From contig JBFRWI010000002.1 of the NCBI GenBank assembly GCA_051439505.1, positions 53,595 to 117,594 on the forward strand: a stretch of 64,000 bases of DNA, written 5' to 3'. The notes below the pieces were generated by a model, which saw only the letters and a list, made by a program, of their open reading frames with translations, did no database searches and was not told the origin of the DNA. Source of the DNA: Hormoscilla sp. (GTDB taxonomy: Bacteria; Cyanobacteriota; Cyanobacteriia; Cyanobacteriales; Desertifilaceae). Below are positions 1-64,000 of this stretch, piece after piece (the stretch's first letter is position 1; each line of letters opens with the position of its first letter). The translations under genes and the position numbers were made by a program.

Positions 1-2113
1 TGATAATCTCCGCACTCTTCCAGGGATCTTTAATTTCATCATGCTTATTGGGACCCCCCATTTGATTTTCAATGAACCCCAACGGGTCGTGCATCTTGCC
101 GATATCATGATACAGGGTTCCCGCCCGCACCAATTCAACATTGCCACCCAGAACTCGGGTAGCTGCTTCCGCTAGCGTTGCCACAAACAGCGTATGTTGA
201 AATGTTCCTGGGGCTTCCGAGTTCAGGCGCTGCAACAAGGGGCGATTTGGGTTAGCTAACTCTGCCAAACGCACCGGGGTAACTAGATCGAACACGTGTT
301 CCAAATAGGGGCTCAAACCCAATGCTACAATGCTGCAAGCTAAACCTCCCAGACTGCGAAGCCCAGCAGCAACTAGCAAGGGCGGCCAGACCACAGGAGC
401 AGCGGCAAGGATAATTAAGGTAACGGTCAGATAGACCACTCCTTGAGTCAATCCTACCGCTACCCCTAACAGGGCAAATTCCTCGCGCGATCGCATTCTT
501 TCTGCCATCAAACCGCCCAGAATACCCCCCACGACACTTGCTAGCCAATCACTGAGGCTAATTATTTCCGGGCCGATCGGCATTCCTATGGGCAACAGCA
601 AACCCAGTAAACTGACTACTGTCACTCCCAAGGCCGAACCATAAAAACTACCCATCAACAGCCCTGTTATTGGCAAGCTAGCAGCATCCAAATTTAAGAC
701 TACTAGCAATGGCGCACTCAGACTCAGCAGCAACACTAATATCATGTCTCGCTGGCGCATTCTCGGGTGAAATTTTCGTTGCACCACCCAAAACACCCCG
801 ATCGCCCCGCTGACCAACATCCCAAACCCCAGCAACCCTTTCCAGTTTACTTGCCGCTGAGAAAGGCCAAAATAATCTATGACCACAAATTCCTCTCTGG
901 TAATGCGATCGCCCGCCTCCACGATCGCCTCATCTTTTTGGACTGATATCACCACTGCTTCCACAGATAAAGCCGCTTGTTCTGCTTGTAACCTGGTTTT
1001 TTCTGCATCTTCGATCAGATTTGCTTTAACCACCTGTTCTAGCAGTTCCCTCGCCCAAGAAGCTGTGGACTCTGGCACTGAGTCCTGCAGCTGTAAGGCG
1101 ATCGCTTCGGCGAGGAGATTATCGGGCAATCCTTTGGGGATCCCTTGGGCCATCATTCTCCTGGTGCTTTCCTGGATGCCTTTAACTGTTTCGTTCCAAG
1201 TTGCATCGGACAGTTCCAGTAGTTCCTCGTCATATATTGTTTCTGGATCTTTGCTCCTCTGCGTTTTAATGGAGTTTAATGACAGAGCGTAACTCTGACG
1301 CACTTGGGCTATCCGATCGAGCAATGCTTGGAACTTTTCCGACTTTTCCGACTCAAGAAGCGACTCCTTGAGCGATCGCAGTTCAAATATCGCTTGTTCT
1401 TGTTCTGTGCGGGATATTTTATCCTCTGGCGCTGCTTGGCTATTATTAGCCCCCTCCCCACCGGACAATGGAGCCGACTCTTGCTCCCTTTTGGTGGAAA
1501 TAGCGTTCCCGGGAGATCCGGTCTCTGGGGATTCCTCTGTCGGGGCTTTATTTACCCCCAGCAGTACCATACGCCACTCCCACTCCTGGGCTTGACGAAG
1601 GTACTGTTGGGTCTCTAGCGAGAGCAACTTTGGTTCCACGAATGGAAATCCACCCGCCTGCTGCCGCAATTCATTTCCCCGGTCCAGAATTTCCTCTATC
1701 TTCTGGTAAACCTGTTTATTTACCACTTCATCGATCATCAAGACCGGGATTGCACCCGTGCGTTCTCGCTGGCGCTTTGCTTCCGTCGCTTGGCTATCAG
1801 GTATCTCCGCCTTCTGGGGAGCCAATATCGTCTCTGGGGCGATCGTTCCCGACGATATTTTCGGCGCGTTGTATAAGCGGTAGCCTATTGTACTCGTCAG
1901 CGACACCACTGCTACCACCAATACCGCCCCTGGATGGGCTTGTTTTTTGCCGCTACCCCTGGTTAGTTTTGGCTTTCCTCCTGCATTTAATCCCGTCTGA
2001 CTATAGTTACTGGACAGCTTCTTTTGTACTGGTTGGCGCGATCTCGGGGCTTCCGTGAAGTGGACTCGCCACCACCGATCTACCTGGCCTGTCAAATACT
2101 GAATTGTTTTCAT
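1..2113 (-). CDS. Membrane-bound HD-family phosphohydrolase (7TM-HDIG type); 3' end runs off the window
   Basis: Manual translation from ATG 2113 (MKTIQYLTGQ). The same frame gives VVSLTSTIGYRLYNAP and, at the window edge, GTLYHDIGKMHDPLGFIENQ. Absent from the ORF track because it has no stop in the window. Confidence 0.85.
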   Translation of the reverse strand, partial: MKTIQYLTGQVDRWWRVHFTEAPRSRQPVQKKLSSNYSQTGLNAGGKPKLTRGSGKKQAHPGAVLVVAVVSLTSTIGYRLYNAPKISSGTIAPETILAPQKAEIPDSQATEAKRQRERTGAIPVLMIDEVVNKQVYQKIEEILDRGNELRQQAGGFPFVEPKLLSLETQQYLRQAQEWEWRMVLLGVNKAPTEESPETGSPGNAISTKREQESAPLSGGEGANNSQAAPEDKISRTEQEQAIFELRSLKESLLESEKSEKFQALLDRIAQVRQSYALSLNSIKTQRSKDPETIYDEELLELSDATWNETVKGIQESTRRMMAQGIPKGLPDNLLAEAIALQLQDSVPESTASWARELLEQVVKANLIEDAEKTRLQAEQAALSVEAVVISVQKDEAIVEAGDRITREEFVVIDYFGLSQRQVNWKGLLGFGMLVSGAIGVFWVVQRKFHPRMRQRDMILVLLLSLSAPLLVVLNLDAASLPITGLLMGSFYGSALGVTVVSLLGLLLPIGMPIGPEIISLSDWLASVVGGILGGLMAERMRSREEFALLGVAVGLTQGVVYLTVTLIILAAAPVVWPPLLVAAGLRSLGGLACSIVALGLSPYLEHVFDLVTPVRLAELANPNRPLLQRLNSEAPGTFQHTLFVATLAEAATRVLGGNVELVRAGTLYHDIGKMHDPLGFIENQMGGPNKHDEIKDPWKSAEII

Positions 2114-2628
2114 TTTAGCACCCACTTAACAGCCGCAACCTTCAATTAATGCCTTTTACCATCAAACCTTCCTGACTACACCTCCGGGATATCTTTGGAT
2201 CGCGCACGATTTAGCTAGTCGTGATTTTGGTAGCCGCCGCGCCCGAGTCAATACTGCCACCCTTCGGCTTCGCTCAGGGACCATGCGATCGGCTTTTTCT
2301 AATAGTATCAGACTCTGTGCCGAGGGAGCCAGAACTGAGTCTTGAGTATCTAAATATCATTATCCAATCCTCCTTTTGCTTAATGATAACTCATACTGGC
2401 TTTGTCAATTTCCTGGGTTTACTCCTCATCTATTATGAACGCCTCTCCTGCTTTGATGGCAGCGAGGTCGATCATTTGCTCTAACATAGCATACTTGAGA
2501 GCCTATTTTATTGGGGGTTATAAGCTTTTGCCCTATTAAATTGCTACGACGAACGCACCAAACCCTTGCGATCGATAGCTTCGGGAATTTTTAATATTTA
2601 ATAAGATAATTTACCAATTGCTTACTAC

Positions 2629-3540
2629 TTATGTGGTCCTCGCTGGTTGGATCCTCGGTACAGCAACAGCATTTCCCAGAGGGGATTTAGCGATCTGGGT
2701 GGGCCAATAGACACCAGACCAAGCGGCGAATAAGTTACTAGCGAGTTGGACAATTTCCGCTCCTGAGGTGACGCCCCAGCAAGGAAGAAGGATTTTATCG
2801 CTCATCTGTGCCATCGCCATCCGCCATGAGACTGGGATACCTACAATACTATTATATGCTCCTGACATTGCTCCAGTCAGAGCTGCGACCAGTTGTGGCT
2901 GGGCCCTAGCAATTCTCAAGGCCCGCATAACAGAGAGACGAAAATCTTCTGGAGTGGTCGCAAAGCAGTATAATGCTTTGGCGATACTATTTGAGAGCAC
3001 GGAACTGGCGGTTTCTAGACTAGCCCCCACTAAGAGTAAGGTTTGCACTTGCTCTAGCTCAGAGGTAAGTTCCCCGTCTGACTGGATATAGTTAATGATT
3101 TGAGGAATGATGCTTCGGTGGTCGAATTTTTCTAGAGCTATTTGCAATAAGCAGTAGCCAATTGCTAGAGTAGCATCTTTTGTCTCCCCGACAGAACCAG
3201 ATAATTGGCCAGCGGCAAGTTGATTGAGCTTCCGGCGCAGCTTTTCGGCATCTTCGTGAAAAAATAGGGCGTAGGGGAGGGTGGTGGCCGTAGCTTCGTT
3301 ACCTACTGGCATGTTTCCCTCTAGGGGACCGCCTGCAATCAAGCTTTTGCACCCACGCACGGCGTAGCTTCCCCATCCAGGTAAGAACCGTGAGAGTTGG
3401 CCGATATCTAAATCCCACCAGTTGGCGGGTGGTGACCCCAACTGGTGCCAAGACCGGCTAGTGATGGAGATGCCTAACATTTCTCCGACAGCTGCCCCGA
3501 GGAAGGCTCCTTGAAATCGACTCTCAATGGTATAGCGCAT
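2629..3540 (-). CDS. ADP-ribosylglycohydrolase-family protein (degenerate metal-binding motifs)
   Basis: SRFQGAFLGAAVGEMLG N-terminus and ALTGAMSGAYNSIVGIP C-terminal motif; likely start MRYTIESRF at 3540. Confidence 0.8.
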   Translation of the reverse strand: MRYTIESRFQGAFLGAAVGEMLGISITSRSWHQLGSPPANWWDLDIGQLSRFLPGWGSYAVRGCKSLIAGGPLEGNMPVGNEATATTLPYALFFHEDAEKLRRKLNQLAAGQLSGSVGETKDATLAIGYCLLQIALEKFDHRSIIPQIINYIQSDGELTSELEQVQTLLLVGASLETASSVLSNSIAKALYCFATTPEDFRLSVMRALRIARAQPQLVAALTGAMSGAYNSIVGIPVSWRMAMAQMSDKILLPCWGVTSGAEIVQLASNLFAAWSGVYWPTQIAKSPLGNAVAVPRIQPARTT

Positions 3541-3558
3541 GATGATTGATTTATCAAT

Positions 3559-3690
3559 TAAGTAGTCGTGCAAAAGTATTTTAGTATTTGTTTTTTTAGT
3601 CAACAAGCGCATAACCCTTGCACTGTAATAATTTGAAGCTCTCTGGCTCGAACTACGAACTACGAACTACGAACTACGAACTACGAACTA
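3559..3690 (+). repeat. Dispersed ~90-bp element with (AACTACG)n tail; second copy inverted at 63494-63620
   Basis: Aligns by eye with the reverse complement of 63494-63620 (TAAGTAGTyGTGCAAAA...ATAACCCTTGC...ATTTGAAGCTCTCTG, then AACTACG repeats). Confidence 0.75.
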
Positions 3691-3886
3691 TTTATTGGTG
3701 AGGTGTTCGGTAGCTGGACTGTCAAGAGGACGCGCTCCGGGTGGCCCTGGCTCCTTACTGTCTATCCTACATCCACTGGGAACGACCCTGGCCTGTAGAC
3801 CGGTAGCGGTGCTAGTGTCAGGAGTCTGAGACGGAAGAACGGTGAACTTGCTATGCTGGAAGATGATATCCATCTGTATTGCCAGG

Positions 3887-4867
3887 ATGAAACCAGTTTT
3901 TGCTGCTCTTGCTGCTTGCCTGCTGACTGCTTCATTGAGTGCCTGTGCCAATAGTGAAATGGGCTCTGCCGTTGAACAATCCTTGGCCGCAGACCCCAAT
4001 CTTCAGAAAAACGCCTCGACTCGGACGCCGGACGGGACCGCCACCCAATCCCCGCCTCCCGATCGGACGTCCGATCGGGACAATGTAATAGTAGAGCGCG
4101 AGCCGATCGATACTCCGGAGCCGTTAAATCCTCCCCAGGATCCACCCGAAATTGCCGCACAGACCGCTGAGACAGTATTGAGTACCTGGTCGGACGGGGA
4201 AATACCCGAACCATTGCGTCAGTACGTGGCCGACTTGATAGAACTGGGGGTTTTAACTCCAGCAGATTTGGCACCCGATCGAACAGTGATGCGCCGGCAG
4301 TACGTCCGTTGGCTAATGTTGGCTAACAATAAAATGTATGCTCACAACCCAGGTAAACAAATTCGTCCGTCAACGTCAAAATCTGCTGAACCAGTTTTTC
4401 AGGACGTGCCCCGTACTGATCCGGACTTCCCTCTAATTCAAGGTTTAGCAGAGGCGGGTATACTGCCAAGCAGGTTAACTGGTGATGGGACAGTAGTTTT
4501 GTTTCGCCCAGATACCGCCCTTACCCGCGCCGAAATGATTCTCTGGAAAGTGCCTCTGGATATCCGTAGAGCTTTACCTACGGCTACGATCGATACGGTG
4601 AAGGAAACCTGGGGTTTCCAAGATGCTGCTAAGATTGACCCGAAGTCGTTACGCGCAGTTTTGGCAGATTATCAGAATGGAGAGAAGGCGAATATCCGCC
4701 GGTCTTTCGGTTATACTAATTTGTTTCAGCCGACGAAAACTGTTAGCGCTATTGAGGCGGCGGCGTCTCTATGGTATTTTGGCTATCAAGGTGATGGTAT
4801 ATCTGCTGTGGAGGCGATCGCTATTGCTCGCAGCAAAGAACAGACGCCTACTGTCAGTGGTCAGTAG
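3887..4867 (+). CDS. S-layer homology (SLH) domain lipoprotein
   Basis: Lipobox LSAC after a hydrophobic stretch; FQDVPRTDPDFPLIQGLAEAGI and FRPDTALTRAEM SLH-like motifs. Confidence 0.8.
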   Translation: MKPVFAALAACLLTASLSACANSEMGSAVEQSLAADPNLQKNASTRTPDGTATQSPPPDRTSDRDNVIVEREPIDTPEPLNPPQDPPEIAAQTAETVLSTWSDGEIPEPLRQYVADLIELGVLTPADLAPDRTVMRRQYVRWLMLANNKMYAHNPGKQIRPSTSKSAEPVFQDVPRTDPDFPLIQGLAEAGILPSRLTGDGTVVLFRPDTALTRAEMILWKVPLDIRRALPTATIDTVKETWGFQDAAKIDPKSLRAVLADYQNGEKANIRRSFGYTNLFQPTKTVSAIEAAASLWYFGYQGDGISAVEAIAIARSKEQTPTVSGQ

Positions 4868-4985
4868 TCAGTGGTCAGTGGTTAGTGGTTAGTGGTCAGT
4901 GGTCGGTGGTCAACCCACAACTAACAACTAACAACTAGCAACTAACAACTAACAACTAGCAACTAACAATTAACAACTAACAATT
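4852..4985. repeat. Heptamer STRR tracts (CAGTGGT)n / (AACTAAC)n
   Basis: Visible tandem heptamers; related tracts at 5464-5602, 16674-16712, 23489-23520, 24808-24852, 31015-31095, 32682-32740. Confidence 0.85.
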
Positions 4986-4999
4986 CACGAATAGAGAAG

Positions 5000-5464
5000 A
5001 TGCCTAAAACAGTTGCCGATGTCATGACCCGCGATCCGATCGTGGTCCAGCCTGAAACTTCTCTGAAGCAGGCTATTAAAATTATCGCAGACAGACATAT
5101 TAGTGGTCTGCCGGTTGTAGATGGGGAAGGAAAATTGGTGGGGGTAATTTCCGACAGCGATCTATTATGGCAGGAAACAGGGGTAGAACCTCCTGCCTAT
5201 ATTATGCTGTTGGATAGCATAATTTATCTGGAAAATCCCGCTACCTATGAAAAGGACTTGCGTAAGGCGATGGGACTGACGGTTAAGGAGGTGATGAGCG
5301 ATCGCCCCATAACGGTGAAACCGGATAAACCCCTGCGGGAAGCGGCCCAGATGATGCAAAAACACCACATCCATCGCTTGCCCGTACTGGACGATGCGGG
5401 TAAATTGATTGGTATTCTCACCCGTGGTGATATTATCCGCTTAATGGCGACCAGTGAAGAATAG
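5000..5464 (+). CDS. CBS-pair domain protein
   Basis: Two CBS repeats (ISGLPVVD...GVIS; IHRLPVLD...GILTRGDI). Confidence 0.9.
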   Translation: MPKTVADVMTRDPIVVQPETSLKQAIKIIADRHISGLPVVDGEGKLVGVISDSDLLWQETGVEPPAYIMLLDSIIYLENPATYEKDLRKAMGLTVKEVMSDRPITVKPDKPLREAAQMMQKHHIHRLPVLDDAGKLIGILTRGDIIRLMATSEE

Positions 5465-5604
5465 TTCGTAGTCAGTAGTCAGTAGTCAGTAGTCAGTAGT
5501 ATTAGAGGTAGGTGGTCAGCGATCGAGGTTCAAACTAACAACTAACAACTAACAACTGACAACTAACAACCCACAATTAGCAATTAAAAATTAGCAATTA
5601 ACAA

Positions 5605-6267
5605 ATGACAATAACTCCTGAGTCAGTGGCAAAGTTACTGAGTTCTGAAGATTACGGCGATCGCCTGCGGGGCATTAACGAACTGCGCCAAGTGGAAGAG
5701 GCGATCGCATTTGAGATGATTCAACCTTTAATTGTTGACAATAATGTGAGAATCCGCTATGCAGCAGTGAGCCAGATGGCGATTCTGGGGCAGCAAGATT
5801 TACAGAAGTCTTTGCAGATATTGCGCGATCGGCTCTTCAACGACCCGGAAATTGATGTGAAAGCAGCTGCTGCGGACGCTTTGGGCGCTCTCAAGTTAAC
5901 GGAAGCTTTCAGCGACCTAGAACAAGTATACCAAAGTACTGAAGAGTGGCTACTGAAACTCAGCATCGTCGCCACTTTAGGGGAAATGGGAGACCCCCGT
6001 GCATTTGATATCCTCGCTGATGGTCTCAAATCAGAAACAGACATTGTCAAAACTGCTGCTATTAGTTCCTTGGGAGAATTAGGAGATTCCCGTGGGGTTA
6101 CTCTGTTGATTCCTTTTGCTAGCAATTCAGATTGGCAAGTCCGTTACCGGGTCGTGCTAGCGCTGAACCGCTTGGGTGGCCCAGAAGCTCGGTCTATTCT
6201 AGAAAGTTTAGCAAAAGATGAAGTCGAGCAAGTTGCGACAGAAGCGAAAAAGGGTTTAGAATCATAA
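5605..6267 (+). CDS. nblB: HEAT-repeat phycobilisome degradation protein NblB
   Basis: MTITPESV..LLSSEDYGDRL N-terminus and PBS-lyase HEAT repeats; follows the CBS gene as is usual in cyanobacteria. Confidence 0.8.
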   Translation: MTITPESVAKLLSSEDYGDRLRGINELRQVEEAIAFEMIQPLIVDNNVRIRYAAVSQMAILGQQDLQKSLQILRDRLFNDPEIDVKAAAADALGALKLTEAFSDLEQVYQSTEEWLLKLSIVATLGEMGDPRAFDILADGLKSETDIVKTAAISSLGELGDSRGVTLLIPFASNSDWQVRYRVVLALNRLGGPEARSILESLAKDEVEQVATEAKKGLES

Positions 6268-6443
6268 TCGTAATCTTCCGGTTGTAAGGCGTTATCTTCA
6301 TGTGATGCTTCAATTGGGTTTCCCGACCTGTAGCATTTTGTTGAAAAAAGTCAAGATAATTGCGGTTGAGCTTTTGAGAATAATTGTGCAATACTCGGTC
6401 TTAATTATCTAATCCTTAGCTGACTTCCGACCGGAAATTGGTT

Positions 6444-7130
6444 ATGAGAATATTGCTGGTAGAAGACGATCCCGAACAACTAGAACCTTTGCATGCGGCA
6501 TTATCCCAAGTGGGACATATTGTCGATGGGGTGGAGGAGGGAGAAACGGCTAAATGGTTGCTGTCGGAAAAAGACTACGATTTGCTAATCCTTGACTGGA
6601 TGTTGCCCACGGTCAGCGGCCTAGAAGTTTGTCGCTATTACCGACAAACGGGCAAAACTGCTCCTGTATTAATGCTGACTGCTAAGGATGCTACTATAGA
6701 TAAAATTACAGGCTTAGATGCTGGTGCAGATGATTACTTAGTCAAGCCCGTGGACTTGCTGGAATTGCTGGCAAGGGTGAGGGCATTGGGCAGGCGATCG
6801 CCTTTATGGACGGCAGATACCCTCTGCTACGAAGACCTACAATTAAATTTAACCACTCTCAAGGTCGAACGGCAGTCATCTGTCGTGCAGCTTTCGGTGC
6901 GGGAATTTCAATTGTTAGAATATCTGATGCGCCATCCAGGACAAGTTTTAACCCGCAACCAAATAGAACAGTATCTCTGGGAATGGAGAGAAGAACCGGA
7001 AAGCAATGCCGTTACTACCTTGGTCCGCCGACTGCGACAGCGACTACAAATCATAGGGGCGTCTTCATGGGTGGAAACTGTTTACGGCATGGGGTATCGC
7101 TGGCAACGACCACATTCATCCTCAGTTTGA
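6444..7130 (+). CDS. OmpR-family response regulator (RppA/NrsR-like)
   Basis: REC (LLVEDD, LILDWMLP, YLVKP) plus winged helix (VETVYGMGY). Confidence 0.9.
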   Translation: MRILLVEDDPEQLEPLHAALSQVGHIVDGVEEGETAKWLLSEKDYDLLILDWMLPTVSGLEVCRYYRQTGKTAPVLMLTAKDATIDKITGLDAGADDYLVKPVDLLELLARVRALGRRSPLWTADTLCYEDLQLNLTTLKVERQSSVVQLSVREFQLLEYLMRHPGQVLTRNQIEQYLWEWREEPESNAVTTLVRRLRQRLQIIGASSWVETVYGMGYRWQRPHSSSV

Positions 7131-7136
7131 GCAACT

Positions 7137-8669
7137 ATGCAAAAATCGATCGCCCAAAAGCTGCAAAGTTTCTGGAGGCACATGCCAGTCCGGCGACGGG
7201 GCAGGTTTATTATTGCCATTCCCGTGACTTATTTCATTGCTACCCTGGCAGCAGTGTATTGCTTGAAACTAGATTTGGTAGAAGATGAAGATTTGGTACA
7301 GCACACTCAACAAGTGCGTTTAGAAACCAAAAGTTTACTCGCGGCCTTAATTGATGCCGAAGCGGGAGTTCGAGGTTATGCCATGACCGGACGACCGGAT
7401 TTTCTCGCGCCCTATAGTCAGGCGATCGCAGAAATTCCCCAATCCCTCACCCAATTGGGGCGGCTAATTTCCGACAACCCCCAACAAATTGCCAGACTGA
7501 CAGAAATTAGACAATTAACAGAAGAAACTCTCGCCATTATGGAGAAGAAATTGGCGAAGATGAATGTCTTGGTGCTACGGGGAGGCTGGAAAAAACGCGA
7601 AGGCGAACAATCCTATTATCAATCGCCACTACAAGGGCAATTTTCTCCTAGCGAACTTTATGATTGGCTAGAACAGTGTAAAACTCTTGTGGATACAACG
7701 AGAGTAAAAATTGACAGTTTTGCCGCCGAAGAAGAACGCTTGTTAGCGGAACGCAAACAGCATTTAGAGTTCGATCGACTGCTAAGTTTTGGTGTTTTAT
7801 TGGTTGCTATTATTCTGGGGCTGGCTGGAGGTATTTTTGCTCTATATCTTTTCGGTGAGTTGGAGCGAGAATTGTCCCAGGAGAGAAAATGCTTGCGCGA
7901 AACTAATGGGAGGTTGGAGTTATCTCGAACTGAGGTAGAACTGGCCAATCAAAAACTTCAAAATGCTTACGAACAATTACAGCGCTTTACTGCTAATGCT
8001 TCCCACGAATTGCGTTCTCCTTTGGCAGCTATTTTAAGTAACGCTCAGGTGGGATTATTAGCACCGGATAGCGATAATATTCAACCCCGACAGCGTTTGG
8101 AAAAAATCGTCGAACTTGCCAAGTCAATGAAGACCTTGGTGGAAAATTTACTATTTTTAGCTAGGTGCGAAAGCTTGCCGGAAACTGTGGTAGAAATTGA
8201 GTTAAAATCTTTCCTGCAAAAAATTAGCGATGAATGTCAATTGCTAGCAGCAGGAAAAAACCTTAATTGGATAGTAAATTTACCGGCTACTCCAGTTATG
8301 GCTAAAGTGGAACCGAATCTCCTACAGCAAGCTGTAGTAAACTTGCTGCAAAATGCTTGCAAATATACCCCGGATGAGGGTACAGTTGAGATAAAAATGG
8401 AGACCGACGATGGTCAAATTGACATATTGGTCAGAGATACGGGAGTGGGAATTACCGAGGCAGATTTACCTCATATTTTTGAGCGCTTTTATCGGGTGGA
8501 AAGGCGATCGCGCAGCGGTTTTGGTTTGGGATTGGCGATCGCCCAGCAAATTGTCAACCTCCACGACGGTCTCCTGACAGTGGAAAGCGTCTTGGGTCAG
8601 GGGTCAACTTTTACTATCTCTCTCCCGTTGACAGCAAAAGTCAAACCCCCAAATAAGGGCCATGCGTGA
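7137..8669 (+). CDS. Sensor histidine kinase with CHASE3-like periplasmic domain
   Basis: Two TM segments, [11 protein letters not shown] (CHASE3), [10 protein letters not shown]-box, [16 protein letters not shown] and GFGLGL boxes. Confidence 0.9.
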
Positions 8670-8681
8670 TGATTAATCGTT

Positions 8682-9713
8682 TCAAAGGATGGGGGAACCG
8701 TTGGGGCGAGTAATGGCAGAAGCATCGAAGTCGTCATCGTCAAATTCTCCCACTACATTTACTCGTTCTCCGCGCCTCAAATTGAGGGATTGATTATCGG
8801 GTAAATCCGCATCAACGCGAACACGACCATTGCGAGTCCGCAGCAAAAACTCATCGTTATCCACCATCCGAATAACCCGACCGGAGATAGTAGTTGCCGT
8901 TCCCGGTGCATCTGTCGTCGGAACTATGGGAGAACCGTCCGGGCGAGTAACGGCAGAAGCATCGAAGTCGCCATCGTCAAATTCTCCCACTACATTCACC
9001 CGTTCTCCGCGCCTCAAATTGAAGGATTGGTTATCGGGTAAATCCGCATCAACGAGAACTCGACCATTGCTAGTCCGCAGCAAAAACTCATCGTTATCCA
9101 CCATCCGGATAACCTGACCGGAGATAGTATTTGCCGGTGCCGGTGTATCTGTGGAAATTATGGGGGAACCGTCCGGGCGAGTAATGGCAGAAGCATCGAA
9201 GTCGCCATCGTCAAATTCTCCCACTACATTCACCCGTTCTCCTGGTTGCAGGTTGAGAGATTGGGAATCTGGTAAATCCGCATCCACCAGAATGGGACCA
9301 TTATTGGTCTGAAGCAAAAACTCATCGTTATTCACTATCCGGATAACCTGACCGGAGATGGTGCTTGTGGAAAAAGTCCTGTTTCCTGGAGAAGTTAAAG
9401 GATCGCTTGTCCGATAGATCTCGCCGGTTAGACTCTCCCCTGTCACCGGATCTAAAATCATCGAACCGTCCGGTCTCGCGATCGATCGGGTATCGATTTC
9501 CCCTTTGTCAAATTCATCTACCAACACGCTGACAGATTCGCCGACTGTTAAATCCAACCCTGAAGCACGAATAGGTGAAGGATCTACAATGGCACTGCCG
9601 CCACCAAAATTGAGGACAAAATCCTCTCCATCCTCCGTGAAACCACCGACGATTCCTGTGATGATGGCTCCTGGTTGAACTCCCACTGTGGGAAATGGAT
9701 TTGGGTCAATCAT
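8682..9713 (-). CDS. Acidic protein with about four OB-fold (YgiW/YdeI/BOF-like) repeats
   Basis: Three near-identical TISG.VIR.V.NDEFLL...GERVNVVGEFDDGDFDA units (about 235-bp DNA period) plus one diverged unit. Confidence 0.7.
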   Translation of the reverse strand: MIDPNPFPTVGVQPGAIITGIVGGFTEDGEDFVLNFGGGSAIVDPSPIRASGLDLTVGESVSVLVDEFDKGEIDTRSIARPDGSMILDPVTGESLTGEIYRTSDPLTSPGNRTFSTSTISGQVIRIVNNDEFLLQTNNGPILVDADLPDSQSLNLQPGERVNVVGEFDDGDFDASAITRPDGSPIISTDTPAPANTISGQVIRMVDNDEFLLRTSNGRVLVDADLPDNQSFNLRRGERVNVVGEFDDGDFDASAVTRPDGSPIVPTTDAPGTATTISGRVIRMVDNDEFLLRTRNGRVRVDADLPDNQSLNLRRGERVNVVGEFDDDDFDASAITRPNGSPIL

Positions 9714-9742
9714 ATTTAAGACTCCTCGAACGTGATGGTTTC

Positions 9743-9775
9743 ACCATAAAAAAAGAAAGTGACATGAATGTGACA
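9743..9775 (-). promoter_or_regulatory. OmpR/PhoB-type direct repeat TGTCAC-N5-TGTCAC with -10 TATGGT
   Basis: Minus strand TGTCACATTCATGTCAC, 10 nt, TATGGT; upstream of 8682-9713. Confidence 0.65.
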
Positions 9776-9791
9776 CCATTTTTTTTCTGCT

Positions 9792-9824
9792 TGTCATTTT
9801 TCTGTCACATTTACTTTTTATCTT
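9792..9824 (+). promoter_or_regulatory. OmpR/PhoB-type direct repeat with -10 TATCTT
   Basis: TGTCATTTTTCTGTCAC, 10 nt, TATCTT. Confidence 0.6.
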
Positions 9825-9996
9825 CGGGATAGAGTAGGCACCGCCCACCCTTGAGGCGATCGCACTATTGCTGTAACCTGATTGCTGTCATCTCTGTAAT
9901 GTGTAAAATTTTCCGGACACCTCTTGTCAGTAATATTTCGGACATATTCTTTCACTTTTCACTGGCTAAAGTAGATGTCGTTCAGGAAAGCAAATC

Positions 9997-10281
9997 ATGA
10001 TCCCGTTACTAATCAAGGAAAATCTAGTGCAGCCGTTCAAATACTGGAATGAAGGCATCAAAGAAGGGATGGTGAATCATCAAGGTGAATTGTATTCTTA
10101 TGTGGGGTCATACCCCTTGAATAGAAGAGCGCAGGCTTATGAGTTAGGATGCGAAATGGCTGAAAAGGGAATGGATATCTGCCTAACTTACTCTCCGTTG
10201 GGTTATAAAGTATGGATGAAGCTGAAACTTTCTGAAGCTAATCAAACCGATAACCAGTTCGGTAACGTGCAAATAGCATGA
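9997..10281 (+). CDS. Small hypothetical protein
   Basis: 94-aa ORF with AGGA upstream; resembles small cyanobacterial hypothetical proteins (PFKYWNEGIKEGM). Confidence 0.6.
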   Translation: MIPLLIKENLVQPFKYWNEGIKEGMVNHQGELYSYVGSYPLNRRAQAYELGCEMAEKGMDICLTYSPLGYKVWMKLKLSEANQTDNQFGNVQIA

Positions 10282-10317
10282 ATAATTTTAATGAGCGATT
10301 GAAAAATCTGAGATGCA

Positions 10318-10350
10318 TGTCACTTTCTTGTCACATTCTGGAGTTAACGT
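10318..10350 (+). promoter_or_regulatory. OmpR/PhoB-type direct repeat with -10 TAACGT
   Basis: TGTCACTTTCTTGTCAC, 10 nt, TAACGT; upstream of the secreted OB-fold gene. Confidence 0.65.
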
Positions 10351-10404
10351 CAGAATAGGACTACCCAAAAATAACTTTTGCCAACTAATTCAGGAACGAT
10401 AATC

Positions 10405-10758
10405 ATGAACAAGACAATTGCCATAGCTTTATGTGCAGCTTCTTTTCTGTTGCCAGTTAGCGGAGTGCGAAGTCAAACCCCCATTGGAGATTTGCAGCGC
10501 CCTCATGGCGTTACTATTTCCGGCACCGTAAAGAGTGTAGTTGGTAATGAGTTTATTCTCCGCGACAGCAGTGGAGAAATTATCGTAGATGCGGGACCGC
10601 GCTGGAGGCAAGAAATTAATCTCACTCCCGGGGAACGAGTGACGGTTGTGGGTGAATACGACGACGATGATTTCGATGCTTATTCTATTTCTCGCAGTAG
10701 CGGTGAAGTCATCCAAATTCGTACCGAGGATGATGATGATCCTTGGGAGGAACGGTAA
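10405..10758 (+). CDS. Secreted OB-fold (YgiW/YdeI-like) protein
   Basis: Signal peptide MNKTIAIALCAASFLL; VTISGTVKSVVGNEFILRDSSGEIIVDAGP; homologous to the repeat unit of 8682-9713. Confidence 0.75.
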   Translation: MNKTIAIALCAASFLLPVSGVRSQTPIGDLQRPHGVTISGTVKSVVGNEFILRDSSGEIIVDAGPRWRQEINLTPGERVTVVGEYDDDDFDAYSISRSSGEVIQIRTEDDDDPWEER

Positions 10759-11019
10759 AAAAGACGCTTCAACTGCTGCCGGGGAAGATGCGATCGCTTT
10801 TAATATGATTCAACCTGTTGAGAATCAACTTGAGGTTCTACGTAAGCGCCTTGCGCGCTTATCTTCCCTTGCTAGCATCAACCAGAGAGGACAGAACGCT
10901 ATCTACTATCTCCTCTATATATTTGATATCTTGTATCATTCTCAATAAGACCGATTAAGCTGGTTTGGGGGGATGGGACTGTTTCATCCCCTTCTAAATA
11001 ATTTTCTAGGCGCTTTCTC

Positions 11020-11084
11020 GCCCGGAAAGCACTAAAGTGCTTACTACTAACTGCCCGGAAAGCACTAAAGTGCTTACTACTAAC
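11020..11084. repeat. Tandem 33-bp unit with internal palindrome AAGCACT-AA-AGTGCTT
   Basis: Two copies; related sequence at ~20806-20830. Confidence 0.8.
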
Positions 11085-11088
11085 GGTT

Positions 11089-13956
11089 CTACTTAGCATC
11101 CATCCAATTATCGCCTGCATGAATATCAACCACCAGCGGCACGGTTAACTCCACAGCAGATTCCATCGCGGTCTTGATTTCCGATTGTAACACTTCCCAC
11201 TCCTCTGGGGGAACTTCAAATACTAATTCATCATGCACTTGTAATAGCAATCTCGCCTGGTACTTCTGTAACCGTTCATCCAGTTTTACCATCGCTATTT
11301 TGATGATATCCGCACTCGAACCCTGAATGGGCGCATTCGCTGCGGCCCTTAACATCCCAGCATCGTTCCTACCGAGAGCGAAATTAAATTTGTTTAAGTC
11401 GATCTCTTCGGGATCCCTTCCTTTCATCTTCTGCAAGGTTCCATTTTCAAACTCGAAGTAGCGACGCCGCCCTAATATTGTTTCCACATATCCACGGGCG
11501 ATCGCCTCCTTCTTCACCCTCTCCAAATAGGCAAACACGCCTGGATAGCGTCGATAAAACCGCTGAATAAATTCTTTTCCTTCTGCGCTTGTCACTCCCG
11601 CCGATCGGGCAAATTTTTGCGCCCCCATGCCGTAAATAACGCCAAAGTTAATCGTCTTACCCACACCTCGTTCCGCTGGCGTTACTGTTTCCTTTTCAAA
11701 TAGCAGTCGGGCCGTGACTGTATGAATATCTGCATTTTGCTGGTAAGCCTCAATTAACACCGGTTCCTGACTCAGATGTGCCAAGATCCGCAACTCTATT
11801 TGGGAATAGTCTGCCGATAGCAACAACCAGTCCTGTTCCGGTAAAAACGCCTTTCTAATTTGCCGCGAAAATTCCGTTCTAATGGGAATATTCTGTAAAT
11901 TAGGATTGGAAGAAGAAAGTCGTCCCGTTCCCGTCACCGTCTGATTGAAATCTGTATGCACCCGCTGGGTATCCCCACGCACCAACTGCGGTAAGGCATC
12001 CACATATGTTGATTTTAACTTGTCCAGGGTGCGATATTGCCAAATCAGATCGACCACCGGGTGATCCTCTTGCAGTTTTTCCAGGGTAGCGGCGTCAGTA
12101 GAATAACCCGTCTTAATTTTCCGAGATTTCTTGCTATCTAAACCCAGCTTCTCAAACAGCAACTCACTCACCTGTTTAGGTGAACCCAGGTTGAATTTAT
12201 CTCCCGCTTCCCGATATGCTTGTTCTTCAATCTTTGCCAACTCTTTTTGCAACTGTTGCGAGAGTTCCTCCAGGTATTTGCTATCAATCCTGATCCCGGT
12301 ATATTCCAGGGCTGCTAGAATTGGTTCTAAAGGCTGTTCTACCTCTAGCAGCAGCTTCTGCAAAGCTGGTACTTGCTGGAGTTTAGCACTCAACTTCTCT
12401 ACCAATTGGAAGGTTGCCTGCAGCTGCTGGCCACAGTAATATGCTACTGTCGGGATATCTACCTCCGCAATTGTTTTCCCCTTTGGCACTACTTCAGAGT
12501 AGCTTTTCATCTTCAGCACCAGATTATTCCTCATTGACAAGTCTTTGAGGTTATGAGGCTTTTCTGGATCTAGGACGTAACTTGCTAGCATGGTGTCAAA
12601 ACCTACCCCTTGCAGTTCTATTCCCTGACATCGCAGGACTAGGCGATCGCCCTTAGCATTCTGGAACGCTTTGGGATAATCTCCACTTTCGAGAATGGGA
12701 CGCAAAGCCTCTAGAACCATAGCCATATCCAAATTATCCCCCGTTACGTGATGAATGGGAATATAAGCAACATCATTGGCATCCGTTCCCCAGCAGCAAC
12801 CTATTCCTACCAGTTGCGAGTTTCGCGGTTTTAACTCTGTAGTTTCCGTCTTCCAGGCTACCGGTACATCCCTGCAACCTTGCAATTGCTTTACCAATGC
12901 CGTTAGTTTAGCCTCGGTATCAATGATGGGCGGCCCTACATCTTTGTCTTTGTAGAGATCTAGTTCTAATTGCTGCTGGATGCCGCGAGGGCTTTCCTCT
13001 GTTCTCAGTTCCGTTACGGTCCCGCCCAATATCTCTTGTAGCTTCCCAATTTTATCCAAAAACTTCTTGAGTTCTAATTTTAACAGTATCGGTTCTACCC
13101 GCCCCATGTCAAAACCTGTCAACTGGCAGTCTTCTAGGCTAATTTCTATCGGCACGTCAAGCTTCAACTGGGCCATATACTGGGAATGATAGGCGGAGTC
13201 TTTCCCCTCTGCTAGCTTTTTATTCACGGCTCCTTTAATATTGTCTAAGGCAGCATATATATTGTCGAGACTGCCGTATTCCTTAAGCAGCTTGACCGCC
13301 GTCTTTGCCCCTATCCCTCTGACTCCGGGAATGTTATCGGAACTGTCCCCGCAGAGGGCTTTATAGTCAACTACCTGTGTTGGGGGAATGCCTAATTTCT
13401 CTATCACTTCCTCTGTTCCGAACTCGGTGGCCCTACTAGATCGCTGGTTGTAACCGCCACCCATGTACAATACCGTGATGTTTTTGGCTTCGTCAACTAT
13501 CCCGAATAAATCCCGATCGCCCGTCAGCACCTTTACCCGATAACCTGCTGCACTCCCCTCTTGCGCTAATGTTGCCAAGACATCATCTGCTTCATATCCC
13601 GCACTGCTTACCAGGGGCATATTTAATGCCTGTAGCAGTTCCTGGAGATTTTCCATGTCTGGGATAAAATCTGCTGGCGTTTCCGCCCGCCCTGCCTTAT
13701 AGTTAGCATCTGCCTGGTGCCGGAATGTTGGTTCCGCCCGATCGAATGCTACCGCGATCGCCTGGGGTTGGTGAGATGCGATCGCCTCTAGCATACTATT
13801 TAGAAAACCAAAGCAGACGCTAGTGGGATTTTTTGTGGAAGTTCTCAGTCCGCCGTTCCTACTTTTAGCAAAAGCATAGTAAGAACGGAAGGCTAAGGAG
13901 TGACCATCTATTAACAGCAACAGGGGCGGACCCTTCATCTCGGTGGAGTTTGACAT
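11089..13956 (-). CDS. polA: DNA polymerase I
   Basis: 5'-3' exonuclease (LIDGHSLAFR, YEADD), motif A DYSQIELR, KTINFGVIYG, LQVHDEL. Confidence 0.97.
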   Translation of the reverse strand: MSNSTEMKGPPLLLLIDGHSLAFRSYYAFAKSRNGGLRTSTKNPTSVCFGFLNSMLEAIASHQPQAIAVAFDRAEPTFRHQADANYKAGRAETPADFIPDMENLQELLQALNMPLVSSAGYEADDVLATLAQEGSAAGYRVKVLTGDRDLFGIVDEAKNITVLYMGGGYNQRSSRATEFGTEEVIEKLGIPPTQVVDYKALCGDSSDNIPGVRGIGAKTAVKLLKEYGSLDNIYAALDNIKGAVNKKLAEGKDSAYHSQYMAQLKLDVPIEISLEDCQLTGFDMGRVEPILLKLELKKFLDKIGKLQEILGGTVTELRTEESPRGIQQQLELDLYKDKDVGPPIIDTEAKLTALVKQLQGCRDVPVAWKTETTELKPRNSQLVGIGCCWGTDANDVAYIPIHHVTGDNLDMAMVLEALRPILESGDYPKAFQNAKGDRLVLRCQGIELQGVGFDTMLASYVLDPEKPHNLKDLSMRNNLVLKMKSYSEVVPKGKTIAEVDIPTVAYYCGQQLQATFQLVEKLSAKLQQVPALQKLLLEVEQPLEPILAALEYTGIRIDSKYLEELSQQLQKELAKIEEQAYREAGDKFNLGSPKQVSELLFEKLGLDSKKSRKIKTGYSTDAATLEKLQEDHPVVDLIWQYRTLDKLKSTYVDALPQLVRGDTQRVHTDFNQTVTGTGRLSSSNPNLQNIPIRTEFSRQIRKAFLPEQDWLLLSADYSQIELRILAHLSQEPVLIEAYQQNADIHTVTARLLFEKETVTPAERGVGKTINFGVIYGMGAQKFARSAGVTSAEGKEFIQRFYRRYPGVFAYLERVKKEAIARGYVETILGRRRYFEFENGTLQKMKGRDPEEIDLNKFNFALGRNDAGMLRAAANAPIQGSSADIIKIAMVKLDERLQKYQARLLLQVHDELVFEVPPEEWEVLQSEIKTAMESAVELTVPLVVDIHAGDNWMDAK

Positions 13957-14251
13957 CGTTTTCTCTGGCTGGGTTGGTTGCTTTTCCTGCCCGGTATTCT
14001 AACATGCGATCGTCATCCTGCGGCAACCTGCCGTTATCGGGGGTGTGGTCATAATTAATTGATAGTCGGGTGCATCGCCCGATACATATATAGCCCGCGC
14101 AGGCGGGCTTAGTTCGAGTAGCCGGACCCTTTAGGGTTCGGGGCGGACGCTCTTTTCGACGATGATCTGGCTCCGATCGCAGCAGGAGTATGGCTGGGTG
14201 CATTATATAATTAACAAAGACAAGCAGACCTTAAGAAATATTACAGAGTAG

Positions 14252-15640
<1,389 letters not shown>

Positions 15641-15756
15641 CTGATGACATTGGATGCCTGTCCGACAAGGGTGTGGTCAAAAAACAGTTGGTTGTTGTTG
15701 ACCACACCCGCGAAGGGTGGGCGGTGCCCACCCTACGAATGCAACTGAAGCAGTAA

Positions 15757-16674
15757 ATGAACTCACCTGGCATGAGAAAGCTGGTATCTCTAGAGGAAGC
15801 CTATGAAATCTGTCGTCAGATGACGGCCAAGTACGCGAAGACGTTTTATCTGGGTACGTTATTGATGCCAGAAGCCAAGCGTCGGGCAATTTGGGCGATC
15901 TACGCTTGGTGTCGGCGCACGGATGAACTGGTAGATGGCAGCGATGCCGTGATGACGACGCCGGAAACCCTTGATGGATGGGAAAAACAGCTGGAAGGGG
16001 TCTTTGCAGGGGAAGCGATCGATGATTGTGACCTAGCGTTGGTGGATACCCTGGAAAAATTCCCCTTGGAGATTCAGCCCTTTCGAGACATGATTGCCGG
16101 TCAGCGCATGGACCTGTACCGGAGTCGTTACGAGACCTTTGAGGAGTTATATTTGTATTGCTATCGGGTGGCGGGTACGGTAGGCTTGATGTCTACCACT
16201 GTTATGGGTGTGGATACTTCGGGCTACGCGGCACCCTGGCAGCGCAACTCTCAACCCTATATTCCTATTAAAGAGGCGATCGCCCTCGGGATAGCAAACC
16301 AGCTGACAAATATCCTGCGAGATGTGGGGGAGGACGCCCACCGGGGCCGCATTTATCTGCCGGAAGAAGATTTAGCTCGGTTTAATTATACCGAGAAGGA
16401 TTTATTGAATGGAGTCGTAGACGAGCGCTGGCGCCAGTTCATGCAGTTCCAAATCGAACGGGCCCGCGAGTTCTTCACTCAAGCAGAAACGGGTCTGCGT
16501 TTCCTGATTCCCGACGCGAAATGGCCAGTCTGGTCCGCTTTGATGCTTTATCAGCAGATTTTAGATGCGATCGAGCGCAACCAGTACGATGTCTTTAGTA
16601 AAAGAGCCTATGTTTCTACCCCCCGCAAGTTCCTGAGTTTGCCCGTTGCCTGGTTGCGGGCCCAAGCACTTTAA
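15757..16674 (+). CDS. crtB: Phytoene synthase
   Basis: YAKTFYLGT, RRTDELVD, NILRDVGED; directly downstream of pds. Confidence 0.95.
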   Translation: MNSPGMRKLVSLEEAYEICRQMTAKYAKTFYLGTLLMPEAKRRAIWAIYAWCRRTDELVDGSDAVMTTPETLDGWEKQLEGVFAGEAIDDCDLALVDTLEKFPLEIQPFRDMIAGQRMDLYRSRYETFEELYLYCYRVAGTVGLMSTTVMGVDTSGYAAPWQRNSQPYIPIKEAIALGIANQLTNILRDVGEDAHRGRIYLPEEDLARFNYTEKDLLNGVVDERWRQFMQFQIERAREFFTQAETGLRFLIPDAKWPVWSALMLYQQILDAIERNQYDVFSKRAYVSTPRKFLSLPVAWLRAQAL

Positions 16675-16721
16675 TTGGCGATTGCTAATTGCTAATTGCT
16701 AATTGCTAATTGCGAGTTGGG

Positions 16722-16811
16722 AAGTAGGGTGGGCACCGCCCACCAAATGCGCTCGGTGTTATTGATAAGTAGGGTGGGCACCGCCCACCAAGTGCGCTCG
16801 GTGTTGACGAT
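16722..16811. repeat. REP-like GTAGGGTGGGCAnnGCCCACC palindrome family (two tandem 45-bp units here)
   Basis: Other copies at ~9834, 15715, 27354, 30159, 49241, 50046, 50087, 55122-55163. Confidence 0.85.
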
Positions 16812-16929
16812 CTGAAGCCAAGATTGTCAATGCGATCGAACGCAAGCATTATTGTTACATTGTTATAACCATGACTTCACTATAAGTTATACGCTTTCAT
16901 AAGTTATAGATCTTGGCAATTCACAATTT

Positions 16930-19380
16930 TCAATGAGCGATCGGGATTTTAATAATAAACTCCGTACCCTTTCCCGGTGACGAAATGCAGTTGAGTTTAC
17001 CCCCATGTTTATCTACTATAATTTGATAGCTAATAGATAGCCCCAAACCCGTACCAGAACCTACGGGTTTGGTAGTGAAAAAGGGATCGAAGATCTTATT
17101 TAAAACATCGGTAGTCATGCCAGGACCATTGTCGGCAATGCGCGCGATCGCCCATTTTTTGTCCCGCAGTTCCGTGCGGATCGTAATAGTAGGCGATCTG
17201 TCCTTTCGATCCCCCTGAGAATGTAAAGCATCGATCGCATTCCCGATAATATGCATAAACACTTGATTGAGCTGACTGGGATAGCAGTTAATTTCTGGCA
17301 GTAACCCATATTCTTTAATCACTTCAATTTCAACTTTACCATCCTTGGGTTTAAGTTTATGGTGTAAAATTAGGAGAGTGTTATCGATACCTTCATGCAG
17401 ATTGGCGTGCTTCATGTCTGATTCATCTAGACGCGAGAAGTTTCGCAAAGAGAGGACAATAGCCCGGATGCGATCGGCCCCCATCTGCATCGAATATAAC
17501 AGTTTCGGAAAGTCTTCTTTAATATATTCTAAATCTATTGCTTCTGCTGACGCTGCTATTTCCGAGTCAGGTTCTGGATAATGTAGCTGATATAATTCCA
17601 GCAAATTCATCAAGTCAGCAGCATATTCTTTAGCAGGAGTAATGTTACCATAGATGAAGCTCGTAGGATTATTGATTTCATGGGCAATACCAGCCACCAT
17701 CTGCCCCAAAGAAGCCATTTTCTCACTCTGAATTAACTGGGCCTGGGTTTGCTGCAACTTGCGCAAGGCCCCTTCCACTGTTTCCTTCGCTTTGCGCAGT
17801 TCTTCGGCCTGCTTCTGCTCCGTGACATCAATGCCGATACTGATAATATAATTAATTTCTCCCTCACTATTCTGGAGAGCCGTGTTCGACCAGGAAATTA
17901 GCCGCCGATCGCCATCTTTTGTCAGCCAGTAGTTTTCATACTCACTCCCAAAAGTGCCTACTTGTAGATCCTCAAAGACTGCCATTACCGCCTCCGTTTC
18001 TTCGGGAACTAAAAAGAAATCCCAGAAATGCCGATCTCGAACTTCACTAAATGAGTAACCCGTGGTACGCTCACAGGTATGGTTAAAGCGGATTATTCTC
18101 CCCTGCAAGTCTAGCACCACAATTAAAGCACCAGCGGTCTCGATCACCGCTGAGGCGAAGTTGCGCTCTTCCTTTACTTCTGCAATTAGCTGGCGTAGCT
18201 GCAATGTCATCTCATTAAAGGTGTTTGCTAGCACCCACATTTCGTTGCGCTCTTCAATCTGGACCTGGATATCTAGGTCGCCGCTGCTAATGTCGATCGC
18301 GGCGGCGGTTAAGCGCTGCAAGGGCGATACAATTTTATAGGAGAAGAAGATGCCCAAGGCTCCAGCTACAAGGATCACGAAAACCAGGGTGAGCAGTATG
18401 ATGCCGATCGCCTGACGCACTGGCCCGTAGACTTCTGTTACGGGCAACTCCACGATGACTCTCCAGTTGACCCTAGGCACGGGCGCGATCGCCCCCAGCA
18501 CTTCCACTCCCCTTAACCCCTGATATTTCCTCACAGTCTGCTGGCCAGTTAGCATTCCCTTGGTTAAATCCAGAATAAACTCCCGGGCTGAGAGGTCTTG
18601 TAGCTGGGCAGTTTCCGGAGAACTTCCTTTTTGGGCAATTAACTGCAAGCGGTTATCAATGATGTAAGCATAACCCGTAGATCCCAAATCCGCTTGGGAG
18701 ACCACAAACCAGAGAAATTCCAGATTAATCCTGGCCACCAAGACCCCATCTACAAGATCGCGATCGTTGCGTACTGGCACTGCCAGATTTACCACGTGCA
18801 ACCCTAAAACCGGATCTATTTCTACGGGGCTGACATAATCTTCCTGGTGCTGGAATGGTCGTAAAAACAGAGGCGAATCAGCCCCGACATTTAGGGATAA
18901 ATTATCATGGGGCGAAGCTGAGGCCACCACCTCACCCCTGGGGTTTAATAGGGCGACAATTTCATAGGCTTCGTTGTGACGAGTCATAGCTTCGAGTAAC
19001 TTCTGCTGCGCTGTACCGGACAGCTCCGTCAAGCCTCGTACTAAGGCCAAATAGTTGAGTTTTCCCTGTAAGTCATCTAGGTAAACCTCTATCTCATGGG
19101 CCGCTGACTTGCTTCTTTCCTCTTGCAAGCGGATCGACTGTTGCCACTGAGTCTGGAAACTGACTCTCGTCAGCAGTCCCCCGGCGAGCAGGGAGCTGAA
19201 CACTGCTAGCAACAGGAAACTGGTTCTTAACTGGTTCGCGATTTTCAATCTTGGAAGCTCTCCGGTAGTGCAATCTGAGGGCGATACATCAATTTTGCCA
19301 CTAATGATGTCTCGTGTAACTGCCTTGAGAGTAGCTTCTTGTTCTGGGTCAGATTCCAATACTTCGTAGGTTTTGCACAA
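16930..19380 (-). CDS. Sensor histidine kinase (Cache-HAMP-PAS-HisKA-HATPase); start uncertain
   Basis: Two TMs, HAMP (PLQRLTAAA...LANTFNEM), PAS ([15 protein letters not shown]), [25 protein letters not shown]. Confidence 0.9.
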
Positions 19381-19393
19381 CGGCGTGGATATT

Positions 19394-19579
19394 TGTCATT
19401 GCGAGGGGGGATACTCCGCGATTAACTTATGCACCAATTGAGTTAACCCCCCCGAAGCAATCCCCCCGTCCGTATGAGATGAAGATCACTTCGGCGTCGG
19501 AGGTGAGATTGCTTCGGGGGGGGGGATAAAGGCGGAGATACCTAAATTATCGGTTTCGGTTTCCCCCCTCGCAATGACA
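19394..19579. repeat. Nested inverted-repeat element TGTCATTGCGAG...CGAAGCAATC...GATTGCTTCG...CTCGCAATGACA
   Basis: Outer and inner inverted repeats read directly from the sequence. Confidence 0.8.
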
Positions 19580-19646
19580 GCTTGTATCCCTTGAAGTATT
19601 GGGTTAGATTCCCCCGAAATTGATTTTGTGACAGCGATGGTCGCCC

Positions 19647-19679
19647 AGAAACCCGGTTTTTACAGAAAACCGGGTTTCT
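19647..19679. repeat. AGAAACCCGG/CCGGGTTTCT palindrome family
   Basis: Also at ~38622-38695 and, as tandem units, at ~44508-44685. Confidence 0.8.
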
Positions 19680-19698
19680 TAATTCTGCTCGCTGAAAA

Positions 19699-20799
19699 TC
19701 AGCGTTTGCTGTGGTTGCGTATGGATTTATGGATCTTCTTCCACTTTTCCTTTTCCACTAAAGCAGCGTTCTTGTCTTGGCGATCTCCCAGATGCTTCAA
19801 CTCTTTTTGCAGCTTTTTATAGCTCAAAAAGCGCTTGAGTTCCAGCATTCCCTCCTGGATAGCTTCTTGGACTGCACATCCGGGTTCGCGATCGTGCTGA
19901 CAATCCCGAAAACGACATGCTTGGGCCAGGGTTTCGATATCCGCAAAGGTATCTTCCAACCCAACATCTTGGGCCCAAATTTGGATTTCCCGCATTCCCG
20001 GCGTATCGATCAGCAAACCACCCGATGGTAACTTTATCAATTCCCGATGGGTTGTCGTATGGCGTCCCCGATCGTCCCCTTTTCTCACTCCTTGCACCTT
20101 TTGCAGCATTTTCCCGGTTAATTGATTGGCGATCGTGGACTTTCCGACCCCCGAAGACCCCAGCAATGCTACGGTCTGTCCCGGTTGCAGGTAAGAAAGC
20201 AGTCCATCCAATCCTTGTTGGTTAACTGCGCTTAAGGTAATTATCGGCACCAGAGGGGCGATCGCCTCTACTGCCAGTATCCGTTCGTCAACATCTGAGC
20301 ACAAATCAGCCTTATTCAAAATAATGACAGGATTAGCGCCACTTTCCCAAGTTAGAATCAGATAGCGTTCGATCCTCCTGAGATTAAAATCCCCATCCAA
20401 TCCCGACAGCAAAAAGACAGTGTCAATGTTCGTCGCCACAATTTGCGCTGCTGTTTTCGCACCCGCCGTTTTCCGACTAAATTTGCTTTGGCGGGGCAAA
20501 ACATCATGGATGGTTGCCGTTTTTTCCTCTGGGACATTAATAACGACCCAATCTCCTACCGCTGGCAAATCCTCCTGACCGGATGCTTGGTATCGCAGTT
20601 TCCCAGTCACCTTTGCCGACAGTTCTCCAAACTCACTGTAGACAATGTAACTGTTTTTGTGTTCCCGGGCAACTCTCGCCGCCGCGTATCCTGCTTGTTG
20701 GTAGCTTTCAAAACTTGCGGCAAAAAAACTTTTCCAACCTAATTCCTCTAGGTTCATTGAAGTTTCCTCTAGGTAATTGCTTGTAACGGCAACACTCAC
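19699..20799 (-). CDS. rsgA: Ribosome small subunit-dependent GTPase A
   Basis: [37 protein letters not shown] zinc finger. Confidence 0.95.
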
Positions 20800-20933
20800 A
20801 GAGGAAAGCGCGCTTTGCGCTTACTACAAACGGCGCTCAAGCGCTTGCAAACCTGTTATCGCCTCTGTGAGGTGCGCGGGTTGTTGCTTGACCATCCGAA
20901 CAGCATACTAAAAAACTGGTAATTTCCGGAAAA

Positions 20934-22199
20934 TCATCCCCATTTATACGCATATCCATCTCTTCTGAAGATAGGTTTTAGGTCTATTGGCTTGACTGAC
21001 TTCTGGGTTTTGTCAGGTTTGGTCAACATAAAACTACCGCGACTTCTGGGAGTAATTCTACCTATTCCATGAACTTTATGCTTGGCAATATCGCCAGTTT
21101 GCCATCCCTTGATGGGCTTTAATGGATTGTGACGGATTGGATATCCGTACTTGTTAAGAGCAGCTTTTTGACGACCTCCACGCCCCTTGCAAGTAATGAG
21201 TAGTGGCCGAGTAGTTGCGATTTTTAACATGGGTGTACTTCTTCCCACACAAGCTGCATCGAGCCAATGAGTTTTGGGCAATCCTTGAAGAGTTCGGTTG
21301 TATTTTGTCAAACCACCCGTGCCAGTTTCAATGGCTAATCCAGTTTCCTTAAGGCGGTTAAACAATGCCCATCGGGTAGAGTTGACTGCCGCTGCATCTT
21401 TTAGGGGGGCTTTTGCTTGCGCTAGCAACCGCTTCAAAACTTCCGGCTTCTTTTTTAGGAATTGCTCGACAGCAGAGGCTGCTTTTTTCTGGTTGCATTT
21501 ATGGCAAGCGATAGCCAGATTGCTAACTCGGTCGGAACCTCCCTTACTCTTGGGATGAATGTGTTCGATTTCTAACGGGACTTCTTTGGCACCGCAGTAG
21601 GCACACTGGTGTCGCCATTTGGTCAAGAGATATTCCCTCAACTCGTATCCAAACAAGACTCCATGCTGGTACTCAACCCCTGATATCTCAGGGTTTTGCA
21701 GCTTTTGTGTGTCAAACCGCACTAGCTCCATTGAGATGTCCGTTATCGGGCAATACTTCCGCAGGCGCTTGACCCAGGTCATGACAGTTTCAACTCGATG
21801 TTGCAGGCTGGGAGCTAGCCATCCAAGGGGGCGCTTCCTGTTATTGAATCTCCCAGGACGATAACGAGTCTTACGGTTACGACGATTGCGACGAACAGCG
21901 CGACGGTCTGCTAACTTTTTCTTGATCGAGTCGCCTCTGTGAGTCAATTCCGCTGCCCATACAACTGTACCAGTCTTCTCATTCACTAGCACAATACCAG
22001 TCACTTTAGCTCCTGGGTCTAACTTAATCCGATGAGGTTCTAAGCCTGGATCTTCAACAGTTCTTCTGAGGATAATCGTAAACGGATAGGTTCTGAAAAC
22101 CGCAGCCTTGCCCTGCTTTAAGAGCTTTCGCGCCCTGGCAGGGTGAATAGGATTGAGCCGCTGCTTGTTGGCATCTAAAACGAAAACACAATTTTGCAT
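20934..22199 (-). CDS. iscB: RNA-guided endonuclease IscB (IS200/IS605 OMEGA)
   Basis: PLMP-like N-terminus (VFVLDANKQRLNP), RuvC-I LDPG, Arg-rich bridge helix, RuvC-II MELVRFD, HNH CAYC...EHIHP...N...CHKCN, RuvC-III HWLDA. Confidence 0.95.
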   Translation of the reverse strand: MQNCVFVLDANKQRLNPIHPARARKLLKQGKAAVFRTYPFTIILRRTVEDPGLEPHRIKLDPGAKVTGIVLVNEKTGTVVWAAELTHRGDSIKKKLADRRAVRRNRRNRKTRYRPGRFNNRKRPLGWLAPSLQHRVETVMTWVKRLRKYCPITDISMELVRFDTQKLQNPEISGVEYQHGVLFGYELREYLLTKWRHQCAYCGAKEVPLEIEHIHPKSKGGSDRVSNLAIACHKCNQKKAASAVEQFLKKKPEVLKRLLAQAKAPLKDAAAVNSTRWALFNRLKETGLAIETGTGGLTKYNRTLQGLPKTHWLDAACVGRSTPMLKIATTRPLLITCKGRGGRQKAALNKYGYPIRHNPLKPIKGWQTGDIAKHKVHGIGRITPRSRGSFMLTKPDKTQKSVKPIDLKPIFRRDGYAYKWG

Positions 22200-22470
22200 T
22201 TAAGCAACTCCCAAAAAAGGGGTAAAGTTTGCCTCGGTCATGTTAAGGGTGCTTTTTACATCTAACTCACGCGGTCCTACAAAATCCATTCGTTCCGTTC
22301 CTTAAAGCTAGACGACAGAGCTACGAGCTGGCGCTCACCCGTAGGTATCATGACTCCCCTAACGTAGGTCTGATCCTGGACCTGCATCTTGCATCTTCCC
22401 GAGGGAGATAATTCCAACAAAGGTCAGAAATTACCGGATTTTATGCAAGAGCTACCGACTCAGACATATT
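22200..22470 (-). ncRNA. omega-RNA (HEARO-like) scaffold with putative 5' guide
   Basis: Minus strand CTACGTT...GTCATGATACC...GCCAGC...GCTCTGTCG...TAACATGACCGAGGCAAACTTTACCCC immediately 5' of iscB; opening stem GCTCTTGCAT/ATGCAAGATGC. Confidence 0.8.
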
Positions 22471-22585
22471 CTTTCTCCTGTTTTTACTTCAACGCTAACG
22501 CAACGCTAAATTTTAGCTATACTTCTATTATAACATAGATTGAAGCGAAACTCAACTTGCATTGCTGCTGTTGGGTTTCGTACCT

Positions 22586-22725
22586 GATACTGTTGGCCAA
22601 TTAATTGGGGGGTATGACCCATTATCAGCCTCAAATGCTGATTGGGCTTGACTTTCCCCCCCCCTCCCCCCCTCCCTCCCTCACCCCCTCAGACGCCCCC
22701 GAATTGGTAATTCGCCAACAGCATC
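22586..22725. mobile_element. ~140-bp MITE inserted in a REP-like palindrome
   Basis: TIRs GATACTGTTGGC / GCCAACAGCATC; flanking duplication (t/c)CGTACCT. Confidence 0.7.
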
Positions 22726-22752
22726 CCGTACCTCAACCCAACCTACATGAAT

Positions 22753-23478
22753 TTAGGTAGAACGCGCCTGGGCAAACCGTTTATTCACTTCATCCCAGTT
22801 CACCACATTCCACCACGCCTTCAGGTACGCACCCCGATCGTTCCTGTAGTTGAGATAATAGGCATGTTCCCAAACATCATTTCCCATGATGGGATATTTG
22901 CCCTCCATCAAGGGACTATCCTGGTTAGGGGTACTCATCACCTCCAACTTGCCATCAGCAGTATAAACTAACCAGGCCCAACCACTGCCGAAACGCTTGC
23001 TGCCAGCATCGTTGAATTGTTCTTGGAACTTGGCAAAGCTGCCAAACGCGGCATCCATGGCAGAGGCGATCGCCCCAGTTGGCTTCCCGCCAGCATTAGG
23101 AGCCATAATTTCCCAGAACATCTTATGATTCACATAGCCGCCGCCATTATTGCGCACCGTTGTCTGGATATCTGCGGGAATACTTTTAATATTGAGCAGC
23201 AGTTCTTCTCCGCTGGTGCCTTTCAGTTCCGGATATTTGTCTAATGCCTTATTCAAGTTCCGGGTGTAACCAGCATGATGTTTGTCATGGTGAAACTTCA
23301 TCGTTTCCGCATCGATGTATGGTTCCAAGGCATCGTAGGCATAGGGGAGAGGCGGTAACTCGAAACTACCCGCGTTCTGTTCCCCTGAATTGTCCCCAGA
23401 TGCCTGGCAAGCACCGAAAGTGATGGCACCGACCCCGACTCCCAGCATATACAAGAAATTCCGACGATTTACAACCAT
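22753..23478 (-). CDS. sodA: Superoxide dismutase, probably Mn type, with Tat/lipoprotein signal
   Basis: RRNFL, FGAC lipobox, [23 protein letters not shown]. Confidence 0.9.
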
Positions 23479-23537
23479 AATTACATCTTTCTCAATTCTC
23501 AATTAACAATTGCTCAATTCTGGCATTGCCAAATAAA

Positions 23538-24728
23538 TTAGGCAGATCTTGACTGAGAGAGGCGTTTTACTTCTTCACCTCCTAGCAACTGATGCGCCTC
23601 TTCTAGTAAAGCAGGGATTTTGTCTCCATGGGGACTATTCGCCAGACATTCGCGCAAGTCCATTTCCCGAACCCGCGAGGCATTATTTCCCGGAAACCAG
23701 TGACCTGCGTTACCCAGCAGATTATAGCGCCCTTTGGCATAGTCAATCATGTCGTAGGCCAGGGCGAGATTCCTCAACCACAGGATAACGGGAATATTGA
23801 TGTTACCAGGCGTGTGATCGCACTCGGGTAATCCCACATGCCAGGTTTTCACCCAATCTTCCCCCAGAGTAGTAATTGCCTCCCGTTCCAACCGCCCTAA
23901 AATCGGCGGCAATATCTCTCCCGCCCGGTCTAATAGGGGCAAAACCTGCAAGTGTTCGTCAAAATCCGTCGGTCGTGCCACCCCCACACTGAGAGTATGT
24001 ACCTGCTTGTGAGAAAGACAAAACAGGTCATTAAACTGCATCGGAAGAAGGGGTTTACATAACTCTAGCAACTTGGGCGGCGGATCGTAAAGTTTCCCCC
24101 CCTTATCGGAAGGACTGATGATGAAAACACCCAGATCGTGACGTTGCGCAGCTTCTATAGCAGGCCAGTTAACTTGATTGATGTAGTACCAGTGGAGATT
24201 CACGTAGTCAAACTGGTCGGTTTCAATAGTTTTGACAATGATGTCCGTCGGACCGTGAGTCGAGAAGCCAATAAACCGCACCTTGCCTTCCTCTTGCAGC
24301 TTCCGGGCCACCTCCAGACAGCCACCCTCTCGGATACTCTCGTGCAGCAACTCCGCCGTATTGATACCTTGCAGGGAGAGCAAATCAACATGGTCCAGCT
24401 TCAGGAAAGCCAGGGACTGCTCGAAATCACGCCGAAACTCGACAGTGTCTGACCGGGGACTAATCTTGGTCTGGACAATTATCTGTTCGCGAGGAAACTG
24501 GGGCAAAAGCTGGCCTAGTTGCATCTCCGATGTGCCATAGATCCTAGCCGTTTCAAAGTGATTGATGCCGACTTCTAAAGACCGACGAATATTTGCTTCC
24601 AGATTGCACTGGTTCTCCTCTGGAATCGAAGATATTAGCACATCCTCCCACTTATATTGATAGCGCATGCCACCGCAGGAGAATACTGGCATAAGTAGTT
24701 CTGTGCGCCCAAATCGTCTGTATTCCAT
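23538..24728 (-). CDS. Aldo/keto reductase (paralog 1)
   Basis: YRRFGRTEL, ETARx[13 protein letters not shown]; near-identical to the adjacent paralog. Confidence 0.88.
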
Positions 24729-24850
24729 GGGTTTTAGTGGGTTGGGTATCAGTTCAATCCTATGTAGTCTGCCCGCTATAGATCGCCAATTTATCTTATA
24801 ATCTTTTGCTCAATTAACAATTGCTCAATTAACAATTGCTCAATTAACAA

Positions 24851-26032
24851 TTACGACTGAGAAAGGCGTTTTACTTCTTCACCTCCTAGCAACTGATGGG
24901 CCTCTTCTAGTAAAGCAGGGATTTTGTCCCCGTGGGGACTATTCGCCAAACATTCGCGCAAGTCCAGTTGCCTCACCCGCGAAGCCTGATTTCCCGGAAA
25001 CCAGTGACCTCCGTTACCCAGCAGGTTATAGCGCTTTTTGGCATAGTCAATCATGTCGTAGGCCAGGGCGAGATTTCTCAACCACAGGATAATGGGAATA
25101 TTTATGTTATCAGGCGTCCGATCGTACTCGGGTAATCCGACATGCCAGGTTTTCACCCAATCTTCCTCCAGAGTAGTAATTGCCTCCTGTTCCAATCGCC
25201 CTAAAATCGGCGGCAATATCTCCTCCGCCCGGTCTAACAGGGGTAAAACCTCCAAATGTTCGTCAAAATCTGTGGGTCGCGCCGCCCCCAAACTGAGAGT
25301 ATGTACCTGCTTGTGAGAAAGACAAAACAGGTCATTAAACTGCATCGGACTAAGGGGTTTACAGAGTTCTACCAACTTGGGCGGCGGCGCGTAAAGTTTG
25401 CCCCCCTTATCGGACGGACTGATGATAAAAACACCCATATCCTGGCGTTCCGCAGCTTCGATCGCAGGCCAGTTAACTTGATTGATGTAGTACCAGTGCA
25501 GATTCACGTAGTCAAACTGGCCAGTCTCAATAGTTTTGACAATAATGTCTGTCGGACCGTGAGTCGAGAAACCAATAAACCGCACCTTGCCTTCGGTTTG
25601 CAGCTTGCGGGCCACATCCAGACAGCCACCCGGTCGGATACTGTCGTGCAGCAACTCATCAGTATTGATACCGTGTAGGGACAGCAAATCGACATAGTCC
25701 AGCTTCAGGAAAGCCAGGGACTGCTCAAACAGACGCAGAAACTCGACTGTGTCTGACTTGGGATAAACCTTGGTCTGGACAATCAGCTGTTCGCGAGGAA
25801 ACTGGGGCAGAATCTTGCCCAGCTGCATCTCCGAGGTGCCATAGTCCCTAGCCGTTTCTATGTGATTGATGCCGACTTCCACAGACCGGCGAATAGTCGC
25901 TTCCAGATTGCGCTGGTTGTCCTGGGGAATCTCCGATGCTGGCAGATCCTGCCACTTGTATTGATAGCGCATACCGCCGCAGGAGAATACTGGTATTTGC
26001 AATTGAGTGCGCCCAAATCGTCTGTATTGCAT
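24851..26032 (-). CDS. Aldo/keto reductase (paralog 2)
   Basis: Same motifs; retains LSLHGIN. Confidence 0.9.
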   Translation of the reverse strand: MQYRRFGRTQLQIPVFSCGGMRYQYKWQDLPASEIPQDNQRNLEATIRRSVEVGINHIETARDYGTSEMQLGKILPQFPREQLIVQTKVYPKSDTVEFLRLFEQSLAFLKLDYVDLLSLHGINTDELLHDSIRPGGCLDVARKLQTEGKVRFIGFSTHGPTDIIVKTIETGQFDYVNLHWYYINQVNWPAIEAAERQDMGVFIISPSDKGGKLYAPPPKLVELCKPLSPMQFNDLFCLSHKQVHTLSLGAARPTDFDEHLEVLPLLDRAEEILPPILGRLEQEAITTLEEDWVKTWHVGLPEYDRTPDNINIPIILWLRNLALAYDMIDYAKKRYNLLGNGGHWFPGNQASRVRQLDLRECLANSPHGDKIPALLEEAHQLLGGEEVKRLSQS

Positions 26033-26196
26033 GGGTTTGAGTGGGTTCCGAATCAGTTCAATCCTATGTAGTCTGTCCGTTAGTGCAGCAAGAAAGCGCG
26101 ATAAGATCAGCTCAAGTCCCCCTCATCGACACATCTGATGGGCCGGGTTTGGGGACTTATGACCATACCAGACCTACTGTACCTTAACTCACGTAT

Positions 26197-27243
26197 GTGC
26201 AAATGGATATTTCTGAACTAGACCACTTGGAAAGTTCCGTGCAAGATTTGCTGGCCACGGCTAAGCTAGAGCTGGAAGCAACTCGCCTAGAGCAGCAACG
26301 AGACGAACAGGTCCAAAAAGCTGTGGCCGAAATTCGCAAGCGAGTGGAACCTTTACTGGCCGAGGTAGAGCAAACCCTCGCACAGTTCGATAATATGAGT
26401 GTCAATGGTAGTGCTATTCGCAAGAAACTAGAGGACAAAGCTGCAGCTCTGCACCGACAGCTAGAGGATGCTCCCGTCTTAGCAGCTCAGATTGCCGACC
26501 GTCAGCTGATTCTCAATGAGGAACGCTTACTAGACGAGCGACTGGCAGAGCAAACTGACCAATGGCGGCACGAACTCAAATCTGACTTACTCGATATGAT
26601 TGCCGAACAACAAGATTTCTATAGCGCTACCGATGGGGCGATCGCGATCCGGGCTTATATGGATGACCTCAAAGCCATTGGTGCTCTAGAAGAAGTCGTC
26701 GATACCTTGATTGAGCAGATCAATACCCATTCTAAAGAGGGACCCGTTGCCCGCCTGCGGGGTACTTACGAGCAAACCCTCAGCTTTATTTACGACAGAG
26801 CGATGGAGAACCGAGCGCGGGTGGAAACAGTTCGCAGCGTGCAACCGCGCACCCGCCATCGCATATCAGAAAAACGACCCAACCCCTACATAGATCTAGA
26901 GGGTAAGGTAGTAATTTTTGGCGGACATGACCGACTGGCTACAGCTGTGAAAACTCGTCTGCGGGATTCTAAGGTCAATCTGATCTGGTGTACGGCTCAA
27001 GATGGATTACAGCTAGCTCAACAGGCGGAAAATCACATTGCTAATGCCGATTTGGTTTTGATTGTCACTGGTTATGCTAGTCACTCCCTAACAGAAAAAG
27101 CGATTCAAGCGGCCCAACGTGCAGACATAACTCCCGAAATGATTAACACTACAGGCATGACTAAAGTGTTGGAAGTTATTGAGTTAGGTCTGAAAACTAA
27201 ACTCCTAGCTCGCCACTTAAACCAATCTTCCAGAGCAGTCTAA
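26197..27243 (+). CDS. Coiled-coil protein with C-terminal DUF2325-like domain
   Basis: Long heptad region, then KVVIFGGH...ADLVLIVTGYASHSL. Confidence 0.7.
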   Translation: MQMDISELDHLESSVQDLLATAKLELEATRLEQQRDEQVQKAVAEIRKRVEPLLAEVEQTLAQFDNMSVNGSAIRKKLEDKAAALHRQLEDAPVLAAQIADRQLILNEERLLDERLAEQTDQWRHELKSDLLDMIAEQQDFYSATDGAIAIRAYMDDLKAIGALEEVVDTLIEQINTHSKEGPVARLRGTYEQTLSFIYDRAMENRARVETVRSVQPRTRHRISEKRPNPYIDLEGKVVIFGGHDRLATAVKTRLRDSKVNLIWCTAQDGLQLAQQAENHIANADLVLIVTGYASHSLTEKAIQAAQRADITPEMINTTGMTKVLEVIELGLKTKLLARHLNQSSRAV

Positions 27244-27408
27244 GCTATAGCAGATTAGGAATTGGGAGCATTATTTAGCTCCCAAGACGCCGTTATTTGT
27301 TAGTTGTCAGTTGGAACGTTGTTGGTTGTTGGTTGTTGCTTCGGAGTTTAACAGGTGGGCGGTGCCCACCCTACGGGCAATAACAATTAGCGATCGACCA
27401 TCAACAAA

Positions 27409-28119
27409 TCACATTTCCTTCACTACTGGGTTTCCATCTTTAACCTCGCCCACTAGGACTAGGTCGGCGACCCCGACGAATAAACCATTTTCCAAAACGC
27501 CGGGAAGGTTATTGAGGGTCTTTTCCAGTTCTGCGGGGTTATCAATAGAGTCAAACTTGACATCGATCACCATATTGCCTTGGTCGGTGACTACGGGTCC
27601 GGCTTTTTTGACGCCCATCCGCAGTTCTGCTTTACCGCCCAGTTTCTCGATCGCACGCATCACCGGTGTCATGGCCATGGGAATCACTTCTACTGGCAGC
27701 AGGAAGGTGGAACCTAGCTTGTCTACCAGTTTTCCGGCGTCTACAACGACGATAAACTGGTCTGCCAGAGAGTCCACCACCTTCTCCCGAGTGTGGGCCG
27801 CGCCGCCGCCTTTGATCAGGTTCTTTTGCGGATCTACTTCATCGGCGCCGTCAATGGCAATGTCTATGCGGTCAACGGCATCCAGGGTGGTTAAGGGGAT
27901 GCCGTATTGCTTGGCCAGCACTTCCGCTTGAAAGGATGTGGGGATGCCTTGGATGTTTTTGAGGTCTCCTGATTTCAGCCTCGCGCCCAAATGCTCGATC
28001 GCGTAGGCCGTAGTCGATCCGGTACCTAACCCCACGATCGTACCAGACTGGACGCGGGCTGCTGCTGCTTTTCCGACTTCCCGTTTCATTACTTTTACCG
28101 GGTCATTTTCCGTGCTCAT
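27409..28119 (-). CDS. rpiA: Ribose-5-phosphate isomerase A
   Basis: [26 protein letters not shown]. Confidence 0.97.
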
Positions 28120-28330
28120 ACTTAAAACTCCCTTAAATCTCCCGATCTAACCTGTTGCCTAGGGTTATAGTTTGCTATAATTTCACCCCGTGGCAATTGT
28201 CAGTTTACTATCTCTTGTCCCTTGACAGACATGATTTTATATTTTCTCATGCCTGTCAAGCCATGACTATATTGTAATATTGTATTACGCTAAGGGCATC
28301 CGAAAATTAACAGGCGGAGTTAGCAAAAAT

Positions 28331-30151
28331 ATGAATAAACCCGTGATCGTCTGTATCGATGATGAACCGACAGTACTGGATAGTCTCACAATAGAACTAA
28401 ATAAATACATAGGAGAGCAATGTCTGATTGAAACAGCGGAAAGCGGCGACGAAGCCTTAGAGTTATTGACAGAGTTGCTAGCGGAGGAGTATGAAGTTGC
28501 TTTAGTCATGTCTGATTATATCATGCCCGAGATGAAAGGAGATGAAGTCTTAAAGCGCATCCATGAAATATCGCCGAACAGCCTGAAAATAATGCTGACA
28601 GGGCAAGCAGATATCGAAGCAGTCGGTAATGCCATTAAGTATGCTAAGTTATATCGTTACATAGCCAAGCCTTGGCAGCCAGAAGACTTAAAATTGACGG
28701 TCAGAGAAGCGGTAAATAGCTATGTGCGGGATAAACAACTGGCTTCCCAAAATGTTCAACTTCAGCAAATGAATCAGAAACTGGAACAATTAAACCAAGA
28801 ACAAGCGGCACTAATTACCAAACTACATGAAAAGGAGAGTCGGTTGAGACAGTTCTTAGAAGCGATGCCAGTGGGTGTGGGAGTGCTGGATGTTAATGGT
28901 AAACCCTACTACATCAATCAGAGGGCAAAGGAGTTATTTGGCAAAGGAGTAGTGCCAGATACAACTATGGAACAATTGTCAGAGGTATATCAAGTTTATC
29001 AAGCAGGCACAAAGGAGCAGTACCCGTCGGAAAAGTTGCCGATCGTGCGGGCTTTGCAGGGGGAAACTGTCACATCTGACGATCTGGAAATTCACCAAGG
29101 AGATAAGATTATTCCTGTAGAAATTTGGGCAACTCCTATCTATGACGAGGCGGGCAACATTGTCTATGGTATTAATGCTATTCAAGATATCACGGAACGC
29201 CAAGAAGCGGAAGCCGATCGGCAAAAGTTTATTGAAGACTTATTTGAAGTTAATTGTAATTTGGAACTGGCCCTGCAAGCGGAATCGGAGTTAACTACTG
29301 CTGCCGATCGCTTCGTCCCTGATGAGTTTATCTCTTTTCTGGGACGTGAAAGCATTGTCGATGTCCAATTAGGCGATAATGTCCAGCAGGAGATGTCGGT
29401 ACTATTTTCCGATATTCGTGACTTTACTACCCTGAGTGAAAGCATGACACCTTCGGACAGTTTCAAATTGATCAATGCCTATCTCTCGCGCATGGAACCG
29501 GCGATTAACGAAAATAATGGATTTATCGATAAATACATTGGCGATGCAATTATGGCATTATTTAGCGGCGGGGCAGATGATGCCGTTAAAGCCGCGATCG
29601 CCATGCTGAACATCCTGAGGGAATATAATACTACTAGGCAAAGGCCGGAACGACCACCGCTCTCGATCGGAATTGGCATCAATACAGGTGATTTAATGCT
29701 GGGTGTAGTGGGGGGAAAATCCCGCATGGATAGCACGGTGATTGGTGATACTGTTAATTTAGCATCTCGTGTGGAAAGCATGACGAAAAAATATCCGGTG
29801 TCCTTGTTAATCACCCATCATACTTTCTGGGGGTTGAAAAATTCCAGCGAATATAATCTGCGGATAATAGATAAGGTCAAGGTGAAGGGGAAATCAGAAT
29901 TGGTGACTATATATGAGGTGTTTGATGCGGATGCGGAAAAAATCAAAGAAGGAAAGTTAACTACAAAAACAGCATTTGAACAAGCTGTGGTGCTATATAA
30001 TATGAAGGCTTTCACTGAGGCGGCCCAATTGTTTGCAGATTGTCTGGGCCAAAACCCAGAGGATAAAGTACCTCACATCTATCTGGAACGCTGTCAACAG
30101 AAATTGAATAATAGGGATTGGGGGGGGACTGGTGAATTCAGCAGTCAGTAG
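28331..30151 (+). CDS. REC-PAS class III adenylate cyclase
   Basis: REC (VCIDDE, SDYIMP, KPW), PAS, LFSDIRDFT, DKYIGDAIM, TVIGDTVNLASRVE. Confidence 0.9.
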   Translation: MNKPVIVCIDDEPTVLDSLTIELNKYIGEQCLIETAESGDEALELLTELLAEEYEVALVMSDYIMPEMKGDEVLKRIHEISPNSLKIMLTGQADIEAVGNAIKYAKLYRYIAKPWQPEDLKLTVREAVNSYVRDKQLASQNVQLQQMNQKLEQLNQEQAALITKLHEKESRLRQFLEAMPVGVGVLDVNGKPYYINQRAKELFGKGVVPDTTMEQLSEVYQVYQAGTKEQYPSEKLPIVRALQGETVTSDDLEIHQGDKIIPVEIWATPIYDEAGNIVYGINAIQDITERQEAEADRQKFIEDLFEVNCNLELALQAESELTTAADRFVPDEFISFLGRESIVDVQLGDNVQQEMSVLFSDIRDFTTLSESMTPSDSFKLINAYLSRMEPAINENNGFIDKYIGDAIMALFSGGADDAVKAAIAMLNILREYNTTRQRPERPPLSIGIGINTGDLMLGVVGGKSRMDSTVIGDTVNLASRVESMTKKYPVSLLITHHTFWGLKNSSEYNLRIIDKVKVKGKSELVTIYEVFDADAEKIKEGKLTTKTAFEQAVVLYNMKAFTEAAQLFADCLGQNPEDKVPHIYLERCQQKLNNRDWGGTGEFSSQ

Positions 30152-30227
30152 TCAGTTGGTAGGGTGGGCATTGCCCACCATGTCAGTGGGTAGTGGTAAA
30201 ATAACAATTAACAACTAACAATTAACA

Positions 30228-31019
30228 ATGAAAATGCCTTACCTAGCCCGAATTTTAATTTACCCGATTAAAGCTTTGGATGGAGTTGCTGTCAAGCAAG
30301 CAAAGGTAATGACTGGCGGGGCGCTAGAACATGACCGAGAATTTGCTATGTTTGACGCTCGCAACAGGTTTGTCAATGCCAAGCGCAATGTTAAGGTTCA
30401 TGAACTGAGGACTAAATTTGATGGCTCATTTGAAAAGGTGGCAATTCAGGCAGGGGAAGCAGAACATGTTTTTCATCTGCATCGGGAACGCAGTCAGATG
30501 GAAACATGGTTGAGTGAATACTTGGGTTTGTCAGTCCATTTGCAGCAAAACTCACAGCAGGGCTTTCCAGATGATACTGAGGCTTTTGGCCCGACGGTAA
30601 TTAGTACGGAGACGATCGCCCAAGTAGCATCTTGGTTTCCGGGAGTGGGCGTCGAAGAGATGCGATCGCGCCTGCGGGCCAATATAGAAATAGAGGGGGT
30701 GCCAGCATTTTGGGAAGACCGGTTGTTTGCTGCCGACAGTAATGCTAGCATATGGTTTAAGATCTCAGATGTGTTACTCGAAGGAGTAAATCCCTGTCAG
30801 CGTTGCGTGGTACCCACAAGAAACTCTCTGACTGGGGAAGCATACCCAGATTTCCAAAAGATATTCGCGGCCAAGCGGAAAGAAACTTTGCCGGAGTGGG
30901 TTGCAGCATCTCGCTTCAAGCATTTTTACAGAGTGAGTGTGAACACGCGCATCCCCCGATCGGAAGCGGGTAAGATTTTACAGGTAGGCGATGAAGTGCA
31001 GATACTGGAGGTGAATTGA
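30228..31019 (+). CDS. MOSC-domain protein
   Basis: IYPIKALDG, DREFA, RLRANIEI, PCQRCVVP. Confidence 0.88.
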   Translation: MKMPYLARILIYPIKALDGVAVKQAKVMTGGALEHDREFAMFDARNRFVNAKRNVKVHELRTKFDGSFEKVAIQAGEAEHVFHLHRERSQMETWLSEYLGLSVHLQQNSQQGFPDDTEAFGPTVISTETIAQVASWFPGVGVEEMRSRLRANIEIEGVPAFWEDRLFAADSNASIWFKISDVLLEGVNPCQRCVVPTRNSLTGEAYPDFQKIFAAKRKETLPEWVAASRFKHFYRVSVNTRIPRSEAGKILQVGDEVQILEVN

Positions 31020-31186
31020 GAATGGTGAATTGAGAATGGCGTATACGCAGTGCGCGTAGCGCTATGGAAAATGGAAAATTGAGAATGGAAAATTGATTGA
31101 GGTATATTCGCGGCGATTTTCCATGCGATCTAAAAATGAAAAATGGCATGCTATCGACGATCTGCCTGATGATAGAATAATAATTG

Positions 31187-31240
31187 CAGTCGGTTTTAAC
31201 CGACTTTAGCTGTTAGCCGGGGGTTTGAACCCCCGGCGGG
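31187..31240. repeat. Double-hairpin dispersed repeat AGTCGGTTTTAACCGACT...CCGGGGGTTTGAACCCCCGG
   Basis: Near-identical copy at 42529-42582. Confidence 0.85.
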
Positions 31241-31286
31241 GTAACTACTACTACGAGGATTTGAACCCCCGGCGGGTGAGGTGATA

Positions 31287-32681
31287 ATGACAAATACGCG
31301 CAAAGAAACGGACAGCATGGGGGAAATAGAAGTCCCCGCCGATCGCTATTGGGGGGCCCAAACCCAGCGATCGCTAAAATATTTCTCGATCGGGCAAGAC
31401 AAGATCCCGGCAGAAGTAATTGCGGCCTTCGGGATTCTGAAAAAAGCGGCAGCCCTCAGCAATGCAGAATTGGGTAAACTACCAGAAGAGAAAGCTAAAC
31501 TGATCGTGCAGGCGGCATCGGAAGTAATTGATGGTAAGCTGGATGGTAACTTCCCGTTGCATGTCTGGATGACGGGTAGCGGCACCCAATGTAACATGAA
31601 TGTGAATGAAGTGATCTCGAATCGGGCGATCGAACTGGCGGGGGGAGTAATGGGAAGTAAGAACCCCATTCATCCCAACGATCACGTGAATATGTCTCAA
31701 TCTTCCAACGATACTTTCCCAACGGCGATGCATATTGCTGTCGCAGTGGCATGCGATCGGCGATTGATTCCGAAGGTGAAAAAGATGCGGGACGCCCTGC
31801 AACAAAAGTCGGAAGAATTTGCCGAGATTGTCAAGATCGGTCGCACCCATCTCCAGGATGCCGTACCTCTGACTTTGGGACAGGAATTCTCCGGTTATGT
31901 AGCCCAACTGGATGCTGCTTTGCTGCGGATCGATCGGGTATTGCCGGAACTCTACGAACTGGCGATCGGGGGAACGGCGGTGGGCACGGGATTGAATGCG
32001 ACCAAGGGGTTCGCTGCCACTGCTGTCAAGCACATTAGCAATATTACCGGATTACCCTTTACCGAAGCCCCCAATAAGTTTGCTGCGATCGCGGCCCATG
32101 ATGCGATCGTGATGGCCAGCGGATCCTTGCGGACTCTCGCTGGTGCTTTAATGAAAATTGCCTCCGACATTCGCTTTTTAGCAAGTGGTCCTCGTTGCGG
32201 TTTAGGTGAACTGATCTTACCAGAAAACGAACCCGGTTCTTCGATCATGCCGGGCAAAGTAAACCCCACCCAATGCGAAGCGATGACAATGGTAGCAGCA
32301 CAAATCATGGGCTATGATACCGCAGTGGCGATCGCGGGTTCGTCAGGACATTTCGAGTTAAACACCTATAAACCCATGATGGTGTTTAACGTCATTCAAT
32401 CCATCAATCTGATCGCGGACAGCTGCAACAACTTCACGGATTTTCTGCTAGCGGGACTAAAGCCGAATCGGAAGAAAATCGAGTATTATTTAGAACAGTC
32501 ATTGATGCTAGTGACGGCATTAAGTCCGACCATTGGCTATGACAAAGCTGCCCAAGTGGCGCACTTCGCCCTGGAAAAAGACATGACCTTAAAGCAAGCT
32601 TGTCTGGAATTGGGGTATGTTTCGGAAACGGAGTTCGATCGGATTGTCGTGCCTAGCAAAATGGCCCATCCAGAAATGTAA
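31287..32681 (+). CDS. fumC: Class II fumarate hydratase
   Basis: [32 protein letters not shown]. Confidence 0.97.
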
Positions 32682-32764
32682 ATGGAGAATGGAGAATGGA
32701 GAATAGAGAATTGTGCGATTTTCCATTCTCCATTCTCAATTAACTATTCACAATTAGTCCGGTG

Positions 32765-33241
32765 TCATTCTTGCAATTGAAAAGTGAATATTTCCTCGAT
32801 CGTCATCGAATCAAACCAAGGTTGGCGGACGCGGATAAAGTCTCCACCTTCGGGATCGAAAGACTGGATAAATTGCTTGGTTCCTGCCAGTCCGAGAGCC
32901 TTCCGAAGGGCCTCAATTCCCATTTGCCGAATCTGGGCCTGAGTCAGCTTGCTAGTATCGAGAGCCGTCTCCAACCGGTGATGTGCTAAATCCTTTTGCT
33001 TTTTGCGATCCACCTGTTCCTCTTGCTGCTCTTGCTCTTTGGCTAATTCCACAATTTCCGCCAGGGTAATATCTCCGAGCAGTTGATCCCTATCTCGGGT
33101 ATAATCGCCACTGCCGTTGGAAAATTGATGGATAAATCGCACCATACCCACCGACCCCAGAGCTTGACTTAGAGCTTCTCTTCCCGCTTCCATAATATCT
33201 TCGTGAGTTACCGGGCTAACTTCTATCATTGCTTCTATCAT
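32765..33241 (-). CDS. Putative antitoxin with internally duplicated domain
   Basis: Two copies of I...G.EAL..ALG..G...FI..F....GD(Y/F); overlaps the PIN gene. Confidence 0.65.
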   Translation of the reverse strand: MIEAMIEVSPVTHEDIMEAGREALSQALGSVGMVRFIHQFSNGSGDYTRDRDQLLGDITLAEIVELAKEQEQQEEQVDRKKQKDLAHHRLETALDTSKLTQAQIRQMGIEALRKALGLAGTKQFIQSFDPEGGDFIRVRQPWFDSMTIEEIFTFQLQE

Positions 33242-33683
33242 TGATAACCTCCTCGCTCCACCGAGCCGGGTTCTCTACTCTAACTTTTAGCATAGCGCTA
33301 GACCGAACTGCCAAACGCAACATTCTGTCATCGGTTGTCAGCAATACGTCGGCATTGCCATTTTCGGCACAGGCGATATGTAGAGCATCAAAATATTTAA
33401 ATCCTAGGCCAGCCAATTCCTGCGTTCGGGTGATTATATCATCGCTTAAGGTAACTTTATTTTTCGCTAAACCCGCCCAGAGCATCATTTGCTGTTTTCT
33501 TTCGACCGTAGGGGTCCGAGCTAACTCTATATCAATCGCCGTGCTACCCAACAAGTGCCACTGAGCATTTCGACAACGGTCTATTATGAGTTCTACCGCC
33601 TGCGCTTCCAGACTCACCCGTTCTTGGCTCAGATCGTCAAAAGGCCGATTCAGGCAACAAATATCTAAATAGATTAAAAACAT
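33216..33683 (-). CDS. PIN-domain (VapC-like) toxin
   Basis: IYLDICCLNRPFDD, DALHIACAE, LLTTDD. Confidence 0.85.
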   Translation of the reverse strand: MFLIYLDICCLNRPFDDLSQERVSLEAQAVELIIDRCRNAQWHLLGSTAIDIELARTPTVERKQQMMLWAGLAKNKVTLSDDIITRTQELAGLGFKYFDALHIACAENGNADVLLTTDDRMLRLAVRSSAMLKVRVENPARWSEEVINDRSNDRS

Positions 33684-33868
33684 AATTTTTCCTCCTTAAT
33701 TGATCTTTTCATGATAACATTTTTGAGGTGGCATCGCAGATAGATAAACAATTATTTTCGCTCTCAGGGTATTTATACCCATATTTTTTGATCCTGAATG
33801 CTATAACTTGTGGCTTCACAGAAAGGTATTGATGTTATACTAGAAATAAACCCCTAATTTTTGCACTC

Positions 33869-34447
33869 ATGGTATATTTACAATCGCCTCTGGAATTAGA
33901 ACTGCAACTCACGGACGAGCAATTTTTTGAGCTTTGTCAAAAGCATCGTAATTTGAAATTTGAGCGCAATGCAACTGGAGATTTAATCATTATGTCACCA
34001 ACTGGAGGAATAACTAGCGATCGCAACTCGGATATTAATTTTCAACTCAGGGCCTGGAATCGCGATCGAAAGCTGGGAAAAGTTTTTGAATCATCCGGCG
34101 GATTTAAGTTACCCAATGGGGCCGATCGCTCTCTCGATGCTTCTTGGGTGAAACTGCAACGCTGGAATGCTTTAACATTAGAACAGCAGGCCAAATTAGT
34201 ACCCTTATGCCCTGATTTTGTGGTGGAATTGCGCTCTCCTTCCGATGCCTTAAGTAAGGTGCAGCAAAAGATGAATGAATACATAGAAAATGGGGCAGAA
34301 TTGGGATGGTTGATAGACCCCAAACGGCAAGTCGTGGAGGTTTATAGGCCCTCACAGGATGCGGAAGTGTTGCAGTCGCCCAAGACTGTATCGGGAGAAG
34401 CGGTACTACCGGGCTTTGTTTTGGACTTGACGGAAATTTTCTCTTAG
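33869..34447 (+). CDS. Uma2/DUF820 family endonuclease
   Basis: FERNATGDLIIMSP, CPDFVVELRSPSD, LGWLIDP. Confidence 0.92.
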   Translation: MVYLQSPLELELQLTDEQFFELCQKHRNLKFERNATGDLIIMSPTGGITSDRNSDINFQLRAWNRDRKLGKVFESSGGFKLPNGADRSLDASWVKLQRWNALTLEQQAKLVPLCPDFVVELRSPSDALSKVQQKMNEYIENGAELGWLIDPKRQVVEVYRPSQDAEVLQSPKTVSGEAVLPGFVLDLTEIFS

Positions 34448-34551
34448 GCGATCTGAAGAAAGTTGCCCGGTTTTCGAGATATATTTATCTCCCGATCGAG
34501 CGGAGAACGATAGTTTGAATTCTGTTATTGCTTTGCTTTCCAATCTGGCAA

Positions 34552-34777
34552 GGGGTCTTGTCTGGACCCCTACTTGTTCCCAACCACAACGGCATGTTAT
34601 GCTAAGATTAGCAGCTAAGCCATGTTCATGTTTGCGCGACTTATATCAACAAGTTATTCTATAATTACAAGAAATTAAGGCATCGGAACCAAACGGAACC
34701 GGTGCCGAGGAGACAAACTGTACAGTACCGGTGATACCTGTATAATTCACTTACCCTTGACAAGCAATGAAGATAAA
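34552..34777 (+). repeat. 39-bp core (34552-34590) plus arm C; direct repeat of 38776-39009
   Basis: Near-identical to 38776-39009 apart from a few substitutions and an 8-nt indel. Confidence 0.92.
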
Positions 34778-34841
34778 TATGATGTTGATGAATAAATCAA
34801 GTTAAAATAGTATTGTACTCTCGCATTGCTGTCCAGGAACT

Positions 34842-35909
34842 ATGAAAGCAGAGCTTGTTAAGAGGTTGTTTAGGGCGATCGCTAGTGGAGACCAAGAGGC
34901 GATCGACAAACTCACGTACATAGTAATTTCAGAAGAGCGTAAGAAGGGACACACATTGTTAGCCGATCAGTTAGAAAATATTACTAAGCACCAGTCAAAG
35001 TCAAATGGTTCCCAAAGGGTACCACAGACAGAGCGATCGCTGCGGGAAAAATCGGATAAAAGCGCCTGTAGCACGACTAAACCTGCGATGGAAGAACAGG
35101 CGTTCCCGCCTATTCTACAGGATCTAAGCACCCTGCCAACAAATAAGCGATTTGATTTTCCTCTAATTACGATCGTACCTCCAGAGAAATTACGGCATCA
35201 TATGGTGCTGCCGGAGAAAATTGAGAAACGTTTCCGGCGAATTGAACGGGAGTATGCTGCCAGAGATAGGTTAGCTCATTATGGCTTGCGCTACAGACAA
35301 AAAATTCTTTTGTACGGTCCTCCGGGCTGTGGTAAAACCTTAGGAGCTGAACGTTTAGCTTGGCACACCGGTTTACCGATGGTCAAGGTGCGATTTGATG
35401 CCATAGTGTCGTCTTTTTTGGGGGAGACGGCAAGTAATTTGAGCGTCGTGTTTGAAAAAGTGGACAAGATGGACTGCTTGTTGTTTCTGGATGAATGTGA
35501 CTCCCTGGCTAAGTCACGGTCAGACCCCCAGGAAGTTGGTGAAATTAAGCGTGTGGTGAATACTTTTCTGCAACTACTTGACGATTACTCCCCATCTTCT
35601 GGTATGATAGTGGCAGCCACTAACCTCAACGAGTCCCTCGATCGGGCTCTGTGGAGGCGATTTGATGATTTAATTGAAGTGCCACTACCGGGAGAGCAAG
35701 AACTGCGGTTGATTTTGTCAGAAAAATTCTCGACAGTGGAAGTAGGTGCGATCGACTGGTCGCGGATAATTGCGCAAATGAGTGGCTTCTCTGCTGCTCA
35801 AGCAGAAAAAGTAGCTCAAGATGCCGCGAAACGCGCTATTCTAGATCGAGAAGAACTCGTAATTCAGCCACATCTAGAAGAGGCGATCGCCGAAATCAAG
35901 GTTGTTTAG
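34842..35909 (+). CDS. ietA: AAA+ ATPase, IetA-like
   Basis: GPPGCGKT, LFLDECD, AATN, RRFD; N-terminal EERKKGHTLLADQL; directly upstream of an S8 protease. Confidence 0.8.
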   Translation: MKAELVKRLFRAIASGDQEAIDKLTYIVISEERKKGHTLLADQLENITKHQSKSNGSQRVPQTERSLREKSDKSACSTTKPAMEEQAFPPILQDLSTLPTNKRFDFPLITIVPPEKLRHHMVLPEKIEKRFRRIEREYAARDRLAHYGLRYRQKILLYGPPGCGKTLGAERLAWHTGLPMVKVRFDAIVSSFLGETASNLSVVFEKVDKMDCLLFLDECDSLAKSRSDPQEVGEIKRVVNTFLQLLDDYSPSSGMIVAATNLNESLDRALWRRFDDLIEVPLPGEQELRLILSEKFSTVEVGAIDWSRIIAQMSGFSAAQAEKVAQDAAKRAILDREELVIQPHLEEAIAEIKVV

Positions 35910-35930
35910 GAAAATTCCGAGGAGAATAAA

Positions 35931-38516
35931 ATGGTTGAACGTTATGAAATGTTTCCACATATTCAGCTTAGGCAGACAGCCGAGGGCACTGCTGTATCGA
36001 CCGGAGGATCGAGAAGGAAAAATTCTCGCACAGAGTGGAATAAGAGTAACCGAGGGGAACATGGCAGTAGGCTGAAGGGTGTCGCTGACTCTATAGTTGC
36101 TGACTGGGAAAATGTCCAAGATCAACGGCAAGAAGAAGGAAAACCCCTACTTGAAGCTAGGCGTCTTACCTTACTGACAGATCCTGAATCTTTCGATCCA
36201 GATAAGCTAAAAGCTTATGGCATTGAGGTAATTTTAGAATTAGAAAATGGGTATATAATCGGAGCGTCAGCAGATTTAGAACTGACTAAGTTGCAAGAAA
36301 AGATCGAGAAATTCATCAATGATGAGCGAGGAGGAGGTAATGTTGCTGAAGTTTGGGAGCTAATTGATGGAATTAAAAGCCCGGAGTTTATTCTGTCTCC
36401 TGAATTATGGGAGCATTGGGATAAAGTTAATGACGAACAGATATACAATATTGATGTAGGAATTGCCTGTTTAGGACTTCAATCTAAGCTTTCCGACCCT
36501 CCAGTTAGAGAACCAGATGAAAGTGATGATAAATACGCAAAAAGACTTAAAACATGGAGCGATAAACGCGATCTACAATATCAAGAGTGGGATGAACTAG
36601 CTATGGCAAGAGAAAATGAATTGGAAGAGTTGATCTCTAATTATAACGGAAATTTACTTAGTTTAGAGGAAGATCGGATTCCAGAGTCTGCCAAGTTACC
36701 AGATAGTTTTTCCTGTCGCATACAAATTTCAGGTAAGGGGTTAAAAGACTTAGTTTATAACTTTCCCTATATTTTTGATGTCAGCAAACCCGATCAGTTT
36801 GCCGAACTCGTGCAACCGCAAGGTTTATCTGATGGTGAAGACCCCTCTTTTCAGCTAGAACCACCTGGCCCAAATGCTCCCAAGGTCTGTGTTATTGATA
36901 GTGGGATTCAGGAAAGACATCCTCTTCTGAAAGCAGCAATTGATTCAGAGAACTCACGATCTTGGTTGCCTGGAAATCAACAAACTGCTGATTATGTTGA
37001 AAATGGTGGACATGGAACCAGGGTCGCTGGGGCGGTACTTTATCCTCGGACTATACCTCGGAGTGGGAAGCAACCAGCTATTTGCTGGATTCAAAATGCG
37101 AGAGTCCTTAATGATAACTGCAAACTACCTGAAAATCTATTTCCCCCTAATATGTTGGGGGAGATTGTAGAGTTATATAAAGGAACGAGAATATTTAATC
37201 ATTCTATTACCGGAGCGCTTCCATGTCGCACCCAATACATGAGTGCTTGGGCAGCGGCGATCGATCAACTGACGTGGCAAAAGGATATTCTCTTGATTGT
37301 GGCGGCTGGTAACTTGCCTTTATACAGTAGAATTGGTCCAACCCGATTATCTATTCCAGAACATCTGGCAGCAAATCGACCTTATCCAGATTATCTTTTA
37401 AAGGCAGGGTGCCGAATTGCGAACCCGGCACAAAGTTTCCAAGCTTTAACGGTGGGATCGATTGCTCATAATTCTTATTATGCCCGGCCTTATTCTTCAA
37501 TAGCGCAGAAAGATATGCCTTCAGCCTTCTCCTGCTCGGGATTGGGAATTTGGGATACGATCAAGCCAGAAGTTGTTGAATATGGGGGCGATCTGGTAAA
37601 GGATGAGAGTGTACCACCTAACCTTACTTACCATGAAAGCATTTGTCCTGAATTAGTGCGATCGACATTAAACGGTGGTCATGCAATTGCCTCGGACCAA
37701 GTAGGAACCTCATTTGCAGCGCCAAAAGTCAGCCATATTGCAGCTCGTCTCGCCTCTGAGTTACCTGATGAAAGTTGTCTTTTGTACCGCGCCTTAATAG
37801 TTCAGTCAGCACGCTGGCCAGAATGGACAATGGCAGATAATGTGGATCAACTGCATGTATTGCGTCAAATAGGTTATGGTATTCCCAATATTGAACGCTG
37901 TTTAGCCAATTATTCCAATCGGATCACGATGATTACTACAGGAGAACGCCGAATTAAAGCTCGACAAGCTCAGATTTACGAAGTAAAACTACCTAATTCA
38001 TTGCGTTCTCAAGGAGATGAGTTAGAGATTTTAGTGGAAGTTACCCTGTCATACAAAGCTCAACCCCGTCGAACCAGACGACATCGACGCAAATATCTTT
38101 CAACTTGGCTTGACTGGGATTGTAGCAAGAGAGGAGAAGACCCCGAAAGCTTTCTTTCCCGACTTTTGCAAGAACATGACGCCCCAGAAAATGCGGATCC
38201 AGGAGAAAGTATTTTCAAGTGGACCCTGGGAAAGCAAAAGAATTACGGAATAATTAAAGATGTTTCTCGGGGTGCAGGAACTATTCAGAAGGATTGGACT
38301 GTTGTCAAGTCATTTGAACTGCGAGAATCTTTCTGCATTGCAGTGGTTGGACATCAAGGTTGGAACAACGATCCGGATGCTAGCGTTCCCTATTCTCTAG
38401 TTGTTAGCTTTGAAGCGATCCAAGCTAATGTACCAATTTATCAGGAAATATCCTCAGCTCAAGTACAGATGGAAGTTGTCGATCGGGTAGAAATTAAATC
38501 CACAGGGAGGATATGA
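35931..38516 (+). CDS. ietS: S8 subtilisin-like serine peptidase, IetS-like
   Basis: Triad VIDSG / GHGTRVAG / GTSFAAP, oxyanion AAGN; no signal peptide. Confidence 0.8.
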   Translation: MVERYEMFPHIQLRQTAEGTAVSTGGSRRKNSRTEWNKSNRGEHGSRLKGVADSIVADWENVQDQRQEEGKPLLEARRLTLLTDPESFDPDKLKAYGIEVILELENGYIIGASADLELTKLQEKIEKFINDERGGGNVAEVWELIDGIKSPEFILSPELWEHWDKVNDEQIYNIDVGIACLGLQSKLSDPPVREPDESDDKYAKRLKTWSDKRDLQYQEWDELAMARENELEELISNYNGNLLSLEEDRIPESAKLPDSFSCRIQISGKGLKDLVYNFPYIFDVSKPDQFAELVQPQGLSDGEDPSFQLEPPGPNAPKVCVIDSGIQERHPLLKAAIDSENSRSWLPGNQQTADYVENGGHGTRVAGAVLYPRTIPRSGKQPAICWIQNARVLNDNCKLPENLFPPNMLGEIVELYKGTRIFNHSITGALPCRTQYMSAWAAAIDQLTWQKDILLIVAAGNLPLYSRIGPTRLSIPEHLAANRPYPDYLLKAGCRIANPAQSFQALTVGSIAHNSYYARPYSSIAQKDMPSAFSCSGLGIWDTIKPEVVEYGGDLVKDESVPPNLTYHESICPELVRSTLNGGHAIASDQVGTSFAAPKVSHIAARLASELPDESCLLYRALIVQSARWPEWTMADNVDQLHVLRQIGYGIPNIERCLANYSNRITMITTGERRIKARQAQIYEVKLPNSLRSQGDELEILVEVTLSYKAQPRRTRRHRRKYLSTWLDWDCSKRGEDPESFLSRLLQEHDAPENADPGESIFKWTLGKQKNYGIIKDVSRGAGTIQKDWTVVKSFELRESFCIAVVGHQGWNNDPDASVPYSLVVSFEAIQANVPIYQEISSAQVQMEVVDRVEIKSTGRI

Positions 38517-38712
38517 GGCGATCGCGCGCTCCGGTGCTGACTTAAGGCGCGAACTTGCATGACAGTTATAAACAGCGCTCAAAAACGGGCGATCGCTTCT
38601 AGATCATCGGTCAAGTAGAATAGAAACCGGGTTTCTCGTGATAGCAGCAACGAGAAATCAATGATTTTACCAGAGAAACCCGGTTTCTTGACCGACGTTC
38701 TCGCCATTGCCA

Positions 38713-39009
38713 GTTTTTCGACCTGCTCGCAATTTCAATATTGGATATTCTAGCATGAAAGCTGGGCCAGCGATCGGGGTCTTGCCTGGACCCAGACTTG
38801 CCCCCAACCACAACGGCATGTTATGCTAAGATTAGCAGCTAAGCCATGTTCATGTTTGCGCGACTTCTATCAACAAGTTATTCTATAATTACAAGAAATT
38901 AAGGCATCGGAACCAAACGGAACCGGTGCCGAGGAGATAAACTGTACAGTACCGGTGTCTACCTCATACCTGCATAATTCACTTACCCTTGACAAGCAAT
39001 GAAGATAAA
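38713..39009 (+). repeat. Composite junction: arm A (38713-38775), core (38776-38814), arm C (38815-39009)
   Basis: Left part repeats at 40383-40484; right part repeats at 34552-34777. Confidence 0.92.
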
Positions 39010-39025
39010 ATTTGAATTTTTTGAT

Positions 39026-40285
39026 ATGGATTCTCTCAAATTTATTCGCATCCGGCAAAATTGCAGTCAACCTGAGTTAACAGATATTCCCGATGCCATT
39101 AAAACGGGAATTCAACAGTTAGCCCCGGGAAAATTCATTCAACCAGGACAAACAGTCGCGATCGCAGTTGGCAGTCGAGGGATTGCCAATTTAGCCCAAA
39201 TTGTTCAGACCATTGGACATGAATTGATCGCTTTGGGGGCACATCCTTTTATTGTCCCAGCAATGGGGTCTCATGGAGGGGGAACAGCGGCAGGACAAGC
39301 GGCAGTTTTGGCGAGTTATGGCATTACAGAAGCGGCGATCGCGATTCCGGTTCGTTCATCAATGGATGTGGTCAAAATTGGCACTACTGATTTAGGCATT
39401 CCCGTGTTGTGCGATCGCCTTGCCAGTGAAGCCGATCGGCTAGTAATTGTCAATAGAATTAAGCCTCATACTCACTTTAGCGGGGAAATCGAAAGTGGGC
39501 TATTAAAAATGATGACCGTGGGGTTAGGAAAACATCGCGGTGCCCAGATTTATCATCGCGCTTTTCAACAATATTCTTATTACCAAATGATTCGCGATGT
39601 GGGCAAAGTCATTTTGGCAAAAATGCCGATCGCCTTTGGGGTGGCTATCTTAGAAAATAGCGCTCATCAAACCGCTGAAATTGCGATCGTTCCTGCCGCT
39701 GAGATTGAAACCCAAGAACCGCAACTATTAACAAAAGCCAAAGCCTGGTGTCCGCAACTTCCGTTTCCAGATAGCGATATTCTGATTATTGACGAAATAG
39801 GTAAAGATATTAGTGGGGCGGGTTTAGATCCGAATGTCACTGGACAAAAAGAAATTTTAATCGGCAAGCATCACCGCAAAAAAGTCAAACTCCCGAAAAT
39901 ATTTGTGCGTGATTTAACCCCCGCTACCGAAGGAAATGCCATTGGAGTCGGCTTGGCGGATTTTACCACCACCAGACTGGTGAATAAAATTAATTTTCAC
40001 AAAACCTATACCAATGCGATCGCAGCCCAAGATATCCGGGTGGCCAAAATTCCCATCCATTTCGAGAGCGATCGAGAAGTGTTAACCGCGATTTTTTCAT
40101 TATTAGGAATTGAAGAACCCCAACGGGCAAAGATGATCTGGATTAAAAATACCCTTGACTTGTCTGAAATCGAAGTTTCTCCGGCTTACCAGGATGCGAT
40201 CGGCTATTATCATGATTTATCTCCATTAACGGAACCTCGTAATATTCCCTTTGATGCTGATGGTAATTTACCAGATTTTTGCTAG
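39026..40285 (+). CDS. Lactate racemase (LarA)-like / DUF2088-DUF362 domain protein
   Basis: VAIAVGSRGI, PAMGSHGG, NRIKPHT, ESGLLKM..VGLGK; start moved to MDSLKF because the ATG at 38999 lies inside the repeat. Confidence 0.75.
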   Translation: MDSLKFIRIRQNCSQPELTDIPDAIKTGIQQLAPGKFIQPGQTVAIAVGSRGIANLAQIVQTIGHELIALGAHPFIVPAMGSHGGGTAAGQAAVLASYGITEAAIAIPVRSSMDVVKIGTTDLGIPVLCDRLASEADRLVIVNRIKPHTHFSGEIESGLLKMMTVGLGKHRGAQIYHRAFQQYSYYQMIRDVGKVILAKMPIAFGVAILENSAHQTAEIAIVPAAEIETQEPQLLTKAKAWCPQLPFPDSDILIIDEIGKDISGAGLDPNVTGQKEILIGKHHRKKVKLPKIFVRDLTPATEGNAIGVGLADFTTTRLVNKINFHKTYTNAIAAQDIRVAKIPIHFESDREVLTAIFSLLGIEEPQRAKMIWIKNTLDLSEIEVSPAYQDAIGYYHDLSPLTEPRNIPFDADGNLPDFC

Positions 40286-40382
40286 TATGGTCTCCTGCAC
40301 CCGATTAAAGACCCTCATCTCCCAACCAGTGAACAGAAAGAGACTTTTTCCACAGTGGGGGTAAATCCCAGCCATTGTACCG

Positions 40383-40484
40383 GTTTTTAGACCTGCTCGC
40401 AATTTCAATATTGGATATTCTAGCATGAAAGCTGGGCCAGCGATCGGGGTCTTGTCTCGACCCAGACTTGTCCCCAACCACAAC
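40383..40484 (+). repeat. Arm A plus 39-bp core; direct repeat of 38713-38814
   Basis: 102-bp near-identical direct repeat at offset 1670. Confidence 0.92.
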
Positions 40485-40500
40485 CACGGGGCACCCTCGA

Positions 40501-42390
40501 TTAACCATCTTCCTTAGCAGGCATGATTTGCTTGGCCGCTGGTTTATATGAGGGTTGGAGGGCCGGATCGTATGTACCTTTGACATAATTAATCTTGAAT
40601 TCTTCCAGCCAATCAACTAACAGGGCTTCAATTTCGTCGATCGTCTCCCCCTGCTGGAGTTCCGATCGCAGGGTGTTAATTAAATTCCCCACTAACCGTT
40701 CTTTGAGTTTATCTGCTGCGGGGTCTGGTATTTTGGTTTGACTGCCGATGTAGGCTTTCTGGGGACTCTGGGCGATCGCCTTAGAAATTTGCCCGACCAA
40801 ATTATCAGCAATTTGGTTAGGCAAGCGCCCTAACAGGGGCAGACGCTGAAGTTGCTTATAGATGGCTGTCTGGTGCATCGCTTTTTTCACCTGATACTCA
40901 AGGAAGGCTTGCAAATCTGCATGGACTTCGGGAAGCACTTTGCAAGTAGTGATTTGCAGCAGACGACTAGAGATCGCCTGCATTTCATCAGTATCGTTAA
41001 TATCTATATAGCTTCGCTTGGGTTTCTGGTCGCGCTTCAGGACTGCCCGCTTGATGCTACCACTCCTGACAGACCCCTGGAGTTGGTCTATACCTCGACT
41101 AATCACAGTTTGGGTGATTTCTTGAGCGTAATTAGCAATCAAGCCCACTCCGATGCGGTTTCTAATTTGCTCCAGACTGGGCAATTTCGCTCGTTCCAGA
41201 CGAATCACTGCTGTGATTATCCGCAGTAATGGCACCCAAGGTTGTAGCAAAAATAGATCGTACCAGCGCTGTTTCATTGCCGACCACCAACTTATATGGC
41301 TGCGGCGCGCGATCGCCCCCGTCCGCAGCAGGAACCATACCCAAAACAGCACGAGCCAAGGCAAGTCAAGCAGCCAAAATCTATCGATATATTCGTTATT
41401 GTATCCCATATGGCGATAGTAAATCTGGCGCATTAACCCCTGAATCTCCCGTTCAAAAAACGCCAACTCTTTTTGCCATCCTGCTGTCTCCAAGTTCTTG
41501 CGAGTCCAAAAGCTATTAAATGCTTGTTTAGATGATTTTTCTGCCCAGAGTACTTCCGGAGCCAGATATTCTAATACACCCAAGGAGTCTAGCAATTCGA
41601 TGCGCTCGGTTAATTTGACCTCGCTCTTGGGTTCGCGCTCGTAGATATGTTGCTTCATCCGGTCTTTGATCAGTGACATTGTACCAGTCTGTTGGGATAA
41701 CTGAAAATAATCACTGTCAAGCAGTTTGTTGCTGCGATCGCGCAGTTCCTGAAGCAAAGTATCTACCTCGGGATCTGACATTCCCTGTTCTGCTAATATT
41801 GCTTTCAGCTTGGCTACTTTTTTGAGATATCCTGTTGTATCGCGATAGGGTTCAATCCCCTTAATAAAATCATAGTTTAAACCGGGCTCGTTAAACAAGA
41901 ACAAAAAGCGAATTTCCCGATTAAAGAAAGCTAACTGACTCTGCCATCCTTTGGCTACTAAATACTCCCGACTCCAAAAAATCTCTACAGCTTGTTTAGC
42001 ATCTTCTGTGCCAACCGAAGATGCGAACTTTTGTCTGATTGTTGCTAAACTTCCCTTGCTGTCTGTCACTTCAAATGGAGGATCCTCGAACAATATCTCG
42101 ATGCTTTTTTGGCGCAACTCCTGTAGTAATACTTCCACTTTTGGCAATTGTAAGCCACCTTTTTTTAACTCCTGTTCTAGGGCGGCTACCGTTTTCACAT
42201 AGTCCTTTTGGCGAGTCTGACGCGATCGAGTCCAGTAGCTTTGGGCCCGCAGATAAACTGGACGGGCTTTCACATAAGTGAGGTCAAACACCACTAAGCC
42301 TACATTGACTAAGATTACCAGTGCCATGACCCGATCGACTAACAGTCCTAAGCGCGATCTTTTGGGGGAAGTTGATTTTTCTAATGACAT
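40501..42390 (-). CDS. Hypothetical membrane protein
   Basis: 629-aa ORF, N-terminal TM, RWYDLFLLQP segment, internal repeat (FW.R..L...GWQ..LAFF.REI twice). Confidence 0.75.
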   Translation of the reverse strand: MSLEKSTSPKRSRLGLLVDRVMALVILVNVGLVVFDLTYVKARPVYLRAQSYWTRSRQTRQKDYVKTVAALEQELKKGGLQLPKVEVLLQELRQKSIEILFEDPPFEVTDSKGSLATIRQKFASSVGTEDAKQAVEIFWSREYLVAKGWQSQLAFFNREIRFLFLFNEPGLNYDFIKGIEPYRDTTGYLKKVAKLKAILAEQGMSDPEVDTLLQELRDRSNKLLDSDYFQLSQQTGTMSLIKDRMKQHIYEREPKSEVKLTERIELLDSLGVLEYLAPEVLWAEKSSKQAFNSFWTRKNLETAGWQKELAFFEREIQGLMRQIYYRHMGYNNEYIDRFWLLDLPWLVLFWVWFLLRTGAIARRSHISWWSAMKQRWYDLFLLQPWVPLLRIITAVIRLERAKLPSLEQIRNRIGVGLIANYAQEITQTVISRGIDQLQGSVRSGSIKRAVLKRDQKPKRSYIDINDTDEMQAISSRLLQITTCKVLPEVHADLQAFLEYQVKKAMHQTAIYKQLQRLPLLGRLPNQIADNLVGQISKAIAQSPQKAYIGSQTKIPDPAADKLKERLVGNLINTLRSELQQGETIDEIEALLVDWLEEFKINYVKGTYDPALQPSYKPAAKQIMPAKEDG

Positions 42391-42591
42391 GATTCCAAAT
42401 TTGTGCAGTATTTACAACAAAGCTAAGAGTCTTGGGATAAATCTCAACTGGAGACTGTACCATATATTTTTCCCTCTTTTTTATGATTATAGCATAGTAA
42501 TTCCGACAGGTAAAATCTTCGATCTCTACAGTCGGTTTTAACCGACTTGAGCTATTAGCCGGGGGTTTGAACCCCCGGCGGGCTACCGGAA

Positions 42592-44229
<1,638 letters not shown>

Positions 44230-44277
44230 TTAGCGGTGATGCAATACTGGGCGATGGGTGCGGCTCATTTGTAGTTG

Positions 44278-44362
44278 ATCCCGGGATCCCCCCCAAACCC
44301 CCCCTTGCGAAAGGGGGGGCTGTCTTCGCCCCCCTTTGATCGGGGGGTTTGGGGGGATCCGA
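44278..44362. repeat. GC-rich palindromic REP-like element
   Basis: GGATCCCCCCAAACCCCCC...GGGGGGTTTGGGGGGATCC. Confidence 0.75.
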
Positions 44363-44739
44363 CGACTGGGAGGGCCCGTGAACTATCAACGGGTTTTGAC
44401 CACACCCCTGGGCGATCGGCATTTCCAGGCGTGAGGCCGGGAAATGCTAACTGCCTGGAATTATCTTACCTGCACGGTAGAACGTCGAGCAAGTTGGCGT
44501 TCGGGTCGCGAGAGGACCAGAAACCGGGTTTCTGCGGTGATTTTCGCCTTGCCACCGAGATTTTCCCAGAAACCCGGTACGAGACTTCCACCCCGATCGC
44601 CTCCCGAGCGCGAGAGGACCAGAAACCGGGTTTCTGCCGATATTTTAGCTTTCCCACCGAGATTTTCCCAGAAACCCGGTTTCTCAAATTCCACGCCGAT
44701 CGCCCGCCTTTTATGGCAAACTCTGCGATCGCGCTCCGG

Positions 44740-45483
44740 TTAACCGATCGCCCGATCGAGCAAGGGAAGTGCCCAGGCGAGGATGACACTTATAGCTAAA
44801 CCCACAACTGCCTTGATACCATCTTTTAATATTATCTTCCCTGTTTCATTGAGCGATCGCTGCCCGAAGGCGATCGTCATGGCCAGTTCCCGTCCGGCCA
44901 ACAGTCCCAGAAACGCCCAGGTTGTACTCATGGGAATCTTGCTTAATTCCTTAAAAAAGAATAAAATTAACCCATAGATAAAATCCACAAATGTAGCAGA
45001 GCGAATATCCTGGGTATTAGTTTTGCTAGTGACTATTTTCTGGATTTCCCCGCCATTACGGTAGAAGATAATTCCGTGCAAAGCAAGCATCACCAACAGG
45101 GAAAATAACAGCCATGCTGCACTCATCTGCCTGGGCAGGTAGGCAAAGATATTTGCCAAATCCTGTATCAACCATTGACTCGACAGGAATGCCGTTGACA
45201 ACCACTGCAAAACCACCCAGTATAGCGGCGGTTCCGAGTTAGCGGTAGCCAGGAAATCCTTTTCCAATTTTTTTGTTAACCCCTTGTAAACAATAATCCC
45301 GACTAGACATGCTACTACATAACCCAGCAGTGATTTGAGTAGCATACTGTCTAATGCTTGGGGGGCAAAAACTGTTAAGATGAGGAAAGTCGTGCTGACG
45401 GGAATTCCGAAATTAGTTAACAGCAAAAGCACCAGAGGCGGAACTAGATAAATCCAGGTAAAGGGTGTCGGAAAGGGAATAAG
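44740..45483 (-). pseudogene. 5'-truncated duplicate of the membrane-protein gene 47429-48376
   Basis: 744 bp nearly identical to 47429-48172; first ~68 codons missing, with a REP repeat in their place. Confidence 0.85.
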
Positions 45484-45663
45484 GCGCGGCACTGTTGGGT
45501 TTCGCTAGCGCTCTACCCAACCTACGCGCTCGATCTTTTTTATTATGGTTAATCATATAGTCGCATCTGTAGATTGGGTTGAGGCACGAAACCCAACAAG
45601 GCGCGGCACTGTTGGGTTTCGCTAGCGCTCTACCCAACCTACGCGCTCGATCTTTTTTATTAT
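45481..45663. repeat. Two direct copies of a REP-like GTAGGTTGGGT...ACCCAAC unit
   Basis: 66-bp units at 45481 and 45598; same family at ~22570-22746 and 47298-47375. Confidence 0.85.
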
Positions 45664-45675
45664 AGATGAGATCCT

Positions 45676-46155
45676 ATGATAACAGTAAAACAGAGAACAA
45701 CATTGAACCCAGACAAGCTTCCGGACTTCCAGCAGTGGAAAAAAGTCAACGATGATGACTTTTCCCTCTGGGACTATCTGTTTGGAGTCGCTAATGTGGA
45801 ACTTGCCATCGCTTTCACGAAACTATTCTGGCCCGATACGATCGAGCATGAAGGTGGTATATTTTTATCATCAGGGTTCGATATCCAGATCTACGAACAG
45901 TGGAAAGCCAAGCTAGGAAACGACATTACCTCAATAGAGCAGGTAATCAACCATCAGCACATAGATGACATGCTCCCAGCTGCCGAGGCCGTAGGTACGT
46001 AAAATCTCCTTTATCTGGGAAAGGCGATCTCTCAAATGTGGGAAAGTCGTCTGAAACTACTGTATCCCCAGCGTCGCTTTGAAGTCAACTATCATCAAGG
46101 GGAACAGAGTCGGGTCGTTGTCACCTTCCACCAAGTACGAGAGAACTGTTGCTGA
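45676..46155 (+). pseudogene. Hypothetical protein interrupted by an in-frame TAA at 46000-46002
   Basis: Frame continues NLLYLGKAISQMWESRLKLLYPQRRFEV...VVVTFHQ to TGA at 46155. Confidence 0.65.
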
Positions 46156-46303
46156 GAAGATGGCAAAGGACGATCTCTTTTCTCTAGTCCCCTTTTTATT
46201 ATCACCTGTAACAGGATATCGCCGATCTGCTGTCGAGCCTCTGTTATTGACAAACGCGATCGGTCTAATGTAAGATAGGAGTAGATGTCTGCGGATAAGG
46301 CAA

Positions 46304-46528
46304 ATGTTAGAATTACTGGCAAGAATCACAGTTAATCCTCGACAATGTGGAGGTCGTCCCTGTATTCGGGGGATGAGAATTCGTGTATCTGATGTACTGG
46401 ACTTATTTGCAGCAGGTCTGAGTGCCGAACAAATCTTAGCAGAAATGCCCGACCTGGAAATGGAGGATCTGCAAGCGGCACTTGCTTATGCTGCACGTAA
46501 ACTCAATCATCCAGTTTTGGTAGCATGA
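46304..46528 (+). CDS. DUF433 antitoxin (VapB45-like)
   Basis: RITVNPRQCGGRPCIRGMRIRV; TTGACA-N18-TAAGAT promoter-like sequence at 46247-46276. Confidence 0.9.
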   Translation: MLELLARITVNPRQCGGRPCIRGMRIRVSDVLDLFAAGLSAEQILAEMPDLEMEDLQAALAYAARKLNHPVLVA

Positions 46529-46863
46529 TTATCTGGGTAGATGCACAACTATCCCCTGCAATTGCCACCTGGATGACTAATACATTCGGGGTAACCGCAG
46601 TAGGATTGCGAGATGTCGGACTTAGAGATGCTGAGGATATTGAGATTTTTGAGGCCGCTAAGGCCCAAGGAGCGATTATCATGACCAAAGACAGAGATTT
46701 TGTTGATTTGGTCGATCGCCTGGGTCCGCCACCCCAAATTATCTGGTTGACGAGTGGGAATACATCAAATTATAGGTTGTGCTCAATCCTGAGTGCAACT
46801 TTGCAAGAAGCTCTGGAACTTCTGCGATCGGGCGAAGCATTAGTAGAGATTAGCGGAGATTAG
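46525..46863 (+). CDS. DUF5615 PIN-like toxin (VapC45-like)
   Basis: IWVDAQLSP, DIEIF, IMTKDRDF; ATGA overlap with the DUF433 gene. Confidence 0.88.
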   Translation: MIIWVDAQLSPAIATWMTNTFGVTAVGLRDVGLRDAEDIEIFEAAKAQGAIIMTKDRDFVDLVDRLGPPPQIIWLTSGNTSNYRLCSILSATLQEALELLRSGEALVEISGD

Positions 46864-46979
46864 TCGTTATATCAGTCCCTTCCTCGTTCCCTGCCGGAGT
46901 CAGAGAACGCCCCTTTTGAGGCTCTGCCTCCCGGGAATAAAGGGAGGCAGGAGCCTCCAAATACCCGTTCCCAGCTCGA

Positions 46980-47248
46980 TCGCGTCTATCGGGCGTATAG
47001 CCACCGCCCAAAGTGGAAACCATTTTCAGCCAAGGTTTTCTGTCCAAGTCGTGACGATACATGACCGTGTAGACATCGCTTCCGAGGCTTTTGTCCTGTC
47101 GAAGTTGGCAATAAAAGCGGCTGCTGCGACTGACTAAGAGTCCGCCATTAAAGAAAGAGTAAACCCCAGCCCCCGCTGCTGCCAGCAAAGCAATTCCCGT
47201 TGCTACCACAAATGGGTTAAGTCCGTTTCTTGAGCTTTTGGTACTCAT
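46980..47248 (-). pseudogene. Truncated COP23-like protein fragment
   Basis: TM, then RFYCQL...YTVMYR...PWLKMVSTLGGGYTPDRR; breaks off into a palindromic repeat (GGGAGGCAGAGCCTC) at a HIP1-like junction. Confidence 0.55.
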
Positions 47249-47428
47249 AAGTATCTGGTAGGTGTATCGCAAATACTATTATTATAAGCAATAAAGCTGT
47301 AGGTTGGGTTGTCGCTTGTTACCCAACCCATACCGCAGCAACAGGTTGGGTTTCGTACCTCAACCCAACCTACAGCTCGAACAATCTCGGATTGCCATTA
47401 ACAATCAACAATTCACAATTCCTACTTA

Positions 47429-48376
47429 TTAACCGATCGCCCGCTCTATAAAGGGAAGTGCCCAGGCGAGGATAACACTTATAGCTAAACCCACAACTGC
47501 TTTGAGACCATCTTTTAAGATTATCTGTCCGGTTTCATTGAGCGATCGCTGCCCGAAGGCGATCGTCATGGCCAGTTCCCGTCCGGCCAACAGTCCCAGA
47601 AACGCCCAGGTTGTACTCATGGGAATCTTGCTTAATTCCTTGAAAAAGAATAAAATTAACCCATAGATAAAATCCACAAATGTAGCCGATCGAATATCCT
47701 GGGTATTAGTTTTGCTAGTAACTATTTTCTGGATTTCCCCGCCATTACGGTAGAAGATAATTCCGTGCAAAGCCAGCATCACCAACAGGGAAAATAACAG
47801 CCATGCTGCACTCATCTGCCTGGGCAGGTAGGCAAATATATTTGCCAAATCCTGTATCAACCATTGACTCCACAGGAATGCCGTTGACAACCACTGCAAA
47901 ACCACCCAGTATAGCGGCGGGTCCGAGTTAGCGGTAGCCAGGAAATCCTTTTCCAAATTTTGGGTTAACCCCTTGTAAACAATAATCCCGACTATAAATG
48001 CTACTACATAACCCAGCAGTGATTTGAGTAGCATACTGTCTAATGCTTGGGGGGCAAAAACTGTTAAAATGAGGAAAGTCGTGCTGACCGGAATTCCAAA
48101 ATTAGTTAACAGCAAAAGCACCAGAGGCGGAACTAGATAAATCCAGGTAAATGGTGTCGGAAAGGGAATAAGTTCCAGGCGTCCGTAAGACAGGTCGCCA
48201 GCGAACCAGCCAATCAGAAAAACTGCGGTCAAAACTGAGCAGGCAAAAAGCCACAGCACCCACCAGGGACGCTGTGAGTTGGAACTTAAAAATGTTCCCA
48301 AGGTTTGAATGGCGTCGTTTGCTACTATAGAATAGGATGCCATCAGGAATCCCGCGATCGCCAATACATAGTTCAT
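47429..48376 (-). CDS. Multi-pass membrane protein (possibly PiT/PHO4-like fold)
   Basis: ANDAIQTLGTF, GIPVSTT and IPMSTTW resemble PiT signature repeats; highly hydrophobic. Confidence 0.7.
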   Translation of the reverse strand: MNYVLAIAGFLMASYSIVANDAIQTLGTFLSSNSQRPWWVLWLFACSVLTAVFLIGWFAGDLSYGRLELIPFPTPFTWIYLVPPLVLLLLTNFGIPVSTTFLILTVFAPQALDSMLLKSLLGYVVAFIVGIIVYKGLTQNLEKDFLATANSDPPLYWVVLQWLSTAFLWSQWLIQDLANIFAYLPRQMSAAWLLFSLLVMLALHGIIFYRNGGEIQKIVTSKTNTQDIRSATFVDFIYGLILFFFKELSKIPMSTTWAFLGLLAGRELAMTIAFGQRSLNETGQIILKDGLKAVVGLAISVILAWALPFIERAIG

Positions 48377-48402
48377 TGGAAATTGCTGTATTATAGTTGA
48401 GG

Positions 48403-49224
48403 TTAACGTAGCTGAAAGCCGAGGTTTTTCAGCGCCTCCCGCAGCTGATCGCGCCCCGAAAGAGATGCTACAGTAGCAATGCGCCCAACAGAATGTTCCG
48501 ACCAGTCACCGTCAACAGGCATTTTTTGAGTCCCATAAAAATCTTTCATCACCCCATCGTAAAGGGCGATCGCATCACTTTGGGCAGCCAACTGATAAGA
48601 TTCCCGGTGGAGAACCGCCGACTGAGGCAAACGGGGCTTCACAGCAGTAAATTTAGCAGGGTCGGGATAGCCAACACACATGCCAAAAGTAGCAAAAACC
48701 AAAGGAGGCAAACCCAGTAGCTTCGCCACCTCTTCAGGGTGATTTCTAATCCCACCAATATACACCATACCCAAACCCTTCGACTCAGCGAAGATAGCAG
48801 CATTTTGAGCAGCCAAAGCTGCATCTATTGTGGCCGTCACGAACATTTCCAAATAGTCCAAAGCTTCGCGAGGAAGACCCCGACTGTCAGCAATATCCGC
48901 CAGGCGAGCCAAATCTGCCAACCAAACCAGGAATAACGGACATTGTCGGATATGGGCCTGGTTTCCCGCCAGTTCTGACAACTTCGCCTTCCGTTCAGGA
49001 TCTTCTACAGCTACCACACTCCAAGTCTGAAGATTAGATGAAGTGGATGCAGATTGACCCGCTGCTACCATTAATTCTAGAGTTTGGGGCGGCACGCGAT
49101 CGGGCAGATAACCCCGGATCGATCGATGTGCCAGAATTGTCTTCAGGCAGTCATTCAACTCAGACTCTAGCTCAAACGGCTTTGTCCCGTAGCGCGATCT
49201 TAGTAGTTCAGTTATGTTAGTCAT
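48403..49224 (-). CDS. NfsA/Frp-family NADPH-dependent nitroreductase (flavin oxidoreductase)
   Basis: HRSIRGY, ASTSSNLQ, GMVYIGGIRN, KPRLP. Confidence 0.9.
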   Translation of the reverse strand: MTNITELLRSRYGTKPFELESELNDCLKTILAHRSIRGYLPDRVPPQTLELMVAAGQSASTSSNLQTWSVVAVEDPERKAKLSELAGNQAHIRQCPLFLVWLADLARLADIADSRGLPREALDYLEMFVTATIDAALAAQNAAIFAESKGLGMVYIGGIRNHPEEVAKLLGLPPLVFATFGMCVGYPDPAKFTAVKPRLPQSAVLHRESYQLAAQSDAIALYDGVMKDFYGTQKMPVDGDWSEHSVGRIATVASLSGRDQLREALKNLGFQLR

Positions 49225-49271
49225 AGGTATTACTTGTGTGGTGGGCGATGCCCACCCTACTATATCACTTT

Positions 49272-49607
49272 TCAACTGACAGCAAATTCTGTATATGGGC
49301 GAATTTCTGGAGATTGAAAAGCGAGAACAATGTCATGTTTAGGAACCCCGGCGGCCACCAATTCTAAGGCCATGCCATCTTCGAGGCCATCGCGATGAAT
49401 CCAAATTTTATCGTTGCTAATTTCAACATGGACGATACAAGCATGAACTTTGACATCCTCTTCCCATCCCAGAGTCATTAACAAGTAATGATTTGCGTCC
49501 CTACTGACAATAACATTGGATTTGAGATCGGCGTAACTATAGGGTATTTCTGCATATTCGGTTAATACCCTTTCTATCGTCTGGCGATAAGTTGCTAGTT
49601 TATCCAT
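49272..49607 (-). CDS. xisI: XisI family protein
   Basis: MDKLATYRQ, HYLLMTLGW, KIWIHRDGLE, GVPKHDIVLAF. Confidence 0.92.
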   Translation of the reverse strand: MDKLATYRQTIERVLTEYAEIPYSYADLKSNVIVSRDANHYLLMTLGWEEDVKVHACIVHVEISNDKIWIHRDGLEDGMALELVAAGVPKHDIVLAFQSPEIRPYTEFAVS

Positions 49608-50011
49608 TGAACAATTTCCTCCCGACCTGAGTCAAAGATCAGCAAACGCAGATGGTATTTTTTAATCACAAGTGTACCGATGGCTTCCGAGAATATCTGC
49701 TCATAGACAGATTTGCGAATAGCTAAATATAAAGCTAAATTCATTCTTGATTCTTCTATAATAGCTCGATAAAGAAGATACTGCCCTAGAGATTGTTGTA
49801 AGTCATAAACTTGAGAAGGATTGAGAAAACTTTTAATTTCAACGATGATTTTTTCTTCGCCATTATCGGCAGCAATTAGTTGTTTTACCCCCAGATCGAC
49901 GAATAATTCCCTCAATCCCCATTTTAACTTGAACGGATCTTCGGTAATGGTCCAGCCATCTTTCGTTAGGGCTGTTTTAACGGTCTTGTGGTAGATGTCT
50001 TTGGCAGGCAT
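49595..50011 (-). CDS. xisH: XisH family protein
   Basis: MPAKDIYH..VKTAL.KDGWTITEDP, VEIKSF, LGQYLLY. Confidence 0.92.
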   Translation of the reverse strand: MPAKDIYHKTVKTALTKDGWTITEDPFKLKWGLRELFVDLGVKQLIAADNGEEKIIVEIKSFLNPSQVYDLQQSLGQYLLYRAIIEESRMNLALYLAIRKSVYEQIFSEAIGTLVIKKYHLRLLIFDSGREEIVQWIN

Positions 50012-50105
50012 ATATAATCTTCGATGTCCATACTGGTTGCGTAAGGTGGGCGATGCCCACCCTACAGTTATATCGCCTCATTTCGTTGTGGGCGATGCCC
50101 TACAG

Positions 50106-51728
50106 TTATACTGCTGCCATCGCCTCAACCGCTTGTTCGTATTGAGGATGCACCCGATCGCCCGTTTGCTGGGCCGTATACAAGCGATTCAGGGCATTAA
50201 CATAAGCCTGGGCGCTCGCTACAATAATATCCGTATGGGCAGCATGACCGGAAAACACCTGTTCTTCATGCTTCAATCGGATCGTCACTTCCCCGATCGC
50301 ATCTATACCCGCCGTCACCGACTGCACCGAAAACTCTATCAACTGATTCGGCACGTTTACCACCCGGTTAATGGCCTTGTAAATCGCATCTACAGGACCA
50401 GTCCCGATCGCCGCATCTGTAAGTTCCTCCCCGGCGGGGGTGCGGACAGTAACAGTGGCCGTCGGACTCGAACGATCGCCGCAGGAAACCTGAACCAATT
50501 CCAAGCGGAACATTTCCGGGACTTGCTGGATTTCATTATTAACGATCGCCTCCAAATCCCAGTCAGTAATTTCCTTCTTCTTATCCGCCAAATCCTTAAA
50601 CTTGAGAAACGCATTATTAACATCCGTCTCCGAGAGATCGAAGCCCAATTCCCGCAAGCGAGTGCCAAAAGCATTCCGACCCGAATGCTTGCCCAGGATA
50701 ATCTGATTATCATTCAAACCGATGGACTGAGCATCCATAATCTCATAAGTCAGCTTATGCTTGAGCACCCCATCTTGGTGGATACCAGACTCGTGGGCAA
50801 AAGCATTCGCCCCCACGATCGCCTTATTTGGCTGCACCAGCATCCCCGTCAGGTTAGAAACCAAGCGAGAAGTCTTGTAAATTTCCCGAGTATTAATATT
50901 ACTCAGGGGTTCTGTAGACTCCGCTGGCCGTCCAAAGAAAGGATTGTAATACGATCGCCGCACGTGCAAAGCCATCACCAACTCTTCCAGGGCAGCATTT
51001 CCGGCCCGTTCGCCAATCCCATTGATCGTGCATTCCAACTGTCGGGCCCCATTTTCCACGGCTGACAAGAAATTGGCCACCGCCAAGCCCAAATCATTGT
51101 GACCGTGAACCGAAATTATCGCCCGATCGATATTCGGGACATTTTCCTTTATCCCTCTAATCAAACCCCCAAACTCCGCAGGCGTGGTATAACCTACTGT
51201 ATCGGGGATATTCACCGTCGTTGCCCCAGCCGCGATCGCCCGTTCCAGCACCTCATAGAGGAATTCGGGATCCGAACGGCCCGCATCTTCCGGAGAGAAT
51301 TCCACATCCTCCACAAAGGACTTAGCATAGGCTACCATATCCGAAGTAATTGCCAACACCTCAGCCCTTGACTTTTTCAGCTTATACTGCAAGTGAATGT
51401 CAGAGGTGGCAATAAAGGTATGAATGCGGGGGTGCGCCGCAGGTTTGACCGCCTCACCAGCAGCCTTAATATCTTGCTCCGTAGCCCTGGCCAACCCGCA
51501 GATCGTCGGGCCATCGGGAGTCCCCACCTGAGAGGCAATCCTTTGCACCGCAGCAAAATCGCCTTTGCTAGCATAAGGGAAGCCTGCCTCAATCACATCC
51601 ACTCCCAGTCGTGCCAGTTGCCGGGCGATCGCCAGCTTCTCATCCACATTCAGAGTGGCCCCGGGACATTGCTCTCCATCCCGGAGGGTCGTATCGAAGA
51701 TAATGATGCGGTCTTGATTTGGTTCCAT
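50106..51728 (-). CDS. leuA: 2-isopropylmalate synthase
   Basis: [41 protein letters not shown]. Confidence 0.96.
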
Positions 51729-51803
51729 TTGAGCTTTTATAGGATCGCGACAAGTTAACATGAGTTTTAGGTTAAGATTTATTCTACTCCTACATTTACT
51801 TTT

Positions 51804-53414
51804 ATGGGCTCTACTACCCTGCTAGGCGCGAATATTATAGTCATTTTAGCCGAACTCAGCCTGGTGCTGTTGGTTCTCTATCTACTTAACTGGATCGCTA
51901 GCGCTCTCCTGTCGCAGCTGCCAATATTTTCTCCGTTCCAGGTGGAGACAGGGACTCTCAAGAATTGGCGCCGGAACATCAGGAGTATTTTGATTTTCAC
52001 TGGTGCGGTGCTATGTCTGCTGCTGGTGAGTGCCAACGGCTGGCTGATCTATCAAGGTGAAAACCTCCAGGAATACACCCTTGCCTTGTTGGGCCAGCTG
52101 CCATGGGAGACCCTAGGTACGGAGCTCGCCAAAAGCATCGGCATGATTGCTTTAGCGGCTTATGCCATCCGCCCCCTGCACCGGCTCCTAGACTTGGCCT
52201 CTGTCCGCGCTCAGGAATTGGATAACATCAGCGCCAACGATATCCCCATTGAAGAATGGTTTGGCTTCCTGAAAAGACACCTGACTAACGGCATCTGGCT
52301 GTTGGCAGTCTGGGCCTGTACCCAGTTCCTGGGGCTGCCAGCAGTAGTGTCCCAGAATCTGGCGATCGCCCTCCAGATCTACGGGATCGTGGTACTCGGA
52401 CTGCTGATAGTCAAGGCCCAGAAGCCGATCGTCGATAGCTTAGATGCCCTCAGCGAGAAATATGCCCAAAGTGAGATCCTGCTGCGGTTATACTCACAAC
52501 TACGACCCCTGGTCCCCTTGCTCAAGGGATGTCTGGAGTACGCGATCTATGCCCAAATGCTGGCCCTGGCGATCGATCGAGTGGAGCCCTTCGCCTTCTT
52601 GGCCACCTACGGCCCGATCGCAGTCAAGCTCATCGGCATCGTTTTCATCAGCCGCGTCTTAATCGAAATCACCCAACTGGCGATCTCCGAGATGCTGCTC
52701 CACGACCCGAAGATGACTGACTTCCAGAGCAAGAGACGGCAGACCTTCGTCCCCCTACTCGAGAGTTTCCTGAAATACCTGATTTACTTCGGTGCGGGCA
52801 TCGCCATCCTTTATACCATCAATGTCGATCCTGCTCCCATCCTCGCCGGTGCGGGCATCGTCGGTTTGGCAGTCGGTTTGGGTGCCCAGAACCTGCTCAA
52901 CGATCTGGTTTGTGGATTCTTTATCCTCTTTGAAAACTACTACTTGGTGGGAGACTATATCAACCTTGGGGAAGTTGAGGGAACTGTCGAAGCGATCGAA
53001 CTGAGAACCACCCGCATCCGACATCAGAACGGTCAATTGTGCATTATTCGTAACGGGGAAATTAACAATGTGATTAACTACTCTAAGGAGTATGTTTACG
53101 CTGAAGTGGCCGTTGGTGTGGCTTATGACGAGCAGCTCGATCGCGTCTACAAAATTATTGAGTCCATCGGATTGCAGTTAAAGGAGAATCACCCAGAGGT
53201 GCTCGAACCTACTATAGTGGAGGGACTTGAAGAGTTCGGGGATTTTCATCTGTTAGTCCGCACCATCACCAAGGTAAAGCCCGGAAAGCACCTCCAGATC
53301 CAGCGACGGCTCCGCCAGATGATTAAAGAAGCCTTTGAAGGCGAGGGTATTCAAATTCCAATGGGCCAGCGCGTGCGGCTTTTAAGGGAGAAAAAAACTC
53401 CCGATCGCCCGTGA
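51804..53414 (+). CDS. MscS-family mechanosensitive channel (paralog 1)
   Basis: [21 protein letters not shown]...[20 protein letters not shown]. Confidence 0.9.
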
Positions 53415-53507
53415 TTTATGCTCTTCTATTCTCGATTTACTATATGGGAAAGAGCAAAACAAAATGGTATAGTATCATAAAAATTGCATTTAATGGGGTA
53501 GACGAGA

Positions 53508-55109
53508 ATGCCAGACGGTAACCTCTTAATTATCAACATCTTAACGATCTTGGCTGAAGTCAGCCTCATCATCATTGTTTTGTATCTGATTAACTGGGTC
53601 AGTAGCAAACTCCTCAAGCAGATGGGCAAGATTTCTCAGCTCAATTTGGGGAACAAGGCCAAGAGTCTGCATGGGAAAATCAAGAAGATTTCGATCCTCA
53701 TTGGTGTAGTGCTATGCCTCCTCGTAGTGGGTGCCAATGGCTGGCTGATCTATCAAGGGGAAAATCTTCACGAATACACCCTCGCCTTGATGGGCCGACT
53801 GCCAGCTTCATTCTGGCAAAATATAGGTACTAGGGTCGTCCAAAGCATTGTCACTGTGACTTTGGCAGCTGTCTCTATCCGACCTCTACACCGTTTATTA
53901 GACTATGGGAAGGTCCGCGCCCAGCACTTGGATGACATTACTGCCAACGATCTCCCCATTGAACTCTGGTTTGGCTTCCTGAAAAAACATCTGACTAACT
54001 GCATCTGGCTGTTGGCAGTGTTGTGGTGTACCAAGTTTCTGGGACTGCCTGAAATAGTATTTCAATATCTGTCCATTTTTCTGAAAAGCTACGCAATTAT
54101 TGCTGCCGGGATGCTCGCAGTCAAGGCCCAGGACCCCCTCATCGACAGCTTAGATTCCCTCAGTAATAAATACGCCAGTTCTGACAGCCTGCTGCGGTTC
54201 TACTCCGATCTCAGACACCTAGTTCCCTTACTAAAACGATGTCTGGAATATGCCATCTATGCTTCTATGGCGAGCCTGGCGATCGAGCAGGTGGAGCCGA
54301 TCGCTTTTTTAGCAACCTACGGTCAGATCGCCGTCAAGATCATCGGCATCATTTTCCTGTCCCGCGTCTTCATCCAGGTGAGTAACCTGGCAATCTTTGA
54401 ATTACTCCTCCATAACCAGGTTCTAACTGAAACACAGAGACAGAAACGCCTGACCATCATCCCGCTGATCCAGAGTGCCTTCAAATACCTGATCTACTTT
54501 GGTGCTGGCATTGGCATCCTCAAAACAATCAACATCGATCCTACTCCCATCCTTGCCGGTGCTGGCATCATCGGTCTAGCTGTCGGTTTGGGGGCCCAAA
54601 ACCTGGTCAACGATCTGGTTTCTGGTTTCTTTATTCTGTTTGACAACTACTATTTAGTGGGTGACGACGTGGAAATTGACGGTATCGAGGGCGACGTGGA
54701 GGCGATCGACCTGAGAACTACTCGCCTTCGCCATGACGATGGTCAACTCTGCATTATCCGCAACGGCGAGATCAATAACGTCATTAATTACTCCAAAGAG
54801 TATGTATATGCGGTAGTGGAAGTTGGCGTCGCCTATGACTCCAATTTAGATCGCGTCTACCAAGTGATTGAGGCGATCGGAAAGGAGCTAAAAGAGAATT
54901 ACACCCAAGTTTTAGAACCCACCCATGTGGATGGGTTAGAGAGTTTCCGACAGTATGACCTGTTGATCCGCACCATCACCAAGGTCAAACCCGGTACCTA
55001 CGAAAAGATACAGCGAGTTATCCGTAAGATGATTAAGGAAACATTCGATCGGGAGGGAATTGAAATCCCCTTTGCCCGTCACGTCTTGCTTTTTCACGAT
55101 GAAGAATAG
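53508..55109 (+). CDS. MscS-family mechanosensitive channel (paralog 2)
   Basis: Same motifs; full-length homolog of paralog 1. Confidence 0.9.
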   Translation: MPDGNLLIINILTILAEVSLIIIVLYLINWVSSKLLKQMGKISQLNLGNKAKSLHGKIKKISILIGVVLCLLVVGANGWLIYQGENLHEYTLALMGRLPASFWQNIGTRVVQSIVTVTLAAVSIRPLHRLLDYGKVRAQHLDDITANDLPIELWFGFLKKHLTNCIWLLAVLWCTKFLGLPEIVFQYLSIFLKSYAIIAAGMLAVKAQDPLIDSLDSLSNKYASSDSLLRFYSDLRHLVPLLKRCLEYAIYASMASLAIEQVEPIAFLATYGQIAVKIIGIIFLSRVFIQVSNLAIFELLLHNQVLTETQRQKRLTIIPLIQSAFKYLIYFGAGIGILKTINIDPTPILAGAGIIGLAVGLGAQNLVNDLVSGFFILFDNYYLVGDDVEIDGIEGDVEAIDLRTTRLRHDDGQLCIIRNGEINNVINYSKEYVYAVVEVGVAYDSNLDRVYQVIEAIGKELKENYTQVLEPTHVDGLESFRQYDLLIRTITKVKPGTYEKIQRVIRKMIKETFDREGIEIPFARHVLLFHDEE

Positions 55110-55181
55110 TTGTCAGTTTGTCGGGTGGGCACTGCCTAGTTTGTAGGGTGGGCACTGCCCACCAACTGCCTAGCAACCATC

Positions 55182-55700
55182 TTAAAATTCCACTTTTTCG
55201 ATAGTATCCCGAATGTCGTTCAAATCAATGTACCGGTCTGTAGCATTGCGTAACTCCCTGGCAATCATCCCCTCTGTTGACACCACAGTAATGTGAGTGT
55301 TCTTAGAGCGTAATAGTTCAATTGCCCGTTCAAAATCGCCATCCCCGCTGAACAGGATCACTCGCTCGTACTGTTCTACCGTATTAAACATATCGATCAC
55401 GATTTCGATGTCTAAATTCGCCTTTTGCGAGAAGCGACCTGAATTGTCATCATAATACTCTTTGAGGATTTTCGTCCGCACAGTGTAACCCAAGCTAATC
55501 AAGGCATCTCGAAATCCCCTTTGGTCTTGAGGGTCTTTTATTCCTGTGTACCAAAAGGCATTAACTAAATCTATTGTGGGATCTGATGTGAAATGTTGCA
55601 GCACCCGCTTCGGGTCAAAAAACCAGCCATTTTTTTGCTGGGCATAGAACATATTGTTCCCGTCTACAAATATAGAAACACGGTTCTTCAATGATACCAT
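55182..55700 (-). CDS. NYN-domain LabA/DUF88 family protein
   Basis: IFVDGNN, KANLDIEIVIDM, LFSGDGDF. Confidence 0.9.
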   Translation of the reverse strand: MVSLKNRVSIFVDGNNMFYAQQKNGWFFDPKRVLQHFTSDPTIDLVNAFWYTGIKDPQDQRGFRDALISLGYTVRTKILKEYYDDNSGRFSQKANLDIEIVIDMFNTVEQYERVILFSGDGDFERAIELLRSKNTHITVVSTEGMIARELRNATDRYIDLNDIRDTIEKVEF

Positions 55701-56135
55701 AGTAGGTTATACCTAAACTTTCAATGTTGATAACTTAAACAGAGCAATCAAATGCGCCAACTTGTACAACACAAGTGACTATTGTCGTCCGCGACGGGGC
55801 GCGGAGCGGCAAATCTTCGATTATTTTCCTTATGATAGTTGCTTTTTGAAGCTAATTGATTTACTCAGCTCTCTATATGTATGCAGCAGCTAATGGAAAT
55901 ATTTGCTGCCTGCTGAAATCATATGAAGTAATCAGGCTACGTAACTATTGCTATATACATTACAACGAAGTTAAGAGCTTAAACTAAATGTCTAGCTGAA
56001 GGAATCAGCTGGGAAGGTGGTAAAGGCAGTCGGCTGCTCTTACCCGGACTCTTTTGTCTATTATGACATAAATTTAGAAACTCGCCTCAGATTGCGAGTC
56101 ATTGGTAAGCTGTTGCTGCCGGACTACCCGATCGC

Positions 56136-56960
56136 TTATACTCGATAAGAACACCAATCGCTCCAACTACCAGCATAAAGCTTACCGCCACTCTGGCCCG
56201 CTAGTTCCAGAGATAAGAGGTTCACACAGGCAGTGACGCCCGAACCGCAATATACTATCACTTCGGAGTCTGAGGAGATACTTTCCCACCTGCGACTTTG
56301 CTCTGTCAAGGGCAGCACAAACCCGTCGGCGTCCGTTACCTCTTTCCAGGGGAAATTGACAGCGCCCGGGATGTGACCGGCGATCGGGTCTATCGGTTCC
56401 CGTAGCCCCTGATAGCGATCCGGATCCCGGGAATCGACTAGCATTACACTTGGGTTATCTTTCCTGGCCTTGACGGCTTCAATATCCACCACCCATTGCG
56501 ATCGCACTTGCGGTACAAAAGTACCAGTCCTCGGCGGCGAGACCCGATCGGTAACAGGATATCCAGCTCCCAACCACCCAGTCAAGCCGCCATCCAGTAC
56601 AGCTACTCGGTCATGACCCAAGTAACGCAGCAACCACCAGAGACGGGCAGCAAAAGCAAACCGGGAATCATCGTAGGCCACAACTAGAGTTTCGTCCTTC
56701 GAGACCCCGATCGCTTCCAACTTAGATGCTAATTCATTTGGGTTGGGCAAGGGGTGACGTCCTCTATGACTACTTACTGGGCCAGATAGGTCTTTGTTTA
56801 AGTCCAGATAGTAGGCACCGGGAATATGACCAATCTCATAGAGCTTTTGTCCCTCCGAAGGGTCTGCTAGGGAAAAACGACAATCGACAATTACTACCTG
56901 GGGATCTTCTAGATGATCCTTTAGCCAGGCAGCACCAAAGATTTTCTCAGTCTCAATCAT
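56136..56960 (-). CDS. Two-domain rhodanese sulfurtransferase
   Basis: GHIPGA twice, YCGSGVTAC, LYAGSWSDW. Confidence 0.92.
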   Translation of the reverse strand: MIETEKIFGAAWLKDHLEDPQVVIVDCRFSLADPSEGQKLYEIGHIPGAYYLDLNKDLSGPVSSHRGRHPLPNPNELASKLEAIGVSKDETLVVAYDDSRFAFAARLWWLLRYLGHDRVAVLDGGLTGWLGAGYPVTDRVSPPRTGTFVPQVRSQWVVDIEAVKARKDNPSVMLVDSRDPDRYQGLREPIDPIAGHIPGAVNFPWKEVTDADGFVLPLTEQSRRWESISSDSEVIVYCGSGVTACVNLLSLELAGQSGGKLYAGSWSDWCSYRV

Positions 56961-56974
56961 TTGTCAATATCTAG

Positions 56975-57970
56975 ATGTTTAACGATCACTTTATACCACA
57001 ACCAACGGCTGATGGCTCCTGTACCTTCTTTAGTGCGGAGTTTGACGAGTCTTTTCACTCTCACTACGGGGCCCGTACTGAAGCGATACAGAAGTTTGTC
57101 GTCCCCACCCGACTGATAGCAGTAGCTAAACAACCAAAAGTGCGGTTGTTAGATATTTGTTATGGTCTGGGCTATAACACCGCAGCAGCTTTAGAACAGA
57201 TTTGGACAGTTAATCGGAACTGCCTGGTGGAATGGGTGGGACTGGAGTTAGACCCAACTGTACCCCAAAAGGCGATCGGCCATCATCTTCTGGACTGCTG
57301 GCAGTCCCCCATTCCAGAACTGCTTGCCCAACTAGCAACCACTCACATGTTGCAAACGGACCGCTTGCAAGCTCAGTTGCATGTCGGGGATGCCCGCCAA
57401 ACCATTGTACCAGTCTACAACAGTGGCTTCCAAGCAGATGCCATTTTTCTCGACCCCTTTTCTCCACCCCACTGTCCTCAACTTTGGACTGTGGAGTTTG
57501 TTAATCTCCTGGCCAAATGTCTGGGGCCCTCTGGCTTGCTGGCCACCTATTCGAGTGCCGCAGCAGTCAGAAAGGCACTGCTGTTGGCCGGGTTAAAGAT
57601 TGGCTCCGTGCCACCGGTAGGCAGGCGATCGCCCAGTACCATTGCTAGCATAACCGATCGACATTTGCCCCACGTGAGTTCGACGGATGGGAAAACCCTG
57701 ATTTCTCATCCGGTTGAAAATGCCTCAAACCCGCATGATTGCGTTCGGGAGATCCCCAACTACGAACTACGAACTACGAACTACGAACTCACGTTGCCCC
57801 CACTATCACCTCAAGAACGAGAACACCTGCTTACCCGTGCCGCCATTCCCTACCGGGACCCCAACCTGAGAGACAGTGCCGAGGTGATTATAGAGCGACG
57901 GTGTCGGGAACAGAAAGCATCGGGTCTAGAGGCAACAACTCACTGGCGGAAACGCTGGTTAAAGTCCTAG
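56975..57970 (+). CDS. MnmD (MnmC-N)-like SAM methyltransferase
   Basis: TADGS, ESFHS, LDICYGLGYN, IFLDPFSP, LATYS. Confidence 0.85.
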   Translation: MFNDHFIPQPTADGSCTFFSAEFDESFHSHYGARTEAIQKFVVPTRLIAVAKQPKVRLLDICYGLGYNTAAALEQIWTVNRNCLVEWVGLELDPTVPQKAIGHHLLDCWQSPIPELLAQLATTHMLQTDRLQAQLHVGDARQTIVPVYNSGFQADAIFLDPFSPPHCPQLWTVEFVNLLAKCLGPSGLLATYSSAAAVRKALLLAGLKIGSVPPVGRRSPSTIASITDRHLPHVSSTDGKTLISHPVENASNPHDCVREIPNYELRTTNYELTLPPLSPQEREHLLTRAAIPYRDPNLRDSAEVIIERRCREQKASGLEATTHWRKRWLKS

Positions 57971-58867
57971 CTTTTGCAGCACCGGTTTTGTGGAAACAAC
58001 ATGCTTGTCTAACCCCAGCTGCTTGGGACTGATTCCCAGGGCCAAAGCCACCAGTTGGGGCAAATGGAGCACTGGCAGGCCCAACTTGCGTTCAATTACC
58101 TTTTCCACTTCTGGCTGACGGGAGTCTAAATTCAAATGGCATAGGGGACAAGGAGTTACTATGCAATCAGCACCAGCGGCGATCGCCTCTTGGATATGCA
58201 TCCCCGCCATCTTAAATGACTCGGTAGTAGCATAGCTAGAAATTGGCCAACCACAGCATTGAGTCCGCCCCCGATAATATATTGGTTCAGCCCCAACGGT
58301 TCGGAAGACATTCTCCATTGACTCCGGTTGGTGTGGGTCATCATAGGGCATGTGGGTTTGGGCCCGGAGCAGATAGCAGCCATAGAAAGCCGCACATTTG
58401 AGTCCTGTCAACCGGCGAGTGACCTTTGCTTGTATAGTCTCTAGACCATAATCAGCCACCAAGGCCCATAATAGATGTTTAACCTCCGTACTGCCCCGAT
58501 AGGGGGAACAGCCGCCCTCTTTTGTCAGTAAACCGTTGATCTGTTCTACATAGGCCGGGTCGGTCTGTTGGCATCCCTTGAGGCGCTCGTCTACGTGACC
58601 GATCACCCCCTGACAAGTGCTGCAATGGGTCAGCAGGGGCAGGTTGAGTTCCTCTGCCAGGGCAATATTACGGGCGTTCACAGTATCCTCCAGCAGTTGG
58701 GAATCCTCCTTAAAAGTTCCCGAACCGCAACAGGCCGCCCGTTTCAGCTCAATCAGTTCAATCCCCAAAGCTTGGGTGAGGGCCCCAGTAGACATGTATA
58801 GTTCCCGGCAAGCTCCTTGAGCAACGCAACCGGGAAAATAAGCATATTTTAGGGTTAATGCGGACAT
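57959..58867 (-). CDS. HdrB/SdhE-type CCG-domain Fe-S protein
   Basis: YFPGC, CCGSG, CSTC, FYGC, CCGW, CPLC. Confidence 0.9.
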   Translation of the reverse strand: MSALTLKYAYFPGCVAQGACRELYMSTGALTQALGIELIELKRAACCGSGTFKEDSQLLEDTVNARNIALAEELNLPLLTHCSTCQGVIGHVDERLKGCQQTDPAYVEQINGLLTKEGGCSPYRGSTEVKHLLWALVADYGLETIQAKVTRRLTGLKCAAFYGCYLLRAQTHMPYDDPHQPESMENVFRTVGAEPIYYRGRTQCCGWPISSYATTESFKMAGMHIQEAIAAGADCIVTPCPLCHLNLDSRQPEVEKVIERKLGLPVLHLPQLVALALGISPKQLGLDKHVVSTKPVLQKLGL

Positions 58868-59117
58868 GATATTATCTCCTAGTTGTGAGTGGTTACAGGT
58901 CCTGGTCCCTGGCCATCGATCCCATGCCTACCGTACCATCACAGCCATTACAGAGACAAATTACCTTTCGCAGGATCCCTTTCCGATAAGATCGAAAAAT
59001 GCTTTAGAATTGTACGTCGATGTCTCGGGGGTAGTGCGAGTAGCGCTCCCCCGAGACATCGAACCGCAGTCGGCAAGCCGTTGCGGACTAGGTTGATATA
59101 TTACCCCCGAAGAGGTT

Positions 59118-59369
59118 ATGAGCCAAGAAACAACTTTAGAGAGAGTCCAAAAAATCGTAGTGGAGCAACTAAGTGTGGAGATTGACCAAGTCAAACCAGA
59201 AGCCAGTTTTACTGAGGATCTGGGGGCAGACTCCCTGGATACGGTGGAACTGGTGATGGCCCTAGAGGAAGAGTTCGAGATCGAAATCCCTGACGAAGTC
59301 GCTGAAACAATAGACACGGTGGGCAAGGCTGTAGAGCATATTAAGGAAAAACTGCAAGCTCCAGCCTGA
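59118..59369 (+). CDS. acpP: Acyl carrier protein
   Basis: [20 protein letters not shown]. Confidence 0.97.
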
Positions 59370-59455
59370 TGAGCGCGCAGCAGCGACTCGCGTTGACGTC
59401 GATCGCTGCTTGTCGAAATGAGTTTGTGAGGGCAAGAAGCTGTAGCTAAATCATT

Positions 59456-59775
59456 GGACCCCTTTGGACATTATTCCCAAAATGGGGTTCTATCGTGGTG
59501 TAGTCTATATTGTGTACCAGTACAATAGTATGGAATCGTGAAGTTGTGACACTTAGTAAAAGACAACATGGCGTTATCTCAAAGAGTCTTCCGGTGTGAC
59601 AACTGCGGTCTGGAAATAGATCTTCATCAAAATGCCTCCATTAATTTGGATCTAGCCGCCAGTTAGGTGGTGTTAGCCTGTGGACTGGTCAGTGCCGACA
59701 CTACCAGAGTGAAGCAGGAAGTAAGTTCCAGAGATGTCCAGTGATGGGTAGCTTTGGGCAATTCTTATGTAACGG
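59456..59775 (+). mobile_element. Internally deleted IS607/IS605-type element with TnpB C-terminal remnant and right end
   Basis: Remnant VKDNMALSQRVFRCDNCGLEIDLHQNASINL (zinc ribbon/RuvC-III), then GCCTGTGGA...GTGAAGCAGGAA...TAACGG; GG at both ends. Confidence 0.75.
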
Positions 59776-59802
59776 ATGACGAAAACTGATGACTTTTGAC
59801 AA

Positions 59803-61083
59803 ATGACTTCACGATTTCTCGCGCAGCGTAAACAAGTTGTAGTCACCGGTCTCGGCGCGATTACGCCAATAGGCAATAATCTCGCCGAGTATTGGGAAGG
59901 ATTATTGAGCGGGCGCAATGGCATTGGCCCGATAACCTTGTTCGATGCCTCCAAGCATAAATGTAGAATTGCTGGTGAGGTAAAGAACTACGACCCCCTG
60001 GACTACATGGACGCCAAAGAGGCAAGGCGCATGAGTCGCTTTGCCCAGTTTGCAGTTTCCGCTAGCAAGCAAGCCCTAAAAGATGCCCAGTTCGAGATTA
60101 ATGACTTGAACGCCGAACAGGTGGGGGTGATTATTGGTACGGGGATTGGCGGTCTCAAGGTTCTGGAAGAGCAGCAAGAGATTTACCTGACAAAGGGCCC
60201 TTCTCGCTGTAGCCCGTTCATGATTCCGATGATGATTGCTAATATGGCCGCAGGTTTAACTGCTATTCACACCGGGGCAAAAGGACCCAATAGTTGCCCG
60301 GTAACAGCCTGTGCTTCTGGCTCTAATGCGGTGGGAGATGCCTTTCGCTTGATTCAAGCAGGTTTGGCCCAGGCGATGATTTGTGGGGGGACCGAAGCTG
60401 CTGTTACGCCTTTGTCGGTGGCGGGGTTTGCCAGCGCTAAGGCTCTATGTACTAGCAAGAATTCCGATCCAACCCATGCTAGTCGTCCTTTCGATCGCGA
60501 TCGGGATGGCTTTGTCATGGGTGAGGGGACCGGTATCCTGTTGCTGGAAGAACTAGAACATGCCCGCCAGCGAAAGGCCGAGATCTATGCGGAAATTGTC
60601 GGCTATGGCATGACTTGCGATGCCTATCACATGACTCAGCCAGTCCCGGGCGGCACGGGAGCTGCTCGGGCCATAGCACTCGCGTTGAAGGATGCTGGTT
60701 TAACTCCGGACATGGTAAGTTATATCAATGCTCACGGGACCAGTACCCCAGCAAATGACAGCACGGAAACCGCTGCGATTAAAAAGGCTTTGGGTGAAAG
60801 TGCTTACAAGGTGGCGATTAGCTCGACTAAGTCCATGACCGGTCATCTATTGGGAGGCTCCGGTGGCATAGAAGCTGTGGCTACGGTGATGGCGATCGCC
60901 CATGACAAAGTGCCGCCGACGATTAATTTACAGAACCCAGATCCAGATTGCGATTTGGATTATGTCCCCAACCAGTCCCGGGAAATGCCAGTAGAGGTGG
61001 CCCTGTCCAATTCCTTTGGATTTGGGGGTCACAATGTTACCCTGGCATTCAAAAAGCCCCCTCCCCCTCCGACTGAGTCGTGA
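59803..61083 (+). CDS. fabF: Beta-ketoacyl-ACP synthase II
   Basis: TACASG, NAHGTST, KSMTGHLLG, SNSFGFGG. Confidence 0.96.
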   Translation: MTSRFLAQRKQVVVTGLGAITPIGNNLAEYWEGLLSGRNGIGPITLFDASKHKCRIAGEVKNYDPLDYMDAKEARRMSRFAQFAVSASKQALKDAQFEINDLNAEQVGVIIGTGIGGLKVLEEQQEIYLTKGPSRCSPFMIPMMIANMAAGLTAIHTGAKGPNSCPVTACASGSNAVGDAFRLIQAGLAQAMICGGTEAAVTPLSVAGFASAKALCTSKNSDPTHASRPFDRDRDGFVMGEGTGILLLEELEHARQRKAEIYAEIVGYGMTCDAYHMTQPVPGGTGAARAIALALKDAGLTPDMVSYINAHGTSTPANDSTETAAIKKALGESAYKVAISSTKSMTGHLLGGSGGIEAVATVMAIAHDKVPPTINLQNPDPDCDLDYVPNQSREMPVEVALSNSFGFGGHNVTLAFKKPPPPPTES

Positions 61084-61287
61084 TTTGAAAGTTGAGATTG
61101 GGAAAAGAGAGAGCATAAAAAAAAGAATTTGTCAAGCAAATAAAATTCCCAATCTCAAAGAAAAAAATGCTTTGCCCCATGCAGCGCCTAATGGGAAGAT
61201 GAAGAGGGTAGGGAGGGTAGGCGGTTGAGCGCGCTCCCGACTATTGTTCACCCCAGGCGCTAAATCATTGTCAAGAAGAGAGAAATT

Positions 61288-63297
61288 ATGGCCGTAGCAA
61301 CCCAATCACTCGAAGAAATCTGTATTAACTCTATCCGCTTTCTGGCGATCGACGCTGTAGAGAAAGCCAAGTCCGGCCACCCAGGGCTGCCAATGGGGGC
61401 AGCACCGATGGCATACGTGCTATGGAACCAGTTTATGCGGTATAACCCGAAAAATCCCAAGTGGTTTAACCGCGATCGCTTCGTGCTGTCAGCGGGTCAC
61501 GGCTGTATGTTACAGTACGCCATGCTCTACCTGACAGGTTACGATAGTGTCACGATTGACGATATCAAGCAGTTCCGTCAGTGGGACTCGAAAACCCCCG
61601 GTCACCCAGAAAATTTCATGACCGAAGGGGTGGAAGTGACCACCGGACCCCTGGGACAAGGAATTGCTAATGGGGTCGGTTTGGCTCTAGCTGAAGCTCA
61701 CCTGGCGGCCAAGTTTAATAAGCCTGATGCTAAGATTGTAGACCATTACACCTATGTGATCCTGGGTGATGGTTGCAATATGGAAGGTGTTTCGGGTGAA
61801 GCTTGTTCTTTGGCAGGACACTGGGGTCTGGGCAAGCTGATTGCTCTGTATGATGACAATCATATCTCCATTGATGGTCATACGGATATATCATTTACTG
61901 AGGATGTAGGTAAGCGCTTTGAAGCCTACGGGTGGCACGTGATTACTGTAGATAATCCTAATCTGGATGAAGACACAAATCTCCAAGCGCTGACAGATGC
62001 GATCGCAGAGGCAAAGAAGGTGACGGACAAGCCTTCGATGATTAAGGTCCGCACGATCATTGGTTATGGTTCTCCCAATAAAAAAGATACCCACGGCGTT
62101 CACGGGGCGGCTTTGGGAGAAAGCGAAGTGGAAGCAACTCGCAAAAATCTGGGTTGGGAATACGAACCTTTTGTGGTTCCCGATGACGCGCTGAAGCATT
62201 TCCGCAAAGCTGTAGAACGGGGGGCTTCCTCCGAAGCAGAGTGGAATCAAACCTTTGCTACTTACAAAACTAAGTATCCTGAAGAAGCGAAGGAATTTGA
62301 ACGCATGACTAGCGGGACTCTGCCGGAAGGATGGGAAAAGGTGCTGCCGACCTACAGCCCCGATAAGGGAACTGCGACTCGCAAGCATTCTCAAGCAACT
62401 CTGAATGCCCTGGCTCCGGTGCTGCCGGAAATGATTGGCGGTTCGGCTGATTTGGCTCCTTCAAATTTGACGTTGTTGAAGGTATCGGGAGATTTCCAAA
62501 AGGGACAATACGAGAACCGCAATGTCCGCTTTGGGGTGCGGGAACATGGTATGGGCGCCATCTGTAATGGTATTGCTTTACATGGTTCGGGCTTGATTCC
62601 CTATGGCGCGACTTTCCTGATCTTTACTGATTATATGCGGGCAGCGATTCGTCTGTCTGCTCTTTCCCAAGCTGGGGCGATCTGGGTGATGACTCATGAT
62701 TCGATCGCCCTAGGGGAAGATGGCCCGACTCACCAACCTGTGGAAACTATTGCCTCTCTGCGGGCTATTCCCAATCTGTTGGTGTTCCGCCCTGCAGATG
62801 GAAATGAAACTTCTGGGGGCTATAAGGTGGCGATCGAAAATCGCGATCGCCCGTCTCTGCTGGCATTCACGCGGCAAAATATACCGAACCTGGCCGGAAC
62901 TTCGATTGAAGGTGTCGCGAAAGGCGGTTATATTGTTTCGGACAGCGATGGCACTCCTGACTTGATTCTGATGGCTACGGGTAGCGAACTGCATCTCTGC
63001 ACGGAAGCAGCTGAGAAATTGCGTGCAGAAGGCAAGAAAGTCCGCGTGGTTTCCCTGGTTTGCTGGGAACTGTTTGAAGAGCAAGATGCTGCTTATCAGG
63101 AGTCTGTGTTCCCCAAAGCTGTCACCAAGCGCTTGGCGGTGGAAGCTGGTTCTAGCTTCGGTTGGCACAAGTATGTTGGCACTGAAGGTGCTACTATCAG
63201 TATCGATCGGTTTGGCGTTTCCTCTCCTGGTGGCTTGGCCATGGAGAAGTTTGGCTTCACGGTTGATAATGTGGTAGCTCAGGCGAAGGCACTCTAG
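61288..63297 (+). CDS. tkt: Transketolase
   Basis: [28 protein letters not shown]. Confidence 0.97.
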
Positions 63298-63441
63298 GGT
63301 TAAAACCCCGTTTTTCTCCTGTTGGGGGTGTGGCCAAAACCCGCCATCGCGTGCATGGGATCTCCCGAGCAGTTCGACTTGCGCTCACTGCTTGCGGTGA
63401 GCGTAGTCGAACCGCAAGTCGCACCGATCCCCCCGCCTTGG

Positions 63442-63545
63442 GTAGTTCGTAGTTCGTAGTTCGTAGTTCGTAGTTGGACAGCAGAGAGCTTCAGTAGTTC
63501 GTAGTTCGTAGTTCGTAGTTCGTAGTTGGACAGCAGAGAGCTTCA
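63442..63545. repeat. Two tandem 52-bp units of (GTAGTTC)4-GTAGTTGGACAGCAGAGAGCTTCA
   Basis: Exact tandem duplication. Confidence 0.9.
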
Positions 63546-63636
63546 AATGACCACAGAGCAAGGGTTATAGTGTTATTGACTAACTAATCAAATTAACAAA
63601 TAATTTTGCACAACTACTTATAACATCGATACCGCC

Positions 63637-64000
63637 TCGGATCGTCTCCCCGCCGCAGTCGGATGATCTCCCCGCCTTGGTCGGATCGTCTCCCCGCCTT
63701 GGTCGGAGCGTCTCCCCGCCGCAGTCGGATCGTCGCCCCGCCGCAGTCGGATCGTCTCCCCGCCTAGGTCGGATCGTCTCCCCGCCTTGGTCGGATCGTC
63801 TCCCCGCCGCAGTCGGATCGTCTCCCCGCCGCAGTCGGATCGTCTCCCCGCCTTGGTCGGATCGTCTCCCCGCCTTGGTCGGATCGTCTCCCCGCCGCAG
63901 TCCGAGGATCTCCCCGCCGCAGTCCGAGGATCTCCCCGCCGCAGTCCGAGGATCTCCCCGCCGCAGTCCGAGGATCTCCCCGCCGCAGTCCGAGGACTGT
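63637..64000. repeat. 22-bp GC-rich minisatellite (~16.5 units)
   Basis: 12 units of roughly TCGGATCGTCTCCCCGCC(GCAG/TTGG), then 4+ units TCCGAGGATCTCCCCGCCGCAG; no spacers. Confidence 0.92.

Follow-up and report, generated by a model that had tools for sequence, protein, structure and literature searches.

The window analysed here is a 64,000-nucleotide stretch of the genome of Hormoscilla sp. (G000; assembly of 6.47 Mb in 232 contigs, ∼93% complete), and it was compared with four congeners, G001-G004. It contains an array in which cargo genes lie between direct repeats, made up as follows.

31281..32681, + strand: fumC-like gene, so named from its translation and conserved as the gene that anchors the array on its left in G001, G002 and G004
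32765..34447, unstranded: more accessory genes in this interval, namely a 158-aa ORF, a PIN protein and Uma2
34552..34590, + strand: core 1, old sequence that precedes the sufU promoter in the genus
34591..34705, + strand: sufU-derived part of arm C1, a promoter-like TGnTAAGAT and leader followed by decayed sufU codons
34709..34777, + strand: second part of arm C1, the ietA cassette leader, continuous with ietA in G002
34842..35909, + strand: ietA-like AAA ATPase, cargo 1 (PADLOC IetA, Pfam)
35931..38516, + strand: ietS-like S8 peptidase, cargo 1 (PADLOC IetS, Pfam)
38623..38692, unstranded: presumably REP-like inverted doublet that separates ietS from arm A
38703..38775, + strand: arm A2, ending in the HIP1-like GCGATCGG
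38776..38814, + strand: core 2, which shares 33 identical bp with the copy in G004
38815..39009, + strand: arm C2, a duplicate of C1 with a sufU start fragment (38855-38929) and the ietA leader
39026..40285, + strand: LarA-like (Lar_N) gene, cargo 2
40371..40445, + strand: arm A3, placed by sequence comparison
40446..40484, + strand: core 3, placed likewise
40485..40495, + strand: core-3 tail, which in G004 runs directly into the sufU promoter and here is cut by a rearrangement junction
40501..42390, - strand: neighbour gene brought in by rearrangement

The three direct copies of a 39-bp core described in the initial annotation lie where it placed them, with identities of 34/39, 36/39 and 35/39. 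Its arms were also found in the reported order: arm C comes after cores 1 and 2 (core and arm C together form a repeat of 234 columns at 93% identity), and arm A stands ahead of cores 2 and 3 with 64/66 identical positions (38710-38775 vs 40380-40445; ∼73 bp if one gap is allowed). A third match to arm C, a diverged one, lies where sufU begins, 45 kb from the array. The 11 bp past core 3 belong to the repeat as well, matching G004 at 10/11 positions. With blastn E-values of 1e-7 to 1e-98, the repeats are not due to chance. Core and arm A have no further copies in the 6.47-Mb assembly, and the repeats (114 and 234 bp) are unique to the locus, with sufU itself as the sole further match. The two units measure 4.2 and 1.67 kb and encode no mobility gene, their Pfam domains being AAA, S8 and Lar_N only. 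The GGG at which core 1 begins is the tail of the HIP1-like site of arm A, the remainder of which has been lost there. Arm C1 has a deletion of ∼40 bp, including the start codon, between the leader and ∼25 decayed sufU codons (34631-34705, 83% identical to the genome's own sufU). Motifs resembling the doublet at 38623-38692 recur near 44500-44680 of the window.

The cargos are unrelated, as first described: PADLOC identifies IetA and IetS (E-values 3.5e-77 and 1.9e-60), and Pfam assigns Lar_N to the second (E-value 2.6e-9). The larA-like gene has a leader of its own of only ∼16 bp and probably starts at 39026, as its two close homologues (85-86% identical) open with MDSLK. A search of 400 other genomes of the phylum did not detect it; its relatives at the best 80 genome loci are 38-54% identical, and no cyanobacterium is named among those loci. 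Relatives of ietA were found at 26 metagenome loci, of which eight share just the gene's own leader and one the REP-like doublet; core, arm A and sufU occur at none of the 26. The arms are therefore not the travelling ends of ietAS, and that candidate was set aside. Neighbours at these 26 loci include tkt and groEL.

Judged by sequence comparison, the repeats are over most of their length decayed duplicates of the sufU start. Arm C matches the start of the genome's own sufU at 83-84% identity over 77 bp, plus the leader, and the intact gene (Pfam NifU_N, E-value 6.8e-27) lies 45 kb away from the array in G000. In all four congeners an array stands between fumC and intact sufU, directly upstream of the latter, and in G002, G003 and G004 the order is sufU fragment, ietAS, second fragment, RusA-like/AHJR-like pair, sufU; G001 has neither the first fragment nor ietA. 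The proposal of an accretion site with exchangeable cargo is borne out, since different cargo lies among these repeats in congeners: a HEC-01-like pair (a HEC-01-like cassette splits the G001 counterpart of arm A2), the RusA-like and AHJR-like pair, GH31 genes and a 165-aa ORF. The outer sufU fragment is the more decayed, and the most decayed unit lies farthest from the gene. G002 contains a 525-bp copy of sufU and upstream DNA at 99.8% identity, and G004 has its own duplicate of the ietA start at 98.8% with the 165-aa ORF in between, indicating that duplication has recurred and has been of variable length. Both C arms share 34/34 bp with the second fragment of G003, and core 2 (33/33 bp) and the core-3 tail resemble G004, so the copies are mosaics. 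No cargo-free fumC-sufU allele was seen, all four congeners being filled. Among 60 relatives, the junction sequence matched the four congeners and, weakly, one other genome (in sufU). The core pattern had no match in metagenome or viral contigs, nor the junction in plasmid or phage collections.

The initial annotation had read the array as an attL/attP/attR footprint of mini-elements with common ends, mobilised by a recombinase in trans, and this reading is not supported. The core edges differ in position between strains, the core is missing in G002 and before the second sufU fragments, and the cargo junctions are specific to each cassette. The supposed common end, arm C, is host-gene sequence. 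The target, placed 17 bp past gene 40501-42390, is instead the 5' end of sufU, and the junction there is a later rearrangement; parts of that gene in G001, G002 and G003 adjoin pgm rather than fumC-sufU. The GGGTC/GACCC hairpin is not conserved, its GGGGTC arm being missing from the G004 and G001 copies: the former folds with a z of +1.43 and the latter differently (z -1.88), and in G000 junction folding was no better than shuffles in 6/6 window pieces (z -0.4 to +1.0). A single-core empty site was found neither in the four congeners nor among the listed joints of four read sets, and the A-core-C joint expected of an excised circle was absent from the read-contig joints listed.

The search for a mobiliser was equally unproductive. 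Tyrosine recombinases (PF00589) were not found in G000, G001, G002 or G004 with a positive control found in 14/14, and G003 has two matches on one contig. The ORF lists contain no integrase-sized ORF in any of the five arrays, and no cognate integrase was seen beside the arms in the five genomes, which are incomplete; a recombinase gene may be missing from the assembly of G000, given its 232 contigs and completeness of ∼93%. One housekeeping-like large serine recombinase gene (PF07508, 425 aa) lies away from the arrays; it is 94-96% identical among G000, G002 and G004, whereas G001 and G003 have open frames of just 210 and 122 aa and so apparently a broken gene. The IS110 recombinase (PF02371) was not found in G000 but is present in the four congeners; non-autonomous elements of that family have a 2-bp core, whereas the repeats here are 39-234 bp. 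The HUH transposase family PF04986 gave 0/5 genomes, with its positive control likewise unmatched everywhere. HUH elements (IS200/IS605-type, IS91-type) have a conserved subterminal hairpin, unlike this array. As in integrons and CALINs, unrelated and partly defensive cargo is lined up here without an integrase, and the larA-like gene is nearly leaderless, but integron boxes (RYYYAAC/GTTRRRY) are absent from the three junction zones on both strands, there is no stable junction hairpin, and the repeats derive from sufU. A scan of 33500-43000 against Rfam gave a single sub-threshold match outside the finding, hence no known RNA, and a promoter scan was uninformative (11 sites vs 11.0 expected).

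The layout is not confined to sufU. In G000, 86 low-copy repeat pairs (61-433 bp) enclose ORFs at up to 67 loci, an uncurated set among which some may be integron arrays or pseudogene paralogues. Only 10/67 loci have sequence in common with another, mostly REP/MITE motifs. Anchors include psbA, cobS and thiC as well as phzF and NAPRTase ends, and the cargo comprises TA, Uma2, LRR and metabolic genes. Twenty hand-picked regions were examined and six compared with congeners: one locus (C217) had no match, and the five others each had a single-copy congener allele, clean on both flanks at two; at thiC the congener left flanks differ. Single-copy alleles cannot tell insertion from pop-out. The mostly open-access literature searched held single Microcystis cases, an RM insert (PMC2853133) and a TA pair lying between 152-bp repeats (PMC7935541), and no genome-wide cyanobacterial account.

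We consider it probable that the cargo genes of the array are stacked between duplicated, decaying stretches of the sufU promoter and 5' end, and that the stack grew in repeated rounds of insertion with long target duplication, through RecA-type recombination and microhomology, without a dedicated recombinase. Cargo lying next to a sufU start, on incoming DNA or on the sister chromosome, would recombine at sufU, while its other end would join through short homology, sometimes at a HIP1-like site; HIP1 was not seen at the larA-like junctions. The product would be the old promoter with a sufU stub, the cargo, and a new promoter with whole sufU, an order that leaves sufU whole and may allow transcription of the cargo from the stranded promoter. 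Existing repeats would then let unequal crossing-over copy or pop out units, and in G000 a duplication of core-C-ietAS-A may have been followed by the larA-like gene taking the place of the second ietAS. A MITE end lies ∼50 bp from one breakpoint of a rearrangement that would later have separated the array from sufU; this separation and the loss of arm A before core 1 would account for the attL/attP/attR appearance. A single simple inversion was rejected for this last step, the gene order of G002 requiring more than one rearrangement. ComEC is present in all five genomes of the genus.

Insertion with long target duplication is reportedly also the subject of work by Nobusato et al. in 2000. In the accessible text of Furuta, Abe and Kobayashi (2010; PMC2853133), it is described for restriction-modification genes, mostly in competent species and including one Microcystis. 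Those cases resemble ours in cargo of less than 20 kb, in long, variable, locus-unique direct repeats without a mobility gene, and in a single-copy allele in a relative, here seen at other loci of the genome. They differ in that the cargo here is IetAS, HEC-01-like, RusA-like, TA and metabolic rather than restriction-modification, that a gene's promoter and 5' end are duplicated, reiteratedly at one site, and that dozens of loci are involved, with a HIP1 bias. Homology-facilitated illegitimate recombination and transformation-induced tandem duplication, described for pneumococcus, Acinetobacter and Pseudomonas in the accessible parts of PMC2884548 and PMC3784515, offer further likenesses in competent cells: a single homologous anchor with an illegitimate joint, and unequal crossing-over between repeats. 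Such a route might also yield duplications of 60-430 bp in cyanobacteria.

The alternative that survives best, though we think it improbable, is that decayed integrative elements of the CIME kind targeted the sufU 5' end, with an integrase lost or supplied by a visitor and att sites blurred by decay. Scars of a former integrase would look much the same once subsequent recombination had blurred them. CIMEs lack recombination genes by definition (PMC7563491, accessible text), SXT/R391 targets the prfC 5' end (PMC2791158, accessible text) and tycheposon arrays sit at tRNAs (bioRxiv 10.1101/2020.12.28.424599, likewise); all share with our array tandem units by a host gene, partial target copies between them and the oldest unit farthest away. 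A stack beside its target, with the most decayed fragment farthest and the gene start restored, is expected under such elements and under repeated insertion with target duplication alike. The first fragment ends at one same sufU position in G000, G002, G003 and G004, although this probably reflects one inherited event. As far as these sources go, such elements cross over at a fixed point in short att sites and belong to families with a cognate integrase; here the two fragments stop at different sufU positions (about nt 91 vs nt 205-212), the cargo junctions vary, G002 lacks the core, and no integrase was found in the arrays or, as PF00589, in four of the five genomes. None of 29 sufU loci of other genera (two with shorter flanks) has a sufU-fragment duplication within 1.5 kb upstream, dozens of unrelated genes show this layout with no sequence in common, and the metagenome, viral, plasmid and phage collections gave no match.

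It is also conceivable, at a slightly lower probability, that a host recombinase such as the 425-aa serine recombinase acts at HIP1 (GCGATCGC) to create the novel joints, the closed circles or tandem duplications then being integrated by RecA. The second sufU fragment ends within a HIP1, and starts just past one in G001, G003 and G004; the end of arm A is a 7/8 match inside which core 1 begins; and the cobS and phzF duplications begin at HIP1. HIP1 occurs at 28/308 repeat ends vs 71/2137 flank and 37/924 interior windows, an enrichment of ∼2.5-fold, although alignment ends are possibly biased to conserved motifs. In the accessible text of PMC4390886 HIP1 is linked to site-specific recombination, and in that of PMC13756078 a 'recombinase family protein', possibly an orthologue of the 425-aa gene product, tracks its abundance. 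The conservation of that gene in three genomes fits such a role, but not its apparent breakage in the other two. Moreover, the motif marks only a minority of repeat ends (8-17%), and among the 23 pairs whose identity is 93% or more it is exact at 3/46 ends (p 0.24) and within one mismatch at 8/46 (p 0.043). A word of 8 bp that recurs once per kb is, in addition, the passive microhomology most often available.

Less probable still is that DDE transposases acting on the abundant MITE, or on IS elements, made adjacent duplications and rearrangements that only mimic cassettes. G000 has 569 MITE-end motif matches, among them the one near the sufU-side breakpoint, MITE ends occur at 2/23 high-identity repeat pairs, and the G001 interval contains IS-like ORFs, whose family we presume; yet no junction within 34552-40495 carries a MITE end; such activity may be the source of the later break from sufU and not of the stack. 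An artefact of a fragmented metagenome-assembled genome is very improbable: the assembly is in 232 contigs and no single read contig spans the whole array, but the repeat copies diverge by 4-13%, congeners have the same kind of array, and Logan contigs cross three junctions with zero differences, to the left of core 1 (X1, X3), to the right of core 3 (X1) and at A-core 2 (X4). The four read runs X1-X4 belong to one study and possibly include the source sample; read depth is roughly even in X1 and X2.

The sufU stack, in which several rounds are visible across five genomes, provides an example of how defence and metabolic genes accrete through duplication of a host gene end in a genus nearly without tyrosine recombinases. 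The catalogue of repeat ends allows the long-standing question of whether HIP1 serves actively in recombination or is just the commonest microhomology to be addressed directly. A genome-wide, integrase-free route of gene capture in this genus is improbable; in it, HIP1 sites would be the joints, and the conserved large serine recombinase would close cargo circles containing part of a housekeeping gene, which would then pop in at that gene. If true, it would give HIP1 and an orphan recombinase one joint function, and would turn any gene end, such as the sufU promoter, into an integron-like platform.

All three 39-bp cores and both copies of arm C and of arm A were recovered by sequence inspection and BLAST at the positions where the initial annotation had placed them, enclosing first an IetA/IetS pair and then a Lar_N protein. 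The array is a real feature, but the mechanism first read into it, att-bounded cassettes moved by a recombinase acting in trans, is wrong.

34552: core 1, followed by arm C
38776: core 2, direct repeat, between arm A and arm C
39026..40285: larA-like gene, the second cargo
40446: core 3, direct repeat, preceded by arm A
40501-42390: right-hand neighbouring gene
C2:43065-42989, minus strand: further match to arm C

The last of these was the only further BLAST match to arm C in the same genome and falls at the beginning of a gene for a 159-aa NifU_N/SufU protein (sufU, our own label). Read 5' to 3', arm C comprises a promoter-like motif and leader, a deletion of ~40 bp that takes out the sufU start codon, ~25 decayed codons, and an ietA leader that in the congener G002 is continuous into ietA. 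Because it is composed of sufU start and ietA leader, arm C is host-gene DNA joined to cargo DNA, not an element end. No duplicated sufU fragment was seen within 1.5 kb upstream at 29 sufU loci of other genera (two with shorter flanks).

A junction query against 60 relatives matched all four congeners (G001-G004) and, weakly, one other genome. In G002, G003 and G004 the order is a first partial sufU start reaching ~nt 91, ietA, ietS, a second fragment reaching the HIP1 octamer (GCGATCGC) at nt 205-212, RusA-like and AHJR-like genes, and intact sufU. The left neighbour is fumC in G001, G002 and G004, the G003 contig stopping before it. In G001 both the first fragment and ietA have been lost. 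In the genome under study (G000; the window is G000:C2:53595-117594), sufU still has next to it the AHJR-like gene and a residue of the second fragment, and the remainder of the array lies 45 kb away. Since parts of gene 40501-42390, where congeners hold them, adjoin pgm at another place, the right-hand junction was made by rearrangement and is no target site. The truncation point of this gene varies among congeners, and G002 and G003 carry a Uma2-like gene between two copies of the sequence upstream of pgm (L034, L035, L039, L041; window 42418-42503 equivalent). Small insertions (L027, L032), one of 22 bp with a HIP1-like word at its end and a 27-bp hairpin, interrupt the sufU of G001 and the second fragments, and the G001 sufU frame looks broken.

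That cargo is swapped and stacked here, as first supposed, was borne out by duplicated sufU and ietA pieces and varied cargo in the congeners: G002 carries a 525-bp copy of the sufU region (99.8% identical) with GH31 genes in front, G004 has a duplicated ietA start (98.8% identical), and in both a HEC-01-like cassette survives as a collapsed relic before the first fragment. The larA-like gene was found in 0/400 other genomes of the phylum and, by DNA search, in none of G001-G005. Given its four HIP1 sites in 1260 bp and two homologues at 85-86% identity, it probably arrived through another HIP1-rich cyanobacterium. The host, with 6476 GCGATCGC sites (one per kb) and psbA, itself appears to be a HIP1-rich cyanobacterium.

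We consider it probable that the array is an insertion with long target duplication, in which homologous recombination on the sufU start, with the other joint made by microhomology, would have inserted cargo and duplicated a long target, later unequal crossing-over and cargo replacement adding the rest. The anatomy is directly visible; that RecA is needed, which way the events ran and that the stranded promoter is used are inferred. Such insertion was reportedly treated by Nobusato in 2000. In Furuta et al. 2010 (PMC2853133) it is defined for RM genes, by repeats >30 bp and no mobile genes, with a Microcystis case included; the sufU array works alike, differing in its non-RM cargo and reiteration. 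CIMEs (PMC7563491), SXT/prfC (PMC2791158) and tycheposons (bioRxiv 10.1101/2020.12.28.424599) share the stack but rest on integrase att sites. Background on HIP1 is given in PMC4390886 and PMC13756078, and on HFIR and transformation-induced duplication in PMC2884548 and PMC3784515.

Blurred integrase scars at sufU are an unlikely alternative, and the att reading of cores and arms fails. Core edges shift: core 3 extends by 11 bp, 10/11 matching G004, where the sufU promoter comes next; in cores 1 and 2 this stretch is shorter. The GGGGTC start occurs only in G000, with other sequence in G004 and G001. The GGG of core 1 belongs to the end of the HIP1-like site in arm A; therefore A once preceded core 1 also. 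The core is lost in G002, and second fragments lack it. Joints are cargo-specific: in G001 arm A is interrupted by a HEC-01-like pair, the RusA pair follows a HIP1 within sufU, and larA comes after the ietA leader. Folding and box searches found no hairpin or attC box at the junctions. PF00589 tyrosine recombinases were not found in G000, G001, G002 or G004 (4/5 genomes of the genus), the same search being positive in 14/14 reference genomes, S. elongatus included; nor was PF02371 found in G000. Resolvase-domain genes gave nine matches in G000, none inside arrays. At 26 metagenome loci, ietAS lacks these arms. In other genomes ietAS lies directly 3' of tkt or groEL (L165, L170, L171, L189, L174, L176), where no integrase-sized neighbour was noticed.

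Joints made by a HIP1-directed host recombinase are more doubtful still, at about one chance in ten. The sole large serine recombinase, a 425-aa gene outside the arrays (L191:907-2181; G000:C94), is a candidate HIP1-correlated recombinase; its counterparts in G002 and G004 are 94-96% identical, and it is apparently broken in G001 and G003.

Self-BLAST of G000 gave 174 local low-copy direct-repeat pairs (≥60 bp, ≥80% identity, 250-20,000 bp apart), 154 once intragenic and contig-edge pairs were removed; 86/154 have an ORF between the repeats without being gene-gene paralogue pairs, forming 67 loci, the window array among them, of which 10 share sequence with another locus. Pfam inspection of 20 hand-picked regions (50 chosen ORFs plus the recombinase) gave anchors such as psbA, cobS, thiC, phzF and NAPRTase, and cargo such as DUF433, UPF0175/DUF3368, PIN, YhaV, Uma2, XisI, LRR and methyltransferase. 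Six of these regions were searched in the four congeners. Five matched, and each of the five has a single-copy allele in one or more congeners; in G002 the cobS and phzF alleles are clean on either side. HIP1 lay within 10 bp of 28/308 repeat ends versus 3.3% and 4.0% in controls, and a tighter test gave 24/288 (p 0.0005) for ends not fully independent; the youngest pairs, with the same dependence, had HIP1 at 3/46 ends (p 0.24), or 8/46 with one mismatch allowed (p 0.043). HIP1 is over-represented as a joint but marks a minority of ends and is not obligatory. L218 (G000:C72:39500-49600) is another stack of reiterated 5' ends, with nadA/nadB-like and PALP genes between three copies of the NAPRTase 5' region. 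The stretch at window positions 44740-48376 has the layout of the repeat-flanked loci, a 744-bp, 96% duplicate of a membrane-protein gene 3' part with small accessory ORFs between and one end adjoining a HIP1-like word.

Transposon-driven duplication is less credible than a HIP1-directed recombinase, although a MITE end lies ~50 bp from the sufU-side breakpoint (C2:44005). These MITE-like elements (~140 bp, inverted ends GGGTGTGGTCAAAA, variable interiors) occur throughout G000, one at window ~44271-44407, with 569 end-motif matches versus ~10 expected. Elsewhere in the window, a 421-aa ORF (20934-22199) is, from its translation, presumably an IscB-like HNH protein, and whole-gene tandem paralogue pairs at 23538-26032 and 51804-55109 are, we assume, aldo/keto reductase-like and mechanosensitive-channel-like. 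An artefact is barely conceivable, given read contigs, from runs of one study, that cross both outer junctions (X1 and X3 on the left, X1 on the right) as well as A-core 2 (X4), with no unit-skipping joint among those listed for contigs, which drop rare forms.

ComEC is encoded in 5/5 genomes, and alleles form a mosaic across copies and strains, which fits exchange of DNA between strains.
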